Position numbers and translations under genes: made by a program | Assembly (NCBI GenBank): GCA_041391425.1 | Contig: JAWKNZ010000013.1 | Span: 436-64,435, forward strand | DNA from: Bdellovibrionota bacterium | GTDB lineage: Bacteria; Bdellovibrionota_B; Oligoflexia; Oligoflexales; JAWKNZ01 | Length of the DNA stretch: 64,000 bases | Direction: 5' to 3' | Notes under the pieces: model-generated | What the model saw: only the letters and a program-made list of their open reading frames with translations | Told to the model about the DNA's origin: nothing | Databases searched by the model: none | Part shown: positions 1 to 64,000 of the stretch, one piece after another | How the letters are laid out: each line of letters opens with the position of its first letter | Numbering within the stretch: the first letter of the stretch is position 1

Positions 1-338
1 CGCTGATAATCCCAACTAAAGAGAGCCTTGCTGCTATAACACGGACAGCAAACTTGCAGAATGATGTTCGTTTTGAGTTAAGAAAAGCAAAATTAGCCGA
101 AAGGCTCACAAAATTCTATTTGATGGGCAGAAACTGTTCATTCGAAAAGCTTACTTTTAATGATTTGAGACATTCGTACGTGATACACATGCTCGGGCAA
201 AGCGTTTCACTATCCATCATATCTAAATGGATTGGGGATTCGATCAGCACATGTGAGAAATATTATTCAGGATATGAAATTTCGGATGAGGCAAGTGCAG
301 CAATATACGAAAGGCTAAAGTCAAACGCCTATCAATGA
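1..338 (+). CDS. tyrosine recombinase/integrase, C-terminal part (5' end lies outside the window)
   Basis: The reading frame is open from the window edge. The C-terminal catalytic region has ...NDLRHSYVIHMLG..., ...WIGDS... and a terminal ...EKYYSGY (Tyr). It lies directly beside a tRNA-Leu fragment. Confidence 0.7.
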   Translation, partial: LIIPTKESLAAITRTANLQNDVRFELRKAKLAERLTKFYLMGRNCSFEKLTFNDLRHSYVIHMLGQSVSLSIISKWIGDSISTCEKYYSGYEISDEASAAIYERLKSNAYQ

Positions 339-532
339 GCTTCTAAGTCTTCTTTGAGATAGGCGAGGTATTCAGTTTTCTCTGCTTCGGATAATCCCGC
401 CAAGATCTTCTCATTTGCTCTAACTAATTTTTCAAATGTCATTTCGGGGTAGATTTTTCTTACCTCAGAGAGTTCTACCAAAGCTTGCTTGTAAGCTTCG
501 ATGTGACGAACGTTGTCTTGAGGTTTTTCCAT
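332..532 (-). CDS. hypothetical small acidic helical protein (66 aa)
   Basis: ORF only, with no recognisable motif. It sits between the integrase 3' end and the tRNA fragment. Confidence 0.3.
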   Translation of the reverse strand: MEKPQDNVRHIEAYKQALVELSEVRKIYPEMTFEKLVRANEKILAGLSEAEKTEYLAYLKEDLEAH

Positions 533-554
533 ACAAATTTAAGATCTTAAAAGG

Positions 555-618
555 TGGTACCAGTGGCCGGACTCGAACCGGCACATCCTTGCGGACGGTG
601 GATTTTGAATCCACAGCG
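555..618 (-). pseudogene. 3' portion of a tRNA-Leu(CAA): anticodon arm, variable arm, T arm, acceptor 3' strand and CCA. The 5' part is missing.
   Basis: The reverse complement reads CGCTGTGGATTCAAAATCCACCGTCCGCAAGGATGTGCCGGTTCGAGTCCGGCCACTGGTACCA. It has a GTGGA/TCCAC anticodon stem, loop TTCAAAA (anticodon CAA) and a GGTTCGAGTCC T loop. No matching D arm or 5' acceptor strand lies upstream. Confidence 0.75.
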
Positions 619-876
619 TTTACTATGCATGGATCTATTTCTAAGGTGGAATTAGTTGGGGTAACTTATTACAATAATTAACCTTAGAAAGATCAAGCCA
701 ACTAGTAAAATCAATCGCAAGCAAAATTTGTTAGCGTTAGACTGACCTTCTGAAAGCCTTGAAAATACGTTGAACGGATCAAGGTTTTGTTACTTATTTG
801 TTACTCTAATATATTTCTTTTCTTTGTTACTTTTAATGGAGTAACAAATAAAAGTTTTTTAGGAAGTGACTTTTAT

Positions 877-1641
877 TTACGTCGAAAGTTTCAAGGTTTT
901 CAACCACAAGTTTATAGCATTAAAGACTGCTTCCAAGTCACTAGGGATATCTTTATACATTTTGGAATGCCTGATCCAAGGGCCATTTAGATTATCAACC
1001 CATTCGATATCAAGAGTGTATGGAATCTTTCTTTCATCCATTAACTTTGCGAGGATTTTCATATCAATCGAAAAGCTCGATTTGGCAATTCGCCAAAGAT
1101 CATCAAAATCTTTCATTCTTGTATTTCCAGCTTTAAATCGATGGGCTGCCTGGACTTTATCAGCTACGATATTTTCAATACTGGCTGATATATAAAGTTC
1201 ACCGCTGATAGTCGACCTAACCTTAGCAATGTTTGTTGGCAATGCATATACGATATCCAAGGAAAATTGATTCACTTGTCCTGCTGCTGTTTTGTAGCCA
1301 ATCACAACCGCCGCTGCAGAATATGTCGCATTATCAATTTCTTTGAACTCTATAATATTGAAATCTATTTCGGAGTGGTAGTTGCCGACTTGATCAAGTG
1401 CTTTCCTGACAGTCTCATGGGATGTCATTTTGGCTGTGACTAAATCCAGGTCAATTGTTTGCCTTGGTGTTCTGATATAGTGCCAAAGAAGATTGCCACC
1501 CTTGAAAATAAAGTCATCCGATAGGGCCGATAAAGCATCTAAAAATTTCAGCATCATAAATCTTGAAAATGCTTGCCTACCGTGCTGTCCATTCTCTCTT
1601 TTCCAATTGTTGAACTGCTTATTTAGCGAAATAGCTACCAT
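877..1641 (-). CDS. AbiEii/AbiGii-family nucleotidyltransferase toxin (type IV TA / abortive infection)
   Basis: 254 aa. The N-terminal ...FIFKGGNLLWHYIRTPRQTIDLDLV... matches the KGG...R.T.D.D signature of the DUF1814/AbiEii family. It is separated by 1 nt from the upstream AbiEi-like gene. Confidence 0.8.
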   Translation of the reverse strand: MVAISLNKQFNNWKRENGQHGRQAFSRFMMLKFLDALSALSDDFIFKGGNLLWHYIRTPRQTIDLDLVTAKMTSHETVRKALDQVGNYHSEIDFNIIEFKEIDNATYSAAAVVIGYKTAAGQVNQFSLDIVYALPTNIAKVRSTISGELYISASIENIVADKVQAAHRFKAGNTRMKDFDDLWRIAKSSFSIDMKILAKLMDERKIPYTLDIEWVDNLNGPWIRHSKMYKDIPSDLEAVFNAINLWLKTLKLST

Positions 1642-1642
1642 T

Positions 1643-2245
1643 TCAGATCTCCATTTGAAGCAGATTCAAAATTTCTTGTCCCATCTTTTTATTTATCTTC
1701 AAAATTAAGTTAAATTGTTTTCCCGGATTTTCCCTATCTAAATAGAATTCAGCGAATTTTCTAATGGCGTAGAAATAGGAGTCCAAACCCTTATAGTATC
1801 TATATGCCTCAAACAGGGTTCTTTCCGGAGAGTAAACTCGTATGTCAAACGGTATTCCCTTACTTTCAAAACTTCTTTCTTCAACATTTGTTATCTTCCT
1901 GGGAACAACTCTGTGCACATTCATCAGGTCGTTTTTAAGGTTCATAGAATTAGGGATATCAACGTCGATTTTGTTGATGTAATCCAGGCCCAAATCGTAC
2001 AATGATAGGACCGTTGGTCCTGACACGACACACTGGGGATAGTAATGTTTTACAATCGCAAAATAGGCGGTTCCCTCATCAACGGTCGGTAAACAAAAAT
2101 ATCCCATGCCGTCAGGTGAGACTTTTTGTAACTCTCCTTTATCGACCAACCTGTAAACACCAGTCTTGTGACCCACGATCTCGACTAGCTCAGGGAGGCT
2201 TATCACGTGTCTAGCTTTTAATAGATTTGAAATCCTTTTATCCAT
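1643..2245 (-). CDS. AbiEi-family antitoxin/transcriptional regulator
   Basis: 200 aa. It has an N-terminal winged-helix-like segment ...ISLPELVEIVGHKTGVYRLVDKGELQKV...GYFCLP typical of AbiEi. It lies immediately upstream of the AbiEii gene. Confidence 0.7.
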   Translation of the reverse strand: MDKRISNLLKARHVISLPELVEIVGHKTGVYRLVDKGELQKVSPDGMGYFCLPTVDEGTAYFAIVKHYYPQCVVSGPTVLSLYDLGLDYINKIDVDIPNSMNLKNDLMNVHRVVPRKITNVEERSFESKGIPFDIRVYSPERTLFEAYRYYKGLDSYFYAIRKFAEFYLDRENPGKQFNLILKINKKMGQEILNLLQMEI

Positions 2246-2246
2246 G

Positions 2247-2288
2247 TTGCTATTTTGTCATAAAATATCAATTTTGTCAAAATAGCAA
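2247..2288. promoter_or_regulatory. inverted repeat (candidate AbiEi operator) abutting the abiEi start codon
   Basis: TTGCTATTTTGTCA (2247-2260) and TGTCAAAATAGCAA (2275-2288) are reverse complements at 13 of 14 positions. The repeat is located 2-43 nt upstream of the minus-strand ATG at 2245. Confidence 0.4.
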
Positions 2289-2766
2289 CAAGTAGCTTGT
2301 GTGCTATAGAAAGATATAATTTATTAAAAATATTACAATTTATTCTGCGGACTTGGCCATAGAGTCCAACAATTCAACTATAGTGAATTTAATACGCTAT
2401 TTCTCAGCATTATATGCTAGCAATTTAGAGGCAATTGTTCTTCACGGTGCTACGGGTAGCAAAAAATCGTAAAATTGCCAATCAACAACATCTAGAAATA
2501 GTTCTGGAATCTTAATAGATTCGAGTTTTTGAACATTACTGCATACCTTGTTTTGGAACTGAGTTGACCTACAAAATAAACTTTGTCTTTATCAGGATTA
2601 TTATAATAAGGGCAGAGTTCATCACTCTATCGACGGCAAAATGCCAGCACAGATGGCTGGTGAAATGAATGTTCCGATAGTGAAGTTGCAAAATTATAAG
2701 TTTCAATCTTATTGTCTTGGCGCCTTTAAAATACCAATTGCGATATAAATATCAATTCGCACCCAA

Positions 2767-4281
2767 GGTACATTCCAATACAATCTGGACTTTTTGATTT
2801 GTGTTAACGAATTCTACTGATACGGTTTAGGTGTAGAGTTTAAAGTAAAAGTTTGATGTCAATTTATGTCGCACAAAGAGGCATTGGAATTCTGCTACGA
2901 CAAGCATTTGTTACAATTGAGGGATTGATGAAAACTGATACGATTCTTAATTGCTGCTCTTGATTTTTCCTTGAGTTCTGCAGCTATTTCTTCACTCCAT
3001 AGTCCGCGGTACATTTCTTCTGGCGTAGCTCCTTTAAATGCTGAATGTGGCATTTTAGAATTTTGCTCAGAATAGTAAAAATCAGTGAGCTGTCTGACAG
3101 TATTGATATTTTGCAGAGGAACATTATAGAGGCAGTTGTATTTTAGGCTCCTAAAATTTGCCTCTATGATAGAATTAGAGAATTTTACATCGATTTGAGC
3201 ATTGGTTAAAGTCAGTTTTCCTAGGTTAACAAGCTTAGATACAAATTGATTGAAATTTTCACTACCGCCATCCACAAAGACCTCAGGCAGTATCTTTGGG
3301 TTTGAGTTGCTTGCCTTTTCCAAAGCCTCAAGAAGAAGATCTTTTGTTTGGCATCCAGTTTTGTGCTCACTTACTTTCCAAGCAATGGTGTATCGTGAAT
3401 AATTGTCGACGACACTTTGTACATATGCTTTGCCACCTTCAAGTAGATTGACCTCAGTGACGTCGACATGCCAAATTTCGTTTGGAGCGTTTGCTCGTAC
3501 TCCTATTTTAGGTTTTGTTGGATAAACCCTTCTTCTAGGTCGTTTCCACCCATGTCGCTTAACCATTCTGGACCAAGTCGAGGGAGAACATATTAGTTGG
3601 CCAGAACGTTTAATTTTCTTTGCTAGTGTAGTTAAGGGATAGTGTGCGTAGTCTGCTGAAGTAACAAAATCTTTCATTTTGGTAAGTTCAGCTGCAGTGA
3701 GTTTCATTGGATTAAATTTAGGACACGTTTTGTAATCATTTAGATTACATGACAGATCTCTCTTGACCCAACTATGATAACGGCTTGATGATAGAGAAAT
3801 TGTGGCCAAAGATTTCTTAAGCCCAGTTATGCTTGCTGTTTTCTTTATCATTTTGAGTACCAGTTCTTTGTCTGCGGCGCTCGGTAAACGCTGCCACTTG
3901 ATGGAAAATCCGAAGATATCATTGATAGACTTGTAAAGCTCAAGGAGAGCAGTCAGTTGCTTACATTCAAGCTGAAGTTTATTGATGTCTTTGATAAGTT
4001 CAGTCTTACTGACGTCGAGGTTTTCAAAAGTAACAACTTTTCGTGGTTTATTTTTGGTCCATGCAGCAGCAGTCGACACAGGGACACCAAATCCCTTTAT
4101 GAGTTGATAGGGATCAGTGCTAGCGAATGCTAGCTCTTTTAATCTATGATCGTACAAAGTTTTCATAATTTATAGAGTCGCAAATGAAAGGAAAAAACCT
4201 TAGCTTCCATCTGATAATCTTGTTGTTCTGGTAGGTTACGGATAACCGAAGTTAAAAGTCCAGATTGTTTTGGAATGTACC
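2767..4281 (-). mobile_element. insertion sequence with a single rve-type DDE transposase (IS481/IS3-superfamily-like), about 1515 bp
   Basis: Terminal inverted repeats are GGTACATTCCAATACAATCTGGACTTTT (2767-2794) and, reverse-complemented, 4254-4281 GGTACATTCCAAAACAATCTGGACTTTT (27/28 identical). They enclose the transposase ORF. Confidence 0.8.
2895..4166 (-). CDS. DDE transposase (integrase-core/rve domain)
   Basis: 423 aa. The DDE triad context is ...IWHVDVTEV..., ...VFVDGGSENFN..., ...IEANFRSLKYN..., and DNYSRYTIAW is typical of rve-domain transposases. Confidence 0.85.
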   Translation of the reverse strand: MKTLYDHRLKELAFASTDPYQLIKGFGVPVSTAAAWTKNKPRKVVTFENLDVSKTELIKDINKLQLECKQLTALLELYKSINDIFGFSIKWQRLPSAADKELVLKMIKKTASITGLKKSLATISLSSSRYHSWVKRDLSCNLNDYKTCPKFNPMKLTAAELTKMKDFVTSADYAHYPLTTLAKKIKRSGQLICSPSTWSRMVKRHGWKRPRRRVYPTKPKIGVRANAPNEIWHVDVTEVNLLEGGKAYVQSVVDNYSRYTIAWKVSEHKTGCQTKDLLLEALEKASNSNPKILPEVFVDGGSENFNQFVSKLVNLGKLTLTNAQIDVKFSNSIIEANFRSLKYNCLYNVPLQNINTVRQLTDFYYSEQNSKMPHSAFKGATPEEMYRGLWSEEIAAELKEKSRAAIKNRISFHQSLNCNKCLS

Positions 4282-4464
4282 TTTGCTCCATTTACGCGTC
4301 ATGATATGAGGCGTGGCTTCAACTTAGCAGCCAAGGAAGCAGGTATGTCTTTGGACGATCGTGCCTTGATTCTTGGTCATGGTAGGGAAGTCAACGAAGC
4401 TCATTATTGTGGCAAGCCTCAATTGGATGCGGATAAAATTTCGGAGATTTTAAATGCGATGTGA
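4282..4464 (+). pseudogene. tyrosine integrase C-terminal remnant, truncated at its 5' side by the IS
   Basis: ...FTRHDMRRGFNLAAKEAGMSLDDRALILGHGREVNEAHY... carries the R, H-x-x-R, LGH and Tyr elements. The frame starts exactly at the IS right end, and no N-terminal ORF of 60 aa or more exists left of the IS (2250-2766). Confidence 0.7.
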
Positions 4465-4485
4465 ACTGTATTTGGGGGATACAAA

Positions 4486-4572
4486 TGGTGCCTCCGGTGA
4501 GAATCGAACTCACACTCCGTTGCCAGAACCGGATTTTGAATCCGGCGCGTCTACCAATTCCGCCACAGAGGC
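4486..4572 (-). tRNA. tRNA-Leu(CAA), intact, CCA encoded
   Basis: The reverse complement is GCCTCTGTGGCGGAATTGGTAGACGCGCCGGATTCAAAATCCGGTTCTGGCAACGGAGTGTGAGTTCGATTCTCACCGGAGGCACCA. The acceptor stem is GCCTCTG/CGGAGGC, the anticodon loop is TTCAAAA, and there is a long variable arm and a GTTCGATTC T loop. Confidence 0.9.
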
Positions 4573-4700
4573 TTGTTACTATGCTGTTACTGTCGTCTTT
4601 ATTCTTGCTTTTTCAACCTCAGGACCTTAGTCGCTAAGGTATCGAAATGTCAAGAAGTTTCTGCTTTTCTTGCCTAATTCCTCTGAAATAGACGCGTAGT

Positions 4701-4740
4701 ATTTTGAATCCACTGCGTCTACCGATTTCGCCACCTCGGC
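4701..4740 (-). pseudogene. 5' half of a second tRNA-Leu(CAA), ending inside the anticodon loop
   Basis: The reverse complement is GCCGAGGTGGCGAAATCGGTAGACGCAGTGGATTCAAAAT (acceptor 5' strand, D arm, anticodon stem 5' strand and loop). The sequence after CAAAAT is unrelated to a tRNA. Confidence 0.75.
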
Positions 4741-5062
4741 TTAGTTGTACATATCATGCACTGTGGCAGTAGCTTATAACCATGCGTCTCTTCCATCAAA
4801 TCTGGAATCTGCCTTTAAGAAACCAAAATAACTACCATATCTGATTAGTCACCCAACCGATTCTGCCTATTTAATGTAACAGGGAAGTTATCGTGGAGAT
4901 CAAAAAATAAGCTACACAATCCATTGTTTTTATTTATAAATTGCTTCCTTGTCAAGAGAAAATAAAATTTGGCGATAGTTGGAATTGCATAGAGGAAATG
5001 TAGAGGAAAAAGAGAGAGCAAGGCCAATACAGCGGACGACGCATTTACAAGGAGATGTGCGT

Positions 5063-5419
5063 ATGGTCACTTCTATGCGGCGGCAAGACCGAAGGGTGCA
5101 GCCAAGGATTGTGACGTTGAATTCAGATGAGATTACAGGGCTTTTAGTGGCTGAATCGAACTTTGAACGCCAACCATTTATTTTATGTGATGTTTCTGAA
5201 ACTGGTATCGGTATATGGACGCCAGAGAAGCTGCCTATGGATAGTTCCATCAAAGTTATTCTGGGAGCTGAGTTTGGTAATATCACCGTAAGTTGCCAAG
5301 TAATGTGGTGTAGTGAAGATCCCGAACGCAAAGGGTTTAACTCTGGCATGTGTGTGAAAGGGGAAGTTCACAGCTATATTTACAAGTACATCAAGGAAAA
5401 ATGTGACCAAGGTGCTTAG
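5063..5419 (+). CDS. PilZ-domain protein (c-di-GMP receptor)
   Basis: It has the RRQDRR (RxxxR) and DVSETGIG (D/NxSxxG) PilZ motifs. The ATG at 5063 is preceded by GGAG at 5051. The ORF track extends the frame to a TTG at 4979. Confidence 0.75.
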   Translation: MVTSMRRQDRRVQPRIVTLNSDEITGLLVAESNFERQPFILCDVSETGIGIWTPEKLPMDSSIKVILGAEFGNITVSCQVMWCSEDPERKGFNSGMCVKGEVHSYIYKYIKEKCDQGA

Positions 5420-5538
5420 TGTGGCATAGGTGTTAGCCCTGCATATTATTCCCTCACAGTGTTTTTGTCTTTAGATTAAAATTTATAATAGCCCCATGTC
5501 TAATTCGATATTTTCAATTTCGTAAAAGGAAATCGATT

Positions 5539-6858
5539 ATGCAGATTGACGTATCATTGCTAGCAAATGCGATGATTTCCAATGAGTTTATCTTGCTATG
5601 GAGTTTATCTATCGTTGCCTACGCTTTCTTCTGGATTTTTAAGATGATTTTCAGATCTAAAGCGCTTATAGGGGAGTTTAAAGGTGCAATGCATTTGCTT
5701 GCTCAACTTAAAATATTGGAAGGTAGTGATAAAAAGTTTAAGAAAAAGTTAGATGTCTTTTTAAAGCTTCCATTAATAGCGCCATTTGCCGATCGGCTAT
5801 TTGTTAGCGATAGGTGTGATAGCCTTATTCTCGACTCACAGGTCATTAGTGCTATAAATGAAGAAAGCATCATTAGCCCAAGGTTGGATAAAAACGCCTA
5901 TCAAAGTATCGGCAGTCATCTAAGTGGTATGGGGGTTTTAGGTACATTTATTGGCCTTTCGGCAAGTATATATTTGGCCCGTAAGGGTCTTATGGGAAGC
6001 AACTTTTTGCAGATGAGAGATTCTTTAGATCAGCTTTTGGGTGGAGCTGCCTTGGCTTTTTGGACATCAATGGTAGGGGTAGGCTGTTCGCTTCTATACA
6101 ATAGAGTGGAAATAGCGGTCTTTAGTACGTTGAGGTATAAGTTACAAACTCTTATTGAAAGCATCGCAACGATAGGCAAGCGTTTTTCGCAGGAAGAGGT
6201 TTCCATAAACCAGTTAAATGCCAATACGAGTCAATTGCGCTATCTTGAACAGATAGCGGGATCATTGGAGGCACTTAACAATAAACAACAAAAAATTCAG
6301 GAAGAAATATTACGTGAAGTAGTCAATGATTTTCGCAATGGATTAGCAGAAGGTGCGCCGCAGGAGATGAAAGCGATAGCCGATAATTGCCTTAGAATCT
6401 TATCATCGATCAAGGCAAATTTAGGTGAGATGCAAGATTCTAATAGTTATTTGGTGGAAACAAGTAAGAAAATTGGCGAGGCTATTGAAGAGCCTTTACA
6501 AAAGGCCGCAGGCGTGTTCCATACAAAAATAATTGATACTATTGAACGAATGGAACGGGCATTGGATGGAGCTACTTCGCAAATCGGCAAAAATATGATG
6601 ACTGAATCTGTAGCTGCAACACAGCAGATACAAGAGCCTATTATACAACTGGGACAAATTGTACATAAGTTAACGGATAAGACTAGGCGTGCGACCGATG
6701 ATTGGACGGATGCTATGATATCTATGGAAAGGCTAGTCAGAATGCTTGACAAAGAGCGCAAGCATTTTGCCAATGGCAATGAAAAAAAAGCCAGCCCTGA
6801 TTTCGAACATCCCGTCATAAATTTCAACCGTGAAAATTTTACAGACGATAAATTTTAA
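5539..6858 (+). CDS. MotA/TolQ/ExbB-family proton-channel protein with a long C-terminal helical tail (ZorA-like architecture)
   Basis: 439 aa. TM1 spans about residues 16-38. The channel motifs are ...SGMGVLGTFIGLSASIYLA... and ...GGAALAFWTSMVGVGCSLLYNRVE.... A roughly 245-aa charged, Q/E/K-rich tail follows. AAAGGA lies before the ATG. Confidence 0.7.
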   Translation: MQIDVSLLANAMISNEFILLWSLSIVAYAFFWIFKMIFRSKALIGEFKGAMHLLAQLKILEGSDKKFKKKLDVFLKLPLIAPFADRLFVSDRCDSLILDSQVISAINEESIISPRLDKNAYQSIGSHLSGMGVLGTFIGLSASIYLARKGLMGSNFLQMRDSLDQLLGGAALAFWTSMVGVGCSLLYNRVEIAVFSTLRYKLQTLIESIATIGKRFSQEEVSINQLNANTSQLRYLEQIAGSLEALNNKQQKIQEEILREVVNDFRNGLAEGAPQEMKAIADNCLRILSSIKANLGEMQDSNSYLVETSKKIGEAIEEPLQKAAGVFHTKIIDTIERMERALDGATSQIGKNMMTESVAATQQIQEPIIQLGQIVHKLTDKTRRATDDWTDAMISMERLVRMLDKERKHFANGNEKKASPDFEHPVINFNRENFTDDKF

Positions 6859-6898
6859 TGTTTTAAGCTGTTTTTAGATTTTTAGAATATGGGCAATC

Positions 6899-7717
6899 AT
6901 GCGTAATCATAACTATGAAAAAAAACAAAATTTATGGATGTCTTTATGCGATATTTTAGCAGCCATGATTTTTGTTTTTCTAATTGTTTTAGCAGTGTTT
7001 TGTATTCAGTATGAAAGTGATCAAGCTCATTTTAAGAATACTAAAGAAATCTTACAAAGTTCCATGAACACCCGGAAAGAAATTTTAACTAAACTGCAAG
7101 AAGCGTTGCGATCTTACGGGTTGAACTCGGAAGTCATTTTACAGGCCGGAATTCTCAGGCTTAATAATGAAATTATTTCATTCCCTGCATCTGAAGCAAA
7201 TCCTAATACAATCAACCTTCAGAATATTGGTGTGTTGTCCAAAATTATGTCAGAAGTCCTTCCTTGCTATGCGAAGCAAAAGCCTGCTGTTTTAACCACT
7301 GAGGAGTTGCCAATATGGTGTGATGTGGGCTTAAAAAATATTGGAGCATCAGTTTCTGTAAATAACTGTTCAAATACCCGTAGCGTAAATATTGAAACCA
7401 TTATGATAGAAGGGCATACCGATCCAACACCTGTTAAAAAAACAGCATCATATCCTGATAACTTCGCTTTGTCGGCGATGAGAGCTTCAAATATTTGGAA
7501 ACTATTAAAGGCTTGCCAGCCGAATTTAGCTGAACTTTATAATGAAAATAACAATAAGATCTTTGGAGTGAGTGGCTATGCATATCTGCGCCCGGCACAA
7601 AAAAATCCGAACGATCCCCGAAATAGGCGTATTGATGTGCGCTTTGTTATGGAGCAACCCAAAGAAGCCTTTATAAATCTTTCGAAACGTCTGTTAGGAC
7701 CGCATCAGCAATTTTAG
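6899..7717 (+). CDS. MotB/OmpA-family protein (ZorB-like): N-terminal TM with conserved Asp plus C-terminal OmpA-like peptidoglycan-binding domain
   Basis: The TM segment ...LWMSLCDILAAMIFVFLIVL... carries an Asp at a MotB-like position. The C terminus reads ...IEGHTDPTP...NFALSAMRASNIWKLL...NRRIDVRFVM. Confidence 0.75.
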   Translation: MRNHNYEKKQNLWMSLCDILAAMIFVFLIVLAVFCIQYESDQAHFKNTKEILQSSMNTRKEILTKLQEALRSYGLNSEVILQAGILRLNNEIISFPASEANPNTINLQNIGVLSKIMSEVLPCYAKQKPAVLTTEELPIWCDVGLKNIGASVSVNNCSNTRSVNIETIMIEGHTDPTPVKKTASYPDNFALSAMRASNIWKLLKACQPNLAELYNENNNKIFGVSGYAYLRPAQKNPNDPRNRRIDVRFVMEQPKEAFINLSKRLLGPHQQF

Positions 7718-8840
7718 CTTGTCCATTGACCGTTAAGTGAAAGCAATCACCGGCAATGTCTTCTGGATCAAAGTATATTTTTTCAGTAGCATCGATATAA
7801 CGAAATTGGATATTCGATTTATCTTGTATGGCTATATTTTTATTCATTTCATCTACTACTTCTTTTGCAATTTCTCTATATTTACGAATTCTATTTGCCA
7901 AAAAATTGATGTGCTCTTTGACCACAGAAGGTGGAGAAAATAATGTTGGGCACATCCGAGCGGGGTTTGGAGGCATGATTTGAGAGAAGAGCTGCATATC
8001 AAGCGATAATGAAGTGCTGTCACTCTGATTTTCTAAATTTGGTAAATACCCTTGCTCTCTCAATTTGCGGCAGGTTGTATTTTTGCCAAATGCGCGGATT
8101 TGTTTTTCTAGTATTTTTTCCTGCCCAAGCAGTTGTAGTATTCCTAAAAAGCCAACCACAGATACTTCCGCGCCATCTATAGGTGGATTGCCATTTGTTG
8201 AGATATAATTTAACCCCGCATAGAGCGCGTTTCGATAATCTTCTTCACTTGTCGTTAGCTCAGGTGTTGGCGCGCATAGGTCGTTGCCTGTGTAAAATAT
8301 CATGATTTTGTTCGGTAAGTTTCCATCTAAGTAGTCCAGAACGCGATCCATTTGTCTAGAGATGGATGTGATGCGAGCACCATTTTCGGCTGCGATATAA
8401 ATACGTTCAGGGGCAACTCCAATGGAGCGGCCCAATAAATACCCCCAACTATATTGTTCAACATTTAGATAGCGCTCGGAAATAAACTGTATTGTATTAA
8501 AAACCAGCCAGTCTAAAGCTCCACTATATTCACGAATATTTTTTTTCAGTAAAATTGGAGGTTTTGGGTCTTCGTTGATTTGGTATTTCTTTAACAATTT
8601 TTGAGAGCTATTTGGTTTGATAGATGTTTTGTTATTAAATATATTCCACATGACAGCTGGATCAAATACCATCGCCGGGTGGGTGGCAGCTCCTGTAGCT
8701 AAGCTGTCTCCTAGTATAGCAATGCTTTTTCTGTCTTTTGAGTTTGCTGTTTCGTTTGCACTGAGTGATTGAGTATAGGCGAAGATTAAAATATATAGAA
8801 TCGTGATTACCTGAGTGTGTTTTTTAAAGAGAGTATTCAT
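7671..8840 (-). CDS. secreted SGNH/GDSL-family hydrolase
   Basis: It has a signal peptide, block I ...IAILGDSLATGAA..., ...FYTGNDLC..., and C-terminal ...GDCFHLT (DxxH). Its 3' end overlaps the convergent gene at 6899-7717 by 47 nt. Confidence 0.7.
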   Translation of the reverse strand: MNTLFKKHTQVITILYILIFAYTQSLSANETANSKDRKSIAILGDSLATGAATHPAMVFDPAVMWNIFNNKTSIKPNSSQKLLKKYQINEDPKPPILLKKNIREYSGALDWLVFNTIQFISERYLNVEQYSWGYLLGRSIGVAPERIYIAAENGARITSISRQMDRVLDYLDGNLPNKIMIFYTGNDLCAPTPELTTSEEDYRNALYAGLNYISTNGNPPIDGAEVSVVGFLGILQLLGQEKILEKQIRAFGKNTTCRKLREQGYLPNLENQSDSTSLSLDMQLFSQIMPPNPARMCPTLFSPPSVVKEHINFLANRIRKYREIAKEVVDEMNKNIAIQDKSNIQFRYIDATEKIYFDPEDIAGDCFHLTVNGQAKIADAVLTDVSKDL

Positions 8841-8870
8841 AGGTTCCTTATAGATTAGCGTTTAAAATAA

Positions 8871-10328
8871 TTAAGACTTAGTAGCATCTGTTTTGAGACG
8901 TTTTACTAGCTTCGGTAAGTTTTTGCCGAGCATAAGAAAATCACTTATACCAGGCCTTGCTGCTTTAAACAAAACTGGGGTGGCAATGCGCTTTATCGGC
9001 ACCTCTGGATCAATCCCTTTGGCTAAACCTTCAATGGTTACCAGGCTTTTTGCCATCAGCAGAAGGCCTTGTGGCATTTCAATTCCCAACTTGGATGTCG
9101 ATTTTAAGCATGTTTCGATTAAATCACAAAGCGAGGGTTTGCTGCCATTTTTTGTGTTAGTACTTAACTTGGTAGAAAATTTTTTAAGTTCTTTTCTAAT
9201 GGCTGCGCGACTGACGCTTTTTTCTCTTTTGATATTCGCATTCTCTTTGCCAAGAGTGTATATCGCTTCAACTAAACGATCCATATCCATAGCGATTACA
9301 GCTTTTAATATGGCTGCAATATGTTTCCTGTCTGACTCTAAAAGCTCTCCAGTTAGCCCCCAGTCAAAAAGTCCAATTGACATATCTTCTAAAAGAATTA
9401 AATTTCCAGCATGGGGATCTCCATGAAAGAGCCCCATTTCAAATACTTGCACAAGAAGTTCATGTAATAGGGTTTTGGCTAGCTTCTTTTTAGCAGCAAT
9501 TGGCAACTCTACTTTTCCAGTTACAATCTTTTCTAATGAAGTCCCTTCGAAAAACTCTATGGCTAGCACATTATCAGTACAAAATTCATCATAAGTTTTC
9601 GGTATACTGATCAGTTTTTGCGGCCTTTTTTTCATTTTTTCATATACGCGCTTGATGGTTCGTCGCTCGTTATCCAAAGATGCCTCTTTGCGAAAACCCT
9701 TGCACAATTCTTTTAAATCCCGGGTTACGAGTTGAGAAGCTTTGCTTAGTTTAATCGGTTGTATAATTTTTATGAACTTTTCTATCAATGATACTGTTTC
9801 TAGCAATCTTATTTTTGCGCGTGGTTTTAGAATTTTAATAGCCCATTTACGACCTTGAAGGTCCATAGCTGCATGAACTTGGGCCATACTTGCTACTCCA
9901 AGAGGATGGACGTCAATTGTAAACTGTTCTCGCCAAGTTGGGATTTCATCATCGAGGATTTTTTCGACTTGTTCAAATGGTAGTGGCGGCCAGTCACCAT
10001 AGAGGCGTGTTATATGAAAAGATTCTGCAATTTCTTGTGCATTATTTGGCAGTCTGCTTAGATAAATCTGGCCCATTTTTCCATACACCGGTCCTAAGTC
10101 ATCAAAGAGGTTCAGAATGCTATCGCTAATAAGGTCTTTGAACTGTTCTTTATAGGCTAGGTGCTCAAGTCTGGATGAGCTGATAAAAGAGCGGCCAATA
10201 TTGAGGGGTAGGCCGACGACTGCATGTTTGAACCAGGCTGAGCTAATCCGACTGGATTCGATAAGCAGTGATTTAGGAAGCGACCTAGGAGAAGCGGAGG
10301 CCGCTTTTAAAAACAACTTTATTGGCAT
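8871..10328 (-). CDS. ubiB: ABC1/UbiB-family atypical protein kinase
   Basis: ...LGPVYGKMGQIYLSR..., ...PLGVASMAQVHAA...WAIKILKP... and ...FHGDPHAGNLIL... are the characteristic ABC1/AarF/UbiB motifs. Confidence 0.8.
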   Translation of the reverse strand: MPIKLFLKAASASPRSLPKSLLIESSRISSAWFKHAVVGLPLNIGRSFISSSRLEHLAYKEQFKDLISDSILNLFDDLGPVYGKMGQIYLSRLPNNAQEIAESFHITRLYGDWPPLPFEQVEKILDDEIPTWREQFTIDVHPLGVASMAQVHAAMDLQGRKWAIKILKPRAKIRLLETVSLIEKFIKIIQPIKLSKASQLVTRDLKELCKGFRKEASLDNERRTIKRVYEKMKKRPQKLISIPKTYDEFCTDNVLAIEFFEGTSLEKIVTGKVELPIAAKKKLAKTLLHELLVQVFEMGLFHGDPHAGNLILLEDMSIGLFDWGLTGELLESDRKHIAAILKAVIAMDMDRLVEAIYTLGKENANIKREKSVSRAAIRKELKKFSTKLSTNTKNGSKPSLCDLIETCLKSTSKLGIEMPQGLLLMAKSLVTIEGLAKGIDPEVPIKRIATPVLFKAARPGISDFLMLGKNLPKLVKRLKTDATKS

Positions 10329-10547
10329 ACATTGAACCCTCAGTGATCAGGACTTACATAACACTTTAATATCAAAAGAACTATTTTAGGGGCAAGGGGA
10401 ATTGGAGCCCAATTATTTGAGGGAGGTGATTTGCACTTTGATTTTACTGGGTTTTCCATTTAATTGCGGGAAATCTTCTTGATAATTGGTTATTTGGGTC
10501 GAGGGTGCTGACTATTCCAGATGGCGAATTTTTATACTTGTGCAGGT

Positions 10548-11159
10548 TTATTTCTCTAATTCTGTTTCACAAAATCCACTATATATTTTTGTGCTTTCTT
10601 CGATGCTCCACTTTATATTTTGACTTTGATTTGCGGGAATATCTGATACGTTGAAGGCAACAACTAAATAAGGTCTTTGTATAGCTTGATTAAAGGCAGT
10701 GCATTGTGTATTAGTACTTGGTTGCCATTTTTCGACGTGCAATTTGATAGTATCATCTTTTTTTTCTGCTTTGATAAGTCTTAGCAGGTGCCCACCAGAG
10801 TTATGAAATGCACCCGTTATTGCAATATATAGATTGTTTTGAAAATCATAATTATTTCTATCTTTGTAGCCAAATATACCAAGCGTTTCAGCAAAAAATT
10901 CATTGTATTTACCTAAATTTGGTAATGTTTCAAGAGTGATGCTTTGGCCCTGTGAAGGATCTTCTTCACCTAGGCCAGCAAATCCTTCTTTGACGGTCTT
11001 ACAGTTGATCAGATTATCACCTTGTTGGCACTCTGATAATTTGGGAATGTCATTGACAGAAAATGACGTCGCAGATGGTGTCTTGGTCATCTGACAAGCA
11101 TTTAATAATTGAAACACAACTATCAAAATTGAAAGCATTGCATAACTGTTTCTTTTCAT
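10548..11159 (-). CDS. hypothetical lipoprotein
   Basis: It has a signal peptide with lipobox LLNAC. No other motif was recognised. Confidence 0.5.
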   Translation of the reverse strand: MKRNSYAMLSILIVVFQLLNACQMTKTPSATSFSVNDIPKLSECQQGDNLINCKTVKEGFAGLGEEDPSQGQSITLETLPNLGKYNEFFAETLGIFGYKDRNNYDFQNNLYIAITGAFHNSGGHLLRLIKAEKKDDTIKLHVEKWQPSTNTQCTAFNQAIQRPYLVVAFNVSDIPANQSQNIKWSIEESTKIYSGFCETELEK

Positions 11160-11218
11160 TCCGTAGCTCCTTTCTAGTATCCTGTCAGATAGTCTCTATG
11201 GCGATACACTTTTGAATT

Positions 11219-12973
11219 TTAAGCGACATGCAATCCCGAATTTGTTTCTAATAACTTTGCTTTTTTTATTTCATGGATAGACTGAGGTTTGTGGAATAAG
11301 AACCCTTGAACTAGGTCGACGCCAAGTTTCATTAAAATGTCAAATTCTTCCCAACGCTCAATGCCTTCTCCCAAAATAAGTGATTTGGATATTTTTGTTG
11401 CCTTAATTAATCCTTCGACAAATGCTTTTTTTGAAGGGTCTTTATCAATGCCGTCAACTAGGCTACGGTCTAATTTTATGATGTCTGGCTTGATTTTTAA
11501 TATTCTATCTAAGCTGGCGTAACCTTTTCCAAAATCATCAGCGGCAATGCCGAACTTTAGCTCTTTTAATTGCTCACGAACGCGTAATAACAATTCGAAA
11601 TTATTTATGTCTTCAGTTTCGGATAGCTCGAAAGTGACTTTACTGCCTTTTTGGAAGATCTTACGTAGAAAGCCTATGTGATAGATATTGCGTGGAAGAA
11701 CATTGACCATTAAGTGAAAGGGAAAGCCATCAAACTCTTTAGCTGCCATTTTTAAACATGATTGGTCAAGCTCTAACGAGAGTTTGCACGAAGCTGCTAG
11801 TGAAAATAACACATCAGGCCTAAGGTACTTGGGATTTAGATGCATTTGATTTTCTTGTGGGCCAAAAACTCTTTCCGCTTGTTTTTGCCGTACCCGAATC
11901 AATGACTCAAAGGCAAATATTTGGCTTTTTAATGGTCTTATATCCTTTCCACCGTCGCAACCTTCTACGGTTTCTCGTCTTATATCTTTGGCGTAAAAAA
12001 TTCCTTGATAATTTGGATATAAAAGGCCATCAGTTCTAATTAATGTCTGCAGCATTTGCTGTTGTGTAGATTCGATGCGTACCAGTTGGACTGTGGCCAT
12101 TTTTCGGCTTTTTTCAAACAAGGTTTCAATGGAGCTATTAATCTCTATGCAAGGATTATATAAGAGAGTCGAATGTCCTACAGAAAAATTAGGAACAGTG
12201 TCCAAGCAAGGTGGCAGCATTTTATTTTTTTTCGGTGCAGAGATTTCTTCCCATAATTTGTTTTGAATTTTTGAAACCAGGCGATCTGTTAGTCTTTCTA
12301 ACGCTCCAGGCATTGGGATTTGTGAGGAACCACGGGCTTTTTCCAGAAAGATATAATAGATGTCGCTATCAGTAGATTTTCTGCATAAGATATCTCGGTT
12401 ACGAAAATGTCCGGGGCTTCCCCACGCCTCGTACAATAATTTTTGAAAACAGGTTTGTAACTGTAAGTGTACTTCGCTTCCATATTTCATAGCCACACTT
12501 CTGAATTTCGAGGCGTCTATGGTTAGCATGCTAAGAGCGCCAATGGTTTTTAACATGCTAATGGGAATTTGTTCGTTGAGGATAGGAACGAGTTCTTTGC
12601 TAACTAACTTGCCCCCTCCTACAATAGCGCCGCATGAAATCAACGCATCGATTAAGTCATTATGAGTTGGATGGATGAGCCAGCGAACCCTATCGGCTCT
12701 GTGAAAATGGTCTCTGTGTGATGCTTTATTATTCTTGGATATGATGATCACAGGAATTCTGCGCCCTAGGTTATTGAGTAAATCTATCCATGCTTCTGGA
12801 TGAAAATGGCTATGGCGTTCATCTGCTACCACGGCTGTGACATTGGGTTTGTAAATTATATCTAAAGCAGATTTGTTCTTTAACGAAAGAAAACGGTGTT
12901 CTATATTGGATAGCTCCAGGCGAGAAGAAATCAATTTTTTAAATTTAACTTCTGATAATAAAAAACAGATCAC
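11219..12973 (-). CDS. EAL-domain c-di-GMP phosphodiesterase with degenerate N-terminal sensor/GGDEF-like region
   Basis: C-terminal motifs are ...FESLIRV... (EAL variant ESL), ...FELSETE..., ...DDFGKGYAS..., ...IKLDRSL..., ...GEGIE... and ...QGFLFHKP. The start codon is GTG. Confidence 0.8.
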   Translation of the reverse strand: MICFLLSEVKFKKLISSRLELSNIEHRFLSLKNKSALDIIYKPNVTAVVADERHSHFHPEAWIDLLNNLGRRIPVIIISKNNKASHRDHFHRADRVRWLIHPTHNDLIDALISCGAIVGGGKLVSKELVPILNEQIPISMLKTIGALSMLTIDASKFRSVAMKYGSEVHLQLQTCFQKLLYEAWGSPGHFRNRDILCRKSTDSDIYYIFLEKARGSSQIPMPGALERLTDRLVSKIQNKLWEEISAPKKNKMLPPCLDTVPNFSVGHSTLLYNPCIEINSSIETLFEKSRKMATVQLVRIESTQQQMLQTLIRTDGLLYPNYQGIFYAKDIRRETVEGCDGGKDIRPLKSQIFAFESLIRVRQKQAERVFGPQENQMHLNPKYLRPDVLFSLAASCKLSLELDQSCLKMAAKEFDGFPFHLMVNVLPRNIYHIGFLRKIFQKGSKVTFELSETEDINNFELLLRVREQLKELKFGIAADDFGKGYASLDRILKIKPDIIKLDRSLVDGIDKDPSKKAFVEGLIKATKISKSLILGEGIERWEEFDILMKLGVDLVQGFLFHKPQSIHEIKKAKLLETNSGLHVA

Positions 12974-13400
12974 TTATCACCTACTGTTGCGTTGTTTTTA
13001 ATCAATGTAAGGGGTATTTAGCCTATAGTTTCATCTACCTATCGGACTTTATTCTATAAGAATTAAGCAGATTAATAAAAATCCAGGATGCTGTATGAAT
13101 CTGGGCTGATGATTTTTTATAACACAATGATATTTCTAAGAATTAGTGATATATCCACAGTTTGTGTGTATAACTCCACAATTGCGACATTGGAAAGCAT
13201 GCGAGACATAGTTTCTATCGGATTGCTAATTAGAAACACACAAATCCAAACTTTGTTTCTAAATTACGGCGGGTTACTTATATAAGATGAGGCGAAATCT
13301 GAAAATGAGGTACTGCTTTTAAGGGGAGTGTACTTATTTGTGGGATTTGTACTTTTAGGTATATTTACAGATGACATTTTAAAGAATACAGGGAAATGCA

Positions 13401-14402
13401 ATGTTAAATAAAGAAATACAGAGACTTTGCCAAAATACACCCAGAGTGCTAGCTTTGCCAGAATCTAGGGATCCAAGGATTCTAGCAGCTAGCGGGTCTC
13501 TGCTAAAATCGAATTCATGTAAGCAGGTTGTGCTTTTTTCTAGTGCTGATGATATTTTCAATATTGCAAAAGGGAACAATATCGAGCTGGAATCAATTGC
13601 AGATAAAATTCGTTTTATAGAAAATAGTGAGCTTGAACAGGCTACACGGGAAATGCTTTTTGCCAACTATGCTAAGAAAGGCAAACATTTGGCTGATGCA
13701 GAGCTAAGTCGATTGTCAAAAGCAGAGCTTTATCAGGCAGGATATCTTTTAGCTGCGCAGAAGGTCGATGCAGTGGTAGCAGGTGCGGTCCATAGCACAG
13801 CTGATGTTATTAAGGCTGGCATTACCACAGTGGGGACAAAAGATGGGGTTAAGACGGTAAGTGGTAGCTTTATCATGCAAAAAGAGAAAGCTGTTTATCT
13901 TTTTGCTGATGCAGCTGTGGTGGTTGAGCCGACAGTAGAGCAGCTAGTGGATATTGCCGTAGAGAGTGTAGCTACATGGAATGAAACCTTGGCTCCTTAT
14001 TATGGCAATCCAGTGGTGGCTTTTCTTTCGTTTTCCACCAAGGGTTCGGCTAAGCATAAAAATATTGAAAAGGTCGAAGCTGCAGCAAGGAATTTTTCTG
14101 AAAAATTCCCTGAAGTAGAATGTGATGGTGAACTACAATTTGATGCGGCTTACGATAAATTGGTCGGATCGAAAAAAGCCCCCTCAAGTAGTATTCCTGG
14201 AAGGGCAAACATATTTATTTTTCCCAATCTAGACGCAGGAAACATTGCTTATAAAATCACGCAGAGGCTGGCAGGCTTCAATGCTTATGGGCCCATTTTA
14301 CAAGGGATGAAATTTCCTTACTGTGATTTGTCGCGTGGAGCTGCGGTTGAAGATATTGTTTCCACTAGTTGTATAGCTCTTTTAAAATCGCTACGGAGTT
14401 AA
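13401..14402 (+). CDS. pta: phosphate acetyltransferase
   Basis: 333 aa, short-form Pta. Motifs are ...LPESRDPRILAA..., ...AGAVHSTADVIKAG... and ...IFPNLDAGNIAYKITQRLAG...GPILQG.... Confidence 0.85.
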   Translation: MLNKEIQRLCQNTPRVLALPESRDPRILAASGSLLKSNSCKQVVLFSSADDIFNIAKGNNIELESIADKIRFIENSELEQATREMLFANYAKKGKHLADAELSRLSKAELYQAGYLLAAQKVDAVVAGAVHSTADVIKAGITTVGTKDGVKTVSGSFIMQKEKAVYLFADAAVVVEPTVEQLVDIAVESVATWNETLAPYYGNPVVAFLSFSTKGSAKHKNIEKVEAAARNFSEKFPEVECDGELQFDAAYDKLVGSKKAPSSSIPGRANIFIFPNLDAGNIAYKITQRLAGFNAYGPILQGMKFPYCDLSRGAAVEDIVSTSCIALLKSLRS

Positions 14403-14451
14403 GGTGTTAATGTGTTGTAATCTGTATAAATAAGATCAGGTAATTATTTTT

Positions 14452-14982
14452 TTAATTATCTTTTTGAATTGTGAGGCCGCTAATTTTTTCGTTCTTTATA
14501 GTTAAGTTGCAATTGGCTATGTTATAAGCATAATCACTTCCGTGACTGCATAAATGAAGTATATATGCGTCCTCTGTATTGTCAGGTGTTATGAAGTATC
14601 CGACTATCTTCCCAATACTACTTTTTTCGTTTTCATGGAAATAAAGGTAATCGTGCCTTAAAGTCATGTCTTTGTTATTTCTTTTGATTACTTCTAGCTG
14701 AAATAACGGCACTTTTTCATTTTTTGAGCTAGTGCATTCAGATTGGTCGTAAAAATACACATATCCCAGTCTATTACTTTGTTTGTCTCTTTGGAACTTT
14801 ATACATTGCTTTAAAACGTCTGTGAGAGAAGTCTCATTTGTAAAAAACACTTTGGAGGTGCCCTTTACCTGGGGTTCTTCCTTCTGACTTGTGGTAACAT
14901 TAGAATACTGTCGGCGACTTTTACAGCCAGAGAAGTAAGAGCTCGATAAAATAATTAATAACAATAGCCTCGTTATATGCAT
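14452..14982 (-). CDS. hypothetical lipoprotein
   Basis: The ATG at 14982 gives MHITRLLLLIILSSSYFSGC (lipobox FSGC). The ORF-track start at 15015 (TTG) lies inside a palindromic repeat element. Confidence 0.45.
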   Translation of the reverse strand: MHITRLLLLIILSSSYFSGCKSRRQYSNVTTSQKEEPQVKGTSKVFFTNETSLTDVLKQCIKFQRDKQSNRLGYVYFYDQSECTSSKNEKVPLFQLEVIKRNNKDMTLRHDYLYFHENEKSSIGKIVGYFITPDNTEDAYILHLCSHGSDYAYNIANCNLTIKNEKISGLTIQKDN

Positions 14983-15002
14983 TCCACTTAGCAACCTATC
15001 TA

Positions 15003-15125
15003 TTAACGGGAGCAAAATCTATGATAGCTGCGTTACTTTCGTCTCTGCGCTGCTCATGTACCCATATGTACACTGTGCTGCTCGTTCCTCTGCGCCTTGC
15101 TCTCATGGGTTTTGCTCCTGTTAAT
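15003..15125. repeat. 123-bp imperfect palindromic element with 15-bp terminal inverted repeats
   Basis: TTAACGGGAGCAAAA (15003-15017) matches the reverse complement of 15111-15125, TTAACAGGAGCAAAA (14/15). The centre, CTCATGTACCCATATGTACACTG, is shared with the element at 47380-47580. Confidence 0.55.
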
Positions 15126-15254
15126 ATCTGCAGTTGGTAGTTTCTATATACGAATCTTTGGAGAAACTATAGTCGAGTCAGGTGGGTTCGTCTACTACAT
15201 TGTCATAACTGAATAATTTATATGTTTAGGACGGAAGTTTTGTACAGGGTTCTT

Positions 15255-15438
15255 CTAGGGCGTGTTGACGTTTCATTTCCTACTACGAGCCAAACCCTTG
15301 AGTCACAACGTTGTCATGATTTCAAAAATTATCCTCAATGTACATCTAGTACACCTCCGGTAATTTTTGAAACCCTTCCTAGCTGCGACTTTCAAGTATT
15401 TTTCTCTCGCTACGAAAATGAAACGTCAACACGCCCTA
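15255..15438. mobile_element. MITE-like hairpin element, copy 1 of 3 (about 185 bp)
   Basis: It runs CTAGGGCGTGTTGACGTTTCATTTCC...CGAAAATGAAACGTCAACACGCCCTA. The terminal inverted repeats span more than 20 bp. It is nearly identical to 23607-23790 and 28569-28753. Confidence 0.8.
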
Positions 15439-15750
15439 ATTATACCTCGCATATAGGAAGCCTTTCCGATATTTCACTGCTAGCGAGCTTTCTTCTGTAT
15501 GAATTTTGGATCTGTATATTTTTTATTTTTGTTCCCCGGACCTCGGTTATTTTATACCTGAGCAATAATTAGCTTATGCTGTGAACGAAAAAGGCTATAT
15601 TAATAAAACTTGTATTTTAAGTCGGTTACTTTTCGAAAGTCTTTGCATGGCCAGCTTGACGTGCTATAACCACATAAAATTAAGGTTAATTTTTACGGAA
15701 AACCTTGCTCTATCAGGAACTTTATCCTAATCTTCCCAAGCGAAATCAAA

Positions 15751-17418
15751 ATGATGAAGGATAGGTTTATTAATTTTCATTACAGGAGCAATCCAATGAT
15801 TAAGAGTTGTTTTATCCCCTCAGTGCAAAAGTTATGGGGACTGATTTTATTTTGTACTGCCCTAAACTTAGGTGGTACTGAAGATTTATTCGCTGTTGAT
15901 AGTAAAAGCCCGATTGATGGTGGAACTTTGATTTTTGGTAGGGGAGGTGACAGTGTAAACCTCGATCCTGCAGCTGTCACTGATGGAGAGTCTTTAAATG
16001 TTACTGATAATATTTTTGATAATTTGGTTACCACTAAATCAGGTACGACTGATATTATCCCAGCTCTAGCTACTAAATGGGATATTTCTGCTGATGGCCT
16101 TACTTATACTTTCTATTTGAGAAAAGATGCTAAATTTCACGATGGCACAGATGTCAATGCTGATGCCGTAATTTTTTCTTTTATGCGGCAAAAAGATCCT
16201 GCACATAAAGCTTATAAATTTAGTGGCCCTTATGTATATTTTAAGGCCTTGGGATTGGATAAGCTTATCAAAGGCATTACTAAAACAGATGATTATACTG
16301 TCAAATTTCAATTGACTAGACCTGAGGCTCCTTTTCTTTCCTGCCTGTCAATGCAGTCTTTTGCCATTGTGAGCCCTACTGCAGTAATGAAATATCAGAA
16401 AAAATTTGGCCGTAACCCAGTTGGAAGCGGCCCTTTTGTTTTTAAAAAATGGGAGAAAAATCAAAAAATCGTCTTAGCTCGAAATAGCAAGTATTGGGAA
16501 GGAGCACCACATCTAAAAACTTTAATCTTTAGATCAATTCCTGATAACAGCACCCGCTTGATTGAGATGATGGCACAAAAAATTCATGTAATGGATAACC
16601 CTAATCCTGATGATATCTCTACCTTAAAAGAGAAGTTGGGGGGCAAAGTAAATTTTGCCAAGCAGGCTGGGTTTAATGTTGGTTATCTGGCAATGAATAA
16701 CGATAAAAAGCCGTTTAATAATGTGTTGGTGCGAAAAGCAATTGCCCATGCAATCAATAAAGAAGGTATTATAAAAGCGGTCTATGCCGGATATGCGGAA
16801 GTTGCGAAAAACCCGATGCCTCCAACGTTATGGGGACATAATGATGCGGTACCTGGCTATGAGTATAATCCTAAAAAGGCCAAAGAATTGCTTAAAAAAG
16901 CGGGGTATCCTGAGGGTTTTACCACCACGTTATGGGCGATGCCGGTACCACGTCCTTATATGCCTGATGGGCGTAAGGTGGCAGAGGCAATTCAGGGAGA
17001 TCTTGCTAAAATCGGCGTTAAGGTAAAAATAGTAAGCTACGAGTGGGGAACTTACCTTGATAAAACAGAACAAGGGGAGCACGACATGGCCTTAATGGGC
17101 TGGACTGGAGATATTGGTGATCCAGACAATTTCCTCTATGTTCTTTTGGATAAAGACAATACTGTTAAGCCAGCACAAAATATCTCTTTTTATAAAAGCC
17201 AAAAACTTCATGATGTGTTGATTGCGGCCAAGGCGGAATCGAATCAAGACAAGAGAATCGAGTTGTATGAGAAAGCGCAGTCCATTATCTATAATGACGT
17301 TCCGATGGTTCCTCTAGCACATTCGATAACTGTTGTGCCGACTCTCAAGAGAGTGCAGAATTTTCAATTAGACCCTACTGGTCGTAGGCGATTTTCCAAA
17401 GTTTGGTTAGCAAAATAG
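15751..17418 (+). CDS. ABC transporter substrate-binding protein, family 5 (peptide/nickel, DppA/OppA-like)
   Basis: 555 aa with a signal peptide. It has the typical family-5 SBP layout (...FHDGT..., ...GSGPFVFKKWEKNQKIVLARN..., ...GWTGDIGDPDNF...). Confidence 0.85.
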   Translation: MMKDRFINFHYRSNPMIKSCFIPSVQKLWGLILFCTALNLGGTEDLFAVDSKSPIDGGTLIFGRGGDSVNLDPAAVTDGESLNVTDNIFDNLVTTKSGTTDIIPALATKWDISADGLTYTFYLRKDAKFHDGTDVNADAVIFSFMRQKDPAHKAYKFSGPYVYFKALGLDKLIKGITKTDDYTVKFQLTRPEAPFLSCLSMQSFAIVSPTAVMKYQKKFGRNPVGSGPFVFKKWEKNQKIVLARNSKYWEGAPHLKTLIFRSIPDNSTRLIEMMAQKIHVMDNPNPDDISTLKEKLGGKVNFAKQAGFNVGYLAMNNDKKPFNNVLVRKAIAHAINKEGIIKAVYAGYAEVAKNPMPPTLWGHNDAVPGYEYNPKKAKELLKKAGYPEGFTTTLWAMPVPRPYMPDGRKVAEAIQGDLAKIGVKVKIVSYEWGTYLDKTEQGEHDMALMGWTGDIGDPDNFLYVLLDKDNTVKPAQNISFYKSQKLHDVLIAAKAESNQDKRIELYEKAQSIIYNDVPMVPLAHSITVVPTLKRVQNFQLDPTGRRRFSKVWLAK

Positions 17419-17446
17419 TTCTTTTAAGATTTGTTGAGGTAGACCT

Positions 17447-18460
17447 TTGTTTCTTAATGTGGTTGTTAAACGGCTCTTAATTGCAGTGCCGACGCTGTTA
17501 GCTCTTACTATCATATTATTTCTTATGGTTAAGGCTATCCCCGGTGATCCGGCACAGCTGCTTTTGGGAGATAAGGCCACCCCAGAGTCATTGCAGCAGG
17601 TTAGAGAAGAGCTTGGGCTTAATAAGCCCATTGCGGTTCAGTATGGTATTTATCTTTATAACCTTGTCGTCAACTTCGACATGGGGAATTCGATTTCTTC
17701 GCAAGAGCCGGTTATTTCTTTAATCGGTGATAAGTTTCCAGCGACTATTGAATTGTCGGTAATGGCAATTCTTTTTGCCATGTTGGTCGGAGTGCCTATA
17801 GGATTAATTGCGGCATCAAGACCTGGGAGTTTTGTGGATTTTACGTCAATGAGCACTGCTGTTTTTGGGGTTTCTATGCCGGTGTTTTGGCTTGGTCTGA
17901 TTCTTATGTGGATTTTTGGGCTGGCTCTGGGCTGGCTGCCGATATCGGGGCGCCTGGGAATTGATTATTACTATGAACCGACTACTGGCTTTTTGCTTTT
18001 TGATTCCTTGTTTATAGAACAAGATATTGAGATGTTTAGGGATGCCCTAGCGCATTTGATTTTGCCGGCTATCACATTGGGTACTATACCTATGGCTTTC
18101 TTAGCTCGTATCACCAGAGCTTCGATGTTGGAAGTTTTGCAGCAAGACTTTATCAGAACGGCAAAGGCAAAGGGGGTAACTTTTTGGAAGATATATTTAG
18201 TGCATAGTTTTAAAAATGCGAGCATTCCTATTACGACTATTTTGGGATTGCAATTTGGCACTCTTTTAGCTGGAGCTATTATTACCGAGACTATTTTTTC
18301 TTGGCCAGGTATGGGTAATTGGATTTTAAGTTCAGTTAATGCCCGAGATATTCCAGCTTTGGAGGGTGGGGTTATCGCTGTGGCAGCGGCTTTTGTCTTA
18401 ATTAACCTTGTTGTCGATGTTTTGTATCGGTTGATAGACCCTAGAATTAGGCTGTCTTAG
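17447..18460 (+). CDS. ABC transporter permease (DppB/OppB-like)
   Basis: 337 aa polytopic protein with an EAA-type loop ...ASMLEVLQQDFIRTAKAKG... and the C-terminal ...DVLYRLIDPRIR. Confidence 0.85.
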   Translation: MFLNVVVKRLLIAVPTLLALTIILFLMVKAIPGDPAQLLLGDKATPESLQQVREELGLNKPIAVQYGIYLYNLVVNFDMGNSISSQEPVISLIGDKFPATIELSVMAILFAMLVGVPIGLIAASRPGSFVDFTSMSTAVFGVSMPVFWLGLILMWIFGLALGWLPISGRLGIDYYYEPTTGFLLFDSLFIEQDIEMFRDALAHLILPAITLGTIPMAFLARITRASMLEVLQQDFIRTAKAKGVTFWKIYLVHSFKNASIPITTILGLQFGTLLAGAIITETIFSWPGMGNWILSSVNARDIPALEGGVIAVAAAFVLINLVVDVLYRLIDPRIRLS

Positions 18461-18488
18461 ATTTTTAAGAAAAGGTGTTTATTAGAAA

Positions 18489-19355
18489 ATGACTGTGTCT
18501 TTACGACAAAAACAATGGAATTCTTTTAAAAGGCATCGCCCTGGCGTTATTGGTTTGTTGATGATTGCGGCTTTGATGGTGCTTGCGGTTTTTGCTGGAC
18601 TTTTGTCTCCTGTCGACCCAAATGTGCAAAATATGGATCTTAAATTTCTTCCTCCTATTTGGTTAGACGGTGGAAAATGGCCTTATATTTTGGGAACAGA
18701 TGTATTGGGCCGTGATCTTTTTTCTCGGGTTCTTTATGGTGCCCGCCTTAGTCTTATGATTGGGAGCCTAGCAGTTTTTACTGGAGCTGTTATGGGAGTT
18801 CCTTTGGGTATGGTTTCAGGGTTTTTTGGTGGAAAAATTGATACTCTGATTATGCGTATTGTCGATATTATGCTGGCTTTTCCTTCTCTTTTATTGGCTA
18901 TCTGCATTGTAGCAATTATGGGGCCTAGCCTAGAAAATGCTATTTTATCGATAGGTATTGTGACCATTCCAACTTATGCAAGGGTTGCTAGGGCATCTGT
19001 GTTAATGGAAAAAGAAAAAGAATATGTCCTGGCTGATATTGCTCTTGGACGCAAAAGCTTGCCTATACTCATTAAGGGGATTTTACCGAATGTTTTTGGG
19101 CCATTGTTAGTGGTGGCATCTTTAGGCTTTGGCGGCGCTGTTTTGGATGCTGCTGGACTTAGCTTTCTCGGCCTTGGTGCGCAGCCACCGGTTCCTGAAT
19201 GGGGTGCGTTGATCACAGAGGGTAAAAAATATATATTTCAAGCATGGTGGCTAATTTTGTTCCCTGGTTTTGCCATTTTACTGACGGTAGTTGGTTTTAA
19301 CCTGTTTGGTGATGCTGTACGCGATGTTTTCGATCCTAAATCAGTAAAAAGTTGA
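18489..19355 (+). CDS. ABC transporter permease (DppC/OppC-like)
   Basis: 288 aa. Motifs are ...GTDVLGRDLFSRVLYGARLSL..., ...ARASVLMEKEKEYVLA... and the C-terminal ...GDAVRDVFDPK. Confidence 0.85.
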   Translation: MTVSLRQKQWNSFKRHRPGVIGLLMIAALMVLAVFAGLLSPVDPNVQNMDLKFLPPIWLDGGKWPYILGTDVLGRDLFSRVLYGARLSLMIGSLAVFTGAVMGVPLGMVSGFFGGKIDTLIMRIVDIMLAFPSLLLAICIVAIMGPSLENAILSIGIVTIPTYARVARASVLMEKEKEYVLADIALGRKSLPILIKGILPNVFGPLLVVASLGFGGAVLDAAGLSFLGLGAQPPVPEWGALITEGKKYIFQAWWLILFPGFAILLTVVGFNLFGDAVRDVFDPKSVKS

Positions 19356-19766
19356 TTTCCTTTTAGCATTTAATGCCGCTTTTTCCGAACTCAATACCGG
19401 CGCTAATTGTACTTGTCTCGCTGGCTCGCTTAGTAGGATTTTTATATTACCACTTAACTCTACTAATCGAGATTTTAAGCTAGGTAGTGCCTGAACCGTA
19501 TGCCCAAATAAGATATGGAATGTAATAAAAGAACCCACATTAATAAAAGGTAAACCCAGTATAGTTACGAATACTGGAATTGAAAAAAAGTGAAAAAGCC
19601 TAACGTAACTAAAGTTTAAAATTGTGAGGATAAACGTTAACCCTAATACATAGGCTAAAAGTTCAATAATTACCCTTTTCAACGTGTAGTCTCCTAACGT
19701 GTGTCCAGAAATCACTTTCGTGGAGCGTAGCTTAATATTCAAGACTGTTCTAAAAACTCTTTTCAT
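19341..19766 (-). CDS. hypothetical membrane protein
   Basis: 141 aa with several hydrophobic segments and no recognisable motif. Confidence 0.4.
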   Translation of the reverse strand: MKRVFRTVLNIKLRSTKVISGHTLGDYTLKRVIIELLAYVLGLTFILTILNFSYVRLFHFFSIPVFVTILGLPFINVGSFITFHILFGHTVQALPSLKSRLVELSGNIKILLSEPARQVQLAPVLSSEKAALNAKRKSTFY

Positions 19767-19820
19767 TTAGATAGTCGGAGTTACGCCGAGTAACTTGAAT
19801 ATCTATGGTAACTGTTTGAT

Positions 19821-21035
19821 TTATGAGGCTTTTGCAGTATCAAAATTCCCCAGATAAGTAACCTGATCCATCGTACCCATATAATCCACTTTTGCGAAGG
19901 ACGGTCTTCTTCCTCTTTTGGAGCTGCCGAATTTGGCCGTAGTTCCTTCTACCTCAGCAAAGCTGTTAGCAGATCTTATTTGTTTTAACAAGTCTTTAAA
20001 AGACTGTCTTATAGAAGTTTCCATTGCAATTTGATCCATCATCTCATCGCGGTATGGGTTTCCTTGAAACTTATAAATCGCCACCATAATTTCTTTGCCG
20101 AGAATTTTGTGATTGACCTCACTTACCACATTCAATAGTGCTCCTAAATGCTGGAGTAGTACGCGGTGTATGTGTGGCTTGTGAGCGTTGTCACTAGAAA
20201 TGATGAAATCTATAAAAGTATGCAGGAATAAAGCGAACCTTTCGGGTTGTTTTAGCATATAGTATTTAAATGTCTCGTGTAGGATTCTTTGGCTATGTAT
20301 ATCGGCTTCGAGAACGTATGGTAGGTTGTCTAACAGATACCTCAGAGCGATACCTTCGCTACGTTTGCAGAATAAAAGCCCGAAAAGGTGGTCCAATACG
20401 GTATGGCCAAAGCGGCTCATAACGCGATTAAATGAAGATTTTTCGCTACCCGATGATGATGTCACTCCAAAATAATGCAGCAAACTAAGACGGATGCAAG
20501 CATTATTGCAGTTACTTACACTTAATAGATAGGTTGCGATATGATCGAGTAGTTTTTTGGCATCTACCCATTGCCCTGGGTTTTTTTGGTTAAAATCGAA
20601 GATTGAGAGGCCAAGTTCACAAATCAGAACCACGGCAGTTGCAAACATAGCTTCATCATGTCCGCCGCTATCGACGACTTCCGTTGTAAGGGAGACTTCA
20701 ACTAAAGCGCGTGCAGCGCCTTCACGCCCAGGCTCTTCAAACATTTGATCGATAAACGCATCAATTAAGGCATCAGATCCAGCATTGGACATCCAAATCA
20801 ATAGGCTTTCGACTAAGATTTCACTAGAAAGCCTCTCGTCACATCGTTCGCAAAGCCTTTTAGTCATATGGCGGATGATTTCACATTGATCTTCTTCGGA
20901 AAAATTACGTTTAAGTGTGCGCATTTCTCGCCATTTTAGCAATATCCCAGCATCGATCAAATGTTTTACTTCATCTAATGATGTAACACCTTTCCAACTC
21001 GTTTTCTGCTCAACGCCTATTAACATCTGTTCCAC
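19821..21035 (-). CDS. hypothetical all-helical protein (404 aa)
   Basis: A long uninterrupted ORF with no motif I can name. Confidence 0.5.
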   Translation of the reverse strand: MEQMLIGVEQKTSWKGVTSLDEVKHLIDAGILLKWREMRTLKRNFSEEDQCEIIRHMTKRLCERCDERLSSEILVESLLIWMSNAGSDALIDAFIDQMFEEPGREGAARALVEVSLTTEVVDSGGHDEAMFATAVVLICELGLSIFDFNQKNPGQWVDAKKLLDHIATYLLSVSNCNNACIRLSLLHYFGVTSSSGSEKSSFNRVMSRFGHTVLDHLFGLLFCKRSEGIALRYLLDNLPYVLEADIHSQRILHETFKYYMLKQPERFALFLHTFIDFIISSDNAHKPHIHRVLLQHLGALLNVVSEVNHKILGKEIMVAIYKFQGNPYRDEMMDQIAMETSIRQSFKDLLKQIRSANSFAEVEGTTAKFGSSKRGRRPSFAKVDYMGTMDQVTYLGNFDTAKAS

Positions 21036-21104
21036 CGATTCATCCCCCTTTTGTATGCTATTCTTTCTTCAGATTTTTAAATACGTTTTAAATCTTTCTT
21101 TTGC

Positions 21105-21680
21105 CTAATGTGCTTCTTGTTGTTTGAAGTCATTTTTATTAGTCGTATTGTTTTGTTGATCGACTACCTCTTGGATATCATCAACATGCGATATATCTAA
21201 ATTTATAAACCTAAGGCCGTAGCCAATAGGGTATTTCGGATCAGTATTAAGCCTGATGACTTCAGCAGTTGTATTAAATTGCTTTTTTAAGCCTTCAGCT
21301 TTTACCGTTACACTTAACTTTTCACCAATCTTAAAAATCTGATCTTCCGTTTCGATGAAGATACCTGTTGCAGATATATTCACTCCACTTCCAATTACAA
21401 GCTGGCCGTTATTATGGATTATGATACGACCTGATATTGTCGCTCTGGGAGCTCCCAATCGTCGCTTTAAATGATTTGGTGTATCATGGCCATTTTCTTT
21501 CTTTTCTAAGCCTAACTGATCGAGGCTTTCCTCAATAGGACGCCAATCTTTCCAACCAACCTTGAAAACATAAGCTTCTTGAGAGATCATATTATTACTA
21601 AGTAGCTGCGCTACTTGTCGTGCCTCAAACGGACCGAGCTGTTGTTGTTGGTGGTATACGTACCATAATTGTTCACTCAT
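21105..21680 (-). CDS. GYF_2-domain / PilZ-domain fusion protein
   Basis: The N terminus ...WYVYHQQQQLGPFEARQVAQLL...VFKVGWKDWRPIEE is GYF_2-like. The C terminus has RRLGAPR (RxxxR) and NISATGIF (NxSxxG) PilZ motifs. Confidence 0.7.
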   Translation of the reverse strand: MSEQLWYVYHQQQQLGPFEARQVAQLLSNNMISQEAYVFKVGWKDWRPIEESLDQLGLEKKENGHDTPNHLKRRLGAPRATISGRIIIHNNGQLVIGSGVNISATGIFIETEDQIFKIGEKLSVTVKAEGLKKQFNTTAEVIRLNTDPKYPIGYGLRFINLDISHVDDIQEVVDQQNNTTNKNDFKQQEAH

Positions 21681-21857
21681 CTTCCTAATCCTTTAGTAGA
21701 GATAGATATTGAATCTTTTAATAAAGTAACCATAAATTCCTTGCTGACTACCATGTTGCAAGATGTTTGTTACAGGATCGGGAATACTTAGAAGTTTCTT
21801 TAGCCAAAGTAGTAACTAATATGAATTTTAATTTAATTACAGTATGTTACATATGAA

Positions 21858-22454
21858 ATGAGGTGTGCTTTGTTTGCTAAAATATCAATAGTTTTTATTA
21901 TACTAAATATGTTTTTTTCTTTTGGCTTGTTATTTGGAGTGGTTGGAAATAACAAAACTGATAACCAGCCTTTTGAAATTCATATACAGCCTAGCAAATT
22001 GGATTGGCAGTATTTTATGAAAGCGGATGAAGAATGGCGCCAAAGGCTTTGGAATTATTACAACTCTCAAGGAAAAGGGCTTTCTCAGTGGGCTTGGCAG
22101 TGGAGGCTAGGCTGGGTCCGTAAATGTGGAGCTAGCCGGCTGAAATATTGTGATGTGGTATTAAAGTCAGCTTTATTTGATGCAGCCGCTGTTGTTCGTG
22201 GTGAGGCTGCAACAAGAATTGGTGGCAAGTACTATGGTAGTAAGGATTCAGCTATTATCGATTTGTTGGCTAAAGCATTTAAAAATAAGTTGAACTACCG
22301 TGGCAAGAAGCCGTTATTTGTTCAACAGAGGATTCTATTTGCTATTTGGTCTATTGGGGGAAAACATGGCCATGAAGTGGGGAAGTTTTTAGCAAAGGGT
22401 CATACGACTCATTTAGCTTATTGGGATAAGATTTCTAATGGTGCAGGCCTTTAA
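21858..22454 (+). CDS. hypothetical secreted/membrane-anchored protein
   Basis: It has an N-terminal hydrophobic segment and a W-rich region. No family could be assigned. Confidence 0.45.
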   Translation: MRCALFAKISIVFIILNMFFSFGLLFGVVGNNKTDNQPFEIHIQPSKLDWQYFMKADEEWRQRLWNYYNSQGKGLSQWAWQWRLGWVRKCGASRLKYCDVVLKSALFDAAAVVRGEAATRIGGKYYGSKDSAIIDLLAKAFKNKLNYRGKKPLFVQQRILFAIWSIGGKHGHEVGKFLAKGHTTHLAYWDKISNGAGL

Positions 22455-22717
22455 GTTTGGATTTCTCATAGATTTATAAATGCTTATATAGTGAACAAAT
22501 TAATTATGAGAAGGCATGATTCCCTTATCGGAGGCACTCTGGGCGCCGCAGTCTTTATTTTATGCAAGGTTGTACGTGCTAAGGCTTCTAAATTTAAGCT
22601 TTCATCTTTGTATAAAACCAGCTATAAAGCTTCTTCGTGTTAAAGGAAGCCTTTTGAGGCTAATCTTTTCTAAGGCTTACGGTAGCTTTTTGGAGGTATG
22701 TCCAAAGTTTCTTTTCT

Positions 22718-22794
22718 GGTCCGGTAGCTCAGCTGGATAGAGCACGGGATTTCTAATCCCGCGGTCGTAGGTTCGAATCCTACCCGGATCACCA
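22718..22794 (+). tRNA. tRNA-Arg(TCT), CCA encoded
   Basis: GGTCCGGTAGCTCAGCTGGATAGAGCACGGGATTTCTAATCCCGCGGTCGTAGGTTCGAATCCTACCCGGATCACCA. The anticodon stem is CGGGA/TCCCG and the loop is TTTCTAA. Confidence 0.9.
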
Positions 22795-22822
22795 TTTCCA
22801 CTGGCAGCGCTTGTGCTGTTAT

Positions 22823-23119
22823 CTATACCCTCTTTTTCTCCTTGTGGACATTTACTGCGTAGGCTTTTGCCAAATTTTTGAGATCTACAAGGTCGACTTT
22901 AATTGGCAAGTCGGATTCTTCGAGATTTTCTTTGATAAGGCTAATAAAGCCTGTCTGTTGTTCTTGTTTTAGTTCATAGAGAATGTCAATATCAGAGAAT
23001 TTCTTATAGTCGCCCCTTGCTCGTGAGCCAAAGATCCAAACTTCAGCTCCATGATTTTTTAGCGGATCAATGGCGAGTTTAAGCAGTAATTCCCAGGATT
23101 TTTGTGATAATCCATACAT
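22823..23119 (-). CDS. minimal nucleotidyltransferase (MNT/MntA-type antitoxin)
   Basis: 98 aa. ...IFGSRARGDYKKFSDIDIL... is the GS-x(n)-DxD NTase motif. Its ATG directly follows the TAA of the upstream HEPN gene. Confidence 0.8.
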   Translation of the reverse strand: MYGLSQKSWELLLKLAIDPLKNHGAEVWIFGSRARGDYKKFSDIDILYELKQEQQTGFISLIKENLEESDLPIKVDLVDLKNLAKAYAVNVHKEKKRV

Positions 23120-23477
23120 TTAAAAATCAATCAATTTTTTTGCTAATTTTTGCCCATAGGATAAAAAGTTTTTTGCCTCGGCATATACTCTTTCTGCTAA
23201 TTCTTCGTTATAGGTGTGGGAGGACAAGTTTCTAGCTTCCAAAAACTGAAACCATAAGTTGGGATCATCGATCAGGCTAGCCTGGGCCATTTCTCTAATA
23301 ATAGTTTTAGGAGCCGTTGCATTTGTTCCCATTTTTTTTGGCAGTTTTCCATGCGAGTTCGATACAAAATTCGAACCTTTGTATGGATGCATCTCTGACA
23401 ATGTCGTTTTTATCTTCTTGTAGCGCCTTGGCTAGTGAATCTAGTGCTTTTTCATATTGTTCGAGTGAGACTGCCAT
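23120..23477 (-). pseudogene. HEPN-domain protein (HI0074/HepT-type toxin), reading frame broken in a homopolymer
   Basis: The N-terminal part (MAVSLEQYEKALDSLAKALQEDKNDIVRDASIQRFEFCIELAWKTAKK) and the C-terminal part (MGTNATAPKTIIREMAQ...EARNLSSHTYNE..., carrying the Rx4-6H HEPN motif) are in different frames. They meet at the T8 run 23332-23339 (A8 on the coding strand). Removing one base fuses them. Confidence 0.75.
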
Positions 23478-23606
23478 GATTATTACCAAATTGACTGTTT
23501 ATCAGATTCGTATCGCATCTAACCTTTAACGATAGTAGCAGTTTTTTGCTTGAGGTTCAGCTGAAACTTAGTAATTTGTGCTGTGGCTTATTATTCCAAT
23601 ATTAAT

Positions 23607-23790
23607 CTAGGGCGTGTTGACGTTTCATTTCCTACTACGAGCCAAACCCTTGAGTCACAACGTTGTCAGGGTTTCAAAAATTATCCTCAATGTACATCTA
23701 GTACACCTCCGGTAATTTTTGAAACCCTTCCTAGCTGCGACTTTCAAGTATTTGTCTCTCGCTACGAAAATGAAACGTCAACACGCCTAG
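23607..23790. mobile_element. MITE-like hairpin element, copy 2 of 3
   Basis: It has the same sequence as 28569-28753 except for the right terminus (ACACGCCTAG versus ACACGCCCTAG). Confidence 0.8.
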
Positions 23791-24141
23791 TGGTATCCAT
23801 GCTTTATAAGGTATGAACGCGGTCTATATTGAAGGGGTGTTATTATAATTATTGGTTTTATAAATAAAAATTTTACATTTTTGTTAAATATTCAATTTAG
23901 CGTAATGACAGTTGATGCTGTTTAGTTGTTATATATGTCAGCAGAAGTATTTTGTCTCTATGAAGCATTCTCATGGATATTAATAGTTTCTATTTGGCCT
24001 TTATGTTAGTTGCTTATGGGATATTTGTGGGAGGTCTTATTTTTTTATTATAAAATACCTCTGTAAAACAAGTTGAAGAAAAGGCCTTGTCTTCTTAAAA
24101 TAGGGAAAATGGCCTTTTGAAAATGTTTTATAGGGGATACT

Positions 24142-25603
24142 ATGGTGAAGCCGCAGCTTGTTTTTGTGATAATCCTATTTTCTTTCATTGCTTGCCGTCC
24201 TAAATCCAATAGTCATATTGAATCTACAGTTAAGGGTGGCGATGCTTGTGGTGGTAAACCTGTCCTTTTTGCGATGTCATCATTTAATTATATTGATGTC
24301 ACTAATCGAGAGGAGAGCTTTAAAGTATCCAACAGGTGTATTTTTACGTGAGTTTACTGACGTTTATCAAGAGGTTCTAAAGGCAGGTTGTAAAGCTGTA
24401 TTTGCTACTCCTGATGGTCAGTTGCCGACATGGGATGCTAACAGTATGGAAGAAATATGGGCTTATTACCCTTATCTCGAATTTAAAGATAAGGGTGCGG
24501 TTATGGTGGATAATGCCCTCAAATTAGCCTTAAAGGCATTTGGCAAGCTGTTGTTTTCAGACGACGTGAAATGGAAAAAGGAAACAGGTTTAGAACGTTT
24601 GAGTCCGGAAACAAAGGAATTGGTTGAAAAGTATAGCAATTTATCTAAAAGCTCGGAAGATGTGAATGTATTTTCTTTCGAAGATATCAACAGTAGGCTG
24701 TCTGGTGCTGGAGGTTTTCCTTATGCTGGCCTTTTTATTCCTGGAGGGCATGTTCCTGTTCAAGAAACTGTAAATCCTGATAGGTCAAAGCTATGGTCAG
24801 AATTATTGGATGGCTTTTTAGATGCTAATAGGCCTATCGGAGCAATTTGTCACGGTCCTGATGTACTTTCGACGAATAACAGATTCAAAAAGTTTAACAT
24901 GACGGCGGTTTTGCAAAGTGGTGAGGAATTTTTACAGTCAGCAGGCCCTTTGTCAGGTCATACAGTGGACCATTATGTCGATAAAAACCTATTAGGCAAA
25001 GGTTACTCAGTATTTCAGCATCCGATATTAGGCTTTCCTTTAATCATGACATCTGAACAGCTTTTAACTGGCCAAAACCCCGCATCAGCTCCATTTATTG
25101 GAAAATCCTTTGTAGAGTCCTTAAAGTTAGCTAGTGGCAGTGATTATAAAAATGATTGGTGGCGTGGACGTCGCGGAATATATGAAATGCCAAGTGATAA
25201 GTTAGACAAACAGAATGTGTTGGCACAAAAAGTTAAGAGTATTTTTTCAGAGGCTATACGGTCTACGGATAATGATACTTTAATAGCTAGAGCAGTGACT
25301 GGAATTAGAAAGAAGATTTTTGGAGAAAATTTATTTACCTCATTAAATGGTATCCGTTTCTTACAGGCTATTCCGCAACTTGTTTTGCATGAAAAAAATA
25401 AAATGATGTTACGTTCAGAAAAATATTCTGGTGCAGAAGAATTTGAAGTTTATAGAACTGGTATGCCTGATTTATCTTGGCATTTACCACAGCATAGTGC
25501 AAAACTAAAAAACCTCGTGGCTGATGTAACGAATACAGGAACTGATTTTTATACTTATAAGCCTTATTTTGATGATTTCTTTTTTGAAAAAAGAAGATTT
25601 TGA
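24142..25603 (+). pseudogene. DJ-1/PfpI (class I glutamine amidotransferase-like) lipoprotein with an extended C-terminal region; apparent +1 frame break near 24316-24325
   Basis: The ATG at 24142, with an AGGGGA RBS, gives a lipoprotein signal (FSFIAC) plus ...GGKPVLFAMSS... (first beta strand) and stops at 24351. The overlapping frame continues ...KYPTGVFLREFTDVYQEVLKAGCKAVFATPDG...IGAICHGP (nucleophile-elbow Cys). Confidence 0.55.
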
Positions 25604-25825
25604 TATAGGAAAGTGCAATAGTGAAAATAATGGGTTACATGAATTGGTTTCTCTACTTAAGGCAGGTGCTCATAAAAGGCCAAGTCAATTAGAACAATTT
25701 GATGGTGCTTCTGAATTTGATGTGCTGAGAGCTGCTGGGGGGACTTTTACTGAGTCTTCGCAAATATGGAAGGCTCAGCAGAGCCTCATACGTAACGCAG
25801 CAAATTGCCGTATTAGTAAAGCTGA

Positions 25826-25987
25826 TTCTCACAAACTAAGAGATACTGGGGTCAACATTTGTGGGCGCGTGGATACTTTGTTGCAACTACAGGCACGTTG
25901 ACAGACGAAGTGATTCAACAGTACATAGCAGGGCACGAAAGTTTTGAAAAAGATGATAGTTTTACAGTAAGGCACGAGAAACTTTAG
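25826..25987 (+). pseudogene. IS200/IS605-family TnpA (Y1 transposase) C-terminal remnant
   Basis: It translates to FSQTKRYWGQHLWARGYFVATTGTLTDEVIQQYIAGHESFEKDDSFTVRHEKL, matching the conserved C terminus of IS200-type TnpA (...KRYWGQHLWARGYF..TVG....E.I..YI..Q). No intact HUH N-terminal part was found. It is followed by hairpins at about 25987-26040. Confidence 0.6.
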
Positions 25988-26162
25988 GCGGCTTTTAGCC
26001 GCTAACTCAACCCCACGCCTTTTAAGGAGGCGGGGGGTAGTTGAGAAACGTATATTATCGTATAAATATGGTGCCCGTATCTATACAATTTTTCGTAATT
26101 ATTATTAACAAAATTAGATGCTGTGCTTTTACATTACATTTGGAGGTGGAGAATCATTATTA

Positions 26163-28106
26163 TTACAAGCTTCGGCTAAGAATCAACTTTATTGATGTTG
26201 AGCCTATTTTCAAATTTGGGATAGTAATAATACCGTCTATATCAGCTTTTACTTCACCGCTGGTGTCTCCATAAGACCATTTAATTGTCTCATATGGTAA
26301 TGTGATAAACTTCTTCGTTCTGCGGATCGTTACGTCTGCTACCACTGGTAATGCTCCTATATAACCTTCTCCAACAACAGGCAGATTTTCATCTATCATT
26401 TTAGCTGGAGGATTCGTTCTTATAAAAATTGGCATTTCCAGGTGTATATAATCTTCAATTATGTTATTGCTATCCCAAGATAAAAACCTATTTTTTGCTC
26501 CTCTAAGATCATTAGATATAAATTCACCTGATTGCATGTCATATACAGGCGGCTTATTGTCTAAAGAGCTATTGGAAAATGCAGGGAAGGGTTTATCACG
26601 AGAAAAATATGCTTCCTCTGGTAAGGAGCCTGTCCACCCATCTGGTAACTTTGGATCAGCCACACCATGGCCACCTTGGTCCCAAAAAACTCTATGCCCA
26701 ATTTTATATTTCTGTAATGTTTGTACCCAGCTATTATTAGTAATTGGGCTAGCTGTACTTATATGATGGAATTTAATAGTTTGATCTTGCACACCGTTAT
26801 ACGTTTGAAAAGGGATATTTCTTATCGATTTGTCATCTCTTAAGGCACGTGTTATATCATAGCGATCCCATATATTCATTCCGCCATCATCCAAAAGTTG
26901 CATTGATCTAGGGCCCCAATATTTTTCTAGAGCATACTTATGTCCTTCTTGTGCTAAGCTCATAGAAGTCATACCAACAACAGCACCAACTTCAGCAAGA
27001 TGATAACCATATCTAATTGCGAAGAAAATGGAGCCTGATCCCCCCATTGATGCACCAGATATTTTCACTCGATCTCGATCTACTCCGGGGAATGTTCGTG
27101 TCACCCAATCCAACAAGTGCAGAATACGTCGTTGAGATGTATTTAGTACTATTGTATCGGGTGTTGGTGTATTTGGATATTTTTCATGCTGTCCAGTCCA
27201 CCATCCCACATAAGGTTCTGATGGCCCTATTCCAAATTGGTTACCATTTCCATTTCCATATGTTGGAATGCCTCCACTACCATGAAGAGTAATCGATAGT
27301 GGAAGTTTGTTTGTGATAGAGGCAGCATCAGGAACGATAACATTCATTTCTATTGAGCGGCCTGCTTGCTCAGATGTATCAAGAAAATTATCGGTTATCA
27401 TGTTTACTCGGTAAAGCTTTGCTTTCCAAATTTCCTCAACGCTAATAATGCTTGGATCTGGAGGAGTGATCGTATCTAAAATATCAATCATAATGTTCTT
27501 TTTGTGTGGTTGTCCATTATCAAAAATATTAACATCGACTGAATAAGCTTTACCCCCTTGTGTAAAATCTGGGTTAAGTATTAGTATTTTATTAAATTCA
27601 TCAAATTCACTTCCTGCTGGAAGTCCATCAAAAAATATACGAGAAGTTTCTTTCGCTTTAACTTTGATTACAAGACGTTCTTTCTCTTTTATTGATATTT
27701 TGGGAATGGAGTCGGCTAATAAATCGATTAATGTTGTTGGCTTTTCATCTGTTACCGGTTTTGGAGCAGGTTCTGTTGGAGGATTTTCTTCTGTAACTGG
27801 TGTATCTTCTGTAACTGGTGTATCTTCTGTAACTGGTGTATCTTCTGTAACTGGTTTATCTTCTGTAACTGGTTTATCTTCTGTAACTGGTGTATCTGCA
27901 GTTGTTTGAGAATTATTTTGTTTTGCTTGTGTAATGCTCTGATCCATTATTTGAGAATCAGTTTGAGCCTTTACAGTATCTGCTGTTTTTGGGTTTGTTA
28001 TGTTATCTCCTCTATTATTTATTTCCTCAGAGGAGTTGTAGGAAGAGCACGACAAATAAATAAAGTATAAAAGGCAACCTGCTTTTTTTACATGATTAAG
28101 TGGCAT
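26163..28106 (-). CDS. lipoprotein alpha/beta-hydrolase (esterase) with an N-terminal PVTED(K/T) tandem-repeat linker
   Basis: It has lipobox YLSC, ...SITLHGSGG..., and the nucleophile elbow ...ISGASMGGSG... (GxSxG). Seven consecutive PVTE(D/E)x hexapeptides are present. Confidence 0.7.
   Translation of the reverse strand: MPLNHVKKAGCLLYFIYLSCSSYNSSEEINNRGDNITNPKTADTVKAQTDSQIMDQSITQAKQNNSQTTADTPVTEDKPVTEDKPVTEDTPVTEDTPVTEDTPVTEENPPTEPAPKPVTDEKPTTLIDLLADSIPKISIKEKERLVIKVKAKETSRIFFDGLPAGSEFDEFNKILILNPDFTQGGKAYSVDVNIFDNGQPHKKNIMIDILDTITPPDPSIISVEEIWKAKLYRVNMITDNFLDTSEQAGRSIEMNVIVPDAASITNKLPLSITLHGSGGIPTYGNGNGNQFGIGPSEPYVGWWTGQHEKYPNTPTPDTIVLNTSQRRILHLLDWVTRTFPGVDRDRVKISGASMGGSGSIFFAIRYGYHLAEVGAVVGMTSMSLAQEGHKYALEKYWGPRSMQLLDDGGMNIWDRYDITRALRDDKSIRNIPFQTYNGVQDQTIKFHHISTASPITNNSWVQTLQKYKIGHRVFWDQGGHGVADPKLPDGWTGSLPEEAYFSRDKPFPAFSNSSLDNKPPVYDMQSGEFISNDLRGAKNRFLSWDSNNIIEDYIHLEMPIFIRTNPPAKMIDENLPVVGEGYIGALPVVADVTIRRTKKFITLPYETIKWSYGDTSGEVKADIDGIITIPNLKIGSTSIKLILSRSL
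27787..27897. repeat. 18-bp in-frame tandem repeat (about 6 units) inside the esterase gene
   Basis: The unit TCTTCTGTAACTGGTGTA/TTTA is repeated head to tail and encodes the PVTEDT/PVTEDK units on the minus strand. Confidence 0.85.
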
Positions 28107-28568
28107 TTTTAGACACCTTAAGCTTAAAATTTATGAAATCGGATAAAAGAAATCCGCGCGTTCAAGAATTACAGATCGGTAAATTCTTAAAGAATCTTTA
28201 AGAATTTTGAAATTATAATAAATTGGTATTAATTATAGAACGTTATAATAATTTGAGTCAGTGTGCCAATCTTTGTGTGTCAGGAAAACTTGTTTGTCTC
28301 TCTCAATGCAATCGAGAGTAACATGATGAAGCGTGAACGCTACAATAATGCTATCAAAAAGCTGTAGGGGTTGACACTTGAGGTGTTTTGTCCGGGTGTG
28401 CGTAGTCAAAAGCACACTAGACGGCAGCTATCTTGCCCACCAAAGCATCCTCCACTAGAATGGTGACAGGCAATCTAATGTGTGATTATATATCCAGTTG
28501 ATACTATCTATCGCCATTTGGTGGGATAATAAAAAGATAAATTTAAGATATTGTTAAACAGCAGCTTT

Positions 28569-28753
28569 CTAGGGCGTGTTGACGTTTCATTTCCTACTAC
28601 GAGCCAAACCCTTGAGTCACAACGTTGTCAGGGTTTCAAAAATTATCCTCAATGTACATCTAGTACACCTCCGGTAATTTTTGAAACCCTTCCTAGCTGC
28701 GACTTTCAAGTATTTGTCTCTCGCTACGAAAATGAAACGTCAACACGCCCTAG
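28569..28753. mobile_element. MITE-like hairpin element, copy 3 of 3
   Basis: CTAGGGCGTGTTGACGTTTCATTTCC...GAAAATGAAACGTCAACACGCCCTAG. It lies 58 nt downstream of the MotA-like gene stop. Confidence 0.8.
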
Positions 28754-28810
28754 TCAACGTTATTTCAATAATTTTCGTCGCGCTGTAGTCTTGTGCTTTA
28801 TAAAATTCGG

Positions 28811-29734
28811 CTAAGCAGCAGAATTTTTTCCTCCTTTAGCAATTTGATTGTTTATGGCTTGTTCAGCAAGTGCCTCCATTGGATCTTTGTGTTCGTCGAA
28901 TTCAGATACTTCAACCTCAGTGATGCTATTGCCTTCGCTTCTAGTCCATAGAACGTCTAATGAGTTTTCAAATCGGTCGACGATGCTGACGAATAGCTTA
29001 TCTGCAGAAAACAAGGTATTACAGATACTCATTGTAACGGAAAGAATGATTCCTACGATTGATGTGCTCATAGAGAATGAGACTCTTAAAAGAAACTCAT
29101 CCATTACTAACTTTGTTCCTTCAATGTCCTGCAAATCCATTTTTCCTAATTCAGGCAATGCGTTCATAATACCCAGAAAGGTACCAAAGATACCTCCTAC
29201 AATGAATATTCCTGGCAGTATGTTGAGGATGTCATTAAATATGGATGTTGGAAAAACTCCAAAAACTTTGCTGAAGCAAGGGTTGTTTTGAAAAACGATT
29301 TTTGCAATTTCTAAAAGTTTTGGGTGATCTTTTTGGGGTTTAAGGTATTTGATTTGTTTTAAGGTGTCTTTTACTAAAAAAGCGGATCCATGTTGGATGA
29401 GGAATACTCGGTCCATAATTGGTCCAATTGCATCTGGTTTACGCCGCTTCATTATAGCGCGGATTTCAAAAATTTCGTAATAGGTTTTTTCGAGTATTTT
29501 TTTTGTAGTTAGGAAAAAAGATTTTACCGCTACTCCGTGTGTTTCATCGATGAATTTATGTACTCTTTTTTCGAACTCTTTTGCAAACCAAGATTCACGA
29601 GATATCGTATAATAGATTAATATACGCATGGCTATTGCAAAGGCAAAAATGGCTATCATCGTCGGCATAAGAAGATCTGTAGAAAATGAGACGATGAATT
29701 CGACAAAATCTTGTATTAGGCCTTTTTCACTCAT
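28811..29734 (-). CDS. MotA/TolQ/ExbB-family proton-channel protein
   Basis: 307 aa. It has an N-terminal TM, a roughly 130-aa cytoplasmic insert, then ...LPGIFIVGGIFGTFLGIMNALPELG... and ...SFSMSTSIVGIILSVTMSICNTLF.... Confidence 0.7.
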   Translation of the reverse strand: MSEKGLIQDFVEFIVSFSTDLLMPTMIAIFAFAIAMRILIYYTISRESWFAKEFEKRVHKFIDETHGVAVKSFFLTTKKILEKTYYEIFEIRAIMKRRKPDAIGPIMDRVFLIQHGSAFLVKDTLKQIKYLKPQKDHPKLLEIAKIVFQNNPCFSKVFGVFPTSIFNDILNILPGIFIVGGIFGTFLGIMNALPELGKMDLQDIEGTKLVMDEFLLRVSFSMSTSIVGIILSVTMSICNTLFSADKLFVSIVDRFENSLDVLWTRSEGNSITEVEVSEFDEHKDPMEALAEQAINNQIAKGGKNSAA

Positions 29735-29756
29735 AATACTATTCCTTCATAAAGTT

Positions 29757-31667
29757 TTAATCATTTAAATTGAATTTAATGATTACTTTCTGTTCTTTTT
29801 TGCAATTGTATTGTTTACAATAATATTTCACATCTAAGCCTTTTTCTGCACCTGCACCGCTTACACCTTCGGCAAGAAAACTACGGCCTGTTACTTTTAT
29901 CTTGGGGAGTAGATCTGATTGGTATTGATAAGTGAATTTTTCTTTGTCGAATATATAGCGAAAAATTTCTCTAGCGCGGTTATAACTTAAGTCAAGGTTG
30001 TAATTTACGGCTGCTCTGTCTTCTGGTGCCAGGCTTTTGGGATCAACATACTTTCCCCGATATGTTGGTGAAGCAAATCCAACAATTTCTACAGAAGATA
30101 TTTTCTTAGCGATCTTCTTATTTTTAAATAATGACTTTGAATATACCGGCATAAATTTTCTCAATATTTTTTTCATACCTTCTTTAAGAGTATATTTTCC
30201 AGTATCAAAATATTCGTCGTTGAATGTTAGAAGAACGTCACCAGTCTTTGAGTCAACTTTTGCATCTATCCCTGATCTTCTAAAGTCGTCTTTTATAGAC
30301 TTAGTAAGCCGACGGCGATCATTGCGTGACTTTTTGACATTATCTAAATCTTTTTTGAGCTCTGTCTGCTGATTTTCGAGAGTATTTATGTAATCTTTAA
30401 ATTTAGAATTATCATTTCGTGCTTGTTCCAGTTTTTCTTGATTCTCTTTTGCCTTTTGTGCTAGAGCAGATAGTTGTTTTTCTAGATCTTGCTTGTCTTT
30501 TTTGACTTGGTCTGCAAATGCTTTTTGTTTTTCAGCCTTTTCTGCTGCTGATGATTTTTCTTTTGATAATGCTGAATCAAATTCAGCCTTTCTCTTTTCT
30601 AATTCTTGTGCGAAATTCCCTTTGAGTTCTTTAATTTCTTTATTGTACAACGCATTCGCTTTTTCTAATTCTCCAGTTAATTCGGCCTTTTCTTGCTTTT
30701 GGGTATTGATGACCTTGGTAGCTGTAGCGAGTTGCTTGTTGATGTTCGTTAAATCTGTATTTGCTACATTGAGCTGTTTAGACATTGAATGATTCTTGGA
30801 TTCTAGAGAAGCAATTTTTTGTTCTGAAGTTTTCTTTAAATTTTCTATTTGCCGCTTTAGTTTTGCACTGGAAATTTTCTTTTGCTTTCTTGCGTTTTTT
30901 AGTGCATTGATCTTTTTTGCTAATGTGTTGTTTATAGAATCGATTTGTTTGTTGTTTTCTTCTATAATCCTCTTTTTTTCAGCTATGAGTAGCGAGAGCT
31001 CTTCTAATTCTTGATTTTTAGCACGTAGTATTCTTTTCTTTTCTGCTATGATATCTTCACTCTTCTCGATTTCTTCTTGTTTGTCTTGGATAATATGCTC
31101 TTTTTGATCTATAATTTCATCTCTTTCTTTGATTTCACCTAGTTGTTTTTCGATAGTGTTTTCTTTTTCAACTATTTGTTGGCGTTTTCGTTCTAATTTC
31201 ACATCTCTATCTTTTATTCCGGCTTTTGCTAATAGATTTACATTAATGATATTGCGGATGATTTGCTGGTATTTGTTTAGTGCTTTTTCTTTCTTTTCAT
31301 TCTCAAGTGCTTGTGCTCTTAAGTTTACCTTTTCTTTTTGAGCTTCGTCCTGTAACAAGTCTAATTTGGACATAAGTTCTTTATATGTTTCTACTTCTGT
31401 TTCAGAAGCTTTGGTATCTAGATATTCATCTTTAAGGGTTTCATATACAGCTTGCTCTTTTTTTAGAGCGGATCTTTCAGCTTGAAGTTGTTGAAATTGT
31501 ATGTTTTTTTGTAAGCTAAAAGTACCACTTCTCAAGCTTGATGTTACATATAAAAGTAGAAAAACTAGAGATAATACCATAAAGAGGTCGCTATATGACG
31601 ACCACTGTGAGCCATCATTTTGATTGTCTTTAATTTTATTGTAATTAAGACTCATAGCTTGTCCCAT
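29757..31667 (-). CDS. MotB/OmpA-family protein with a roughly 400-aa coiled-coil insert
   Basis: 636 aa. The N-terminal TM ...WSSYSDLFMVLSLVFLLLYV... resembles the MotB plug/TM with its Asp. Residues 50-455 are K/E/Q-rich heptad-like sequence. The C terminus ...VEIVGFASPT...NLDLSYNRAREIFRYIF...IKVTGRS... is OmpA-like. Confidence 0.7.
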   Translation of the reverse strand: MGQAMSLNYNKIKDNQNDGSQWSSYSDLFMVLSLVFLLLYVTSSLRSGTFSLQKNIQFQQLQAERSALKKEQAVYETLKDEYLDTKASETEVETYKELMSKLDLLQDEAQKEKVNLRAQALENEKKEKALNKYQQIIRNIINVNLLAKAGIKDRDVKLERKRQQIVEKENTIEKQLGEIKERDEIIDQKEHIIQDKQEEIEKSEDIIAEKKRILRAKNQELEELSLLIAEKKRIIEENNKQIDSINNTLAKKINALKNARKQKKISSAKLKRQIENLKKTSEQKIASLESKNHSMSKQLNVANTDLTNINKQLATATKVINTQKQEKAELTGELEKANALYNKEIKELKGNFAQELEKRKAEFDSALSKEKSSAAEKAEKQKAFADQVKKDKQDLEKQLSALAQKAKENQEKLEQARNDNSKFKDYINTLENQQTELKKDLDNVKKSRNDRRRLTKSIKDDFRRSGIDAKVDSKTGDVLLTFNDEYFDTGKYTLKEGMKKILRKFMPVYSKSLFKNKKIAKKISSVEIVGFASPTYRGKYVDPKSLAPEDRAAVNYNLDLSYNRAREIFRYIFDKEKFTYQYQSDLLPKIKVTGRSFLAEGVSGAGAEKGLDVKYYCKQYNCKKEQKVIIKFNLND

Positions 31668-32105
31668 GAGGATTAGGTTTTTGACACTCTTGTTTCGGAG
31701 CTTAATGCTAACTCTTAAGTTTACTTTATTTTAAATTTTTAAAATTTTGTAATTTTTTTAATCATTTTCATAAGTTTTCTGATGTGTGTCTTGTTGTTAA
31801 AGAGGTTTAGATATTTTTATGAGATAGATAAGAGGTTTTATAAAATCGATTGACTATGCCAGTCTATATTATACGATTTTGTACTTGCCTAAATATAATT
31901 TCTGCTTGCAACAAATTAATGCCATACATATATATAGTATTTCTGCCAAGCTTGTTTAAAATACTGTTGGACTATTCCTTTACTTGTTGAACGAAGTAAA
32001 GAAAAGAGGTTTGTTTCTAGAGGTTTATCAAGATAAGATGTGATAAGTCTTTGAGGGTCTAAGTAAATAAAATTGAACGCCTTTGCCGTAGTGAAAGAGA
32101 GAATT

Positions 32106-33776
32106 ATGTGTGGGATCGTTGCTATATTAAACCCAAAGGAAGAAACCAAAAGCTTGAGGGCTAAAGCGATCAAATTAGCCAAAACAGTGCGTCATCGAGG
32201 TCCAGATTGGAGTGGCTTATATATTAATGATAACGCTATTTTGGCACATGAGCGGTTAGCGATTGTTGGTGTGGATAGTGGGGCGCAGCCTCTAAAAGCT
32301 GTTGACTGTGTATTGGCAGTAAATGGTGAAATATATAATCACACTGAATTAAGGCATACAAAGCTAAATCATATGTATGAGTTTAAGACGCACTCAGATT
32401 GCGAAGTTATACTTTATTTGTATAAAGAATATGGAGTTGATTTTTTAAATGATCTGAATGGAATTTTTGCTTTTGTTCTTCACGATGAAAAAACTGGAGA
32501 TAACTTAATTGCTCGTGATCCAATTGGAGTGATTCCACTCTATTATGGCTATGATAAAGCAGGAAATCTTTATGTAGCATCCGAAATGAAAGCATTGATA
32601 GATTGTGAAGAGGTGCATGAATTTCCTCCCGGCAGTTACATGCATAAAGGTATCATTAAAAAATACTACCAACCGGATTGGAGTAAAAATCAGCCACAAA
32701 TTCCATGTGATTATTCTGCGCTTGCTAATTCTTTATCAGCTGCGGTTAAACGGCAATTGATGTGTGATGTCCCTTTTGGGCTACTTATATCTGGTGGAGT
32801 AGATTCGTCAATTATAGCTGCGTTAGCAGCAAAATATGCCCGTACTCGCGTGGAGAGTTATGGTGAAAAGGCTTGGTGGCCGCAGTTGCATTCGTTCTCC
32901 GTTGGATTAGAAGGCGCCCCTGATTTTCATTATGCCAAGATAGTAGCGGACGCTATTGGTTCGATTCATCATGAGGTCCATTTTACTCTGCAGGAAGGCA
33001 TCGATGCTCTATCTGATGTTATTTATCATACTGAAACTTTTGATACGACAACAATACGGGCTTCAACCCCTATGTTTATTATGGCTCGAAAAATAAAGTC
33101 TTATGGCATCAAAATGGTGCTGTCGGGGGAAGGTGCGGACGAGATTTTTGGTGGTTATTTGTATTTTCATAAGGCACCTAATCCAGCTGAATTTTATCAG
33201 GAGACAGTCAGAAAGATTAGTAAGCTACATCTATATGATTGCTTGCGAGCTAATAAATCGATGGCATCTTGGGGAGTAGAGGCTAGGGTGCCATTCCTTG
33301 ATTTAGAATTTATCGAATATGCAATGAATATTAGGCCAGAAGATAAAATGATTATTAATGGAAAGATGGAAAAACAAATTCTTAGAGATTCTTTCAAAGG
33401 CCTCATTCCGGAAGCGGTGCTTTTTAGGCAAAAAGAACAGTTTAGTGATGGAGTTGGCTATAGTTGGATTGACGGTATTAAAAAAATAGCCGAGCAAGAA
33501 ATAAGTGATAAACAAATGTCTGAAGCGAAAAATAAGTTTCCTATTAAGACTCCTAGAACTAAGGAAGATTATTTGTATAGGGAGCTATGGGCACAACATT
33601 TTCCAGAGCAGTGCCTTGACTGTGTTGCGTATGAGCCGTCAATAGCTTGTAGCACTCCAACAGCTTTAAAGTGGGATAAGAGCTTTGAAAATCAAGCAGA
33701 TCCTTCTGGTCGAGCTGTGGCAAATGTTCACGAAAAATCAATCAAAGTATTAAATGGTGTGCAGGTAAAAGAATAG
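32106..33776 (+). CDS. asnB: asparagine synthase (glutamine-hydrolysing)
   Basis: It starts MCGIVAIL, the N-terminal nucleophile Cys required by class II amidotransferases. It also has ...SGGVDSS... (PP-loop) and ...LSGEGADEIFGGY.... The ORF-track start at 32073 is too far upstream. Confidence 0.9.
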   Translation: MCGIVAILNPKEETKSLRAKAIKLAKTVRHRGPDWSGLYINDNAILAHERLAIVGVDSGAQPLKAVDCVLAVNGEIYNHTELRHTKLNHMYEFKTHSDCEVILYLYKEYGVDFLNDLNGIFAFVLHDEKTGDNLIARDPIGVIPLYYGYDKAGNLYVASEMKALIDCEEVHEFPPGSYMHKGIIKKYYQPDWSKNQPQIPCDYSALANSLSAAVKRQLMCDVPFGLLISGGVDSSIIAALAAKYARTRVESYGEKAWWPQLHSFSVGLEGAPDFHYAKIVADAIGSIHHEVHFTLQEGIDALSDVIYHTETFDTTTIRASTPMFIMARKIKSYGIKMVLSGEGADEIFGGYLYFHKAPNPAEFYQETVRKISKLHLYDCLRANKSMASWGVEARVPFLDLEFIEYAMNIRPEDKMIINGKMEKQILRDSFKGLIPEAVLFRQKEQFSDGVGYSWIDGIKKIAEQEISDKQMSEAKNKFPIKTPRTKEDYLYRELWAQHFPEQCLDCVAYEPSIACSTPTALKWDKSFENQADPSGRAVANVHEKSIKVLNGVQVKE

Positions 33777-33946
33777 AATTTTTATGCAAATAGACATAAG
33801 ATTTGTCATACGTGTAGGGTATTAGAATAGAAAGTAAACGTGCACCGGAGTTGTGTTCATAAAAGTAACATAATTCCCGGAAGCCATTAAAGCATGTATG
33901 CCGAACAGTTTTCAAAATTTAGTCGTATTCATGATGTTTCTTGTGG

Positions 33947-33978
33947 CCTAAAAGCAGTTTAGCTTTTAGGTATTTTCT
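33947..33978 (+). terminator. candidate intrinsic terminator
   Basis: CCTAAAAGC-agttta-GCTTTTAGG (9-bp stem) is followed by TATTTTCT. It lies about 170 nt after the asnB stop. Confidence 0.45.
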
Positions 33979-34061
33979 ATGATTTCTCACTTGATAGGTT
34001 TTTCCCAATAAGTTTATAAAGCTTGAGAACCCGGCTTCCTGTAAAATCCTTATTATGGCTT

Positions 34062-34757
34062 TTAATTTGGGAGCTCAGATAGAGTTTCGCCATGATCCGG
34101 CGCGTCATGGCTGCTGAGGATCAGACCTGAAAGTAATGTTTCCAGGTCGCAAGGTTTACACCAATTGCTTCTGTATATAACCCGTTGTTCATTATTTAGT
34201 AAGATACAAGAGTTCGGCATATTGCCTAAATAATTGTGTGCGGTGCCTTCTAGGCTATCTACTAACACAATCCGATCCTTGTGGAGGTATGTTTTTAGCT
34301 TCCTCGCATAGCTTATTTTTTGCCTTAAGCTTTTATGTTTGGATACTTTAAAGCCCGGATAGGCTTCTTGGACATAAATAGTTATAAAATTTACTTTCGG
34401 AAAGAGATTTTGCAATCGATCTATTTGTTCAGTGTGGTGCATAAACGAAGGACTTGTTAGAGACCCTGCCTCTAATATTGTTGTCCTATGATCGATGATT
34501 GTTGAGAGATTAACAAGATTGCCATTGAGGTCTACGAGGCTAGCATTTGGGAAAATTTCCCCTCGTTTTACGGAACGAAAGTTCTGATCTATAGAAGCTT
34601 GTTTGAGGTAATGTTGGTCGCTAGACTTATATTGTAGGTGGTTATAATGCCCATTATGCCTACGACCACTATTCCCTCTTTTCGTAGTTAAAGCATTCAT
34701 AGTTAACACTGAAAGAGAACTCTCATGCGGCGTAATTTGATGGTATGTAATATTCAT
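34062..34757 (-). CDS. iodothyronine-deiodinase-like thioredoxin-fold protein (Ser at the Sec/Cys position)
   Basis: ...ILEAGSLTSPSF... aligns with the deiodinase active-site motif GSxT(U/C)PxF. It is followed by ...NFITIYVQEAYPG... (compare ..VYI.EAH..). Confidence 0.5.
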   Translation of the reverse strand: MNITYHQITPHESSLSVLTMNALTTKRGNSGRRHNGHYNHLQYKSSDQHYLKQASIDQNFRSVKRGEIFPNASLVDLNGNLVNLSTIIDHRTTILEAGSLTSPSFMHHTEQIDRLQNLFPKVNFITIYVQEAYPGFKVSKHKSLRQKISYARKLKTYLHKDRIVLVDSLEGTAHNYLGNMPNSCILLNNEQRVIYRSNWCKPCDLETLLSGLILSSHDAPDHGETLSELPN

Positions 34758-35130
34758 AGATGCTCCGGACAGCTTTAATTAGGTTTATATAAGTATCGAC
34801 TTCGGTAGCGGGTGCATCGTAGAAGCCTTCGAAATAGGCTTTTACGTTTTCTGCAAGTTCCTGATCTGACTTTTGGGGCCATTGGCTAATAAGATATTTG
34901 GCCTGAGTTAATAGTTCATCCATTTCATCCTCCGTGTTTCTACCTAAGCACATGTTATGTTCTTTAGCTTTGTTTTTGCTATGATCTGTATACCTTGTCT
35001 TAGGCGAGAAGCAGCATCTCTGAATATTGCCTCTATGTATGTTTCTCTTACCGAGTTCTCTTGTTAATAATGTATATAGCAATTGTAGTGCCATATTGGC
35101 GAAGCGGCCAAATAAGGCTTTGAGGAACAA
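34723..35130 (-). CDS. hypothetical protein
   Basis: ORF only. It overlaps the downstream gene by 35 nt and its start is uncertain. Confidence 0.3.
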   Translation of the reverse strand: MFLKALFGRFANMALQLLYTLLTRELGKRNIHRGNIQRCCFSPKTRYTDHSKNKAKEHNMCLGRNTEDEMDELLTQAKYLISQWPQKSDQELAENVKAYFEGFYDAPATEVDTYINLIKAVRSIYEYYIPSNYAA

Positions 35131-35641
35131 ATTTGATCAAGATATGTTCTTAATTCACTACGATTGAAGCTATTGCTAAACGAAAATGAAACAATGTTGC
35201 TTTCATAGGCTGTATATTTAGATGCTATAATTTGTATATAGAATAGGAATAAAAAATAGAGAGAAGAGTCTGTCTAGACATAAAGTTAAAAACTTTTCCA
35301 TGGATGATAATTTTTGATCAAATATCACCAAATAGATTTTAGCTTACTAAATGCTGTAATAGCGATGAGCGTTGATTCTAAAGTGTATTTATACAGATTA
35401 TCGCTGGTCTAAAATGGAGGGGGGAAAGCATATAAAATAAGAAACTGTATTAATTTTACTACAATGAGAAATTGCTTGTAATTCTAAAAAATTTAATAAT
35501 TTAAATATGTTATTAATTGAAAAGTTGATGCTATAGGGCTTGTCAAAATTGACGTAGTGTAGTATCTTCGTTCCAATTTGAGTGACGGAATTTATACAAT
35601 CGAAATACTGAAAAAAAGGCTTTTTTATAGTGGAAGTTAAA

Positions 35642-37045
35642 ATGAGTGCACACCGAACTAAGCATCCAAGGCATAAGATTCTCGTAGTTGATGATGAGGA
35701 AGATATTAGAGCACTGTTTGTTGCTAAACTTGAAGGTGCTGGATTGCCCGCAGATAGTGTTGATACTATAGATGGTGCGTTAGCTCTTTTAAATAAATAT
35801 GAATATCAAGCTGTGTTACTCGACTTATTTTTGAAGGATGAAAATTCGCTAGATGCGATATCTACTTTTTTATCTACATCTCCTACTACTAAAATCGTTA
35901 TATTAACTGCTCATGGTAGTATCGACTTTGCTGTAAATGCTATGAATAAAGGTGCTTCTGGATTTCTAGTTAAGACAGATTTGCCAGATACTAATATTGA
36001 AAAATTTAAGAAGCTTATCAATTCTGGCTATACTTCTTCGGATAAAAATAAAAATTGCTTGGAAAATATCGGGATCATTGGAAAGAGCGATCCCATGAAA
36101 GAGTTAGCTAAAAAGCTTTATAAATTGCGGGAAGTCGATTCAACAGTTTTATTACAAGGTGAATCAGGTACAGGTAAAGAATTATTTGCACGCGCAATCC
36201 ATAACTTATCTAGGCGCTCGTCAGGGCCCTTTATTGCAATTAATTGTGCTGCTATTTCAGAAAGTATTCTTGAATCTGAGCTTTTTGGTTATAAGAGAGG
36301 AGCATTTACCGATGCTCGTAATGATAGAAAAGGCTATTTCGAGACATGTAGCGATGGAACTTTATTTTTAGATGAAATAGGTGAGATGTCTCCAAGTATC
36401 CAGTCCAAGTTGCTAAGAGTTATCCAGGAAAAAGAAGTAACTCCTCTTGGCTCTTGTAATCCAGTGCCTGTTAATACAAGAATCATAGCTGCGACTAATC
36501 GAAATCTAGAAGCCGAGGTAAAGGATAAAAAATTTCGTCAAGATTTATTTTATAGATTAGCGGTTTTTCAGTTGACCTTGCCTACTTTGCGAGAGAGAAA
36601 AGAAGATATACCATTATTAGTGAATTATTTTGTTGAGTATTATAATAACCGTTTTGATAAAAGTGTTGCTAATCCTCCTGAAGGTGTATGTAAGAGATTA
36701 AAGGCTTACGACTGGCCAGGAAACATTAGGGAGCTACAGAATGCTATAGAGCGTGCTGTTGCACTTTCTGATAATAATGAGTTTTCTGCAGATGACTTAC
36801 TTCCATATTCTGAATGGAATGCCTTGAACTCTGTCGATGAAATCCCTAGAATTTCAGATTTGCCATTGAACTATCAATTGGCAAAGAATTCTTTCGAAAA
36901 GCACTATATTTCCAATCTTTTGTTAATGACACATGGAAATGTGACAGAAGCAGCTAGAGTATCAGGACAGTATAGGCCTAATATTTATAGGTTGATAAAT
37001 AAGTTTCAGATAGATCCTCATCAATATAAGGATGGGCTTCACTAA
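35642..37045 (+). CDS. sigma-54-dependent response regulator (NtrC family: REC, AAA+, Fis-type HTH)
   Basis: It has a REC domain (...ILVVDDEEDI...VLLDLFL...), Walker A GESGTGKE, GAFTDA, ESELFGY, and the C-terminal ...GNVTEAARVSGQYRPNIYRLINKF.... GGAAG lies 5 nt before the ATG at 35642. Confidence 0.85.
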   Translation: MSAHRTKHPRHKILVVDDEEDIRALFVAKLEGAGLPADSVDTIDGALALLNKYEYQAVLLDLFLKDENSLDAISTFLSTSPTTKIVILTAHGSIDFAVNAMNKGASGFLVKTDLPDTNIEKFKKLINSGYTSSDKNKNCLENIGIIGKSDPMKELAKKLYKLREVDSTVLLQGESGTGKELFARAIHNLSRRSSGPFIAINCAAISESILESELFGYKRGAFTDARNDRKGYFETCSDGTLFLDEIGEMSPSIQSKLLRVIQEKEVTPLGSCNPVPVNTRIIAATNRNLEAEVKDKKFRQDLFYRLAVFQLTLPTLRERKEDIPLLVNYFVEYYNNRFDKSVANPPEGVCKRLKAYDWPGNIRELQNAIERAVALSDNNEFSADDLLPYSEWNALNSVDEIPRISDLPLNYQLAKNSFEKHYISNLLLMTHGNVTEAARVSGQYRPNIYRLINKFQIDPHQYKDGLH

Positions 37046-37095
37046 GAGATCTAGAAATTAAAAAGTTTAATTAGACAAATTTTTCTAGAGTGTTG

Positions 37096-37428
37096 TTAGT
37101 TGGTGTCGTCAGTGTGGTTATCTATTACAATGTATTTAGATAATTCCTGAAGTTTGAGAATGTGCAGTAATAGTACGTCTTTCCTGCTTTTGTTTTTTAA
37201 TTCACGCTCGAAGGCTTCAATAGTAGTAACGATATCGGGAAATCCATAAGTCCCAGCTGATCCCTTTAATCGATGTGCGACTGTTCCTAAGTTTTTCCAA
37301 CTTTCTTCTTTAAGGCCTTTATGTAGCTCTTTTATGGCGTTCGATAGGTGTTGTAAAAAGGTCGGCAATAACATTCTTAGGATTTCGTCAGATTCCATTG
37401 TAGATCTTATTTGGTGGTTTTTACTCAT
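37096..37428 (-). CDS. Hpt (histidine phosphotransfer) domain protein
   Basis: 110 aa. ...AHRLKGSAGTYGF... is the HxxKG phosphorelay motif. Confidence 0.7.
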   Translation of the reverse strand: MSKNHQIRSTMESDEILRMLLPTFLQHLSNAIKELHKGLKEESWKNLGTVAHRLKGSAGTYGFPDIVTTIEAFERELKNKSRKDVLLLHILKLQELSKYIVIDNHTDDTN

Positions 37429-37680
37429 AATATACTCCTTAAAAGGCCTATGTTTTTAGCTTAGCTATATGAGATCTAATCTTTAACCGAGTTGATGCAA
37501 ATATGTCTAGACTTATCGAGCTTATCTTAATATTGGTATGGGTATATATGTGCATATATCTCTTTTTTTAAATTGAGTCAGCGCTCTACATACTTCAGTA
37601 ATTGTTTTCTTAACGTTACGAATGTAGTAAGAAGACTGCATTAAATTTCTTAAAACTCGAAATATTTCATGGAAAAAAAT

Positions 37681-37696
37681 TGGCATGAAATTAGCA
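37681..37696 (+). promoter_or_regulatory. candidate sigma-54 (-24/-12) promoter
   Basis: TGGCATGAAATTAGCA compared with the consensus TGGCAC-N5-TTGCA. GG and GC are at the correct spacing. It lies about 220 nt upstream of the PAS-kinase operon. Confidence 0.3.
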
Positions 37697-37913
37697 TTTG
37701 GTTTCACATAACTAAAAGCTTGTATTGTGTTTTTGTGTCTTGTTGGTTTTTTGATCGTTAGTTGGAATTTTAAGCATTGGACGTGCTTAGGTCATTCTTT
37801 GTTTTACGGGAAAAGAAAAAATATGGCTTTCTCAAAATGGAACACTTTTTTGTTGAAGGCATAAGAATATTTTGAGCCTGAGTAAAAATTATGAATTATA
37901 GTTGGATTTAAAT

Positions 37914-39059
37914 ATGTCAATTTTAGATATGCCGTCAAGCGATTTCAATGGAGAAGAAGCCAAGCGAGATCGAGATATGTTAAAAAAGATTCTCGAATTG
38001 AATACTGATGGTTGGTGGATAAGAGACTTAAATTTTCCTGATCAAATCTATTTAAGTTCCTCGTTAAAAAAAAATCTTGGTTATGAGGATGGTGAACTTG
38101 AGAATAGTATATCAACCTTAGAACGGCTTGTTTTTGCAGAAGACTTAGCTATTGTTGAAAAAAATATATCAAATTATATAAAATTAAATGAAAGTCAGGT
38201 TTTTACCCAAAAAATACGTTTCCGTCATAAAAATGGATCTACTATTTGGATGACATGTAAAGGGCAAGCTATTCAGGATGGGGCAGGAAAAACTATTAAG
38301 TTAATAGGGGTCCATTTTGATATTACTCAACTAATCCTGCTGAAAAATAAATTAAGTGAAGCCAATAAGAAATTAAAAGATAAAAATAATGAATTAGAAC
38401 AGTTAATTTATACTATTTCACACGATTTAAAATCGCCAGTTATAACCTGCGGATCGTTTCTAGGTTTCTTGAAAGAAGATATTGATAATAATAAAGAGGA
38501 TGAAGCTAAAGAGTCGATTGCTGAAATAGAAAAAGCATTAGCAAAATTGTCTCATTTAATAACCGATCTGATTGAAATAAATCAGATGGGTAAGGTAATT
38601 CTCAATTTAGAATTGATTGATACTCGAGAGCTTGTAACTTCATTAGCAAAACAATTGAAGCATCGTGAACTGACTAAGAAAGTTCAAATTGATGTCAGCC
38701 AAGACCTTCCACAAATAATGGCTGATAAATCTAAAATCACTCAAGTTTTTGAAAACCTTTTAAATAATGCCATAAAATACTCATACGCAGATATACCAGT
38801 ATTGATCAAGATATACTCTCGTATTAGCTCTAATGGAGTTGAAATATGTATTGAAGATAATGGACCTGGAATTGATGAGAGTTATCATGGAAAAATATTT
38901 AAATTATTTCAGCGTTTAGATAAAAGTAAAGAGGGTACGGGAATAGGGCTAACTATTGTTTCAAGAATAATGCGTCTTCATAAAGGCTCGGTAAGTATAG
39001 AGTCTAAATTAGGACAAGGATCATTGTTCTTACTTCATTTTCCTATGGAGAAGATATGA
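37914..39059 (+). CDS. PAS-domain sensor histidine kinase
   Basis: It has a PAS-like N-terminal half, the H-box ...ISHDLKSPV..., the N-box ...ENLLNNAIKYS..., and G-boxes ...EDNGPGID... and ...GTGIGL.... An alternative TTG start is at 37902. Confidence 0.8.
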   Translation: MSILDMPSSDFNGEEAKRDRDMLKKILELNTDGWWIRDLNFPDQIYLSSSLKKNLGYEDGELENSISTLERLVFAEDLAIVEKNISNYIKLNESQVFTQKIRFRHKNGSTIWMTCKGQAIQDGAGKTIKLIGVHFDITQLILLKNKLSEANKKLKDKNNELEQLIYTISHDLKSPVITCGSFLGFLKEDIDNNKEDEAKESIAEIEKALAKLSHLITDLIEINQMGKVILNLELIDTRELVTSLAKQLKHRELTKKVQIDVSQDLPQIMADKSKITQVFENLLNNAIKYSYADIPVLIKIYSRISSNGVEICIEDNGPGIDESYHGKIFKLFQRLDKSKEGTGIGLTIVSRIMRLHKGSVSIESKLGQGSLFLLHFPMEKI

Positions 39060-39538
39060 CGACTATCAAAGGTACTATGGTAAGATCTACGAATTTTTTA
39101 TTAATTGAAGATGATGATGCGCATGCAAGGATAATCATGCGTTCAATATTGGAATGTAAGTCGATAAAAAGTCAAGTTACTTTGATAGAAAATGGAGAAA
39201 AGGCATTAAACATAATTCAAAACTATACTGTTCATAACAGCTTTACGCACCCTGACTATATTTTATTAGATCTGAATCTGCCTAAAGTTAATGGTATGGA
39301 TATATTGAAAATGATAAAAGACCATCCATTTTTGTATAGGACTCCAGTGGTTATTCTTACAAGTTCAGACTCTCGACAAGAAAAATTAGATGCGTATAGA
39401 ATGCATGTGAATAGTTATTTAATAAAACCGACAGAGCCTGGTCGTTTTAAACAGATGGTTAAGGATTTACTTTCTTATTGGAGTTGTTGGAATAAAAATG
39501 TTTCTAGCGATTTAACTTATATTGAGGAATCGTCATAA
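39056..39538 (+). CDS. single-domain response regulator (REC)
   Basis: ...LLIEDDDAHA..., ...ILLDLNLPKVNG..., ...VVILTSS... and ...YLIKP.... Its start overlaps the upstream stop (ATGA). Confidence 0.8.
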   Translation: MTTIKGTMVRSTNFLLIEDDDAHARIIMRSILECKSIKSQVTLIENGEKALNIIQNYTVHNSFTHPDYILLDLNLPKVNGMDILKMIKDHPFLYRTPVVILTSSDSRQEKLDAYRMHVNSYLIKPTEPGRFKQMVKDLLSYWSCWNKNVSSDLTYIEESS

Positions 39539-41678
39539 TGACTGAAAAGATGACAATTTTATTGATTGAAGATGATGAGCAACATGCGAAAATTATTTTT
39601 CGTTACTTAGATAATAAGGCCGGTATTACCGTAATTCGCAAGGAAAACCTGCTGGAAGGATGCGCATATATAAATGATCATAAGGCTGTAGATGTTGTTT
39701 TGCTAGATTTAAGTTTGCCTGATAGTAATATAAATAATACTACCGCAAGAATGACAACAACTTTTGCTCATATTCCTGTTGTTGTGCTTTCTGCTTTTGA
39801 GGATAAAGAATTTGCAAAAGAGCTTATTCACAAGGGTGCGCAGGACTTTCTTTGTAAAAATAACCTTTCAGAAGATTTGCTTGTTCGTTCGATCAAGTAT
39901 GCAAAAGAAAGATGGCAAATACAGACACATTTAAAAGTAAATTGTAACTTGAATAAGATGCTTCATAAAATTAGTGAATTAGGATTGAGGCAACGTTCAA
40001 TACATAAATTTCTCAATGCAGCAGTTAGGTTGGTTAAATGTGCTTTAAATGCAAATGAAGTGTTGTTGTTTGAATATGATGTTACTAGAGATAGTTTTCC
40101 TTTAATAGCGGGAAATCTATCTAGTGACTTGAAGTTAAAATCATCAATAGCTGTAGAAAACATATTTGGTGAAAAATTTAAAGTTAATTTGCTTAGTTCT
40201 ACTAAAAAGATCATTTATAGCACAGAAAATCATAAAGGTAATTATATAGATAATTTGTTTATTCCTGACATATTCGCACGGGCTAACTTAAAATCTGGCA
40301 TAGCAGTATCGATTTTTGCACAAGATTCAACAATTCCTACCAACTTTCTAGTGGTTTATTTTCAAGATAAACATTTTTCTTCTAAGGAAGAAATTTGTTT
40401 TATAAAAGCAGCATCGAATATTTTAGCTGCTGCAATTAAGAGACATGATTTAGAATTAGCTTTACAAGAAAAGATTGATGAGTTGAGTGAAGCTCATATT
40501 AAAAAAGACGAGTTTCTTTCAGTTGTTTCGCATGAAATGAGAACACCTTTAAGTGTTATCGTTGGCTATGTGGATGTTTTAAAGACAATGCCACCTCAAT
40601 CGAAAGAATTTCTAAATGCATTGGATGTAATTTATAAAAGCTCACAGTCAGAGCTAAGATTGGTTGATGATATTCTTGACGTTTCAAAAATCATTACTGG
40701 AAGTTTGGTTATGAAAATGAGGTCGATTTCAATTGAATCGATTATTAATAAGGTAATTAGCTCAATGTCATTGGCTTCAAGGGCTAAAAGAATTACTATT
40801 TCTGTAGATATTGACGATAGTTTGGAAGGTATGATTGGAGATGGAGATCGATTACAGCAGGTTTTTTGGAATTTGCTATCGAATGCAGTAAAGTTTACTG
40901 GGAAAGATGGTACTATTAAGGTTTCGGTTTCGCACTCTGATGACAAGTTGCTTTGTAAGGTTGAGGATACTGGAAGAGGGTTGACGAAAGAAGAGTCAAC
41001 AAAAGTATTTGATCGATTTTGGCAAAATGATGCTTCTACAACTAGGATTCACTCTGGAATTGGCCTGGGGCTTTCTATTTGTAAATATATTGTAGAAGCC
41101 CATGGAGGGTTGATTTCTTGTTATAGTCATGGCTTAGGTAAAGGCACGCAATTTAAGTTTACTATTCCAGTATTACAGGCAGAAACTAGCGAGCAATCCA
41201 ATTTAGATATCGATGATAAACTGAATTTCAGATCTGAGAAGCCGCGTTTAATGCCCTCAATGCAATTATCTAAAAAAAATATTATATTGATTGAAGACTC
41301 TCCTGATATCTTAGGATTATTAGCGATTTATTTAAGACAGGAAGGTGCGAATGTGAAAACCTATACTTCTGCTCAAGATGCGTTACAAGAACTTATTCAT
41401 GAATTTGATAGTTTTGATGTGCTAATTTCAGATATCGGACTACCAGATGTTGATGGGTATGAATTGATAAAAAAATAAGAAAGTATGAGAAGGAGAGAGA
41501 AAAAGGTAGGCTCCCTGCAATTGCACTTACAGCATATATAGGTCATAAAAGTGCTAATAAATCGATGCAATCTGGGTTTGATGCTCATTTAGTTAAGCCG
41601 ATTAATAAGGACTTACTTATTTCTTATATTTTGAGGTTGGTTTATAAGAGTAATACTTCTTATAAAATTAAAGCATAA
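39538..41678 (+). CDS. hybrid sensor kinase (REC, GAF-like, HisKA, HATPase, REC); C-terminal receiver interrupted by a -1 frame break in an A7 run
   Basis: The H-box is ...VSHEMRTPL... and the G-boxes are ...EDTGRGL... and ...GIGLGLSI.... The annotated stop at 41478 cuts the receiver after ...DIGLPDVDGYELIKK. The next frame continues IRKYEKEREKGRLPAIALTAYIGHKSANKSMQSGFDAHLVKPINKD... to 41678. Confidence 0.8.
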
Positions 41679-41686
41679 AGTTAATT

Positions 41687-41716
41687 CCCCCATTCAGCAA
41701 ATTTGCTGAATGGGGG
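41687..41716. terminator. perfect 30-bp palindrome between convergent genes (hairpin; no U tract)
   Basis: CCCCCATTCAGCAAA|TTTGCTGAATGGGGG. It begins 9 nt after the frame-corrected stop of the hybrid kinase. Confidence 0.45.
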
Positions 41717-41811
41717 CGATAAGGCTGGCTCCTTTGGGAGGATCCTCAGTGGTACGGATGATTTTACTTGTCTTGGGTCGTTTTTATCCGGATGTAAGAT
41801 AGATTTTATTT

Positions 41812-42108
41812 TTATAGAGAATTTTTGTGTTTGTTGTTTCTATTGACGGTAGTAAGCTTGTTTAATTTTTTAAAGGATAGAAATTCTTTTTGATCTAATT
41901 TACCATCTGAATTTTTATCAAGAGTTGAAAATTCCCTCACTAAAACTTCTTGATTTTTGATTTCATTTATTTGTAATACTCCATCTTTATCTCTATCAAG
42001 TGCATTAAAAATATTATCGTGTATATTTTGAGCTGCTGAGGAATCAGCATGAGCTGTTGATAAAAAAGAAAGATAAATAAAGATATTGATGATAATTATA
42101 TTCTTCAT
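41812..42108 (-). CDS. secreted EF-hand calcium-binding protein
   Basis: It has a signal peptide and two DxDxDG-type loops: DRDKDGVLQINE and DKNSDGKLDQKE. Confidence 0.65.
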   Translation of the reverse strand: MKNIIIINIFIYLSFLSTAHADSSAAQNIHDNIFNALDRDKDGVLQINEIKNQEVLVREFSTLDKNSDGKLDQKEFLSFKKLNKLTTVNRNNKHKNSL

Positions 42109-42435
42109 AATTTTCCTTTCAAATTATAAACGAACCTAAAAACCTATGCTAAATGAGGTTTAGTTTTGCCTTTATGGGCAAGAACGTTATTTCTCTTGTC
42201 AAGAGAAGTGGCGATGCAAAATAGATGCCATTCAGATTTTTATGAGAGTGTTTTGATATATCGGAATTTTTAGATTACTGGTATCCCTTAATTGTCGCAA
42301 AACACAGACGCTTTTTTGGCCGAGGATGCCAAATTGCACTTACAGAATCGAAGTGAGTGTCGCAAGATGGCAACATATATATGTTTTAGATAAAATAATA
42401 TTTCTGTGAGCTAGGTACTTGCCATTTAAAAGGAT

Positions 42436-43800
42436 TTAAAAAATTGCAGAATTTTTAAATGAGTCTAGGCAGATATGATGTTTGGAAATGAGTTTGTAAA
42501 AATCTGTTCGGTTTCTACCTGAAACGCGTGCAGCTTTGCTGACGTTGCCATCCTCGGCTGCTAGAACTTTGAGCAAATATGCTCTTTCAAAATCGTCTTT
42601 AGCTTCTTTTAAAGAAGGGTAAGTGAATTCATTGTTTGATAAAACTTGTTCAATAAATCCCAAAGAAATAATCTCTCCAGAGCAAAGAGCGACGAGCTGT
42701 TCAACTGTATTTTTTAAGTGCCTGACATTGCCTGGCCAGTTTTTATTTTTTAAATATTCAATAGCCTCGGGGGAAAATTTTTTCTTACTTGAATTTTGTG
42801 ATGTTAATGCTTGCGATAAAAAATGTTCTATCAAGATGCTGATATCATCGCGGCGTTCATTTAATGCAGGAATGTCAAATGATACGATGTTGATTCGGTA
42901 GAAAAGATCCTCCCTAAATTCTTTATTTATGACAGCCTCTTCTAAATTAACATTTGTAGCGGATACTATTCTGAAATCTAAATCATATTGCACTGTACTT
43001 CCTAAAGCGCGTACTTTTTTTTCCTGTAAGACTCGGAGCAGCTTTACTTGGAGTGATAAAGGCATATCCCCAATTTCATCTAAAAATAATGTGCCTCCAT
43101 TTGCTGCTCTAAATAACCCTTGATAGTCCCTATCGGCCCCAGAAAAAGCCCCTTTTTTGTACCCATAAAGTTCAGATTCGAGAAGGTTCTCGGGAATTGC
43201 TCCACAGTTTATAGCAACAAATGGCTTATTACTTCTATCGCTTTGACTGTGAATCATGCGTGCAAAAACTTCTTTACCGACTCCACAGGGGCCTAAAATG
43301 AGTACGGCTAAATTTGAATTGGCTATTTTTTTTCCTCTTTTTATTAATTCCAGCATTCTATGATTTCTTGTTATGATTGATGTTTCGTTATCAAAATCTT
43401 TATCATTTGCTTTTGGAGAATTTAATTGAATTGCATTTTTGATAGTGTCGAGAAGGAGCTTTGTGTCGATTGGTTTCGATAAAAAGCTATAAGAACCTAA
43501 TTGTGTCGCCTGGACAGCATCTGGAATGGTTCCATGTGCTGTTATAATAATGAAAGGAAGGCATATAAACGTCTTTTGGGCTTTTTTTAAAAGACTAAGA
43601 CCGTCCATGTGATTCATTTTTAGATCGCTGACCACGACATCTGGATTTTCAATTATAATCTTATTGAGGGCTTCTTCACCGCTTGAAGCTGTGATTACAT
43701 TATAGCCAGATGCTTCGATTCTCATTGCTAGTAGGCGTAGTAATCCAAGATCATCGTCGACGAGGAGCACTGTATTTCTACTTTTGTTTAATTTGTCCAT
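42436..43800 (-). CDS. sigma-54-dependent response regulator (NtrC family)
   Basis: It has a REC domain (...VLLVDDDLGL...VVSDLKM...), Walker A GPCGVGKE, GAFSGA, ESELYGY, and the C-terminal HTH ...GNVSKAARVSGRNRTDFYKLISKH.... Confidence 0.85.
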   Translation of the reverse strand: MDKLNKSRNTVLLVDDDLGLLRLLAMRIEASGYNVITASSGEEALNKIIIENPDVVVSDLKMNHMDGLSLLKKAQKTFICLPFIIITAHGTIPDAVQATQLGSYSFLSKPIDTKLLLDTIKNAIQLNSPKANDKDFDNETSIITRNHRMLELIKRGKKIANSNLAVLILGPCGVGKEVFARMIHSQSDRSNKPFVAINCGAIPENLLESELYGYKKGAFSGADRDYQGLFRAANGGTLFLDEIGDMPLSLQVKLLRVLQEKKVRALGSTVQYDLDFRIVSATNVNLEEAVINKEFREDLFYRINIVSFDIPALNERRDDISILIEHFLSQALTSQNSSKKKFSPEAIEYLKNKNWPGNVRHLKNTVEQLVALCSGEIISLGFIEQVLSNNEFTYPSLKEAKDDFERAYLLKVLAAEDGNVSKAARVSGRNRTDFYKLISKHHICLDSFKNSAIF

Positions 43801-43859
43801 AAGAACCTTTCTCTTGCCACAAAGAGTAATGAGGCAAGTATTATATCTACATTTGCATA

Positions 43860-44396
43860 TTACAAGTTATTACCATCGCTACGATTGAGAGCCTCTTGCT
43901 CAATTTCAGATAGTTCTTTTATTTTTTTTTCTAATTCATTTTTAGCAGTGAGCGTCTCTTTATACTTTTCTTGTCTTTGACGGGATGTCTTTTCAAAATG
44001 GATTGTTGAATTTAATTTATCCCCATAGAGCTCCCAAAAGTTTTTTACGACTAACTCTTTTTTGATAAGAGTATTTAGAATGCCTTTTGCTCGTATCATT
44101 TCATCTTGCGATGCTTCAATATTTGTGACAATGACGACGTATTTTAACTGATTATTAAGACTATCTTCTTGTTGTAGTGCCTCTTTAATTTCGTTGAATT
44201 CTTCTAATTGCTCAGGTTTATCAAGGTTTCTAATATGGTGGTTGTAATTTAACCATGCTTCAATTGAATTTCTTTGGACATATTTGGGGTTCGAATATGT
44301 AAATTGATCTAAATGAATAGTTAGAGCAACTCTATTAGGGATACAAGAAATATAATAATTGCTCATTATAATTATGAAGAGCATAAGGTGTTTCAT
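43860..44396 (-). CDS. hypothetical lipoprotein/coiled-coil protein in the two-component operon
   Basis: The ATG at 44396 overlaps the kinase stop codon (ATGA). MKHLMLFIIIMSNYYISC is lipobox-like. Confidence 0.4.
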   Translation of the reverse strand: MKHLMLFIIIMSNYYISCIPNRVALTIHLDQFTYSNPKYVQRNSIEAWLNYNHHIRNLDKPEQLEEFNEIKEALQQEDSLNNQLKYVVIVTNIEASQDEMIRAKGILNTLIKKELVVKNFWELYGDKLNSTIHFEKTSRQRQEKYKETLTAKNELEKKIKELSEIEQEALNRSDGNNL

Positions 44397-45994
44397 ATAT
44401 AGGCCTTCGCTAAATGTGATTGCGAATGGGCTTTTTGACAAAGCTCTAAGCTAATAGGAGCAGATATTTCAAAGCAAGCTCCTCTTGCTGGATGATTTCT
44501 TGCCAAGATAACACCCCCTATTGATTTAATACACTCACTAGCTACATAAAGACCGATTCCCGAGCCTTTTAAAGGGCCGTTTCTGGTCGCTGTTCCTTGA
44601 TAAAAAGGGATAAAAATGTTTTCTTTTTCGATTTCCGGAATTCCTGGACCATCATCTATAACTTGAAGATACATTTTTTTATTAAAACTATGCCAGCAAA
44701 TACTGATGTTGCTTTGTTTCTTAGTGAAATCTACGGCATTTGAAATTAAATTATCTAATGCTGTCTTAAACTTTTGGCGATCAGTCTGCATTTCTATTGA
44801 TGTACCCATTAGGTTAAATTGGATTTGCTTTGATTCTGCAGAAAGCTTATGGTTCGCAAGTACTTCGTCTACGGTGTGTGATAAATTGAATTTTTCTTTA
44901 AATGTTTTATGATTGTCATCTACACGATTATAGTCCAATAGATTATTAATATGCCGTTTTAATTGATCAACATTCATACGCATGATGTTAACTATTTCCA
45001 TTTGATTTCTATTAAGTGATCCGGGTATCTGATCTTCTAGTAAGGACACACCTTCTTGAAAATTAGCTATTGGTGTTTTTAACTCATGAGACATTTGTTT
45101 TAGGAATTTTTGCTTTTGATTTTCTAATTTATCTAATCTAATCCGCAGCCAATTGAGCTTGAAGCCTAAGTTTTGAATGTCTTTAGGGCCGCTGACATAG
45201 ATTGTCGTTCCTATAGTACGATCACCTAACTGAGAAATGGCACTTTCAAGTTGTTTAAATGAATTTCCAATAAGCTTAATGAAAAATAAAATTAGGATAA
45301 GAGTAAGAGGTATAATTAATAGGCTTCCAATGAGGAGAATATTTCGAAATTCTTTAGAGCTACTTTTGACGTGACTGGTTGTAGCGTCTATAAAATTTTC
45401 TAACTCTATTGTTACTTTATCAATGGTTTCGTATATTTTGTCGTATTTATTTAGAATGGCGTCAATTTTTTTATTTGTTAATGTTGCGGTGTTTAAATCT
45501 TTTTCTAAATAAGATATCTTTTCTATTAGCTTGGATATTTGTAAAGAAAGACTTTTCCTCTTTGTATTTTCAAGGGGGGTTATAGCTATTCTTAAATCAG
45601 CTATTTTATTTGACAGTATTGCCCGAATCTTTTCATCACGGAATAACTTGTATTGTTTTATGTACCTTTCAATACCTTGCAGTGTATTTCTTAATTTTTG
45701 CTCTGAGCGTGTTGTGGCTGCAATTTCCAACACGATAGAGGTATTATTTTTGGATAATTGTCCTAACGAATGTGCTACATAAATAGACGAGATGAGAAGA
45801 GGACTGGTTACGATTAAAAATGCTAGGATAAGTAGAGCCTTGAGTGGATATGACTCTATTTTAAAGCTTTGCCATGACTTTTTAAATGGATATAATTTTT
45901 GCCACAAGCTGTCGATGCACATGCCTATTCTTGTGCCTCCAAAACTAAGAAAAACTTGCCTCACTAATGTAGTTGACTGGCAAAGTAAATCCAA
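44393..45994 (-). CDS. membrane sensor histidine kinase (HAMP, HisKA, HATPase)
   Basis: It has two TM segments, the H-box ...MSHELKTPI..., the N-box ...DNLISNAVDF..., and G-boxes ...DDGPGIP... and ...GSGIGLYV.... Confidence 0.8.
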   Translation of the reverse strand: MDLLCQSTTLVRQVFLSFGGTRIGMCIDSLWQKLYPFKKSWQSFKIESYPLKALLILAFLIVTSPLLISSIYVAHSLGQLSKNNTSIVLEIAATTRSEQKLRNTLQGIERYIKQYKLFRDEKIRAILSNKIADLRIAITPLENTKRKSLSLQISKLIEKISYLEKDLNTATLTNKKIDAILNKYDKIYETIDKVTIELENFIDATTSHVKSSSKEFRNILLIGSLLIIPLTLILILFFIKLIGNSFKQLESAISQLGDRTIGTTIYVSGPKDIQNLGFKLNWLRIRLDKLENQKQKFLKQMSHELKTPIANFQEGVSLLEDQIPGSLNRNQMEIVNIMRMNVDQLKRHINNLLDYNRVDDNHKTFKEKFNLSHTVDEVLANHKLSAESKQIQFNLMGTSIEMQTDRQKFKTALDNLISNAVDFTKKQSNISICWHSFNKKMYLQVIDDGPGIPEIEKENIFIPFYQGTATRNGPLKGSGIGLYVASECIKSIGGVILARNHPARGACFEISAPISLELCQKAHSQSHLAKAYI

Positions 45995-46003
45995 ACAAAT
46001 TTT

Positions 46004-46531
46004 TTAAAATTGAATTTTTTCTAGGTGAAGTAATTTTCTCTTAGTGTCTAATCCACCGTGTGCTGAAAAACCACCAAGAGATTTAGGTGTCGATGATATG
46101 ATGCGATGGCAGGGCAGCACTATAGGAGTAGGGTTTTTGCCCATTGCCATGCCGATGGCACGCGATGCTTTTGGGGAATTGATCTGTATAGCTAAATCTT
46201 TGTACGTTGCTAGCTGTCCGTAGGGAACGAGCTTCAATTTTGTATAAACTTTATATTGAAATGATGTTACATCTAGCTCAAGGGGGACTGAGCTAAAATC
46301 AGTTGCTTTGCCTTCAAAATAATCATTTAATTTATGCTCAAAATTTAAAAACCACTTAGGGAATATGGAAGCTTCTTTTGAAATCTTTCCAAACAAGTTT
46401 TCTAAAAGCTTATTTTTTGTATTTAGCTTATTATCTTCAGGGAGCTGGATTTTTAATAACCCATGTCGGTTATACACAATACCAAGCCATCCTATGGGGG
46501 TTTTGTGTAATTTGTAGTGTAAATGATCCAA
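46004..46531 (-). CDS. ogt: methylated-DNA--protein-cysteine methyltransferase
   Basis: ...TYKDLA...RAIGMAMGKNPTPIVLPCHRII... contains the PCHR active site. Confidence 0.8.
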   Translation of the reverse strand: MDHLHYKLHKTPIGWLGIVYNRHGLLKIQLPEDNKLNTKNKLLENLFGKISKEASIFPKWFLNFEHKLNDYFEGKATDFSSVPLELDVTSFQYKVYTKLKLVPYGQLATYKDLAIQINSPKASRAIGMAMGKNPTPIVLPCHRIISSTPKSLGGFSAHGGLDTKRKLLHLEKIQF

Positions 46532-46626
46532 GATTCCAGCTTTCTTTGAATAATTCTCTATAGTCTAATAAATCTGCGAATTCTCTATTTTGAGCGAGTA
46601 TAATTCGCGCTCTGGTCTTTGCAAGC

Positions 46627-47199
46627 TCAAACTTCGTTATGTCTAAAACAGCTACTTAAGTGATCATTTACCATGCCAACTGCTTGCATGTGTGCATAGA
46701 TTATTGTTGGACCAACAAAACTAAATCCTCTTTTTTTTAGATCCTTACTGAATTTTTGGGATATAGCAGTTTCGGCCGGTAAATCTTGCATTTTTTTCCA
46801 ACGGTTTTTAATGGGCTTACCATCTACAAATTGCCATTGATAGTCACTAAAGCTGCCAAATTCTTCTTGAACTTTTAAAAATGCTTTTGCATTTTTAACA
46901 GCAGATCTAATTTTAAGGTTGTTGCGAATGATTTCTTTATTGCTTAGGAGAGATGTTATTTTTTTCTCTCCAAATTTAGCCACTGCTAATGGATCGAAAT
47001 TTTTAAACGCTTCTCGATACCCTTCTCTACGTTTTAATATTGTTATCCAACTTAACCCAGCTTGTGCTCCTTCAAGGATAAGAAATTCAAATAATTTTTG
47101 ATCGTCATGAACTGGAACTCCCCATTCTTCATCGTGGTATTTGACATAAATTGGATCTTCTCCAGCCCATGCGCAGCGGATATTGCTTTTTTTGGCCAT
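46627..47199 (-). CDS. tag: DNA-3-methyladenine glycosylase I
   Basis: ...RCAWAGEDPIYVKYHDEEWGVPVHDDQKLFEFLILEGAQAGLSWITILKRREGYREAF... is the characteristic Tag N-terminal region. Confidence 0.85.
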   Translation of the reverse strand: MAKKSNIRCAWAGEDPIYVKYHDEEWGVPVHDDQKLFEFLILEGAQAGLSWITILKRREGYREAFKNFDPLAVAKFGEKKITSLLSNKEIIRNNLKIRSAVKNAKAFLKVQEEFGSFSDYQWQFVDGKPIKNRWKKMQDLPAETAISQKFSKDLKKRGFSFVGPTIIYAHMQAVGMVNDHLSSCFRHNEV

Positions 47200-47379
47200 T
47201 GGTTTCCTATATCCTCATAGCTATGTATTGAAAAACTTCCATAAATATATCCAGTATAATAGGTTACAAGTAATGACAATCAATTTATGGGAGATCTTGC
47301 TGGATTGGATTTTGAAAATTTTGATGCTTTTACCCCATAACTTTGAATAATGGGTAGGTTTCACTAACAAACAGTGAAA

Positions 47380-47580
47380 CCCATACATCCCGGATCCGAA
47401 TTTCTAGCCGGTTGCGTTGTTGCTTCGTCGTCAGGAAATCCTCATGTATCAACATGTACACTGCGGTTTCCCACCTCCTCGCGCCTAGCACCCGAGCGAA
47501 CATCGAATCCGATGAAAATACTACAGTTTTTCAAAAAATTTCAGATCCCGGATGCATGTTTAGTAAGACGCATGTATGGG
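47380..47580. repeat. roughly 200-bp imperfect palindromic element related to the one at 15003-15125
   Basis: The termini are CCCATACAT... and ...ATGTATGGG. The centre is CTCATGTATCAACATGTACACTG. Flanking blocks TGCGTT, TTCGTC and CCTCNGCGCCTNGC are shared with 15003-15125. Confidence 0.45.
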
Positions 47581-47606
47581 CTTGAGTGTTAATGTTTATA
47601 AAATAA

Positions 47607-48878
47607 TTATCGATAGTTATGGCATTCCAAGTGACTACTTTGACTCTGAGGTAATTCGTATTGGGTACAGGCTTCATCTAAGCTATCATCCTCTTCGCTT
47701 TCATCTATGATGACTTCGGCATCGCCTGAGCAGTCCCAAGCCTCATCACCAGAGAAGCTTAGATCTTCCTGCTCGCTTTCGTTGGCTGGAGGAGTTGGTA
47801 AATCTTGTTCTTTTCCTGCAACTTTAGGTATCCAGGGCGAGCTTGCATCAATGGCCCCCCCTCCACTCCAGCCTTGTTCATAACTAGTGCTGCCGTCTTT
47901 TAAAAGAAATGCACCAGCACCAATAGCAAGGTTTTTAAGATTGTAGGTGCTGCCATCAACATTTTTATCTACTAACTCGAAAAACGCCATGATTTGATCA
48001 GGATCACTTTTGGTGGTTTGGGTTGCAAATCCCAGAAGGGCTATGTTTTCATCACTTTGAATAACTTTGTATTTATTATAGGAGACGTCGGTGCCGTCAC
48101 TATTAAAATCATTGCTATAGGTTTGAACCATGGTTTTAAGACCAACATACTTTCCTTCACTATTAACCTTTCCAGTCACGACAGTCCTTGATGTGTAAGA
48201 TATGCGTTGGGGGCCACTATCATCAACGCCATTGGCTCTTTTGGTGAGGATTGTCACGTTGTTGTCATCATCAATTGCTTTGCGTATATAATGAGTTTGT
48301 TTACCTTCTTCACAAGAGTGAAAAATGAATTCCACAACTTTATCATTTTTTTCTGTTATTTTTATTTTGAATCTATCAACCTCTTCTCCATCTTCTTCTA
48401 TGGATATGATATGTTCATCTCCATCGATGAAGTCTGTAGATATTTCGTTCATCCCTAGAAAAGTACGAAAATCGCAAAGCTGATAATCGGCAGAGGCAGC
48501 TTCTTGTAATATTCCACGCATACGGTTTACCATTTCACAAGAGCCGTAGCTTGCATTTTGTACCGAATCAAAATAAGTACTTTCAGTATTTGAGCCAATG
48601 GAAACTCCTTGCTGTTCAGTGGCCAATAAATCTAGTGAAATATCTAGGGTTCCAGCTGGACTATCAAAGCTTTGTTCTTCAGTATCGCCATCTAATTGTA
48701 AGACCGGATCAGTTACATTGGGTAAGTTGCTTAACTCGCTGATAGCTAAAGTGCCTGGAGTTGAACCTATTGTGGAAGATGAGTTGCCGTCATCGGTAGT
48801 TTCATCAGATTTTTTTTCATCGCATGAAATGCTAAATACTAGAATACCGATTATGAATATTTTTTTAAAATAGTTCAT
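47607..48878 (-). CDS. hypothetical acidic lipoprotein (423 aa)
   Basis: It has lipobox FSISC and D/E-rich termini. No family could be assigned. Confidence 0.5.
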   Translation of the reverse strand: MNYFKKIFIIGILVFSISCDEKKSDETTDDGNSSSTIGSTPGTLAISELSNLPNVTDPVLQLDGDTEEQSFDSPAGTLDISLDLLATEQQGVSIGSNTESTYFDSVQNASYGSCEMVNRMRGILQEAASADYQLCDFRTFLGMNEISTDFIDGDEHIISIEEDGEEVDRFKIKITEKNDKVVEFIFHSCEEGKQTHYIRKAIDDDNNVTILTKRANGVDDSGPQRISYTSRTVVTGKVNSEGKYVGLKTMVQTYSNDFNSDGTDVSYNKYKVIQSDENIALLGFATQTTKSDPDQIMAFFELVDKNVDGSTYNLKNLAIGAGAFLLKDGSTSYEQGWSGGGAIDASSPWIPKVAGKEQDLPTPPANESEQEDLSFSGDEAWDCSGDAEVIIDESEEDDSLDEACTQYELPQSQSSHLECHNYR

Positions 48879-49372
48879 TCTAGGGCCCTTATTAAAAAAG
48901 TTTGAATTTAAGTGTTTATAAAAGTTATGTTGGTTTTTATCGGCATGAAAATTTGTAAACCAAATAAAAAATGCGGTGAAGTTTACATTTGCTTTTTCTT
49001 GATACTTGTTGTTCTTTATTTAAAATTTATTGAATTACTTTAAATTATAGTGAGTTACGGCATCAACTGAGAATTGCTTATTTAATTAGAGATTATGGGT
49101 TATTTTAGACACTTAGCTAATGTTTTTACATGTTGATTAGCCGTGCAGAGAATTTTTTTATTTTCCTCTGCAATAACAGATTGTTATTGGTGCTTCATTT
49201 TTTGTTTTTGTAGGGTTTGGTACGAAGTTTGCCACACTTATCTTGGGTAATGCTAGATGTTGCCTACACATCTTTTTTCTATATTACTGCTATTTGCATT
49301 TGAACTGTAATTGGTATTCAGTGACAAGCTCGAACATTCACATCAATATTAATGACTAAAATGAGGTAAATT

Positions 49373-50230
49373 GTGAAACGATATTTCAAACCGATATTGC
49401 TAATTGCGTCCGTTCTAGCAATTGAGTTAGCTGTCTTCCTAAAGAACAAAGGAATTAAAAAAATTGATGTCCCTACAGCACCACCACCTTCACCGGAAAA
49501 AAAAATAGATAGTAATGATCAGATTAAAGTTGGCAGTGACGGATTTGAAAAGGAGTTTTATTTAACGCGTACTGAAGATTCTCTCATGAGAGTACGATGT
49601 GATAGAAACGGAGGTCAGTGCGAAACTTATTTTGTTAGACCGTTATCGCAACTATATGCTTCTTTGTCTGATTATATAGGGCTATCAGATCTGCAAGAAC
49701 AGGTTTCTAAGCAAAGAAATGATCTGAATATGCAGGCTGAGGCAATAAGAGTATTTAAAGATGATGCAGAAATAATGACGCGAAGTGAAAATGAGCGCAT
49801 TATGGCGATTTACTCTGAGATTGGTGATGTAAATAAGATAATCATTGACCTTAATGAAAAAATATCAATTGTTGAGATGGAGCTAAGTTGGGACCCAACT
49901 TCTCAAGTATTATTAGATAAGAAAAAACAATATTTATCTGAGAAAGAGTCAAATCTTTATTATCGTGATCAATTATCTAATGAAAAGCTAGAAATTCTTC
50001 GTACGCAGAATGCTAGGGAAGATAAAATTCTGACGATGGATAACGATTATCAAAGAGAATTAGACAGAGTTGATACTTTTCAGGAATCTTTTGTTGATAA
50101 AGAGAATGAGTTCGAAGCTGAAAAACAAAAGTTTATTCAGTTGACTTCTGATTCGCTGGTTAGAGAAGAAGAATTAGGTGATTTATTATGGCTGAGTAGC
50201 GTTTTAAATATAGTTTTTTCGACAAATTAA
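49373..50230 (+). CDS. hypothetical membrane-anchored coiled-coil protein
   Basis: It has an N-terminal TM and a long heptad-like, E/K/Q-rich region. Confidence 0.45.
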   Translation: MKRYFKPILLIASVLAIELAVFLKNKGIKKIDVPTAPPPSPEKKIDSNDQIKVGSDGFEKEFYLTRTEDSLMRVRCDRNGGQCETYFVRPLSQLYASLSDYIGLSDLQEQVSKQRNDLNMQAEAIRVFKDDAEIMTRSENERIMAIYSEIGDVNKIIIDLNEKISIVEMELSWDPTSQVLLDKKKQYLSEKESNLYYRDQLSNEKLEILRTQNAREDKILTMDNDYQRELDRVDTFQESFVDKENEFEAEKQKFIQLTSDSLVREEELGDLLWLSSVLNIVFSTN

Positions 50231-50248
50231 ATTTTCTGAATAGTAAAT

Positions 50249-50290
50249 CGTAGGAGCCCTTTAAATAGGAACTCCTACGGTTTCTTCTTG
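50249..50290 (+). terminator. candidate intrinsic terminator
   Basis: CGTAGGAG-(15 nt)-CTCCTACG is followed by GTTTCTTCTT. It begins 19 nt after the stop at 50230. Confidence 0.5.
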
Positions 50291-50346
50291 AACTTACCTT
50301 CGTGTTCTAAATTTCCAAATAGCTCCTTCAGTTACTCCACTGGCAT

Positions 50347-50736
50347 TCACAGCCTCAACTTTCCAGTAGTACCGACTGCGACTTGATAGGCTAGAACGTC
50401 AAGGTATATATATTCTGGACCTGTTCCCTTAATATATTCTTGTGTTGCAATCTTTACTTTAGATACAATAGCTTGTCTGTCTTCTGCTAAATTTTTAAAT
50501 TGAGAGTCGATAGATTTAACGTACCCATGAACAATTACGTTGGACTTATCTATTTTTTCTTCAAGTGTAAGCGGTATAAATCTATGACTATTTGCCTCTT
50601 GCAAACTCATCGCAGATGTTGATTGCTGTGAATCAGAACGTTGAAAAATTTTTTCTACTTTCCCACACGAAGCAAAGCCAAGTATTAATGGCGTAATGAG
50701 TATTTTTATGCCCCAATTGATAGTTTTTACACGCAT
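50347..50736 (-). CDS. hypothetical lipoprotein
   Basis: It has a signal peptide with lipobox GFASC. Confidence 0.4.
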   Translation of the reverse strand: MRVKTINWGIKILITPLILGFASCGKVEKIFQRSDSQQSTSAMSLQEANSHRFIPLTLEEKIDKSNVIVHGYVKSIDSQFKNLAEDRQAIVSKVKIATQEYIKGTGPEYIYLDVLAYQVAVGTTGKLRL

Positions 50737-51184
50737 GTATCTTGCCCCCCTTAATATTATTATTTTGGTTTGAGCCTCTAGCTACCGGATTTATCGTCAT
50801 GGTTTTTGGGTATCTTTAAAAAAGGCATATATTTAATTGTAATTAGATAGTTACGTTGATAATAATTAAGAAGGCAGACAATTTTACCTCATGGCTAATC
50901 AATACGACGACGATGCGAATAAGATCCGTGCGTATGGTATGAATACTCCTTGAAGTCAACTTGATCGATGACTTGATGTATGAAATCTTAGTTATGCTAT
51001 GTGGTGAGGTTTAGTTAGTCTAATTTAAGGCAAAAAATTTTTCAGATATCACTAGAATGGTGATATAATTAAGGCCAATTGGATTAAATTATTAAATCAA
51101 TACTTTAGGATAAGTAATTATAGCCGATTTGTTTTAGTTCGTGTAACTTTTAAATTTAGATAACATGTAATGGGGAGATACTAA

Positions 51185-52360
51185 GTGAAAATATCATTTT
51201 GGTTGGTGCTAATAGTTGGGGCTTTTTTAGGATGTCGTAGCGGTGGAAGTGACAACTCTGTTAAAGATTTGAGTATCAATATTGCCGAAGCAGGTATTGT
51301 TGGTGTCGCTCATATTGATACAAGCAAGGGTCAAATTGTTTTTTATGATATAAATCCCGATTCTCTTTTGACTGATAGTAGTAAGCCTTTGCAAGCCTAT
51401 GCATTTAAATTAGATTCTAGTAAAGGTACGATGGAGATTTTTGAGGGCGTAGAACCAAAAGGATCAAAATTTCCAATTTTGAATACAAATAATGATGTAA
51501 ATTATGGTTTTGCGGGCGAATGGTCTTGTTTAATAGCTGAAAAGTTACTGGGGCAGTCGGTAAGCAGTAAGGGTAGGAAGTGTAGAGTCGAGCTTAATAC
51601 AGAAGACAAGTATTGGTACACGTTTTCAGCTTTTTATAAGACAAAGAGACTTCCTTCTGCTGATAATAAATTGATCGAGGATCTGCAGCAAAAGAGGCGA
51701 CCCTCTAGTCTTCCTACTGCAACGCAAATACCCAGAAGTCTTGATGATATGAATCAATTGATGGCAAATCTTCCTTTAAAGCCCTTAAAAAATATCAATT
51801 CTAAAATTGATCCTAAGTTATTGGCAATAATGGAAGGCCTTCACAAAAAGTTTATACTTAGTGATTCTGACAAAGCTGAGCGTAATACTTGCCTTAAAAA
51901 TGGTAGAGCTAATGGGTGGTTAGATTTACAAGCACATTTTTACTGTATGTTACCCTATGGTTCTCTGAGAGTATGTTATTCTACGGGGCTTGTTGAAAAT
52001 ACAGCCGCCTTAAGAACCACGCCAGGTTTAACGAGTCAGCAAAAAGTAGGGATAATGGTGCAAGCTTTTTGGAAATCGTATTTAAATTGTTTTGGTGATG
52101 GACGTCCGTACGAGAGTAGTTTGAGTGACGATGAAAAGAATGCATTTCGGTATGTCATGTTTACGAAACAAAAGTTGATGGATTTTAATATTGATGATGA
52201 ACAGAGCCTTATTAATGAATTTTATAAAAATATTGGCGGTGATGAGCGACCAAGAAGAGTGATTGATGTGTATCCAAAGTGGAGTTTAAACCAACAACGT
52301 TATATAGATATTAGAAAGGCACAGTTGGAACAGATAAAACAGCAGGAAAAGTCAAAATAG
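51185..52360 (+). CDS. hypothetical lipoprotein (391 aa)
   Basis: It has a signal peptide with lipobox FLGC. No family could be assigned. Confidence 0.5.
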   Translation: MKISFWLVLIVGAFLGCRSGGSDNSVKDLSINIAEAGIVGVAHIDTSKGQIVFYDINPDSLLTDSSKPLQAYAFKLDSSKGTMEIFEGVEPKGSKFPILNTNNDVNYGFAGEWSCLIAEKLLGQSVSSKGRKCRVELNTEDKYWYTFSAFYKTKRLPSADNKLIEDLQQKRRPSSLPTATQIPRSLDDMNQLMANLPLKPLKNINSKIDPKLLAIMEGLHKKFILSDSDKAERNTCLKNGRANGWLDLQAHFYCMLPYGSLRVCYSTGLVENTAALRTTPGLTSQQKVGIMVQAFWKSYLNCFGDGRPYESSLSDDEKNAFRYVMFTKQKLMDFNIDDEQSLINEFYKNIGGDERPRRVIDVYPKWSLNQQRYIDIRKAQLEQIKQQEKSK

Positions 52361-52396
52361 TTGATACAAGGTTTAGAGGCTTTTTGTAAGATAAGG

Positions 52397-52435
52397 ATCC
52401 CTATCCAGCTATAATTGGATAGGGATTTACTGTTT
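52397..52435 (+). terminator. candidate intrinsic terminator
   Basis: ATCCCTATCCA-(8 nt)-TGGATAGGGAT is followed by TTACTGTTT. Confidence 0.5.
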
Positions 52436-52655
52436 AGCCTAGTGCAAACAGGGTTAGCCAATATTATACGCTTTTCGGTGTAAATTTTCTCCCATTTGCT
52501 TTCTATTCAGCAATTATAAAATTTGATGTTAGTGATACCTAGATAAGCTTTAGTTGCATATTTTTTATTTCTTGTACTTATCTTAATGTAGAAAATTATT
52601 TTGGATTCAGATAGTTTTATACTGTTGGCTATGGGAAGGTTGTTTAAACAGGAGA

Positions 52656-53429
52656 ATGAAGTGTATGAGCAGCAATCAACAGATAAAAGTATATGATTTA
52701 CCTACGCGGATATTTCATTGGATTTTTGCAATTTTTTTTTCCATCGCTTTTTATATTGCAAAAGAAATAGATGATGATTCGATATATTTTCCTTATCATA
52801 TGATAATTGGTTTGATGATTTGTTATATAGTTATTCTCAGAGGAGTATGGGGGATTTGCGGGAGCCGTTATGCAAAATTTTCTTCATTTAAGTTGAATCC
52901 GATGGATTTGAAAGACTATTTTTTCTCACTTTTTGGAGGAAAAACGAGAAGAGATCTTGGGCATAATCCAGCTTCAAGTTACTCTGCAGTAGCAATGATG
53001 GTAGTGGCTTTATGCCTTGCTATATCAGGGATTTTAATGAGTCGGGAGGTGAATAAGGAGTTTTTTGAGGAAGTGCATGAACTGTTCGCAAATGGCTTTT
53101 TTGTTTTAGCGATTTTGCATATTTGTGGTGTGCTTTTTCACCAGTTAAAACATAAAGACGGCATGATATTTAGTATGTTTACTGGGACTAAACAAAATGT
53201 AGAGGGCAGTGTGGGTATACAGTCTACTTATAAAGGGGTCGCCGTCTTATTTGTTGGTTTATTAGTAGCTTTTATTTTATATGTACGTACCCATTATGAT
53301 CAGGATAAGCGTAATTTGAATTTTTTCGGAGTGTATTTGAATCTTGGTGAAATGTATGACCATGAAGAGGATCATGGCGTTGACGTTGATAGTGGAATAA
53401 TAGAGTATCATGAAAATGGTGAGGATTGA
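52656..53429 (+). CDS. cytochrome b561 / Ni-Fe-hydrogenase b-type cytochrome family membrane protein
   Basis: ...YDLPTRIFHWIFAIFF... Four TM helices carry conserved His residues (HW, YHMIIG, HELF, LHICGVLFHQ). Confidence 0.6.
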   Translation: MKCMSSNQQIKVYDLPTRIFHWIFAIFFSIAFYIAKEIDDDSIYFPYHMIIGLMICYIVILRGVWGICGSRYAKFSSFKLNPMDLKDYFFSLFGGKTRRDLGHNPASSYSAVAMMVVALCLAISGILMSREVNKEFFEEVHELFANGFFVLAILHICGVLFHQLKHKDGMIFSMFTGTKQNVEGSVGIQSTYKGVAVLFVGLLVAFILYVRTHYDQDKRNLNFFGVYLNLGEMYDHEEDHGVDVDSGIIEYHENGED

Positions 53430-53479
53430 TTTTTTTAAATTATGAATCTTAAGATTATAGAAACCATGGGTAGGTAATC

Positions 53480-53818
53480 ATGTGGATTATAGTAGGTAAG
53501 GTTATATTTGCTGCGTTTATAATTAGCTTCGTGTCTTGGTTATCAGGAAAAAAGACTAGTTTGGCAGGATTTATTACTGCACTTCCGTTAACTACTTTGC
53601 TGGCCTTGGCCTTTTCACATATGGAGTGGCAAGAAGCGAAACAATCAGTTGAGTACGCAAAAAGTATCTTTGTAGCTATTCCAGTTTCATTACTTTTCTT
53701 TGTTCCCTTTTTACTAGCTGAAAGATTTAACTTGGGGTTTTGGGCTTGTTATACTAGTGGAATCCTATTGTTAGCATTAGGTTACGTGCTTCATGTTTAC
53801 ATTATGAAACTACTTTAA
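53480..53818 (+). CDS. small integral membrane protein
   Basis: 112 aa with four hydrophobic segments. Confidence 0.45.
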   Translation: MWIIVGKVIFAAFIISFVSWLSGKKTSLAGFITALPLTTLLALAFSHMEWQEAKQSVEYAKSIFVAIPVSLLFFVPFLLAERFNLGFWACYTSGILLLALGYVLHVYIMKLL

Positions 53819-53862
53819 GCGATAATAAGTATCAGTGTTTAATTTGAGTGAATGGGCTAGAT

Positions 53863-54144
53863 TTAGATGTATCTGGTAAACAACATTTGTGTTTGTAAGA
53901 GGCCTCCCTTGATGATGATAGGGTTGTGAGGATGGATTTGCTTTTGATCTTTAAAGAATATGATAGAGAGTTCATTTTTATTTGGCGGCAGTTTTAGTCC
54001 AACGTCTCTGGCAGTTTTTCCTGAGATTGGTGCATAGCGGAGAACTTTTTTCCTATCAACTTTTATAAGAAAGTCGACTGTTTTGTTGCAAAGGTTACAA
54101 TGGCCATCGAAGAAAATAATATTTTGTTGCATTTTGGCTTCCAT
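53863..54144 (-). CDS. DCC-family thiol-disulfide oxidoreductase (short)
   Basis: ...IIFFDGHCNLCNKTVDFLIKVDRKK... is the DUF393/DCC CxxC motif. At 93 aa it seems shorter than I would expect for this family. Confidence 0.55.
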   Translation of the reverse strand: MEAKMQQNIIFFDGHCNLCNKTVDFLIKVDRKKVLRYAPISGKTARDVGLKLPPNKNELSIIFFKDQKQIHPHNPIIIKGGLLQTQMLFTRYI

Positions 54145-54277
54145 AAGACTACCGGACAGAGTCTATCATTTAGACTGAGTAGTTTAGAGGGTTATTTCTA
54201 GCCCCAAAATATAAGTGTAAAGATTCTACCCATTCATGAGCATTTAGATAAAATTTAGAATAATATTGAGAAGAAAT

Positions 54278-54354
54278 TGGAGCGGGAAAAGGGATTCGAA
54301 CCCTCGACCTTCGCGATGGCAACGCGACGCTCTAGCCAGCTGAGCTACTCCCGC
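54278..54354 (-). tRNA. tRNA-Gly(GCC), CCA encoded
   Basis: The reverse complement is GCGGGAGTAGCTCAGCTGGCTAGAGCGTCGCGTTGCCATCGCGAAGGTCGAGGGTTCGAATCCCTTTTCCCGCTCCA, with anticodon loop TTGCCAT. Confidence 0.9.
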
Positions 54355-54396
54355 TCAAAAGAAAGTAGATGTCTTTTCTAGGGGTATCTGAAGGAT

Positions 54397-55089
54397 ATGT
54401 CAAGTGCTAGGATGCTAAATAGAGTGAAAAAAATGCAAAACCCTCAAAAACCTTTCTGGACAAGGATTTTAGGTTGGGTTAATTTATTGCCTAAAAGCTC
54501 TGATGAAAATAGAGACAGATTAAAGGGAAACCAGCTAGCCTGTGAAGATTATTTTTCTTTTTCGGCTGATAAAGGCACATTTTCAGACAAAACAGCAATC
54601 AAAACTCCATTTTTAAATGAGTACCCAAGCCGTTATCAAATTGGAGTGAGTTCGGCCGTATGTGATCTTTACTTTAAGCGCTTAAAAAAGACTATTTACC
54701 GGCAACTTGATTCAATAAGAAGTAGCCGTCCCGATGGCGTTGTGGATACACCTTTTATGTTTAGAGAGTCAGGAGAGCTTGAAGGCAAGCGCTATTATTT
54801 TTTTCTAAAGCCTCTAGGAGAGCCTGGATGGCTATTCGAAAGGGCTGGTTACGGGTGGATTATTTCAAGGTGTGAAAAAATTTATGCCCAAGATACCTTT
54901 GTGCGTAGGAGTACTGCGTGGGATGCTGTGACTTTGTATTCTTCCATCGCTGGAAATGCTCCGCCGAGGGTTGCTTCAATGCGTGCTCAGAATGAAATTA
55001 TAAGTTTTCCAGTTTATGAAGCTTATATGATAAATAGTTTAGGTATTGATGATTTAAAAAAAGAATATAATAAAGAATTAGCATTATGA
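54397..55089 (+). CDS. hypothetical protein, first gene of the ExbBD operon
   Basis: ORF only. Its stop overlaps the next gene's start (ATGA). Confidence 0.45.
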   Translation: MSSARMLNRVKKMQNPQKPFWTRILGWVNLLPKSSDENRDRLKGNQLACEDYFSFSADKGTFSDKTAIKTPFLNEYPSRYQIGVSSAVCDLYFKRLKKTIYRQLDSIRSSRPDGVVDTPFMFRESGELEGKRYYFFLKPLGEPGWLFERAGYGWIISRCEKIYAQDTFVRRSTAWDAVTLYSSIAGNAPPRVASMRAQNEIISFPVYEAYMINSLGIDDLKKEYNKELAL

Positions 55090-55742
55090 AAGTTTTTTTT
55101 ATTTTATATTTTGTCTGCTTCATATTTTTGGGGCTACCTAAAAGTGCTATGGCTGGATTTTTAGTAGGTGGTGGCCCGACTTGGAATGTGTTCTCGATGC
55201 AGCCGGAAGATGATGAAGCAACACCAAACTATCAAGGAATCGGAGGACAGTTTAAATTAGGTTACTCTTTCCAGCAAATATTTGATATTTCTGCCCATGT
55301 GCAATATAGCCCTGGAAATGTAGGGATGGTTAAATTGGAAGGTGAAGGTGCTAATTTAGCTTTTTACGGTGGAGAAGTCGCAGCGCGTATTCTCGGTTCT
55401 GTATATTTTGCTTTACGTGGTGGTAAAGCTTACTATCAATTGTTAAAAAAGACTCGTGAGGATGAAATTACTGGGGCTTGGCAGGGACCAGCTGGGGGCT
55501 TTTCTTTAGGTGGAATTGTTCCCTTAAACAAATATAACTTTATCCAAATCAGCTGTGATTTTTTGCACCTTGTTGCTAGCCGAGAAGGGGGAAATGCAAA
55601 CGAGTTGGATGAAGAAAGTGGTAAGAGAAGGGTTGATCAATTTAGCATTGCTATAAATTATATTTATAATGGATATAAAAATTCAGTTATCGAGAACTCA
55701 TTTTTTAGTCAATATTTGAACTCTATTTTATTTTGGGAGTAG
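55086..55742 (+). CDS. putative outer-membrane beta-barrel protein
   Basis: It has a signal peptide (…SAMA) and alternating G/aromatic beta-strand-like segments (...GGQFKLGYSF..., ...FSLGGIVPL..., ...FSIAINYIYN...). Confidence 0.5.
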   Translation: MKVFFILYFVCFIFLGLPKSAMAGFLVGGGPTWNVFSMQPEDDEATPNYQGIGGQFKLGYSFQQIFDISAHVQYSPGNVGMVKLEGEGANLAFYGGEVAARILGSVYFALRGGKAYYQLLKKTREDEITGAWQGPAGGFSLGGIVPLNKYNFIQISCDFLHLVASREGGNANELDEESGKRRVDQFSIAINYIYNGYKNSVIENSFFSQYLNSILFWE

Positions 55743-56410
55743 TAAAATTGGAACAAGCGGAATTGGGATTTAACATCGTTGAGAAGCTTCTTGCTTTGAC
55801 ATTATTGGGCACCGAGTGGGTTTTGTGGTTATTGTTAGCATTAAGTGTTATCTCTATTGCTATAATGCTGGAAAGGGCAATTTTTTTTAGCCGCATAAGG
55901 CTTGATTATACACGCTTCACCAAGAGGCTCAACCGTTTACTAGCTGATGAAGATATTGATGGTGCGAAAAAGCTCTGTGAGGAAAGCCAATCTCTTGAAT
56001 CGCAAATGGTATTGCAGGGTCTTAATCATGCGGAGTTGGGCGTTGTGGCTATGGCTGGGAGTATGGAAGGTTTCCGTATTGGAGAAAAGCAGAAGTTAGA
56101 CCGCGGTTTGGTTGTCCTTGGTACTTTGGGAAATAATGCCCCTTTTATTGGATTATTTGGAACAGTTGTTGGGATTATTATTGCTGTTAACAATTTAGCT
56201 AAGGATATCGATGGCGGATTTGCCGTGGTTATGGCGGGTATATCTGAGGCCTTGGTGGCTACCGCAATTGGCTTGCTTGTGGCGATACCTGCGGTTATCG
56301 CTTTTAACTTTTTTAACCGTATTGTGAAACGCATTATGGCGAACTCAGAGGCTATAAGCCGAGTCGTCTTGACTTATTTTCATGAACAACAAGGTGTTGA
56401 AAAACCGTAA
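55733..56410 (+). CDS. exbB: MotA/TolQ/ExbB proton-channel protein
   Basis: ...LGNNAPFIGLFGTVVGII... and ...GISEALVATAIGLLVAIPAVIAFNFF... are canonical ExbB/TolQ motifs. Confidence 0.85.
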   Translation: MGVVKLEQAELGFNIVEKLLALTLLGTEWVLWLLLALSVISIAIMLERAIFFSRIRLDYTRFTKRLNRLLADEDIDGAKKLCEESQSLESQMVLQGLNHAELGVVAMAGSMEGFRIGEKQKLDRGLVVLGTLGNNAPFIGLFGTVVGIIIAVNNLAKDIDGGFAVVMAGISEALVATAIGLLVAIPAVIAFNFFNRIVKRIMANSEAISRVVLTYFHEQQGVEKP

Positions 56411-56419
56411 GGAATTGAT

Positions 56420-56863
56420 ATGGCGGGAAGCACATCAGATGATGAAGATGAAATAACAGGCATCAATGTCACTCCTTTAGTGGATGTCATGCTGGTTTTA
56501 CTTGTTATCTTCATGTTGACGGCTAATTATGTGGTCAACAGAGCGATAGAGGTTAAGCTACCCAGCGCAGAAACTGGAGATGAAAAAGTAACCACTTTAA
56601 ATATGGCGTTTCTGCTTGATAAGGATTCAAAGCTTTTTTTGGATGGAAAGCCAGTGAGTTATGATGAAATTGGTGAGAAAATTCGAGGGGTTATTGCTAT
56701 AGGAGAGGCAAGTGCAAAAAACCCCCAAGCTATGATTACAGCAGATGAACGCACCCCTCATGGTGCGGTTGTCAAACTCATTGATACTGTGAGGAAAAAC
56801 GGTATAAAGGAGTTTGCCATTAATGTAGAAGTTCCTTCGACTAACGGCTCAAAGAATGAGTAA
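56420..56863 (+). CDS. exbD: ExbD/TolR biopolymer transport protein
   Basis: ...ITGINVTPLVDVMLVLLVIFMLT... is the ExbD/TolR TM with its Asp. The size is 147 aa. Confidence 0.85.
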   Translation: MAGSTSDDEDEITGINVTPLVDVMLVLLVIFMLTANYVVNRAIEVKLPSAETGDEKVTTLNMAFLLDKDSKLFLDGKPVSYDEIGEKIRGVIAIGEASAKNPQAMITADERTPHGAVVKLIDTVRKNGIKEFAINVEVPSTNGSKNE

Positions 56864-56885
56864 CCTTGATGTGTGAGATCCATGT

Positions 56886-58327
56886 TTGGCAAATTCAATA
56901 CAAAAACTGAATGAAGATTGGTGCCGCGAATATATCTCTGAATATGTTTTTAAGCTACGTCCTGAGGAGTATCAGAATCAACATCCTATATGGCCTGGTA
57001 GCGTAGGACTTGAGGTGGAAATGCTTCCTGTCATAGCGCAATCAGACGGTTTGCCACCTAAGTTGGTCCCTTTGCAAGGGCATAGCAATACTTTGGCTAG
57101 TTGTTTAAAACGCTTATCGCTTAAAAATAATTGGCACTTTCATGAGCAGCCAGGTCCTAAAGGCGATGGAGATCTCCTTATAAAGGTAGCGATGGAAAGA
57201 GGGGATGCATTGACGTTTGAGCCTGGCGGTCAACTGGAGTTTTCTTCAGTCCCTTATCCTTGTTTAGGGGACGCCGTTAAGCGCCTACATACTGTACAAG
57301 ATGAACTTAAAAAGTCTCTTGGAGAATGCGGTATATCGCTTCTACAAATAGGGCAGAATCCCTTTTATGGGGTTGATGAAGTTGGATTGCAGATGCCCAA
57401 AGAGCGCTATCAAGCGATGGACCAGTATTTCTCAAATATCGGACCTTGGGGTCAAAGAATGATGCGTCTTACCTGTACGCTGCAGGTTTGCTTGGACTTT
57501 GGCCCCCATGAAACTATTATGGCCCAGAGGTATATACTTGGGCAATTGCTTGCGCCATTTGCTACAGCTATCTTTGCAAACTCACCTTTTTTTCAAGAAA
57601 TTTGACTGAAAGCCTTAGTTTTCGCTCTTTAGCATGGAGAGAGTTAGATCCCTCTAGAACCGGTCTACCAAAAGGGCTTGAGCTAATTTTACGTCAGTTA
57701 AATAAAGCCAGCTGTGTCGACGTTTATACGGAAATGGTACTTGATTCACAGGTTATCTTTGTTGAAGCTTTGGGTTATAAGGTTCCTGTAAAACCATTTA
57801 CGTTTCGGCAATGGTTAAGCGAATCTATTGAAGGTATAAACCCAACGGTCAAAGATTTTGAAACACAGCTATCTTTGATGTTTCCTGAAGTGCGGCCTCG
57901 AAATTTTTTGGAAATTAGATCCATCGATTGCCAATCTCAAGTATGGCAAGTTGCTCCAGCAGCTTTTTGTACAGGGATTTTATATGATGATCAAAATTTG
58001 ATTGAGGCGATAGACTTATTGGCACCAGAGTTGCCACGATTAGACTCATTATTAGTGAAAGCTGCTAACGGATTGAGAGATGAAGTTGTTCGTGGATATG
58101 CTCAAAGGTTGATGGAAATGGCTATAGAAGGTTTTTCAAGGCTTCCTTCTTGTTTTTTACTTGAAGGATCATTAAGAAATATCGAGAATTTTAACAAAAT
58201 TTTTACATCGCAAGGTAGAACACCTGGCGATGATTTAAAAGAAGCTTATCAAAAAAGATCCAATAACCAATCTTTGTACGAAGTGATTTGTTCAGTAGAT
58301 AGGCGTTGGCAGGAACTAGATGTTTGA
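56886..58327 (+). CDS. gshA: glutamate--cysteine ligase, plant/GCS2 type, split by a frame break at 57587-57605
   Basis: ...VGLEVEMLPV..., ...FEPGGQLEFSS... and ...FANSPFF are in the first frame. They continue as ...LTESLSFRSLAWRELDPSRTG... in the second frame (compare plant GCL EPGGQFELSG and ANSPF......S.R...W...D..RTG). One extra T in the T7 run restores a single ORF. Confidence 0.7.
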
Positions 58328-58346
58328 TAGCTAGGAAAGAGCGATT

Positions 58347-61300
58347 ATGTTGAAGAAAAATTTAGATCCAGAGCAAGAAGAAATGGAAGAGGTGAGGTCA
58401 GGCGCTCTGGCTGAGTCTTTAGAATTTGAAAATGAAATGAAAGGCGAAGAGCTTGAAACATATATTTCTGATATAGCTGATACGGTTAAGATAGGATTGG
58501 ATCAAAGCATTGCAATTTTGACTCCGTGGTTTTTCAATAATATGCCAAGAATTTATTATGCGACAACTCCTCGCGCTGAAAAGACGCGCCATTTGTCGGC
58601 AGTCATTACCGGTCATATATTTGAAACCAAGCAAACAGTTGAATTGTGGGATCGCGATCGTTCAAAGGTTACGTATATCGGGCCGGGAGGAGATCGAAAG
58701 ATTTTAATGAGTATGGCATCGAGGCTGGGCCCCTTAGATTTGAAAATGGGTTCGTTGTATTTTTCTCGTGATCATTTGTTGTTTTTATCTACATTTTTCT
58801 GCGATTCCTATAAAGCTGCAGATATCAAAAATAAGTATATTGCTGAAAAAATTGAAACGGCAAAAGACTTGCTTTTGGGGGAGTTTCCAGAGTGCCATGC
58901 TAAGATTGATCAATTTCTTGAAAATCTTGATCATGATTTTGTTACTTATGCCACTGCGGCGAGACTTCATATTACCTTTCGAATGTATCACCATATGTTG
59001 ATGCACGAAGGTGCCCATACAATTATTGAGCCATTTAAAAATTCTCCGACTGCTAGATTATCTATTGGCTTTAGGGACGTTAATATTTCTGACGTGATGG
59101 AAAATGTTCTGCGTATTATTAGCCGATTTGGCTTCAATATAGTGCGAGGCTTTGCCGTGCGATTCCATCACAATTTGCAAGAACCGATTCTAGTTTTACA
59201 TTTTGTGGTTCGCTATACTTCTGGGGAAGCGATTCAGCTAGAGGATTTTTCTATTCTAAAGCTTAATAAAGCTTTGAGGACTCTTGGCTGGGTGGATAAT
59301 GATGAATATGCCGAGCTTGGGCAGGAACCAGCAGACTTGTCTATCAATGGCGTCAATTTAATCCGTAGTATGGCTTCTTGGGTTCATGTATTGTTGGGCA
59401 AAGAAAACCCATACTATTATTCAGAATATAAGATTAGAACGACATTTTTTTCGTACCCTGAACTGACTTCTGCGCTTGTGGATTTGTTTAGATTGAAGTT
59501 TAGCCCCAATAAGGGTGATCAACGTAAGAATGATGGCTATGAAAAATTTCGTAATAAGCTTATTACCGATGTCCAGCAGTTAATTGATCCGGTTGAACGT
59601 AGAATATTTAGGGAATGCTTAAAGTTTACTGATCATGTTTTGAAAACAAATTATTTTCTGCCAACTAAAACTGGTTTGGCTTTTAGACTGTCCCCTGAAG
59701 TGCTGGACGAAAAATATTATCCTAACAAGCCATTTGGCATATTTTTTGTTGTCGGTTTGGATTTTAGGATGTTTCAAATCCGTTGGAAGGATATTTCCAG
59801 AGGCGGATTAAGAATTGTGATGCCTCGCAACCCTTCGGACTATGGTTTTGCGTTATCTGGTCTTTTTGATGAAGTTTATGGTTTAAGCCATGCTCAACAG
59901 TTGAAAAATAAAGATATTCCTGAAGGTGGTTCTAAGGCTGTTTTGTTGTTAACCCCCGGGGGTAATAAAAAGAGAGCAGTTCGAGGCGCTATAAATGCAT
60001 TGCTTGATCTTTTGGTGCAAGACGACGAAATTCATGAGGAAAAAGCGAGTAAGCAGGTTTCCTATTATAAGCGTGAGGAAATCATCTACTTAGGTCCTGA
60101 CGAAAATATGTCAAATGACCTAATTGAATGGGTGCCAGAACAAGCAGCTAAGCGTGGATATCCGTATGCTGCTGCATTTATGTCATCAAAGCCGAGCTCA
60201 GGTATCAATCACAAAGAGTATGGAGTGACTTCCGAAGGGTTGAATGTTTTTCTAGAGCACACCCTCAAGTTCTTAGGTATCAATCCTAAGAAAGATGCTT
60301 TTACGGTTAAACTTACGGGTGGTCCTGATGGTGATGTCGCAGGAAATGAATTGAAAATACTTCATAGGGAGTATGGCGAAAACCCAAAAGTTGTGGCTAT
60401 AGCCGATGGTTATGGTGCAGCTTACGATCCTAACGGGTTAAATTGGCAAGAATTGTTGAGCTTGGTCGAACGAGGTTTGTCGATATGTGAGTTTGATAAA
60501 GCTAAGTTGAGTAGCTCTCAAGATGCTTTTGTTATCAATGCTGATACTTCTGATAATATTCGTCGACGCAATGAGTTGCATTCATTAGCTGTTGCAGATG
60601 TTTTCATCCCAGCTGGAGGAAGGCCTTTCACAGTCAATGAAAAAAATTGGAATAGGTTTATTGATCCATCGGGTACGCCTACGTGTAAGGCTATTGTCGA
60701 AGGGGCCAATATTTTCTTCACTACCGAAGCGCGTGATAATTTACAAAATGCCGGAATTATCATGATTAAAGATTCGAGTGCAAACAAAACTGGTGTGATT
60801 TGTTCCTCTTTTGAAATCATAGCTTCCTTATTATTGACAGAAGAGGAGTTTGTCGAGATTAAGGATGTTTATGTTCTCCAGGTTGTGGAAATTTTGAAGC
60901 AGAAGGCGGGGGCAGAAGCGAATCTATTGATTGCAGAGTATGTAAAAAGTGGCCGACAAAAGAGGCTAGTTGATTTATCGATGGAAATTTCGAAGGAAAT
61001 TAATTTAGTTACAGATATTATCCATGATGAACTCGATAAAAACAAAGAAGAATTAGTCGAAGCCCCATTATTTAAACATATTATTGAAAAACATTGCCCA
61101 ACGATTCTTAGAGAGCGTTACCTAGCGCGTATTCACTCTGGATTGCCGATAGCTCATAAAGTGGCAATTATTGCTGCTTCGATTGCGAGTTATATCGTCT
61201 ACAGAGAGGGACTTGGCTGGTTACAGACAATTAACCCAGAGGATCGTTATAGGGCTACCATTACGTATATGGAACAAGTTCAGTTGACGGATCGATTGAT

Positions 61301-61421
61301 ATCTGCAGTTAAAGGATCAAACATAGATGAAAAAGAGAGGATTGCATCGATTCTTAGAATGAGTGCAGCTCGAAATCTGACAATGCTAGAAATGGCAAGT
61401 GAGCCGTTGAAGGATATTTAA
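58347..61421 (+). CDS. large NAD-specific glutamate dehydrogenase (about 115-kDa class)
   Basis: 1024 aa. The core ...ISRGGLRIVMPRNPSDYG...EVYGLSHAQQLKNKDIPEGGSKAVLLL... resembles the catalytic region of large NAD-GDHs, and ...KLTGGPDGDVAGNE... is a dinucleotide-binding loop. Confidence 0.65.
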   Translation: MLKKNLDPEQEEMEEVRSGALAESLEFENEMKGEELETYISDIADTVKIGLDQSIAILTPWFFNNMPRIYYATTPRAEKTRHLSAVITGHIFETKQTVELWDRDRSKVTYIGPGGDRKILMSMASRLGPLDLKMGSLYFSRDHLLFLSTFFCDSYKAADIKNKYIAEKIETAKDLLLGEFPECHAKIDQFLENLDHDFVTYATAARLHITFRMYHHMLMHEGAHTIIEPFKNSPTARLSIGFRDVNISDVMENVLRIISRFGFNIVRGFAVRFHHNLQEPILVLHFVVRYTSGEAIQLEDFSILKLNKALRTLGWVDNDEYAELGQEPADLSINGVNLIRSMASWVHVLLGKENPYYYSEYKIRTTFFSYPELTSALVDLFRLKFSPNKGDQRKNDGYEKFRNKLITDVQQLIDPVERRIFRECLKFTDHVLKTNYFLPTKTGLAFRLSPEVLDEKYYPNKPFGIFFVVGLDFRMFQIRWKDISRGGLRIVMPRNPSDYGFALSGLFDEVYGLSHAQQLKNKDIPEGGSKAVLLLTPGGNKKRAVRGAINALLDLLVQDDEIHEEKASKQVSYYKREEIIYLGPDENMSNDLIEWVPEQAAKRGYPYAAAFMSSKPSSGINHKEYGVTSEGLNVFLEHTLKFLGINPKKDAFTVKLTGGPDGDVAGNELKILHREYGENPKVVAIADGYGAAYDPNGLNWQELLSLVERGLSICEFDKAKLSSSQDAFVINADTSDNIRRRNELHSLAVADVFIPAGGRPFTVNEKNWNRFIDPSGTPTCKAIVEGANIFFTTEARDNLQNAGIIMIKDSSANKTGVICSSFEIIASLLLTEEEFVEIKDVYVLQVVEILKQKAGAEANLLIAEYVKSGRQKRLVDLSMEISKEINLVTDIIHDELDKNKEELVEAPLFKHIIEKHCPTILRERYLARIHSGLPIAHKVAIIAASIASYIVYREGLGWLQTINPEDRYRATITYMEQVQLTDRLISAVKGSNIDEKERIASILRMSAARNLTMLEMASEPLKDI

Positions 61422-61498
61422 GTATGACAACTGGCAGTGGGATTTCTTGCTAAGGAGTAGCGCATGGTTTTCTACGAGATGCTTCGCATACGCTCAGC

Positions 61499-61659
61499 AT
61501 GACGGTTGTTTGCTCTTGGTGTGACGGTTGTTTGCTCTTGGTGTGAGGGTTGTTTGCTCTTGGTGTGAGGGTTGTTTGCTCTTGGTGTGAGGGTTGTTTG
61601 CTCTTGGTGTGAGGGTTGTTTGCTCTTGGTGTGAGGGTTGTTTGTTCTTGGTGTGACGG
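61499..61659. repeat. 22-bp perfect-register tandem repeat, about 7.3 units, intergenic
   Basis: The unit is GTGTGA(C/G)GGTTGTTTGCTCTTG. The first two units and the last partial unit carry C, and the five units between them carry G. One unit carries GTTTGTTC. Confidence 0.9.
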
Positions 61660-61745
61660 TATGATAGTTTTTGGCTAGGTGATCTTTTCGTCCCGGTATT
61701 GTGGGGATTATGATTGGCCTGAGTTGATAATTATGTGGCTATATT

Positions 61746-62363
61746 TTAGTAATGCCCAGAATATTTTAAGCAAGATTCTGGCACTTGTTTGTTGTCAAAA
61801 ATTTTGAGTAATAATTCCGAAGATTCCTTTGGCAATGGGCAAACAAAACGAAATTTTGGACATTTATCTCGATATTCCAAGGTGAATTTATAGCCTGCTG
61901 AATTATTTACTTTTACAAAGTTAAATACTTTTTCAATTTTTGTTTTAAGCCCATTCATATGCACGCTGCTTTCTTTGTAATCTTTTTTTGCTGATTCATA
62001 TAACTTTTTTTGATCTACAATTGTATTTTCGATTTGTTTGATACGGTCGCTCGTTTGATCTATTTTGTTATTGGTTTCTAAGTCGAACTTAGAATATTTT
62101 TCTTTTTGTTTTAAGCTTTCTAGCTGCTTTTTTGCCGTAAAAAGAGGTTTTTCTAATTGTTTTAATTTTTGCTGGGTAATTTCAATCAAAGCTTTCGCTC
62201 GCTCGTTTTTATCAAAACTGGTAAGATAAATACCAGAGACCCGCTTACGGCAAAGTTCTCTGATATTTGTTTGTGGGATTTGTCCGTAAGTATGGGATTG
62301 AGATGAAAGAGTGAACAGACAAAAATACCATATTGATGCTTTTATATGACATCCTTTTTTCAT
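61746..62363 (-). CDS. hypothetical secreted coiled-coil protein
   Basis: It has an N-terminal hydrophobic signal and a K/E/Q-rich middle. No family could be assigned. Confidence 0.4.
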   Translation of the reverse strand: MKKGCHIKASIWYFCLFTLSSQSHTYGQIPQTNIRELCRKRVSGIYLTSFDKNERAKALIEITQQKLKQLEKPLFTAKKQLESLKQKEKYSKFDLETNNKIDQTSDRIKQIENTIVDQKKLYESAKKDYKESSVHMNGLKTKIEKVFNFVKVNNSAGYKFTLEYRDKCPKFRFVCPLPKESSELLLKIFDNKQVPESCLKYSGHY

Positions 62364-62660
62364 AAACCGAATGCACCTTTCGTAGCAGGTTCGAACTCTT
62401 CACGGAAAAAGCAGTATATGAGCTGAAATTTATTATAAAAGTTATCTAAAAAACATTGAGGAATCGTGCCATTACCAACGATTACTAGTTTTTTAGGGGC
62501 AATGTTTTACAAACAATTTTCTTTTCTTCTTTAAGTATATCCAAACAAATCAAGTTTGCATATATAGTGAGAAGATAGATCGAAATTTATGGTGTGAAGT
62601 TTGCTACTAGCTGGCTAGATTTACCCTGCTAACAATTGATACATATGATAGGGATATATT

Positions 62661-64000
62661 ATGAACAAAGAAAATTTTTTGACTGATAACCCTGATATTC
62701 TATTCCATTTAGAAAAAAGGACTGACGTTACAACTTTGTTTGAATGGACTCTACCTGAAGATAAAGAAATACTTTCAGCTAATACTCCGGACGAATATCG
62801 TAAAATTTGGCTTGATATGCTTGAGGGCTATGGAGAATTTTGCGGATCGGTTGTGGCTAGTAGCGTTGAGCAAGTTGAAAAAGAAGATTTGATTCTTAAA
62901 GATGGCGAAGTGCAAATAGGCCCAACGATGAAAGGGATAGTCGATGGTTTGTTGGAAATGGGGATTCCAGCATTGAGTATTGCAAGCAAGTATGACGGCC
63001 TTGGGGCACCTTTTTTTGTAGAAATGGTAACTTGTGAAATAGGCAATCGTGCTTGTCCTTCCATGGTTTTGAACGCCGGTTGGTGGGGACCAATTGCTCA
63101 TATTATCGAGCAATTTGGCTCGGAGGAATTAAAGTCGGAATATATCCCAAGAATTGCTTCAGGTGAATTTTCTGGAAATATGGCTTTAACTGAAGCAGGT
63201 GCTGGTTCTGATTTGGCTGCGATTCGAACCTATGGAGAAGAACAGGCTGACGGTAGCTGGATACTAAATGGTAGCAAACAATTCATTAGTAATGGAAATA
63301 GCCAAGTAAGCCTAGTACTGGCGATGAACAAAAAGGGAGCGACTTCTTTAAGTGATTTGAGCTTGTATCTATGCCCTAGTGAGGTGGATGGTAAAAAGAA
63401 TATCCATGTTACAAAAATAGAGGAAAAAGTTGGTTTGCATGGATCAGCGACTTGCGAATTACTTTATAAAGATGCGAAAGCATATTTACTAGGGGAAAGC
63501 GGTAAAGGCTTTAAATACATGCTTCGGCTTATGAACGATGCGCGTATTGCCGTTGGTTTCCAAGGGTTAGGGCTTATGGAAGCAACGTTGAGGCTTGCAA
63601 AAGATTATGCGTCCCAAAGAAAAACCTGGGATAAGCCAATTGCACAGCATGAGTTGATTGCCGAAAAGCTATTGGACCTTGAAGTTGAAACTCGCGGATT
63701 TAGAAGTTTATGTTATCAGGCAGCGCAAACAAAGGCTTTAATTTATGCAGGTGAAAAGTTTTTACAAGCTAATCCTGATCTCTCGAAGGAAAAGCGTGAA
63801 GAAATTAACGCTAAATTAAAGAAATATAACTCTAGGGTTAGAAGGTGGACGCCACTTATTAAATATATTGCTGGGGAGCAATCTTTTAGACATGCGAGGA
63901 CGGCACTGCAAATCCATGGAGGATATGGTTTTACTAAGGAGTACAGAGCTGAGTGGTGGGTGCGGGAAAGCTTGATATATTCACTGTATGAGGGAACATC
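62661..64000 (+). CDS. acyl-CoA dehydrogenase (3' end outside the window)
   Basis: This ORF is absent from the ORF track because it runs off the window edge. The ATG at 62661 gives MNKENFLTDNPD..., then ...GNMALTEAGAGSDLAAIRT..., ...GSKQFISNG... and ...ALQIHGGYGFTKEY.... Confidence 0.85.
   Translation, partial: MNKENFLTDNPDILFHLEKRTDVTTLFEWTLPEDKEILSANTPDEYRKIWLDMLEGYGEFCGSVVASSVEQVEKEDLILKDGEVQIGPTMKGIVDGLLEMGIPALSIASKYDGLGAPFFVEMVTCEIGNRACPSMVLNAGWWGPIAHIIEQFGSEELKSEYIPRIASGEFSGNMALTEAGAGSDLAAIRTYGEEQADGSWILNGSKQFISNGNSQVSLVLAMNKKGATSLSDLSLYLCPSEVDGKKNIHVTKIEEKVGLHGSATCELLYKDAKAYLLGESGKGFKYMLRLMNDARIAVGFQGLGLMEATLRLAKDYASQRKTWDKPIAQHELIAEKLLDLEVETRGFRSLCYQAAQTKALIYAGEKFLQANPDLSKEKREEINAKLKKYNSRVRRWTPLIKYIAGEQSFRHARTALQIHGGYGFTKEYRAEWWVRESLIYSLYEGT

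Follow-up and report, generated by a model that had tools for sequence, protein, structure and literature searches.

Positions 619-4700 of the window, i.e. of the whole stretch of 64,000 nucleotides analysed here, look like an element bounded by attL and attR sites in the anticodon loop of a tRNA-Leu(CAA) gene, whose target was not rebuilt and which carried a cognate tRNA of its own. We consider it probable that this segment of about 4.08 kb, called here element Y, is a decayed integrative element that split the target tRNA in its anticodon loop. Such a strategy has already been published for some phages under the name "tRNA-dependent lysogeny"; here it would be used by a non-phage island located beside a second integrase-bearing element.

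Element Y lies between two pieces of tRNA-Leu(CAA) genes, both on the minus strand and both found by reading of the sequence where an earlier, sequence-only reading had placed them. The 3' piece (555-618; Rfam 21.1 bits, E=0.76, model positions 10-63) runs from 618 to 555 as CGC T GTGGA TTCAAAA TCCAC CGTCCGCAAGGATGT GCCGG TTCGAGT CCGGC CACTGGT A CCA and covers tRNA positions of about 24-76. The 5' piece (4701-4740; tRNA positions 1-39) reads from 4740 to 4701 GCCGAGG TG GCGAAATCGGTAGACGC A GTGGA TTCAAAA T, and thus comprises acceptor strand GCCGAGG, anticodon-stem strand GTGGA and the whole loop TTCAAAA plus T; it was not called by ARAGORN and had no Rfam match at E<=10. The direct repeats reported at 602-618 and 4701-4717 are indeed identical at 16/17 positions. 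With up to three mismatches, the window contains these two copies, the arm of the intact tRNA described below (three mismatches) and no others; shuffled windows gave 0.22 matches on average and three matches in 0 of 100 shuffles. A 23-mer holding the anticodon arm is nevertheless present in at least 120 metagenome contigs, from which 111 tRNAs could be parsed, with 56 different acceptor-stem pairs among them. Being a generic tRNA-Leu(CAA) arm, the 17-bp repeat by itself would prove little. The concern that it reflects merely generic conservation is therefore justified as far as the arm is concerned, but the intact tRNA between the two pieces has a different arm, so the genome is not merely reusing one.

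In both pieces tRNA identity is lost exactly at the loop boundary, in the 5' piece after TTCAAAAT / AAAAT according to the alignment. The proposed attL (4701-4740) has left arm B at 4721 to 4709 (TAGACGCAGTGGA) and the overlap at 4708 to 4702, followed by proposed element-side core arm C' (TACTACGCGTCTA; 4689-4701, minus strand). The reverse complement of B is identical to C' at 9/13 positions and at all 7/7 outer ones, i.e. the outer 7 bp of C' are a perfect inverted copy of TAGACGC from arm B, giving a 13-7-13 layout. The proposed attR (555-622, minus strand) consists of arm C at 622 to 610 (TAAACGCTGTGGA), the overlap at 609 to 603 and arm B' at 602 to 590. Arms C and B are identical at 11/13 positions, and in the 3' piece only these 13 bp to the left of the loop are tRNA-like; a mimic in an attP core would look like this, not a gene remnant. 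The resident site of 13-7-13 architecture is TAGACGCAGTGGA, TTCAAAA (the anticodon loop) and TCCACCGTCCGCA. The inferred element site is TAAACGCTGTGGA, TTCAAAA and TACTACGCGTCTA; its left arm is a tRNA mimic (11/13 positions), and its right arm is non-tRNA sequence whose outer 7 bp mirror the left arm. The predicted attP would contain …GCATAGTAAACGCTGTGGATTCAAAATACTACGCGTCTA…. Base composition does not contrast between island and flanks, and searches of genome and contig indexes, which do not include the source MAG, found neither an empty site nor a circular junction nor a close relative.

The sequence-only reading described the pieces as two halves of a tRNA, and this part of its proposal is not supported. 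Their acceptor strands form three Watson-Crick pairs, two G-U pairs and two mismatches, as that reading had counted. Halves of unrelated tRNA-Leu(CAA) genes most often pair at 5/7 positions; in real tRNA-Leu(CAA) genes 7/7 pairs are formed in 106 of 111 cases. The 3' piece, with acceptor strand CACTGGT, belongs to a different tRNA-Leu(CAA) of the GCCAGTG type: it matches the 3' half of the intact tRNA in locus L062 (GCCAGTG...CACTGGT) at 40/43 positions, the closest intact one among the matches listed, and its 3' end recurs in real tRNAs of L001 and L003 and in the att repeat of L002. A chimera of the two pieces does not fold into a cloverleaf. As judged from these comparisons, the far-junction 3' piece and the 5' piece did not come from the same gene, and because they form no functional acceptor stem, at least one further, unobserved event is required. 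Caution about separate events and about a second neighbouring element was thus correct. This element X (1-532), clipped by the window edge, adjoins the 3' piece; the end of its ORF at 3-338 (plus strand; Pfam 16.7 bits, RHxx and final Y motifs) is a plausible, if weak, candidate for a tyrosine-recombinase C-terminus, and a 66-aa ORF (332-532, minus strand) lies next to the tRNA piece. Homologue searches with the ORFs of element X gave no matches.

ARAGORN calls one tRNA-Leu(CAA), an intact gene at 4486-4572 (minus strand; Rfam 60.3 bits), which agrees with the claim that the island holds a complete and different gene. Its acceptor stem is GCCTCTG/CGGAGGC, its anticodon stem CCGGA/TCCGG, and its minimum free energy fold has a 7-bp acceptor stem (z -3.3). 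It differs from the core at 3/17 positions; the 3' piece has no more than 13 nt (GGATTCAAAATCC) in common with it, and neither flanking fragment pairs with its stems. On the last two grounds the canonical reading was rejected. The first 40 nt of the intact tRNA, at its 5' end, are identical (40/40) to the split 5' half of locus L136, so carried and targeted tRNAs come from one pool. A 128-bp spacer (4573-4700, minus strand) separates it from the 5' half and contains TGTTACTATGCTGTTAC (4574-4590) directly upstream of the tRNA. The pattern TGTTAC-N5-TGTTAC, with at most one mismatch, occurs on both strands of the 64 kb only at 788 and 4574. Both pairs sit just inside the island ends and flank the core on either side, and such a rare motif at both ends ties them to one element. 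The pair TGTTACTTATTTGTTAC (788-804) is part of a four-copy TGTTAC cluster (788-846, plus strand), whose members are candidate arm-type sites of the other attP arm. In L125, L127 and L136 the TGTTACTATGCTGTTAC motif likewise immediately precedes the tRNA that adjoins the integrase; in the loci compared it is absent upstream of split 5' halves.

The interior contains the AbiE pair, insertion sequence and integrase remnant announced by the sequence-only reading, as confirmed by Pfam, PADLOC and a repeat search. The integrase of element Y, int_Y, is present as a C-terminal tail of 59 codons and a stop codon (4285-4464, plus strand), convergent with the intact tRNA and ending 21 bp from the tRNA 3' end. 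Homologues of the tail are 66-87% identical, and full-length members of the family have 428-467 aa with a Phage_integrase domain and adjoin FtsK/SpoIIIE-like and Replic_Relax genes. The family is rare (36 matches in 1.84 billion representatives). With the integrase reduced to this tail, its specificity is deduced indirectly. The tail starts exactly at the end of the IS that truncates it, an element of 1519 bp (2765-4283, minus strand) with 30-bp inverted repeats (2765-2794 and 4254-4283) and an rve/IS3-like transposase (2895-4166, minus strand; Pfam rve), whose NCBIfam IS3-family score of 123.8 bits is under the cut-off of 160. Neither a target duplication of the IS nor an N-terminal integrase part to its left was found, which points to an IS-associated deletion. 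Frame translation of 2590-2751 (plus strand) gives …YNKGRVHHSIDGKMPAQ…, possibly a C-terminal scrap of a second transposase (weak rve_3, E=0.051). The cargo comprises an AbiEi-like antitoxin/regulator (1643-2245, minus strand; PADLOC AbiEi, 2.2e-17) and an AbiEii nucleotidyltransferase toxin (877-1641, minus strand; Pfam AbiEii 1.2e-19, PADLOC 2.5e-24).

Four further independent loci show the same architecture: a 5' half cut directly after TTCAAAA(T), a spacer of 115-175 bp, and then an intact tRNA-Leu(CAA) that differs from it. Two of these loci (L125/L126 and L136) also possess the int_Y tail. In these two the identically placed cut is followed by an inverted GNGTCTA, and the 5' half is located about 125-130 bp upstream of the intact tRNA; N5-G(C/T/A)GTC(T/A)A likewise follows the break in L136, L125 and L028. 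Locus L028/L115 contains two stacked 5' halves of this kind and then a type I restriction-modification island. In L084 the order is 5' half, spacer, different intact tRNA, 2 kb of cargo, 3' half and integrase. Between its halves, 7/7 acceptor and 5/5 anticodon-stem positions are paired, and when joined they fold into a cloverleaf as a perfect tRNA; the 5' half makes only 4/7 acceptor pairs with the 3' half of the intact tRNA. The int_Y tail adjoins tRNA-Leu(CAA) in L125/L126, L136, L127 and L128, the last two with no 5' half within the available flank. Contigs with full-length family members show other layouts: a degenerate tRNA-like sequence in L129 and merely a tRNA tip of about 6-9 nt beside int in L134 and L135. 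The attL/attP signature was also looked for in viral contigs, without a match. Junction anatomy, TGTTAC pairs, recurrence and L084 together favour the earlier proposal of attL, attR and a replacement tRNA; its weak side is that the pieces are not from one gene.

A canonical tandem array, in which 4486-4572 would be a native gene restored by a standard island, the 3' piece the junction of element X and the 5' piece an unrelated leftover (truncated duplicate or deletion scar), appears unlikely, though it has several observations in its favour. A tRNA 3' end followed by a convergent integrase, the usual attL layout, occurs twice (4486/4464 and 555/338); tandem arrays of the Islander type are common, 125 having been counted in a set of 3919 islands (PMC4383910); in L127 and L128 the int tail adjoins a tRNA, and the visible flank lacks a 5' half; and L002 is a standard tRNA-Leu(CAA) element of such type, its att repeat spanning from anticodon stem to CCA. 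The 3' piece, however, is not the displaced partner of the intact tRNA: its anticodon-stem strand TCCAC does not pair with CCGGA, and the pairing of CACTGGT with GCCTCTG is poor, at four Watson-Crick pairs and one G-U pair. Loop-boundary 5' cuts with conserved inverted GNGTCTA in five independent loci would be left unexplained, the TGTTAC pair upstream of the "native" tRNA follows the integrase family across hosts with differing tRNAs and is missing upstream of the split halves, and the perfect L084 halves bracket a different intact tRNA.

It is more improbable still that the fragments are recombinationally unrelated, similar only through arm conservation among pseudogene debris of separate events, so that 619-4700 would not be one element. 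The wide occurrence and acceptor diversity of the arm 23-mer, the random level of acceptor pairing and the mosaic interior of IS, possible transposase scrap and AbiE would all fit. Against this, each piece breaks off right at the loop and the segment they share is exactly arm plus loop, the 3' piece has on its left a 13-bp mimic and not the remnant of a gene, the motif pair is unique to the two ends, the intact tRNA between them has another arm, and the architecture recurs elsewhere. Derivation of the 5' half and spacer from a 5'-restoring island whose body was lost later (5' fragments occur in 159/3919 Islander islands; PMC4383910), or from tandem duplication of promoter and 5' half (upstream region and 5' half are repeated over about 155 bp and 65 bp in L028 and L125), is hardly credible, as the 5' half is just 115-175 bp from the intact tRNA in every locus with mobile genes always on the 3' side, the L084 5' half pairs 7/7 with the distal 3' half and 4/7 with that of the intact tRNA, and a duplication would leave it unexplained why the breakpoints are identical in unrelated hosts.

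Under the preferred reading of an integrative element, tyrosine-integrase recombination would have put element Y into the anticodon loop of a resident tRNA-Leu(CAA), with strand exchange in or at the 7-nt loop, and the gene would not have been rebuilt; neither island junction is a tRNA gene. Element Y would have brought a complete cognate tRNA, 128 bp inside the left junction, whose differing core (anticodon stem CCGGA versus GTGGA) presumably makes it no target for its own integrase. The TGTTAC pairs may be arm-type integrase sites or the promoter of this tRNA, and the host may now depend on the island copy. A later IS insertion and adjacent deletion may have removed about 370 integrase codons and frozen the island, with AbiEi/AbiEii as putative surviving cargo. 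To account for the mixed pieces, element Y could have entered a tRNA already made hybrid through element X, or later recombination between repeated cores could have lost an intermediate piece.

Tyrosine integrase, attB within a tRNA gene and an element-coded tRNA of the same anticodon are shared with actinobacteriophages Fionnbharth, LeBron, Gaia and others that practise tRNA-dependent lysogeny; one tRNA-Leu-CAA case among them has an 8-bp core, and Gaia uses tRNA-Leu-CAA, its own tRNA adjoining int (Guerrero-Bustamante & Hatfull, mBio 2024, PMC10865867). Unlike them, element Y is no recognisable phage, bearing AbiE and an IS without phage genes; its host is an uncultured Bdellovibrionota bacterium, its integrase family is different and rare, it is dead with mismatched flanking halves, and host dependence on its tRNA is putative. 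Temperate phages of Rhizobium leguminosarum similar to vTRX32-1 interrupt a tRNA-Leu gene at a 12-bp motif in the anticodon region and carry a full tRNA-Leu without the motif, for which replacement of function and a block of super-integration were suggested (PMC8631192). The tRNA carried by element Y likewise deviates from the core, but those phages are podovirus-like and use another anticodon, their motif CAGATTTAGGTT is not the CAA loop, and neither a 13-7-13 inverted arm nor TGTTAC pairs are described for them (PMC8631192). Canonical tRNA-gene islands of the anticodon-centred 'A' class (Reiter 1989; Williams 2002; Islander, PMC4383910) resemble element Y in the integrase adjoining the tRNA 3' end, the crossover centred on the anticodon loop, tRNA fragments at the ends and tandem arrays at one tRNA (PMC4383910). 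In such islands, however, the gene is made whole again by a partial tRNA copy, so that an intact gene and a single displaced fragment matching it remain, whereas here neither junction is a gene, a 5' fragment occurs as well as a 3' one, and the island encloses the whole of the intact gene.

On the minus strand of the window, a tRNA-Leu(CAA) 5' half (the 5' piece, 4740->4701) reads GCCGAGG-TG-GCGAAATCGGTAGACGC-A-GTGGA-TTCAAAA-T and ends one base beyond the anticodon loop. A tRNA-Leu(CAA) 3' piece (618->555, same strand), identified by its sequence and spanning roughly position 24 to the terminal CCA, starts with CGC-T-GTGGA-TTCAAAA-TCCAC, continues through a long variable arm and ends with GCCGG-TTCGAGT-CCGGC-CACTGGT-A-CCA; Rfam assigns it 21.1 bits over model positions 10-63. 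These pieces, broken at the anticodon loop, flank the proposed decayed island, element Y, and place the attachment site within a host tRNA gene. They contain a 17-bp direct repeat (602-618 and 4701-4717, 16/17 identical). An intact tRNA-Leu(CAA) of different sequence (4486-4572, minus strand) lies inside the repeats, adjoining an integrase tail; it is the sole ARAGORN call in the window, scores 60.3 bits in Rfam, and its minimum free energy fold has a 7-bp acceptor stem. Its anticodon arm differs from the 17-bp core at 3/17 positions (stem CCGGA vs GTGGA), and sequence common to it and the 3' piece is limited to GGATTCAAAATCC, the stems being incompatible. Sites with three or fewer mismatches to the repeat number just three in the window, the two repeat copies and this arm, and shuffled sequences average 0.22 matches. 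No tRNA was called by ARAGORN at the 5'-piece junction (attL) or the 3'-piece junction (attR), and the 5' piece was not reported by Rfam; at neither end of this short core is a functional tRNA rebuilt. About 40 bp upstream of the 5' piece (4775-4790, minus strand), GAGACGCATGG resembles by eye the D-loop/D-stem segment TAGACGCAGTGG minus one base, and may represent either another degenerate scar or mere coincidence.

The cargo of element Y is an AbiE abortive-infection (type IV toxin-antitoxin) pair, composed of AbiEii (877-1641; PADLOC 2.5e-24; Pfam 71.7 bits, cut-off 22.5) and the adjoining AbiEi (1643-2245; PADLOC 2.2e-17). It is followed by an insertion sequence (IS) of 1519 bp that encodes an IS3-like rve transposase between terminal inverted repeats of 30 bp. 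What remains of a tyrosine integrase gene is its final 59 codons (4285-4464), carrying the motifs RHD..R, LGH and HY; they start exactly at the end of the IS, which truncates the gene, and finish 21 bp from the 3' end of the intact tRNA. As there is no target duplication at the IS and no integrase N-terminus on its far side, the IS arrived with a deletion; survival of the N-terminus left of the IS was considered and rejected, none being found there. A second 423-aa ORF (47607-48878) was likewise dismissed as another IS copy for want of similarity. At the left edge of the window, which starts inside the gene, the C-terminus of a second recombinase (3-338) marks a neighbouring element X; this integrase has no homologues in any collection searched. 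The sequence-only reading had named both tRNA parts, the direct repeat, the different complete tRNA, the AbiE pair, the IS, the integrase remnant and the second integrase end, and all of these are confirmed in their places.

Genes for phage structure or lysis are absent between the repeats, where we find AbiE, the IS and possibly a scrap of transposase, so that the carrier lacks the traits of a temperate phage. Viral contigs searched for the integrase tail, the 5' half, the body of the 3' piece and the attL/attP signature gave no matches. An exact 44-mer of the 5' half with the anticodon arm had 0 matches in 185,579 species genomes, and the closest other relative of a flanking 439-aa protein is just 34% identical. 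On the chromosomal side of the 5' piece lie a PilZ-domain ORF (4979-5419), a ZorA-like MotA/ExbB protein (5539-6858; PADLOC ZorA, 6e-16) and a ZorB-like protein (6899-7717; ZorB1, 3.6e-56); no ZorC/D/E partner was present among the adjacent ORFs checked, and this "flank" (4979-7717) may itself be a defence locus. Elsewhere in the window, a MITE-like repeat of 186 bp, its ends formed by perfect inverted repeats of 24 bp (CTAGGGCGTGTTGACGTTTCATTT), occurs in three copies, 96-100% identical (15253-15438, 23605-23790 and 28567-28752). An intergenic tandem array of about 9 copies of a 22-bp unit (TGAGGGTTGTTTGCTCTTGGTG) follows a 1024-aa ORF (61478-61682), and an 18-bp tandem repeat (27744-27920) within a 647-aa ORF (26163-28106, minus strand) would encode a repetitive peptide stretch.

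The anatomy of the junctions resembles that of a recombination site. Left of the loop, the 3' piece is tRNA-like over just 13 bp (TAAACGCTGTGGA vs TAGACGCAGTGGA, 11/13), with no resemblance beyond. Right of the loop, the 5' piece runs on as TACTACGCGTCTA, the outer 7 bp of which are a perfect inverted copy of TAGACGC. The layout around the 7-nt anticodon loop is 13-7-13, the usual core-site geometry of tyrosine recombinases. In addition, TGTTAC-N5-TGTTAC, with at most one mismatch, occurs just twice in 64 kb: directly upstream of the intact tRNA (4574-4590), about 115 bp from one core, and at 788-804, about 170 bp from the other core, where two more TGTTAC copies lie close by. The presence of such pairs at both ends links these to one element. 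The pairs look like arm-type integrase sites placed on both arms of an attP, a function that is predicted from sequence. In related loci the pair stands upstream of integrase-adjacent tRNAs and is absent upstream of split halves, which assigns the intact tRNA with its upstream region to the element; it is doubtful that GTAACA/TGTTAC serves the lineage as a general tRNA promoter, given the same absence upstream of the split (native) halves.

Could the two pieces be a coincidence of generic arms? A metagenome scan with the 23-mer GACGCAGTGGATTCAAAATCCAC matched at least 120 contigs, and among the matches listed 111 parsable tRNAs carried 56 different acceptor-stem combinations. Judged by sequence, the shared 17 bp is therefore a generic tRNA-Leu(CAA) arm and by itself no proof of single-gene origin. 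That the whole arrangement arose purely by coincidence is unlikely, since the breaks fall exactly at the loop boundary and the motifs are paired.

Whether the pieces derive from one gene is a separate matter. Among the matches listed, real genes have acceptor stems paired 7/7 in 106/111 cases; in random cross-pairings of halves, 5/7 is commonest (30%) and 7/7 arises in just 4.7%. The acceptor strands of the window pieces pair at 5/7 (3 Watson-Crick and 2 G-U, with 2 mismatches, as the sequence-only reading had cautioned), which is the random level. CACTGGT cannot be taken for a decayed CCTCGGC, a possibility that we rejected, as tRNA-Leu genes starting with GCCAGTG in three comparison loci (L001, L003 and L062) have it as their genuine 3' strand. 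The 3' piece matches the 3' half of the L062 tRNA at 40/43 positions, and the joined chimera of both pieces gives no cloverleaf fold. Pairing at random level, the L062 match, the lack of a cloverleaf and the genuine CACTGGT strand together indicate that the sequences of the window pieces do not come from one gene. Of the original proposal, an integrated element that brought a replacement tRNA, the architecture and mechanism stand, upheld by junction anatomy, motif pairs and recurrence, but its assumption of two halves of one gene does not.

Similar arrangements recur in other loci. Homologues (66-87% identical) of the tail of int_Y, as we call the integrase family of element Y, adjoin tRNA-Leu(CAA) in four other contig groups (L125/L126, L127, L128 and L136). 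In L125/L126 and L136, a 5' tRNA-Leu(CAA) half lies about 125-130 bp upstream of an intact gene of different sequence, which has the TGTTAC pair directly upstream; these halves share the cut position (…TTCAAAAT|) and the N5-GNGTCTA that comes after it. The split 5' half of L136 and the 5' half of the window's carried tRNA agree at 40/40 positions. In an unrelated, more G+C-rich organism (L028/L115), two stacked 5' halves precede an intact gene and then a type I restriction-modification island. The most complete arrangement is that of a single contig, L084, in which a 175-bp spacer separates a 5' half from an intact tRNA-Leu(CAA) of different sequence, followed by 2 kb of cargo, a 3' half and an integrase in convergent orientation. 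The tail of this integrase is 65% identical to that of a standard tRNA-Leu(CAA) element, L002. In contrast to the window, both junction fragments of L084 come from one functional host tRNA gene: the halves pair at 7/7 acceptor and 5/5 anticodon-stem positions and, once joined, adopt a cloverleaf fold.

Two further explanations fail. A purely canonical tandem array would require the restore-type signature as defined by Islander, an intact gene plus a displaced fragment repeating the same gene, which is not found here; the 3' piece is incompatible with the stems of the intact tRNA, and the array does not account for the recurrent 5' halves. A 5'-restoring island or a local duplication is contradicted by the pairing pattern of L084 and by the mobile genes, which always lie on the 3' side.

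Several observations accompany these loci. Candidate 5' halves in L007 and L118 were false positives of the motif screen, and a 199-aa ORF before the L125 integrase tail was rejected as the rest of the integrase, having no integrase domain and, by eye, a signal-peptide-like N-terminus. Besides the loop-cut half, L125 (5850-5939; L126, 3555-3644) contains two 5' tRNA-Leu pieces (GCCTCTGTGGCGGAATTGGT...) broken in the D-loop, within a tandem unit of about 65 bp ending ...TGCA(T/C)GCGCATTTCAT, a break point different from the loop cut. L002 (1-8846) is an 8.8-kb IMG/VR contig with a tyrosine integrase and, by eye, replication-initiator-like and Zot-like ORFs (inovirus-like). It is bounded by a 67-bp repeat that covers tRNA-Leu(CAA) from the anticodon stem through CCA and 7 nt more, a standard restore-type attP, and its acceptor strand CACTGGT is that of the window 3' piece. 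The closest integrase-tail homologue (87% identical; L124, 10001-10273, on a 920-kb contig) has no adjacent tRNA-Leu(CAA). Its surroundings include IS elements, a HepT/MNT pair, a reverse transcriptase and a serine recombinase, and 4.5 kb from it lies a tRNA-Leu(TAA) with TGTTACA repeats upstream.

Full-length relatives of int_Y comprise 428-467 aa, reach the Pfam Phage_integrase threshold and adjoin FtsK/SpoIIIE-like and relaxase-like genes; with the tail, they identify the integrase as an element-encoded member of the tyrosine family. The family is rare; of its 36 matches among 1.84 billion representatives, many are short tails. Beside one full-length member (P0015, 452 aa), L129 has a degenerate tRNA-Leu-like sequence (2347-2553) with the loop TTGAAAA, mismatched stems and no ARAGORN call; two ACGCAACAA repeats precede it, a real tRNA 3' end lies 87 nt upstream, and at this point five Logan contigs all break off. 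L134 and L135 have just a short tRNA tip beside the full-length integrase. Since these loci offer a degenerate tRNA-like sequence and tips only, any attP assigned to an active int_Y member is putative.

We propose that element Y (619-4700) used its own tyrosine integrase to enter a resident tRNA-Leu(CAA) gene at the anticodon loop, the putative strand-exchange site. Its attP would have had the left-arm mimic alone, without a tRNA 3' half, so that neither junction is a gene, and the complete cognate tRNA, 128 bp inside attL, would take over the function. The junction sequences, the motif layout and their recurrence elsewhere are matters of observation. The CCGGA stem of the carried allele probably protects it from self-targeting, and the host may depend on the island tRNA. 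The mismatched halves require one more event: either the gene that element Y entered had previously received its 3' half from element X (integrase 3-338), or an intermediate piece was lost later between repeated cores. The circular junction of element Y is predicted to read ...GCATAGTAAACGC[T/A]GTGGATTCAAAATACTACGCGTCTA.... Should the native target have been the GCCGAGG gene, with X and Y stacked, the far end of element X is expected to have a core and then a 3' half that ends in ...CCTCGGCACCA. The expected scar is GGTAGAYGC-N3-GGATTCAAAAT-N5-GNGTCWA, with an intact tRNA-Leu(CAA) 100-200 bp downstream.

More speculatively, and with rather low confidence, the int_Y family may drive serial replacement of tRNA-Leu(CAA) alleles in Bdellovibrionota-like and marine bacteria, non-phage islands cutting the gene at the anticodon loop and installing their own copy. 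Such replacement would leave 5' halves stacked on the upstream side (two in L028; one loop-cut and two D-loop-broken in L125) and 3' halves downstream; it would make the host island-dependent, so that integrase-dead islands with defence cargo could not be lost. The identity of the L136 split allele with the allele carried in the window would then mean that tRNA alleles circulate horizontally on islands. Host dependence on the island tRNA, if true, would help to explain how a small AbiE defence island outlasted its integrase.

Canonical islands regenerate the target gene, and Islander lists 3760 islands with a 3' fragment and 159 with a 5' fragment (PMC4383910). Finders that expect an intact gene and a matching fragment would miss or mis-delimit islands of the present kind, whose suggested scars are tRNA 5' halves that break at the anticodon loop, about 120-180 bp upstream of a different intact copy; tRNA annotators may miscount such fragments. 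The logic of integration without rebuilding, combined with a carried cognate tRNA, is already published. In phages with tRNA-dependent lysogeny, attP shares just 8-17 bp with the tRNA attB, the tRNA is not rebuilt, and the phage encodes a cognate tRNA required for survival of the lysogen; phage Gaia does so at tRNA-Leu-CAA (PMC10865867). Rhizobium vTRX32-1-like phages follow the same strategy at a tRNA-Leu gene, with their own tRNA lacking the core motif (PMC8631192). How common this strategy is beyond actinobacteriophages was asked in 2024 (PMC10865867), and the window with its related metagenomic loci suggests the same logic in non-phage islands of distant, mostly uncultured bacteria. Like these phages, the window has an element-borne cognate tRNA inside the repeats; it differs from them in a carrier without phage genes, a host of another phylum, a rare integrase family and an element that is dead.

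What the first reader, a model, noticed from the sequence alone, without database searches (positions are those of the whole stretch)
4979..7717. PilZ + ZorA-like (tailed MotA) + ZorB-like (MotB/OmpA) three-gene module next to a tRNA integration hotspot, with no known Zorya effector
Seen in the sequence:
- A co-directional trio starts about 320 nt from the split tRNA-Leu.
- The first gene is a stand-alone PilZ protein with RRQDRR and DVSETGIG motifs.
- The second is a 439-aa MotA/ExbB-family protein. Its channel motifs (GVLGTFIGL; ALAFWTSMVGVGCSLLYN) are followed by a roughly 245-aa charged helical C-terminal tail.
- The third is a 272-aa MotB-like protein with an Asp-bearing TM (SLCDILAAMIF) and an OmpA-type peptidoglycan-binding domain.

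Established knowledge: a MotA homologue with a long cytoplasmic tail plus a MotB homologue is the defining core of the Zorya anti-phage system (ZorA/ZorB). Separately, PilZ proteins such as YcgR act directly on MotA-type stators.

Inference: none of the Zorya effector partners (ZorC/D, E, F/G) is recognisable here. The tail is shorter than I recall for E. coli ZorA. The only extra gene is a c-di-GMP receptor. This could be a minimal or new Zorya-like variant, or a c-di-GMP-gated proton-motive-force transducer for an unknown envelope process.
Basis: partly seen in the sequence, partly recalled or inferred. Interest (0 to 1): 0.75.

Follow-up and report, generated by a model that had tools for sequence, protein, structure and literature searches.

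The report
Effector-less Zorya motor paired with PilZ
This is a rare offshoot of the Zorya type I anti-phage system in uncultured Oligoflexales bacteria: it keeps the membrane proton motor (ZorA/ZorB), has lost the DNA-attacking partners and the tip of the motor's tail, and is always accompanied by a small c-di-GMP receptor protein, so it may link a Zorya-type motor to second-messenger signalling.

Summary
Three co-directional genes encode a stand-alone PilZ (true start probably ATG 5063, 118 aa), a 439-aa ZorA-like protein and a 272-aa ZorB-like protein.

- **Family assignment.** Profile, PDB-sequence and fold comparisons all place A and B with Zorya ZorA/ZorB, not with MotAB or ExbBD/TolQR. 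The motor residues are intact.
- **No effector.** ZorC, ZorD, ZorE, ZorF and ZorG are absent from the whole 64-kb window.
- **Origin.** The pair belongs to a monophyletic Oligoflexales clade nested inside canonical type I ZorB, whose other relatives almost all sit in ZorABCD operons.
- **Two subclades.** One keeps a full-length tail and a conserved ~200-aa mini-ZorC. The other, which includes the window, has lost mini-ZorC and the conserved tail tip, has a new conserved tail-end motif (KTRRATDDWTDA), and has a PilZ gene next to A wherever the upstream DNA is readable (3 of 3 loci).
- **Rarity of PilZ.** That PilZ family has only those three members in 5.8 billion protein clusters.
- **Location.** The locus lies in a conserved syntenic block on the non-island side of the tRNA.

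Best reading: a Zorya-I-derived, peptidoglycan-anchored proton motor whose nuclease arm was replaced by a c-di-GMP/PilZ partner. Its biological role is untested. It is a new variant of a known kind.

The parts
5063..5419 (+). Stand-alone PilZ protein (118 aa from ATG 5063; the mechanical ORF starts at TTG 4979). It carries the c-di-GMP-binding motifs RRQDR (RxxxR) and DVSETG (DxSxxG).
   Evidence: Pfam PilZ 31.1 bits against a cut-off of 22.5. AAGGAG lies 8 nt upstream of the ATG. Orthologues in L002 and L003 keep both motifs. The AF2 model is a beta-barrel plus a C-terminal helix (pLDDT 77), and its best structural matches are the c-di-GMP-bound PilZ domains of YcgR, PP4397, MrkH, PlzD and MotI.
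5539..6858 (+). ZorA-like proton-channel subunit (439 aa). The motor domain covers about residues 1-195 and the helical cytoplasmic tail about residues 196-411, followed by 28 unstructured residues.
   Evidence: It hits only ZorA models (PADLOC ZorA1 56 bits; NCBIfam ZorA_2 56 bits, below that model's cut-off of 100). The best PDB sequence hit is Shewanella type I ZorA 8vvn_C. The Foldseek top six are all ZorA. T136 and S177 align with the E. coli ZorA ion-filter residues T147/S184 and are invariant.
6679..6714 (+). Tail-end motif KTRRATDDWTDA (residues 381-392 of the ZorA-like protein), specific to the short-tail subclade. It is a candidate partner-binding site.
   Evidence: 8 of these 12 positions are invariant in the short-tail A proteins, the densest conservation outside the channel helices. 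The motif is also present in L052 as ATEDWTDA. It is absent as a motif from long-tail and canonical ZorA.
6899..7717 (+). ZorB-like subunit (272 aa): N-terminal TM helix with Asp18, a linker, and a peptidoglycan-binding OmpA-like domain with four invariant Cys.
   Evidence: PADLOC ZorB1 PDLC00610 188.5 bits. The best PDB hit is type I ZorB 8vvn_B at 74 bits, against 27 bits for MotB. D18, C123, C141, C157 and C206 are conserved in the clade. E. coli ZorB has the essential Asp26 and two disulfides in its PG-binding domain (PMC11946911).
4486..4572 (-). Context only: intact tRNA-Leu(CAA) that marks the left boundary. Degraded mobile DNA lies beyond its 3' end (positions below 4486).
   Evidence: ARAGORN; neighbours by Pfam and PADLOC.
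7671..8840 (-). Context only: a convergent secreted GDSL/SGNH hydrolase that overlaps the 3' end of B by 47 nt. It is a syntenic neighbour in many relatives and probably not part of the system.
   Evidence: Pfam Lipase_GDSL. It is adjacent in the window, L001, L002, L004, L005 and L009, displaced in L003, and absent from L010, L011 and L052. It has no PADLOC hit.

Best explanation
The locus is a vertically inherited derivative of a type I Zorya system in Oligoflexales (Bdellovibrionota).

**Shown.** ZorA and ZorB are retained with intact motor, ion-filter, TM-Asp and peptidoglycan-binding features. ZorD and ZorC are gone. The conserved tip of the ZorA tail is deleted, and in E. coli that tip is needed to recruit ZorD. 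A new conserved motif ends the shortened tail. A dedicated single-domain PilZ with intact c-di-GMP-binding motifs is encoded next to zorA in every locus of this subclade where the upstream DNA can be read.

**Inferred mechanism.** ZorA5B2 still works as a peptidoglycan-anchored, proton-driven rotary unit with a ~210-residue helical bundle projecting into the cytoplasm. The PilZ protein, loaded with c-di-GMP, binds the cytoplasmic part of ZorA. The new tail end is the best candidate site. PilZ then takes the place of ZorC/ZorD as the tail-associated partner. It could act as a brake or clutch that sets when the motor may turn, as YcgR, MotI and FlgZ do on MotA-type stators. Alternatively it could be the output that is captured or released when the motor is activated by envelope perturbation.

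**Unknown.** The physiological role is undetermined. It could be residual anti-phage or abortive defence by proton leak, an envelope-stress response, or a lifestyle switch.
For: **Identity**
- A and B match only Zorya models and structures.
- T136/S177 of A and D18 plus four Cys of B are conserved.
- The tail is helical with period-3.67 hydrophobicity, z = 9.2.

**Descent from type I**
- In a tree of 45 ZorB proteins the clade is monophyletic (50/50 bootstraps) and nested among ZorB from ZorABCD operons, with the canonical locus L006 as sister.

**Two subclades**
- The long-tail form has a conserved mini-ZorC that keeps the EH-motif region. PADLOC ZorC1 scores 136-146 bits for the two scanned (L005, L011).
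- The short-tail form has neither ZorC nor the tail tip.

**PilZ linkage**
- PilZ is present in 3 of 3 readable short-tail loci. It is divergently oriented in L002, and the upstream neighbours differ in all three loci.
- It is absent from long-tail loci.
- The PilZ family has only these three members in 5.8 billion clusters.

**Selection**
- ORFs are intact across loci whose A proteins are about 30% identical.
- A subclade-specific invariant motif ends the tail.

**Chromosomal and vertical**
- GC content is native.
- Both subclades share synteny with GDSL, ABC1/UbiB, UvrD, PNP_UDP_1 and YebC.

**Precedents**
- PilZ proteins act on MotA-type stators (YcgR, MotI, FlgZ-MotC, FlgX).
- The stand-alone PilZ MotL is encoded directly after motAB (PMC11725899; PMC8203827).

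**Tail tip**
- In E. coli the tail tip and all four genes are required for defence and for ZorD recruitment (PMC11946911).
Against: - No interaction between PilZ and ZorA was tested, and none could be with these tools. Three co-occurrences is a small sample.
- The PilZ gene is divergently oriented in one locus, so co-transcription is not required.
- NCBIfam ZorA scores are below the curated cut-offs (56 against 100), so A is a divergent member.
- AF2 confidence in the tail is low (pLDDT 30-55), from a monomer model with an 8-sequence alignment.
- ZorC/ZorD or another effector could be encoded outside the 64-kb window.
- MotL, the closest gene-neighbourhood precedent, was not shown to bind MotA or MotB.
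- Conserved synteny could by itself explain some of the adjacency, as it does for the GDSL gene.
Confidence: 0.6

Rival explanations
1. Orphan ZorAB. The PilZ adjacency is incidental synteny, and ZorAB acts alone or with effectors encoded elsewhere in the genome. Acting alone, it could be a minimal abortive system that depolarises the membrane when the envelope is breached.
For: Another neighbour, the GDSL hydrolase, is also conserved next to B without any sign of functional linkage. PilZ is on the opposite strand in L002. Only 64 kb of the genome is visible.
Against: PilZ stays adjacent although its upstream neighbours differ in all three loci and despite an inversion. The PilZ family exists only at these loci. 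Its presence coincides exactly with loss of the tail tip and mini-ZorC. The tail tip needed for ZorD recruitment in E. coli is missing, which makes use of a trans-encoded ZorD unlikely.
Confidence: 0.2
2. Decaying remnant. This would be a Zorya I system in the course of being lost, with A and B no longer functional.
For: Effector genes and part of the tail have been lost stepwise. In E. coli all four genes are needed for defence.
Against: ORFs are intact in at least six divergent short-tail loci and six long-tail loci. The ion-filter T/S, the TM Asp, four Cys and the PG-binding motifs are invariant. A newly conserved tail-end motif is present, and in L003 the A stop overlaps the B start. These features are not expected without purifying selection.
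Confidence: 0.07
3. A flagellar or gliding stator (MotAB/PomAB or AglRS type) controlled by a YcgR-like brake.
For: PilZ proteins classically regulate flagellar stators. B has weak hits to MotB-family NCBIfam models at 23-35 bits.
Against: A has no Pfam MotA_ExbB hit and no MotA among its top 50 structural neighbours. B scores 188 bits to ZorB1, whereas its MotB hits are about 35 bits against cut-offs of 250-300. No flagellar or gliding genes lie nearby in any locus. A has a ZorA-type tail instead of a torque-generating cytoplasmic domain.
Confidence: 0.03
4. A domesticated envelope machine working with the neighbouring secreted GDSL/SGNH hydrolase, for example in peptidoglycan or lipid remodelling, with PilZ as its c-di-GMP input.
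For: The GDSL gene is convergent and overlaps the 3' end of B. It is adjacent in 6 of 12 clade loci across both subclades. It has a signal-peptide-like N-terminus.
Against: The adjacency is lost in L003, L010, L011, L047 and L052. The gene is convergent, not co-transcribed. The same block continues into plain housekeeping genes (UbiB, UvrD, PNP, YebC), so neutral synteny is sufficient to explain it.
Confidence: 0.1

Closest known systems
Zorya type I (ZorABCD), e.g. E. coli NCTC 9026 (PDB 8QYD) and Shewanella sp. ANA-3 (PDB 8VVN)
   Same: ZorA-type channel subunit with ion-filter Thr/Ser and a C-terminal helical tail. ZorB with a TM Asp and a disulfide-containing PG-binding domain. A-then-B gene order. 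The ZorB phylogeny nests this clade inside type I.
   Different: No ZorC and no ZorD. The tail is ~244 aa instead of ~450-500 aa and lacks the conserved tip block. It carries a subclade-specific end motif. A PilZ gene is adjacent. The locus is chromosomal, syntenic and apparently vertically inherited rather than carried on a defence island.
Sister subclade in Oligoflexales MAGs (L005, L008-L011, L047): ZorA-ZorB plus mini-ZorC
   Same: Same chromosomal neighbourhood in L005 and L009. ZorB is 40-43% identical. No ZorD.
   Different: This sister group keeps the full tail with its tip and a conserved 176-220-aa protein equal to the EH-motif third of ZorC. It has no PilZ.
Zorya type II (ZorABE), e.g. 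Sulfuricurvum kujiense ZorAB (PDB 8VVI)
   Same: A short ZorA (378 aa) shows that tails of ~250-280 aa are compatible with a working Zorya.
   Different: Type II uses the ZorE nickase, and no ZorE is present here. Sequence and tree place this pair with type I.
PilZ regulators of MotA-type stators: YcgR, MotI/DgrA, FlgZ, FlgX, and the stand-alone PilZ MotL encoded after motAB
   Same: A PilZ protein encoded beside, or acting on, a 5:2 stator unit. This PilZ is single-domain like MotL, has intact c-di-GMP motifs, and has YcgR's PilZ domain as its best structural match.
   Different: The partner here is a Zorya-type unit, not a flagellar stator. There is no YcgR-N domain. No interaction has been shown.

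Membership tests
Zorya core (ZorAB) | ZorA: MotA/ExbB-superfamily channel subunit that matches ZorA profiles better than those of other 5:2 motors | tested here: met
   21 PADLOC ZorA models are hit (best 56 bits). There is no Pfam MotA_ExbB hit. NCBIfam hits are ZorA families only, though below their curated cut-offs (56 against 100). The Foldseek top six are ZorA, followed by ExbB/TolQ.
Zorya core (ZorAB) | Long C-terminal helical cytoplasmic tail on ZorA | tested here: met
   ~244 residues follow TM3. AF2 predicts helices 156-296, 303-347, 353-376 and 382-411, at low pLDDT. Hydrophobic periodicity of 3.67 has z = 9.2.
Zorya core (ZorAB) | Ion-filter Thr/Ser in ZorA and the essential TM Asp in ZorB | tested here: met
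   T136 and S177 align with EcZorA T147/S184 and are invariant. B has D18 in SLCDILAAMIF (PMC11946911).
Zorya core (ZorAB) | ZorB-type peptidoglycan-binding domain | tested here: met
   PADLOC ZorB1 188.5 bits. 8vvn_B scores 74 bits against 27 bits for MotB. Four Cys are invariant, matching the two disulfides of EcZorB.
Zorya core (ZorAB) | 5:2 stoichiometry and proton-driven rotation | not testable with these tools
   No multimer prediction or experiment was available.
Zorya type I (ZorABCD) | ZorC (EH_Signature protein) encoded after zorB | tested here: not met
   tblastn and PADLOC find no ZorC in the 64-kb window, and B's 3' end overlaps the next gene.
Zorya type I (ZorABCD) | ZorD (SNF2-family helicase/nuclease) | tested here: not met
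   No ZorD is found in the window or in any clade locus.
Zorya type I (ZorABCD) | Conserved C-terminal tail-tip block of ZorA1 | tested here: not met
   The alignment shows that short-tail proteins end ~110-130 residues before the tip block shared by long-tail and canonical ZorA.
Zorya types II and III | ZorE (type II) or ZorF/ZorG (type III) adjacent | tested here: not met
   The PADLOC scan of 43 window ORFs lists no ZorE/F/G among the 25 of 47 matched families that were displayed. The immediate neighbours (PilZ, GDSL) have no PADLOC hit.
Anti-phage defence system (functional membership) | Protects against phage | not testable with these tools
   This needs plaque or liquid infection assays.
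Flagellar stator MotAB/PomAB | MotA/MotB family model matches above cut-off, and a flagellar gene context | tested here: not met
   A has no MotA_ExbB hit. B's MotB-family equivalog hits score 23-35 bits against cut-offs of 250-300. No flagellar genes lie nearby.
ExbBD/TolQR | ExbB/TolQ-type A subunit with an ExbD/TolR-type B subunit | tested here: not met
   ExbB/TolQ rank below all ZorA structures (E of 4e-3 or worse, against 1.5e-5). B has an OmpA/ZorB domain.
PilZ c-di-GMP receptors | PilZ fold with RxxxR and [D/N]xSxxG motifs | tested here: met
   Pfam PilZ scores 31.1 against a cut-off of 22.5. The motifs are RRQDR and DVSETG, and both are kept in the orthologues. The model is a beta-barrel matching c-di-GMP-bound PilZ domains.
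PilZ c-di-GMP receptors | Binds c-di-GMP | not testable with these tools
   This needs ITC, DRaCALA or similar.
YcgR/MotI-type flagellar brakes | N-terminal YcgR (PilZN) domain followed by PilZ | tested here: not met
   The protein is 118 aa with a single domain. Only the PilZ domain of YcgR aligns.

The most novel reading that the evidence does not exclude
A Zorya motor has been repurposed. After losing its nuclease arm and tail tip, an Oligoflexales lineage fixed ZorAB in the chromosome and coupled it to a dedicated PilZ. That would make it the first ZorAB-type rotary sensor that reads or writes c-di-GMP state, turning envelope perturbation into second-messenger signalling or the reverse, instead of recruiting DNA-degrading effectors.
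Probability: 0.3. Interest if true: 0.8.

Novelty: new variant of a known kind. Interest (0 to 1): 0.6.

Why it matters
Zorya is understood as ZorAB sensing envelope breach and its tail recruiting nucleases. What ZorAB can do by itself, and what else its tail can talk to, are open questions.

This clade offers a natural series: full ZorABCD, then ZorAB plus the EH-motif fragment of ZorC, then tip-less ZorAB plus PilZ.
- The series maps which tail segment goes with which partner.
- It gives a compact (2.7 kb) effector-less system for testing whether a Zorya motor alone has a phenotype.
- It points to a possible c-di-GMP input or output for a 5:2 motor outside flagella.

Published Zorya surveys filtered for canonical gene orders (PMC11946911 methods), so variants like this one were excluded by design. 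No paper in the searchable library links Zorya/ZorA with PilZ or c-di-GMP at a locus.

Tried and rejected
- **Out-of-frame PilZ query.** My first tblastn with the window PilZ used start 5064 and was out of frame. I redid it from 5063. The valid L003 PilZ query gave the same answer.
- **Metagenome scans.** The scan with the short-tail ZorA alignment found no confirmed relative. The second scan, with ZorB, added only one clade locus, L047.
- **Rejected structure job.** I redid it with database proteins only, which gave a shallow 8-sequence alignment and a low-confidence tail.
- **Slow script.** The first tree script timed out and I rewrote it.
- **Operon signals.** The promoter/terminator scan gave nothing above shuffled expectation, so it says nothing about operon structure.
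- **Plasmid search.** A search of the plasmid collection for the trio's DNA found no match.
- **Second pair look-up.** The exact-sequence look-up of the second Zor-like B protein found no record.
- **Integrase fragments.** Pfam supports only one of the two ORFs, and weakly: 54-338 gives Phage_integrase at E 0.0046, below the cut-off. ORF 4270-4464 gives nothing. Its HxxR...GH...Y pattern is my reading by eye.
- **GDSL hydrolase as a system component.** I considered and rejected this, because the adjacency is eroded in 5-6 loci, the gene is convergent, and it has no defence-model hit.
- **ExbBD-like motor for the TonB/Plug genes.** These genes lie upstream in L003 but in no other locus, so I rejected this reading too.


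Full report
**1.

Three corrections are needed.
- The PilZ gene most probably starts at ATG 5063 (118 aa). An AAGGAG lies 8 nt upstream, and the two orthologues of 109-110 aa align from that Met.
- The tRNA-Leu(CAA) at 4486-4572 on the minus strand is intact. The "split" is a 42-nt, 81%-identical copy of its 5' half at 4701-4742.
- The mobile DNA lies beyond the 3' end of the tRNA, at positions below 4486. It comprises AbiEii/AbiEi at 877-2245, an rve transposase at 2895-4166, and a weak integrase-like fragment. The trio sits on the opposite side of the tRNA.

**2. What the three proteins are**

*PilZ.*
- It passes the Pfam threshold at 31.1 bits against 22.5.
- It has RRQDR (RxxxR) and DVSETG (DxSxxG).
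- It models as a beta-barrel with a C-terminal helix (pLDDT 77).
- Its best structural neighbours are c-di-GMP-bound PilZ domains of YcgR, PP4397, MrkH, PlzD and MotI.
- It is a single-domain PilZ with no YcgR-N domain.

*The 439-aa A protein.*
- It has no Pfam MotA_ExbB hit at E below 1.
- It matches 21 PADLOC ZorA models, best 56 bits.
- Its NCBIfam hits are ZorA families only, all below their curated cut-offs.
- Its best PDB sequence match is the Shewanella type I ZorA 8VVN (identity of the entry from PMC11890865).
- An AF2 model has a confident motor domain (pLDDT 80-92). The six best Foldseek hits to it are all ZorA structures (E 1.5e-5 to 1.2e-4), followed by ExbB/TolQ from E 4e-3. No MotA appears in the top 50.
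- T136 and S177 align with the E. coli ZorA ion-filter residues T147 and S184, and are invariant among relatives.

*The 272-aa B protein.*
- It scores 188.5 bits to PADLOC ZorB1.
- It scores 74 bits to ZorB of 8VVN against 27 bits to MotB.
- It has Asp18 in its TM helix and four invariant cysteines. These match the essential Asp26 and the two disulfides described for E. coli ZorB.

*The tail of A.*
- About 244 residues follow TM3.
- They are predicted helical to residue 411, at low confidence.
- They show strong hydrophobic periodicity of 3.67 residues, z = 9.2 against shuffles. The last 28 residues show none.

**3. No Zorya effector**

tblastn with ZorC and ZorD from a canonical relative finds nothing in the window. 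A PADLOC scan of 43 window ORFs listed no ZorC/D/E/F/G among the 25 of 47 matched families displayed. The direct neighbours, PilZ and the GDSL hydrolase, have no PADLOC hit. B's 3' end overlaps the next, convergent gene, so there is no room for a decayed ZorC.

**4. Where it comes from**

The A protein has very few relatives: nine hits in 5.8 billion clusters, only three of them above 30% identity. B has a tight group of nine relatives at 42-48% identity, then a gap down to 37% and below. I fetched contexts for these, and scans of genomes and metagenomes added further loci.

*Relatives outside the tight group.* Almost every ZorB relative sits in a ZorA-ZorB-ZorC-ZorD operon, often in mobile surroundings such as L007.

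*The tight group.* It consists only of Oligoflexales/Bdellovibrionota MAGs. In a neighbour-joining tree of 45 ZorB proteins it is monophyletic in 50 of 50 bootstraps and nested within type I diversity, with the canonical ZorABCD locus L006 as its sister.

*Long-tail subclade* (L005, L008-L011, L047; 50/50 bootstraps).
- ZorA is 556-613 aa.
- There is no ZorD.
- A conserved 176-220-aa protein follows ZorB. For the two I scanned (L005, L011) it corresponds to positions ~310-460 of a 462-position ZorC profile (136-146 bits). It keeps the EH-motif region, AEWSHxGKCRFW.

*Short-tail subclade* (window, L001-L004, L052; 47/50 bootstraps).
- ZorA is 439-467 aa.
- There is no ZorC-like gene.

*The tail difference.*
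- The short-tail proteins stop about 110-130 residues before the C-terminal tip block shared by the long-tail subclade and canonical ZorA1.
- They end instead in their own motif, KTRRATDDWTDA. Eight of its twelve positions are invariant.
- An exhaustive profile search of 1.84 billion representatives finds only about five or six tip-less sequences.
- Other short ZorA relatives (P0140, P0152) have deleted the middle of the tail but kept the tip. Loss of the tip is therefore the unusual feature.
- In E. coli, deleting the tail tip abolishes ZorD recruitment, and all four genes are needed for defence.

**5. PilZ goes with the short tail**

- A PilZ orthologue (30-38% identity, both c-di-GMP motifs kept) lies immediately upstream of zorA in all three short-tail loci where upstream DNA is available: the window, L003 and L002.
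- In L002 it is on the opposite strand. The genes further upstream differ in all three loci. The adjacency has therefore survived rearrangement.
- No PilZ is detectable in the long-tail loci.
- A profile search with the three PilZ proteins returns only those three in 5.8 billion clusters. That tool depends on shared 5-residue words, so this is a lower bound.
- PilZ gain, tip loss and mini-ZorC loss therefore all map to the same branch.

**6. Chromosomal and syntenic, not island cargo**

- GC content across the trio (0.34-0.41) matches the flanks.
- The convergent GDSL hydrolase and the ABC1/UbiB kinase follow B in the window, L001, L002 and L004.
- L003, L004 and L005 share UvrD, PNP_UDP_1 and YebC further on.
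- L005 and L009, from the long-tail subclade, have the same GDSL gene after mini-ZorC.
- The ZorAB locus was therefore at this chromosomal position before the two subclades split. Neighbour identities fit vertical descent: PNP is 80% identical between two short-tail loci (L003, L004) and 68% between a short-tail and a long-tail locus (L004, L005).
- I cannot say how many Oligoflexales lack the locus, because only four GTDB species representatives carried it.

**7. Mechanism**

*Shown.* The locus has an intact ZorAB-type motor, a shortened helical tail with a new conserved end, no nuclease arm, and a strictly co-occurring PilZ with canonical c-di-GMP motifs.

*Inferred.* ZorA5B2 still anchors to peptidoglycan and turns on proton flow. 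c-di-GMP-loaded PilZ binds the cytoplasmic part of ZorA, with the new tail end as the best candidate site. PilZ replaces ZorC/ZorD as the partner. It acts either as a brake or clutch, or as the output that the activated motor captures or releases.

*Precedents.* YcgR, MotI and FlgZ act on MotA or MotC. FlgX is a PilZ-family protein bound under MotA (PMC11725899). The stand-alone PilZ MotL is encoded directly after motAB, although no stator binding was shown for it (PMC8203827).

*Not determined.* The cellular purpose cannot be decided from sequence. It could be residual defence by proton leak, an envelope-stress response, or lifestyle control.

**8. Rivals**

- *Incidental PilZ adjacency with an orphan or split ZorAB (0.2).* This is weakened by the exclusivity of the PilZ family and by the missing tail tip.
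- *Decaying remnant (0.07).* This is contradicted by intact ORFs and invariant functional residues across proteins only ~30% identical.
- *Flagellar or gliding stator (0.03).* Profiles, fold and gene context all contradict it.
- *A machine working with the GDSL hydrolase (0.1).* This is possible, but the adjacency is eroded in five to six loci and the gene is convergent.

**9. Novelty**

The parts are known families, and the pair is a divergent member of the Zorya ZorAB core. It fails every defining feature of types I, II and III beyond that core. No paper in the searchable library connects Zorya or ZorA with PilZ or c-di-GMP at a locus. The main published survey selected only canonical gene orders. 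I rate it a new variant of a known kind. It is rare, being found in a handful of uncultured genomes. It is informative because it forms a natural deletion and replacement series for the ZorA tail and its partners.

**10. Side observation**

The window holds a second, differently built Zor-like pair at 28811-31667 on the minus strand.
- The 636-aa B-like protein has a MotB-type TM (SYSDLF), about 400 residues of coiled coil, and a ZorB-like peptidoglycan-binding domain (103 bits).
- It is followed by a 307-aa tail-less A-like protein that matches only ZorA models, weakly.
- Here the long coiled coil sits on the B subunit rather than the A subunit. I did not follow it further.

Noticed in passing
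window 28811-31667 (- strand): A second Zor-like pair with inverted architecture and gene order. The 636-aa MotB-like protein has a TM with Asp (SYSDLF), ~400 aa of coiled coil, and a ZorB-like PG-binding domain (PADLOC ZorB1 103 bits). It is followed by a 307-aa tail-less MotA/ExbB-like protein that hits only ZorA models (20-28 bits). Neither protein has a Pfam hit. The long coiled coil is on the B subunit instead of the A subunit.
   Followed up: partly
L005 2912-3541; L008, L009, L010, L011 and L047 at the equivalent position: The sister subclade encodes a conserved 176-220-aa mini-ZorC directly after zorB. Only the EH-motif third of ZorC remains (AEWSHxGKCRFW, YIQQHYFSAKGLWQKD). There is no ZorD within 10 kb. 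This is a second non-canonical Zorya arrangement.
   Followed up: partly
window 1-4464: Degraded mobile element beyond the 3' end of tRNA-Leu. It holds an AbiEii/AbiEi toxin-antitoxin pair (877-2245), an rve-family transposase (2895-4166), and two short ORFs that look like C-terminal fragments of tyrosine recombinases (54-338 gives a weak Pfam hit; 4270-4464 only by eye).
   Followed up: partly
window 4701-4742: A 42-nt copy, 81% identical, of the 5' half of tRNA-Leu(CAA), 168 nt upstream of the intact gene. A 5'-half remnant is not the usual 3'-end att duplication, and its origin is unexplained.
   Followed up: partly
window 11219-12973 (- strand): A 584-aa protein with a C-terminal EAL (c-di-GMP phosphodiesterase) domain and an unassigned N-terminal half lies 3.5 kb from the PilZ-ZorAB trio. 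This neighbour is not conserved in the related loci.
   Followed up: no
proteins P0140 (445 aa) and P0152 (437 aa): Other short ZorA relatives have deleted the middle of the tail but retain the conserved tip block. This is the natural counterpart of the E. coli tail-middle deletion mutant, and the opposite of the tip loss seen in the window.
   Followed up: partly
window 26163-28106 (- strand): A 647-aa secreted putative esterase has an N-terminal run of near-identical PVTED(K/T) repeats (DKPVTEDKPVTEDTPVTE...). It lies directly downstream of the second Zor-like pair.
   Followed up: no
L003 1103-4181: In one short-tail relative, a TonB-dependent receptor (Plug) and a TonB_C protein lie about 3 kb upstream of PilZ-ZorAB. 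This is not seen in the other loci.
   Followed up: no

What the first reader, a model, noticed from the sequence alone, without database searches (positions are those of the whole stretch)
28811..31667. Second atypical stator pair: a MotB/OmpA protein carrying a roughly 400-residue coiled coil, followed by a MotA-like channel protein
Seen in the sequence:
- The 636-aa protein begins with a MotB-like TM/plug (WSSYSDLFMVLSLVFLLLYV).
- It ends with an OmpA-like peptidoglycan-binding domain (NLDLSYNRAREIF...VTGRS).
- Between them lie about 400 residues of K/E/Q-rich heptad-like sequence.
- The next gene, 22 nt downstream, is a 307-aa MotA/ExbB-family protein (GGIFGTFLGIM; STSIVGIILSVTMS).

Inference: with MotB topology (N-in, C-out) the coiled coil must be periplasmic. 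At roughly 0.15 nm per residue, 400 residues would extend about 60 nm, well beyond what I understand to be a typical Gram-negative periplasmic width of a few tens of nm. The rod must therefore fold back, lie parallel to the membrane, or reach through or along the outer membrane.

Context:
- Here the long helical extension is on the B subunit, whereas the 5539-7717 pair carries it on the A subunit.
- A canonical ExbB/ExbD pair is also present at 55733-56863, so the window holds three architecturally distinct 5:2-type motor modules.
- MITE copy 3 sits 58 nt downstream of this pair.
Basis: partly seen in the sequence, partly recalled or inferred. Interest (0 to 1): 0.7.

Follow-up and report, generated by a model that had tools for sequence, protein, structure and literature searches.

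The report
Zorya-like motor with long periplasmic rod
This gene pair encodes an uncharacterised membrane rotary motor, related to the Zorya anti-phage motor rather than to the flagellar one. Its cell-wall-binding subunit carries a rod about 60 nm long. The pair is conserved across the predatory-bacteria phylum Bdellovibrionota, which suggests an unknown housekeeping machine rather than a defence system.

Summary
A 636-aa protein (B, 29757-31667, minus strand) has one MotB/ZorB-type transmembrane (TM) helix with an invariant Asp. It then has about 410 proline-free heptad residues and a C-terminal peptidoglycan-binding domain. A 307-aa three-TM channel protein (A) follows 22 nt downstream.

The "flagellar stator" framing is only partly right. 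By profile and by predicted fold, both proteins are closest to ZorB and ZorA of the Zorya system. Neither reaches the Pfam thresholds for MotB_plug, MotA_ExbB or OmpA.

The pair is not a Zorya system:
- the gene order is B then A;
- A has no tail;
- ZorB normally has no linker, whereas here about 400 residues are inserted;
- no effector genes are nearby;
- A has no homologue on plasmids or phages.

A is 52-70% identical across Bdellovibrionota. B directly precedes A in every locus with enough upstream sequence (77 of 80). In 61 of 64 loci with enough flank there is a third gene, C: FHA domain, 800-1300-aa coiled coil, one TM helix, then a conserved C-terminal domain. C is absent from this window.

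Rod length varies (249-471 aa between anchors) but is heptad-quantised.

Best reading: a proton-driven 5:2 motor tethered to the wall by a rigid periplasmic rod, with a housekeeping role. Its function is unknown and it is a new variant of a known kind.

The parts
29757..31667 (-). Gene B: ZorB/MotB-like axle subunit, 636 aa by the longest ORF; probably 632 aa starting at 31655.
   Evidence: ORF. PADLOC ZorB1 E 3.8e-30. 415 homologues, the top 120 being 36-57% identical and mostly full-length. Fold match to ZorB 8vvn_A.
31533..31604 (-). B residues 22-45: the single TM helix, with invariant Asp27 (equivalent to MotB Asp32 and ZorB Asp26).
   Evidence: Only one hydrophobic segment. Y25, D27, L28, F36, L37 and Y40 are invariant. 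Profile match to the ZorB TM helix, 8qyd_F residues 10-57. Pfam MotB_plug E 0.081, below threshold.
31188..31532 (-). B residues 46-160: conserved helical 'neck' of fixed length.
   Evidence: The distance from the TM helix to the ALNKYQQ motif is 104 or 105 residues in all 162 orthologues. It contains many invariant residues, including Y75, K79, Y95, L98, N131, Y133, Q134 and R138. AlphaFold2 confidence is low here.
30273..31187 (-). B residues 161-465: variable-length coiled-coil rod.
   Evidence: No Pro and 4 Gly in residues 55-465. Heptad contrast z = 7.5. Anchor-to-anchor length is 249-471 aa, and 134 of 162 values fall in two classes modulo 7. Predicted helices at 110-261, 267-369 and 374-464.
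29760..30272 (-). B residues 466-636: ZorB-type OmpA-like peptidoglycan-binding domain with an invariant Cys617/Cys622 pair.
   Evidence: Profile match to type II ZorB 8vvi_A, E 1.3e-6, and weakly to MotB 6ysf and 8ucs. Y556, N557, L560 and R564 have the spacing of the EcZorB peptidoglycan-binding residues Y151, N152, L155 and R159. The only plasmid hit is the ZorB of a canonical Zorya operon. Pfam OmpA does not match.
29735..29756 (-). The 22-nt B-A junction with an AAGGA ribosome-binding site; the two genes form an operon.
   Evidence: Sequence read directly. The B-then-A order is conserved, with B directly upstream of A in 77 of 80 loci and the other three cut off upstream.
28811..29734 (-). 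Gene A: tail-less ZorA-like pentamer subunit, 307 aa, with three TM helices.
   Evidence: ORF. 1096 homologues. AlphaFold2 model with mean pLDDT 79.5. Best Foldseek matches are EcZorA 8qyk and 8qyd (E 5e-4 to 8e-4, TM-score 0.45-0.54), followed by ExbB and TolQ. Profile match to ZorA 8vvn_C, E 1.8e-4.
29000..29242 (-). A residues 165-245: TM2, periplasmic loop and TM3 channel core, with invariant P174, T185 and S225 (equivalent to EcZorA P136, T147 and S184).
   Evidence: Invariant columns. Residue correspondence read from the HMMER alignment to 8qyh. The roles of the ZorA residues are taken from PMC11946911.
28107..28810 (.). Intergenic stretch downstream of A, where relatives carry gene C. 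It holds no trace of C and contains a MITE-like repeat at 28568-28754.
   Evidence: tblastn with 67 C-family ORFs finds nothing in the window. An HMM of the C-terminal domain of C has its best hit at E 1.3. Repeat copies are listed.

Best explanation
B and A form an ion-driven (probably proton-driven) 5:2 rotary motor of the ZorAB lineage that has become a chromosomal family confined to Bdellovibrionota.

**Proposed assembly.**
- Five A subunits would surround the two TM helices of a B dimer. Each A has three TM helices, a membrane-proximal cytoplasmic domain and only a 60-residue C-terminal stub where ZorA has its tail.
- Protonation and deprotonation of B Asp27, reached through the A Thr185/Ser225 filter, would drive A5 to rotate relative to B2.
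- B2 leaves the membrane as a fixed-length conserved neck. It continues as a rigid, parallel, heptad-phased coiled-coil rod about 62 nm long here (roughly 50-85 nm across the family).
- The rod ends in a dimeric ZorB-type peptidoglycan-binding domain. The axle is therefore fixed to the cell wall at a point tens of nm away, and the rod must lie nearly parallel to the membrane.

**Partner.** In relatives the motor works with a third operon product, C: FHA domain, 800-1300-aa cytoplasmic coiled coil, one TM helix and a conserved periplasmic domain. I propose that C takes the place of the ZorA tail in trans, docking on A as TonB and TolA dock on ExbB and TolQ.

**Function.** I take it to be a housekeeping link between the cell wall and a cytoplasmic scaffold, transducing force or signal across the envelope. 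I do not take it to be flagellar rotation or anti-phage defence.

**Shown versus inferred.**
- Shown: homology, domain order, conservation of the catalytic and peptidoglycan-binding residues, rod properties, synteny, and taxonomic restriction.
- Inferred: 5:2 stoichiometry, rotation, a parallel extended rod, the A-C contact, and the housekeeping role.
For: **Lineage.**
- B matches PADLOC ZorB1 at E 3.8e-30, split around the insertion.
- A's best family matches are all ZorA models.
- By profile against solved structures, A is closest to ZorA 8vvn_C and 8qyh, and B to ZorB 8vvi_A and 8qyd_F.
- By fold, A is closest to EcZorA and then ExbB and TolQ, with no MotA among the 50 matches listed. B is closest to ZorB 8vvn_A.

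**Functional residues.** B D27, A P174, T185 and S225, and B Y556, N557, L560 and R564 are invariant or nearly so. They correspond to residues that are essential in Zorya.

**Periplasmic rod.**
- B has a single TM helix and an invariant Cys617/Cys622 pair.
- The heptad signal has z = 7.5.
- The neck (104/105 residues) and the C-terminal domain (160/161 residues) have fixed lengths. The rod varies from 249 to 471 aa, with 83% of lengths in two classes modulo 7 that differ by 3.
- Length differences are single blocks, including a tandem duplication spanning one predicted helix break.

**Family.**
- A is 52-70% identical in 80 loci from Bacteriovoracia, Bdellovibrionia and Oligoflexia. There are only 292 clusters at 50% identity among 1.84 billion representatives.
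- The B-then-A order is conserved, with B directly upstream of A in 77 of 80 loci.
- C is present in 61 of 64 loci with enough flank, and 51 of 57 C proteins carry an FHA domain.
- No other neighbouring gene is conserved.
- A has no homologue on plasmids or phages.
- The tree of A roughly follows taxonomy.
Against: - No experiment or complex model supports the stoichiometry, the rotation or the A-C contact.
- Gene C is absent from this window, so the local instance may be incomplete, or C may lie elsewhere in the genome.
- The AlphaFold2 monomer of B has low confidence (pLDDT 67, pTM 0.38). It shows helix breaks at residues 262-266 and 370-373 that could be hinges allowing fold-back.
- Pfam OmpA does not match, and the position that is His in ZorB (GH[TS]) is Phe in B (GFASPT). 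Peptidoglycan binding is therefore inferred, not shown.
- High conservation and roughly taxonomic clustering do not prove a housekeeping role.
- Presence in Bdellovibrio bacteriovorus itself could not be checked.
- The modulo-7 statistic uses sequences that are not phylogenetically independent. By unique lengths, only 18 of 38 fall in the two classes.
Confidence: 0.55

Rival explanations
1. Divergent Zorya-type anti-phage (or anti-invader) system. B's wall-binding domain on a long rod senses envelope perturbation, the motor turns, and C acts as scaffold or effector in place of the ZorA tail plus ZorC/D.
For: The closest relatives of both proteins are ZorA and ZorB. The residues needed for Zorya function are conserved. 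A second ZorAB-like pair lies in the same window.
Against: - There is no ZorC, D, E, F or G or any nuclease or helicase nearby, and C has no PADLOC hit.
- C has no enzymatic domain, only FHA and coiled coil.
- A has no tail, the gene order is inverted, and a linker is inserted where ZorB has none.
- A is 52-70% identical across three classes of one phylum, and its tree roughly follows taxonomy.
- A is absent from plasmids and phages.
- NCBIfam Zorya scores are far below the cut-offs (35 against 400 and 28 against 190).
Confidence: 0.15
2. Rotating-shaft model, as in GldLM/PorLM. A5 is held still, perhaps by C, and the B2 rod is the rotor, transmitting torque through the periplasm to a distal target. 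The C-terminal domain would be an adaptor rather than a fixed wall anchor.
For: - The rod is rigid, proline-free and heptad-phased, and its register between the TM helix and the C-terminal domain is conserved. That is what a torque-transmitting shaft needs.
- GldM is a precedent for a B-type subunit with a long periplasmic extension (established knowledge; PMC9389320 reviews the 5:2 motors).
- The usual His of the wall-binding motif is replaced by Phe.
Against: - The four residues that bind peptidoglycan in EcZorB are conserved, so static anchoring is the simpler reading.
- A 62-nm shaft exceeds any plausible periplasmic width.
- No outer-membrane partner gene is conserved nearby.
Confidence: 0.13
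3. Atypical flagellar stator (MotAB/PomAB paralogue) or flagellar periplasmic scaffold.
For: The TM-Asp motif and a weak MotB_plug match (E 0.081). Weak profile matches of the C-terminal domain to MotB and MotS (E 0.03-0.08). Bdellovibrionota are mostly flagellated (established knowledge).
Against: - A has three TM helices, not four. It lacks a MotA-type torque interface, and no MotA structure appears among the 50 fold matches listed.
- Pfam MotA_ExbB is below threshold.
- No flagellar gene is a conserved neighbour in 80 loci.
- A leash of about 60 nm is incompatible with holding a stator at a fixed radius around a rotor.
Confidence: 0.05
4. Not an active motor. B would be a structural periplasmic spacer or wall tether (like Lpp or TolA), held in the membrane by a degenerate A scaffold.
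For: Long periplasmic coiled coils can set envelope geometry (Lpp; established knowledge). All family scores are below the curated thresholds.
Against: The ion-path residues D27, T185, S225 and P174 are invariant over large evolutionary distances. That is unexpected if ion flow were dispensable.
Confidence: 0.08

Closest known systems
ZorA-ZorB motor of Zorya anti-phage systems (EcZorAB 8QYD; Shewanella type I 8VVN; Sulfuricurvum type II 8VVI)
   Same: - It is the closest by sequence profile and by predicted fold for both subunits.
- A has three TM helices with a membrane-proximal cytoplasmic domain.
- B has an Asp in its TM helix, and the Thr/Ser filter and Pro kink of A are conserved.
- The peptidoglycan-binding domain has the Y-N-x-x-L-x-x-x-R motif and conserved cysteines.
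   Different: - A lacks the roughly 70-nm cytoplasmic tail.
- B has about 400 residues of coiled coil inserted where ZorB joins its TM helix to the wall-binding domain without a linker.
- The gene order is B then A.
- There are no ZorC, D, E, F or G genes.
- The partner is instead an FHA, coiled-coil and TM protein.
- The family is restricted to one phylum with high sequence conservation, and is not found on plasmids or phages.
Flagellar stator MotAB/PomAB
   Same: A member of the same 5:2 superfamily. B has an N-terminal TM helix with Asp and a C-terminal OmpA-like wall-binding domain, with a linker between them.
   Different: - MotA has four TM helices and a torque-generating cytoplasmic interface; A does not.
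- The MotB linker is tens of residues, not about 400.
- The Pfam models are not reached.
- There is no flagellar gene context.
GldLM/PorLM gliding and type 9 secretion motor
   Same: A 5:2 motor whose B-type subunit (GldM/PorM) carries a long dimeric periplasmic extension. It is the only well-studied precedent for an extension on the B side (established knowledge).
   Different: GldM is built of globular domains about 18 nm long and has no wall-binding domain. It reaches outer-membrane partners. No sequence or fold similarity was detected here.
TolQRA-Pal and ExbBD-TonB
   Same: A motor plus a third single-pass partner that docks on the A pentamer, and a long helical periplasmic segment (TolA domain II). 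ExbB and TolQ are the next-best fold matches of A.
   Different: Here the long helix is on the axle subunit itself and ends in the wall-binding domain. The third partner, C, has its long helix in the cytoplasm, the opposite orientation to TolA and TonB. A separate TolQR/ExbBD-like pair exists in the window.
NCBIfam PRK09039-type 'peptidoglycan-binding protein' (NF006542-NF006546)
   Same: From memory, these are proteins with a TM helix, a coiled coil and an OmpA-like domain. This is a lead only.
   Different: B gives no match to these models at E <= 1. Only the other pair's ZorB-like protein touches their OmpA part. Their architecture was not examined here.

Membership tests
5:2 ion-driven motor superfamily (MotAB, ExbBD, TolQR, GldLM, ZorAB) | A subunit with the MotA/ExbB/ZorA helical fold | tested here: met
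   AlphaFold2 model with pLDDT 79.5. The Foldseek matches with E <= 0.001 are the four EcZorA entries; ExbB and TolQ follow at E 2e-3 to 1e-1 and prob mostly above 0.9.
5:2 ion-driven motor superfamily (MotAB, ExbBD, TolQR, GldLM, ZorAB) | Invariant acidic residue in the single TM helix of the B subunit | tested here: met
   D27 is invariant in 29 orthologues. The TM helix aligns to that of ZorB.
5:2 ion-driven motor superfamily (MotAB, ExbBD, TolQR, GldLM, ZorAB) | Polar Thr/Ser ring in the A helices that face the Asp | tested here: met
   T185 and S225 are invariant and align with EcZorA T147 and S184.
5:2 ion-driven motor superfamily (MotAB, ExbBD, TolQR, GldLM, ZorAB) | A5B2 stoichiometry and rotation | not testable with these tools
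   Only single chains can be modelled here.
Flagellar MotAB stator | Pfam MotA_ExbB and MotB_plug at their gathering scores | tested here: not met
   14.9 bits against 22.9, and 13.0 bits against 24.
Flagellar MotAB stator | Four-TM MotA with a cytoplasmic torque-generating interface | tested here: not met
   Three TM helices. No MotA or PomA among the 50 fold matches listed.
Flagellar MotAB stator | Flagellar gene neighbourhood | tested here: not met
   Only B, A and C are conserved neighbours in 80 loci.
Zorya anti-phage system | ZorB-homologous B subunit | tested here: met
   PADLOC ZorB1 E 3.8e-30. Type II ZorB 8vvi E 1.3e-6. Fold match to 8vvn_A. However, NCBIfam ZorB2 scores 35.5 bits against a cut-off of 400.
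Zorya anti-phage system | ZorA with a long C-terminal cytoplasmic tail | tested here: not met
   A ends about 60 residues after TM3. ZorA models match only residues 165-290.
Zorya anti-phage system | Wall-binding domain joined to the ZorB TM helix without a linker | tested here: not met
   About 420 helical residues lie between them. The canonical state is described in PMC11946911.
Zorya anti-phage system | Adjacent effector genes (ZorC/D, ZorE, ZorF/G) | tested here: not met
   The neighbours in the window are an esterase and asparagine synthase. Gene C of relatives has no PADLOC hit.
Zorya anti-phage system | Anti-phage activity | not testable with these tools
   This needs an experiment.
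OmpA-like peptidoglycan-binding domain | Pfam OmpA (PF00691) at its gathering score | tested here: not met
   No hit at E <= 1 for the window protein. An orthologue scores 17 bits against 27.2.
OmpA-like peptidoglycan-binding domain | Conserved wall-binding motif (Y-N-x-x-L-S-x-x-R-A) | tested here: met
   N557, L560, S561, R564 and A565 are invariant and Y556 nearly so. The spacing equals that of EcZorB Y151, N152, L155 and R159.
OmpA-like peptidoglycan-binding domain | Binds peptidoglycan | not testable with these tools
   This needs a pull-down with purified B 466-636.

The most novel reading that the evidence does not exclude
B, A and C form a previously unrecognised trans-envelope rotary machine confined to Bdellovibrionota. 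It would be a Zorya-type motor in a housekeeping role, with its long extension moved from the cytoplasmic tail of A to a 50-85-nm periplasmic rod on B. A giant cytoplasmic coiled coil, regulated through an FHA domain, would be supplied in trans. If so, the Zorya motor and this machine descend from a common module that couples the cell wall to cytoplasmic filaments. The family could then explain some aspect of envelope mechanics, shape or surface movement in predatory bacteria.
Probability: 0.35. Interest if true: 0.85.

Novelty: new variant of a known kind. Interest (0 to 1): 0.7.

Why it matters
- Only a handful of functional classes of 5:2 ion-driven motors are known: flagellar, Ton, Tol, gliding/type 9 secretion, Agl and Zorya. 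I found no description of a Zorya-related motor that is conserved like a core gene across a whole phylum.
- In this family the long extension sits on the periplasmic side of the axle, and the motor has a giant FHA and coiled-coil membrane partner. If confirmed, it would add a new class and give a non-defence relative for understanding how Zorya evolved.
- The heptad-quantised variation in rod length is a natural experiment on how register and length of a periplasmic rod matter.
- The system is testable in culturable members such as Peredibacter, Halobacteriovorax and Bacteriovorax.

Tried and rejected
1. **Pfam and NCBIfam naming.** Only sub-threshold hits were found. The precomputed accessions PF28082, PF24161 and PF27241 on homologues could not be resolved. 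They are not reported by the local Pfam copy and appear in no paper.
2. **Search for gene C in the window.** tblastn and an HMM of its C-terminal domain both found nothing.
3. **Homology search with the C-terminal part of C from L001.** It returned one hit only, so the search was wasted.
4. **Identity of the periplasmic domain of C.** A profile search against solved structures gave only noise. Pfam and PADLOC found nothing beyond FHA.
5. **Correlation between B length and C length.** Spearman rho was 0.02, so there is no evidence that the two coils are matched in length.
6. **Recent paralogy between the two ZorAB-like pairs of the window.** Rejected: BLASTP E 0.026 and 0.003, over short segments only.
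7. **Names for distant A representatives.** All were 'hypothetical protein'.
8. **Literature.** Nothing was found on this family: and the MotAB evolution paper PMC12505986.
10. **Fold-back of the rod.** This could not be decided, because model coordinates are not returned. Single-block indels, a tandem duplication across one predicted break and the heptad quantisation argue for an extended rod.

Full report
**1. The observation.** Two co-directional ORFs lie on the minus strand. B is 29757-31667 (636 aa) and A is 28811-29734 (307 aa). They are separated by 22 nt that carry an AAGGA ribosome-binding site.

The start of B is ambiguous. M1 is at 31667 and M5 at 31655. NCBI annotates 632 aa, and orthologues begin MSLDY..., so M5 is the likelier start.

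B has a single hydrophobic segment, residues 27-45. Residues 55-465 contain no proline and four glycines and are rich in K, E, L, A and Q. Their heptad a/d hydrophobic contrast exceeds all 300 shuffles, with z = 7.5. AlphaFold2 predicts helices at 25-85, 89-100, 110-261, 267-369 and 374-464, then an alpha/beta domain; mean pLDDT is 67.

The window comes from a Bdellovibrionota MAG with locus tags R3B45_14680 and R3B45_14685.

**2. Which family.** Pfam gives only sub-threshold MotB_plug (E 0.081) and MotA_ExbB (E 0.023), and no OmpA hit.

The informative matches are all to Zorya components:
- B matches PADLOC ZorB1 at E 3.8e-30, in two stretches that flank the coiled coil. A matches many ZorA models, but only over its TM2-TM3 core.
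- Against solved structures, the A profile is closest to Shewanella type I ZorA (8vvn_C, E 1.8e-4) and E. coli ZorA.
- The profile of B's C-terminal domain is closest to Sulfuricurvum type II ZorB (8vvi_A, E 1.3e-6). MotB and MotS appear only at E 0.03-0.08.
- The A model (pLDDT 79.5) matches EcZorA best (E about 5e-4, TM-score 0.45-0.54), then ExbB and TolQ. No MotA is listed.
- The B model matches ZorB 8vvn_A (E 2.4e-5).
- The only plasmid-borne relative of B's C-terminal domain is the ZorB of a canonical A-B-C-helicase Zorya operon on a Nostoc plasmid.

**3. Functional residues are kept.**
- B Asp27 is invariant and corresponds to ZorB Asp26.
- A Pro174, Thr185 and Ser225 are invariant or nearly so. 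They align with EcZorA Pro136, Thr147 and Ser184, the kink and the ion filter.
- B Tyr556, Asn557, Leu560 and Arg564 reproduce the spacing of the EcZorB peptidoglycan-binding residues Tyr151, Asn152, Leu155 and Arg159, whose mutation abolishes wall binding and defence.
- An invariant Cys617/Cys622 pair sits in the same domain. EcZorB has functionally required disulfides.

These points argue for an active, wall-binding motor and for a periplasmic location of everything after the TM helix.

**4. Why it is not a Zorya system.**
- The gene order is inverted.
- A ends about 60 residues after TM3, where ZorA has a roughly 70-nm tail.
- In ZorB the wall-binding domain is fused to the TM helix without a linker (PMC11946911). 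B instead has about 420 helical residues there.
- No ZorC, D, E, F or G gene is nearby. The flanking genes are an esterase and asparagine synthase.
- NCBIfam Zorya scores are an order of magnitude below the cut-offs.

**5. The family.**
- A has 1096 homologues; the best 120 are 54-69% identical over the full length.
- There are only 292 clusters at 50% identity among 1.84 billion representatives.
- A scan of one genome per species found 172 genomes. The 80 fetched loci are labelled Bacteriovoracaceae, Halobacteriovoraceae, Peredibacter, Pseudobdellovibrionaceae, Bdellovibrionales, Oligoflexales, Silvanigrellaceae and Pseudobacteriovorax.
- Two contigs carry other labels. L049 'Thioalkalivibrio' carries identical ORF coordinates and B-domain match to a Bdellovibrionales contig from the same study, and L034 is labelled 'Auribacterota'. 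Both look mis-binned.
- B lies directly upstream of A in every locus that extends far enough (77 of 80); complete copies are 534-806 aa.
- A neighbour-joining tree of A roughly follows the taxonomic labels.
- A has no relative on 72,556 plasmids or 50,697 phage records.

This pattern fits a vertically inherited chromosomal module better than a mobile defence island. It does not prove that.

**6. A third gene, invisible from this window.** Clustering the ORFs of the loci shows one further conserved neighbour, gene C.
- C is present in 61 of 64 loci with at least 4.5 kb beyond A. In nearly all of these it lies immediately downstream of A on the same strand; in two loci it is adjacent on the opposite strand.
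- Full-length C copies are 822-1548 aa.
- 51 of 57 copies begin with an FHA domain.
- A coiled coil of 800-1300 residues follows, then one TM helix and a conserved domain of about 190 residues with no detectable relatives.
- Since FHA domains are cytoplasmic, the giant coil is cytoplasmic and the last domain periplasmic.
- The two closest relatives of the window (L001 at 70% and L081 at 68% identity in A) both have C.
- The window does not have C. In its place is a 704-nt intergenic stretch holding a MITE-like repeat.
- B and C lengths are uncorrelated (rho 0.02).

**7. The rod.** Across 162 distinct orthologues:
- The distance from the TM helix to the ALNKYQQ motif is fixed at 104 or 105 residues.
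- The distance from the start of the wall-binding domain to the C terminus is nearly fixed, at 160 or 161 residues in 147 of the 162.
- The segment in between ranges from 249 to 471 residues.
- 134 of the 162 lengths fall into two classes modulo 7 (3 and 6), which differ by a stutter-like 3 (chi-square p about 1e-55).
- The sequences are not independent. By unique lengths the figure is 18 of 38.

Length differences are single blocks. In two orthologues a tandem duplication spans one of the predicted helix breaks, which is hard to reconcile with that break being a hairpin turn.

I therefore favour a continuous, phase-preserving parallel coiled coil. At 0.148 nm per residue, residues 46-464 give about 62 nm, and the family range is roughly 50-85 nm. 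The distance from inner membrane to peptidoglycan is about 9 nm in E. coli. The rod must therefore lie nearly parallel to the membrane, or fold back. I could not exclude fold-back because model coordinates are not returned.

**8. Mechanism proposed.** A5B2 would be a proton-driven rotary unit. B2 would be an axle fixed to the wall through a long rigid rod. A5 would rotate and couple on the cytoplasmic side to C. A has a conserved cytoplasmic domain (residues 41-165) and a conserved C-terminal FDEHxDP motif. C would replace the ZorA tail in trans, much as TonB and TolA dock on ExbB and TolQ.

The output is unknown. I favour a housekeeping link between the wall and a cytoplasmic scaffold. The rivals are Zorya-like defence, a GldM-like rotating shaft, a flagellar accessory and a passive tether. 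Their weights are given in the rival list.

**9. Context.**
- The pair at 5539-7717 is also ZorAB-like. Its A is 439 aa with a short tail (PADLOC E 6e-16) and its B is 272 aa with a canonical GHTD...LSxxRA motif (E 3.6e-56). It has no effector genes and is only remotely related to the pair studied here.
- The pair at 55733-56863 is ExbB/TolQ-like plus ExbD/TolR-like.

**10. Verdict.**
- I found no literature on the family.
- It is a new variant of a known kind of machine, with an unexpected architecture and an unexpected partner.

Noticed in passing
window 5539-7717 (+): A second ZorAB-like pair in the canonical A-then-B order. The ZorA-like protein is 439 aa with a helical tail of about 200 aa (PADLOC E 6e-16). 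The ZorB-like protein is 272 aa (PADLOC ZorB1 E 3.6e-56) with a GHTD...LSAMRA motif. No ZorC, D or E follows; the next genes are on the opposite strand. It is an orphan or minimal Zorya-like module, only remotely related to the pair studied here.
   Followed up: partly
window 28568-28754, 23606-23791 and 15253-15438: A MITE-like repeat of about 187 bp in three copies that are 98-99% identical. Each is about 72% self-complementary and has terminal inverted repeats (CTAGGGCGTGTTGACGTTTCATTT...). One copy sits 56 nt after the stop codon of A, in the spot where relatives carry gene C.
   Followed up: partly
L001-L081 (for example L010 9059-12427, L001 2239-6885, L081 11566-15186): Conserved third gene C: FHA domain, 800-1300-aa coiled coil, one TM helix and a conserved domain of about 190 aa with no known relatives. 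It is absent from the window. In L057 and L058 it is adjacent but on the opposite strand. L055 and L059 (Silvanigrellaceae) lack it within 8 kb, and L008 has only a fragment.
   Followed up: yes
window 56886-57605 and 57602-58327 (+): Two overlapping ORFs match consecutive halves of Pfam GCS2, glutamate-cysteine ligase family 2 (profile positions 35-164 and 171-282). This is probably one gene split by a frameshift or a sequencing error.
   Followed up: no
window 26163-28106 (-): A 647-aa predicted secreted esterase directly downstream of the pair. It has tandem (K/T)PVTED repeats near its N terminus and a Pfam Esterase match at E 9e-6. It is unrelated to gene C.
   Followed up: no
window 55733-56863 (+): An ExbB/TolQ-like protein (Pfam MotA_ExbB E 4.8e-27) followed by an ExbD/TolR-like protein (best NCBIfam hit TolR, E 4e-22, below the cut-off). 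No tolA, tolB or pal follows; the next genes are GCS2 and a large glutamate dehydrogenase.
   Followed up: partly
homologues P0003, P0009 and others (A family); P0286, P0316 (B family): The precomputed Pfam accessions PF28082.1 (on about 30% of the listed A homologues), PF24161.2 and PF27241.1 (on B homologues) are not reported by the local Pfam copy and appear in no paper. A recent Pfam entry may already cover the A family.
   Followed up: partly
L049 (SKOF01000531, 'Thioalkalivibrio sp.') and L034 (JAYRIK010000205, 'Candidatus Auribacterota'): Two contigs that carry the pair are assigned to other phyla. L049 has the same ORF coordinates and the same B-domain match as L051 (Bdellovibrionales, same study), so these look like binning errors rather than transfers.
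   Followed up: partly
B orthologues P0319 (735 aa) and P0397 (662 aa), alignment A2 columns 381-480: An insertion of about 80-95 residues in the rod looks like a tandem duplication of the following segment, including the conserved EKLSAAEKA 'break'.
   Followed up: no
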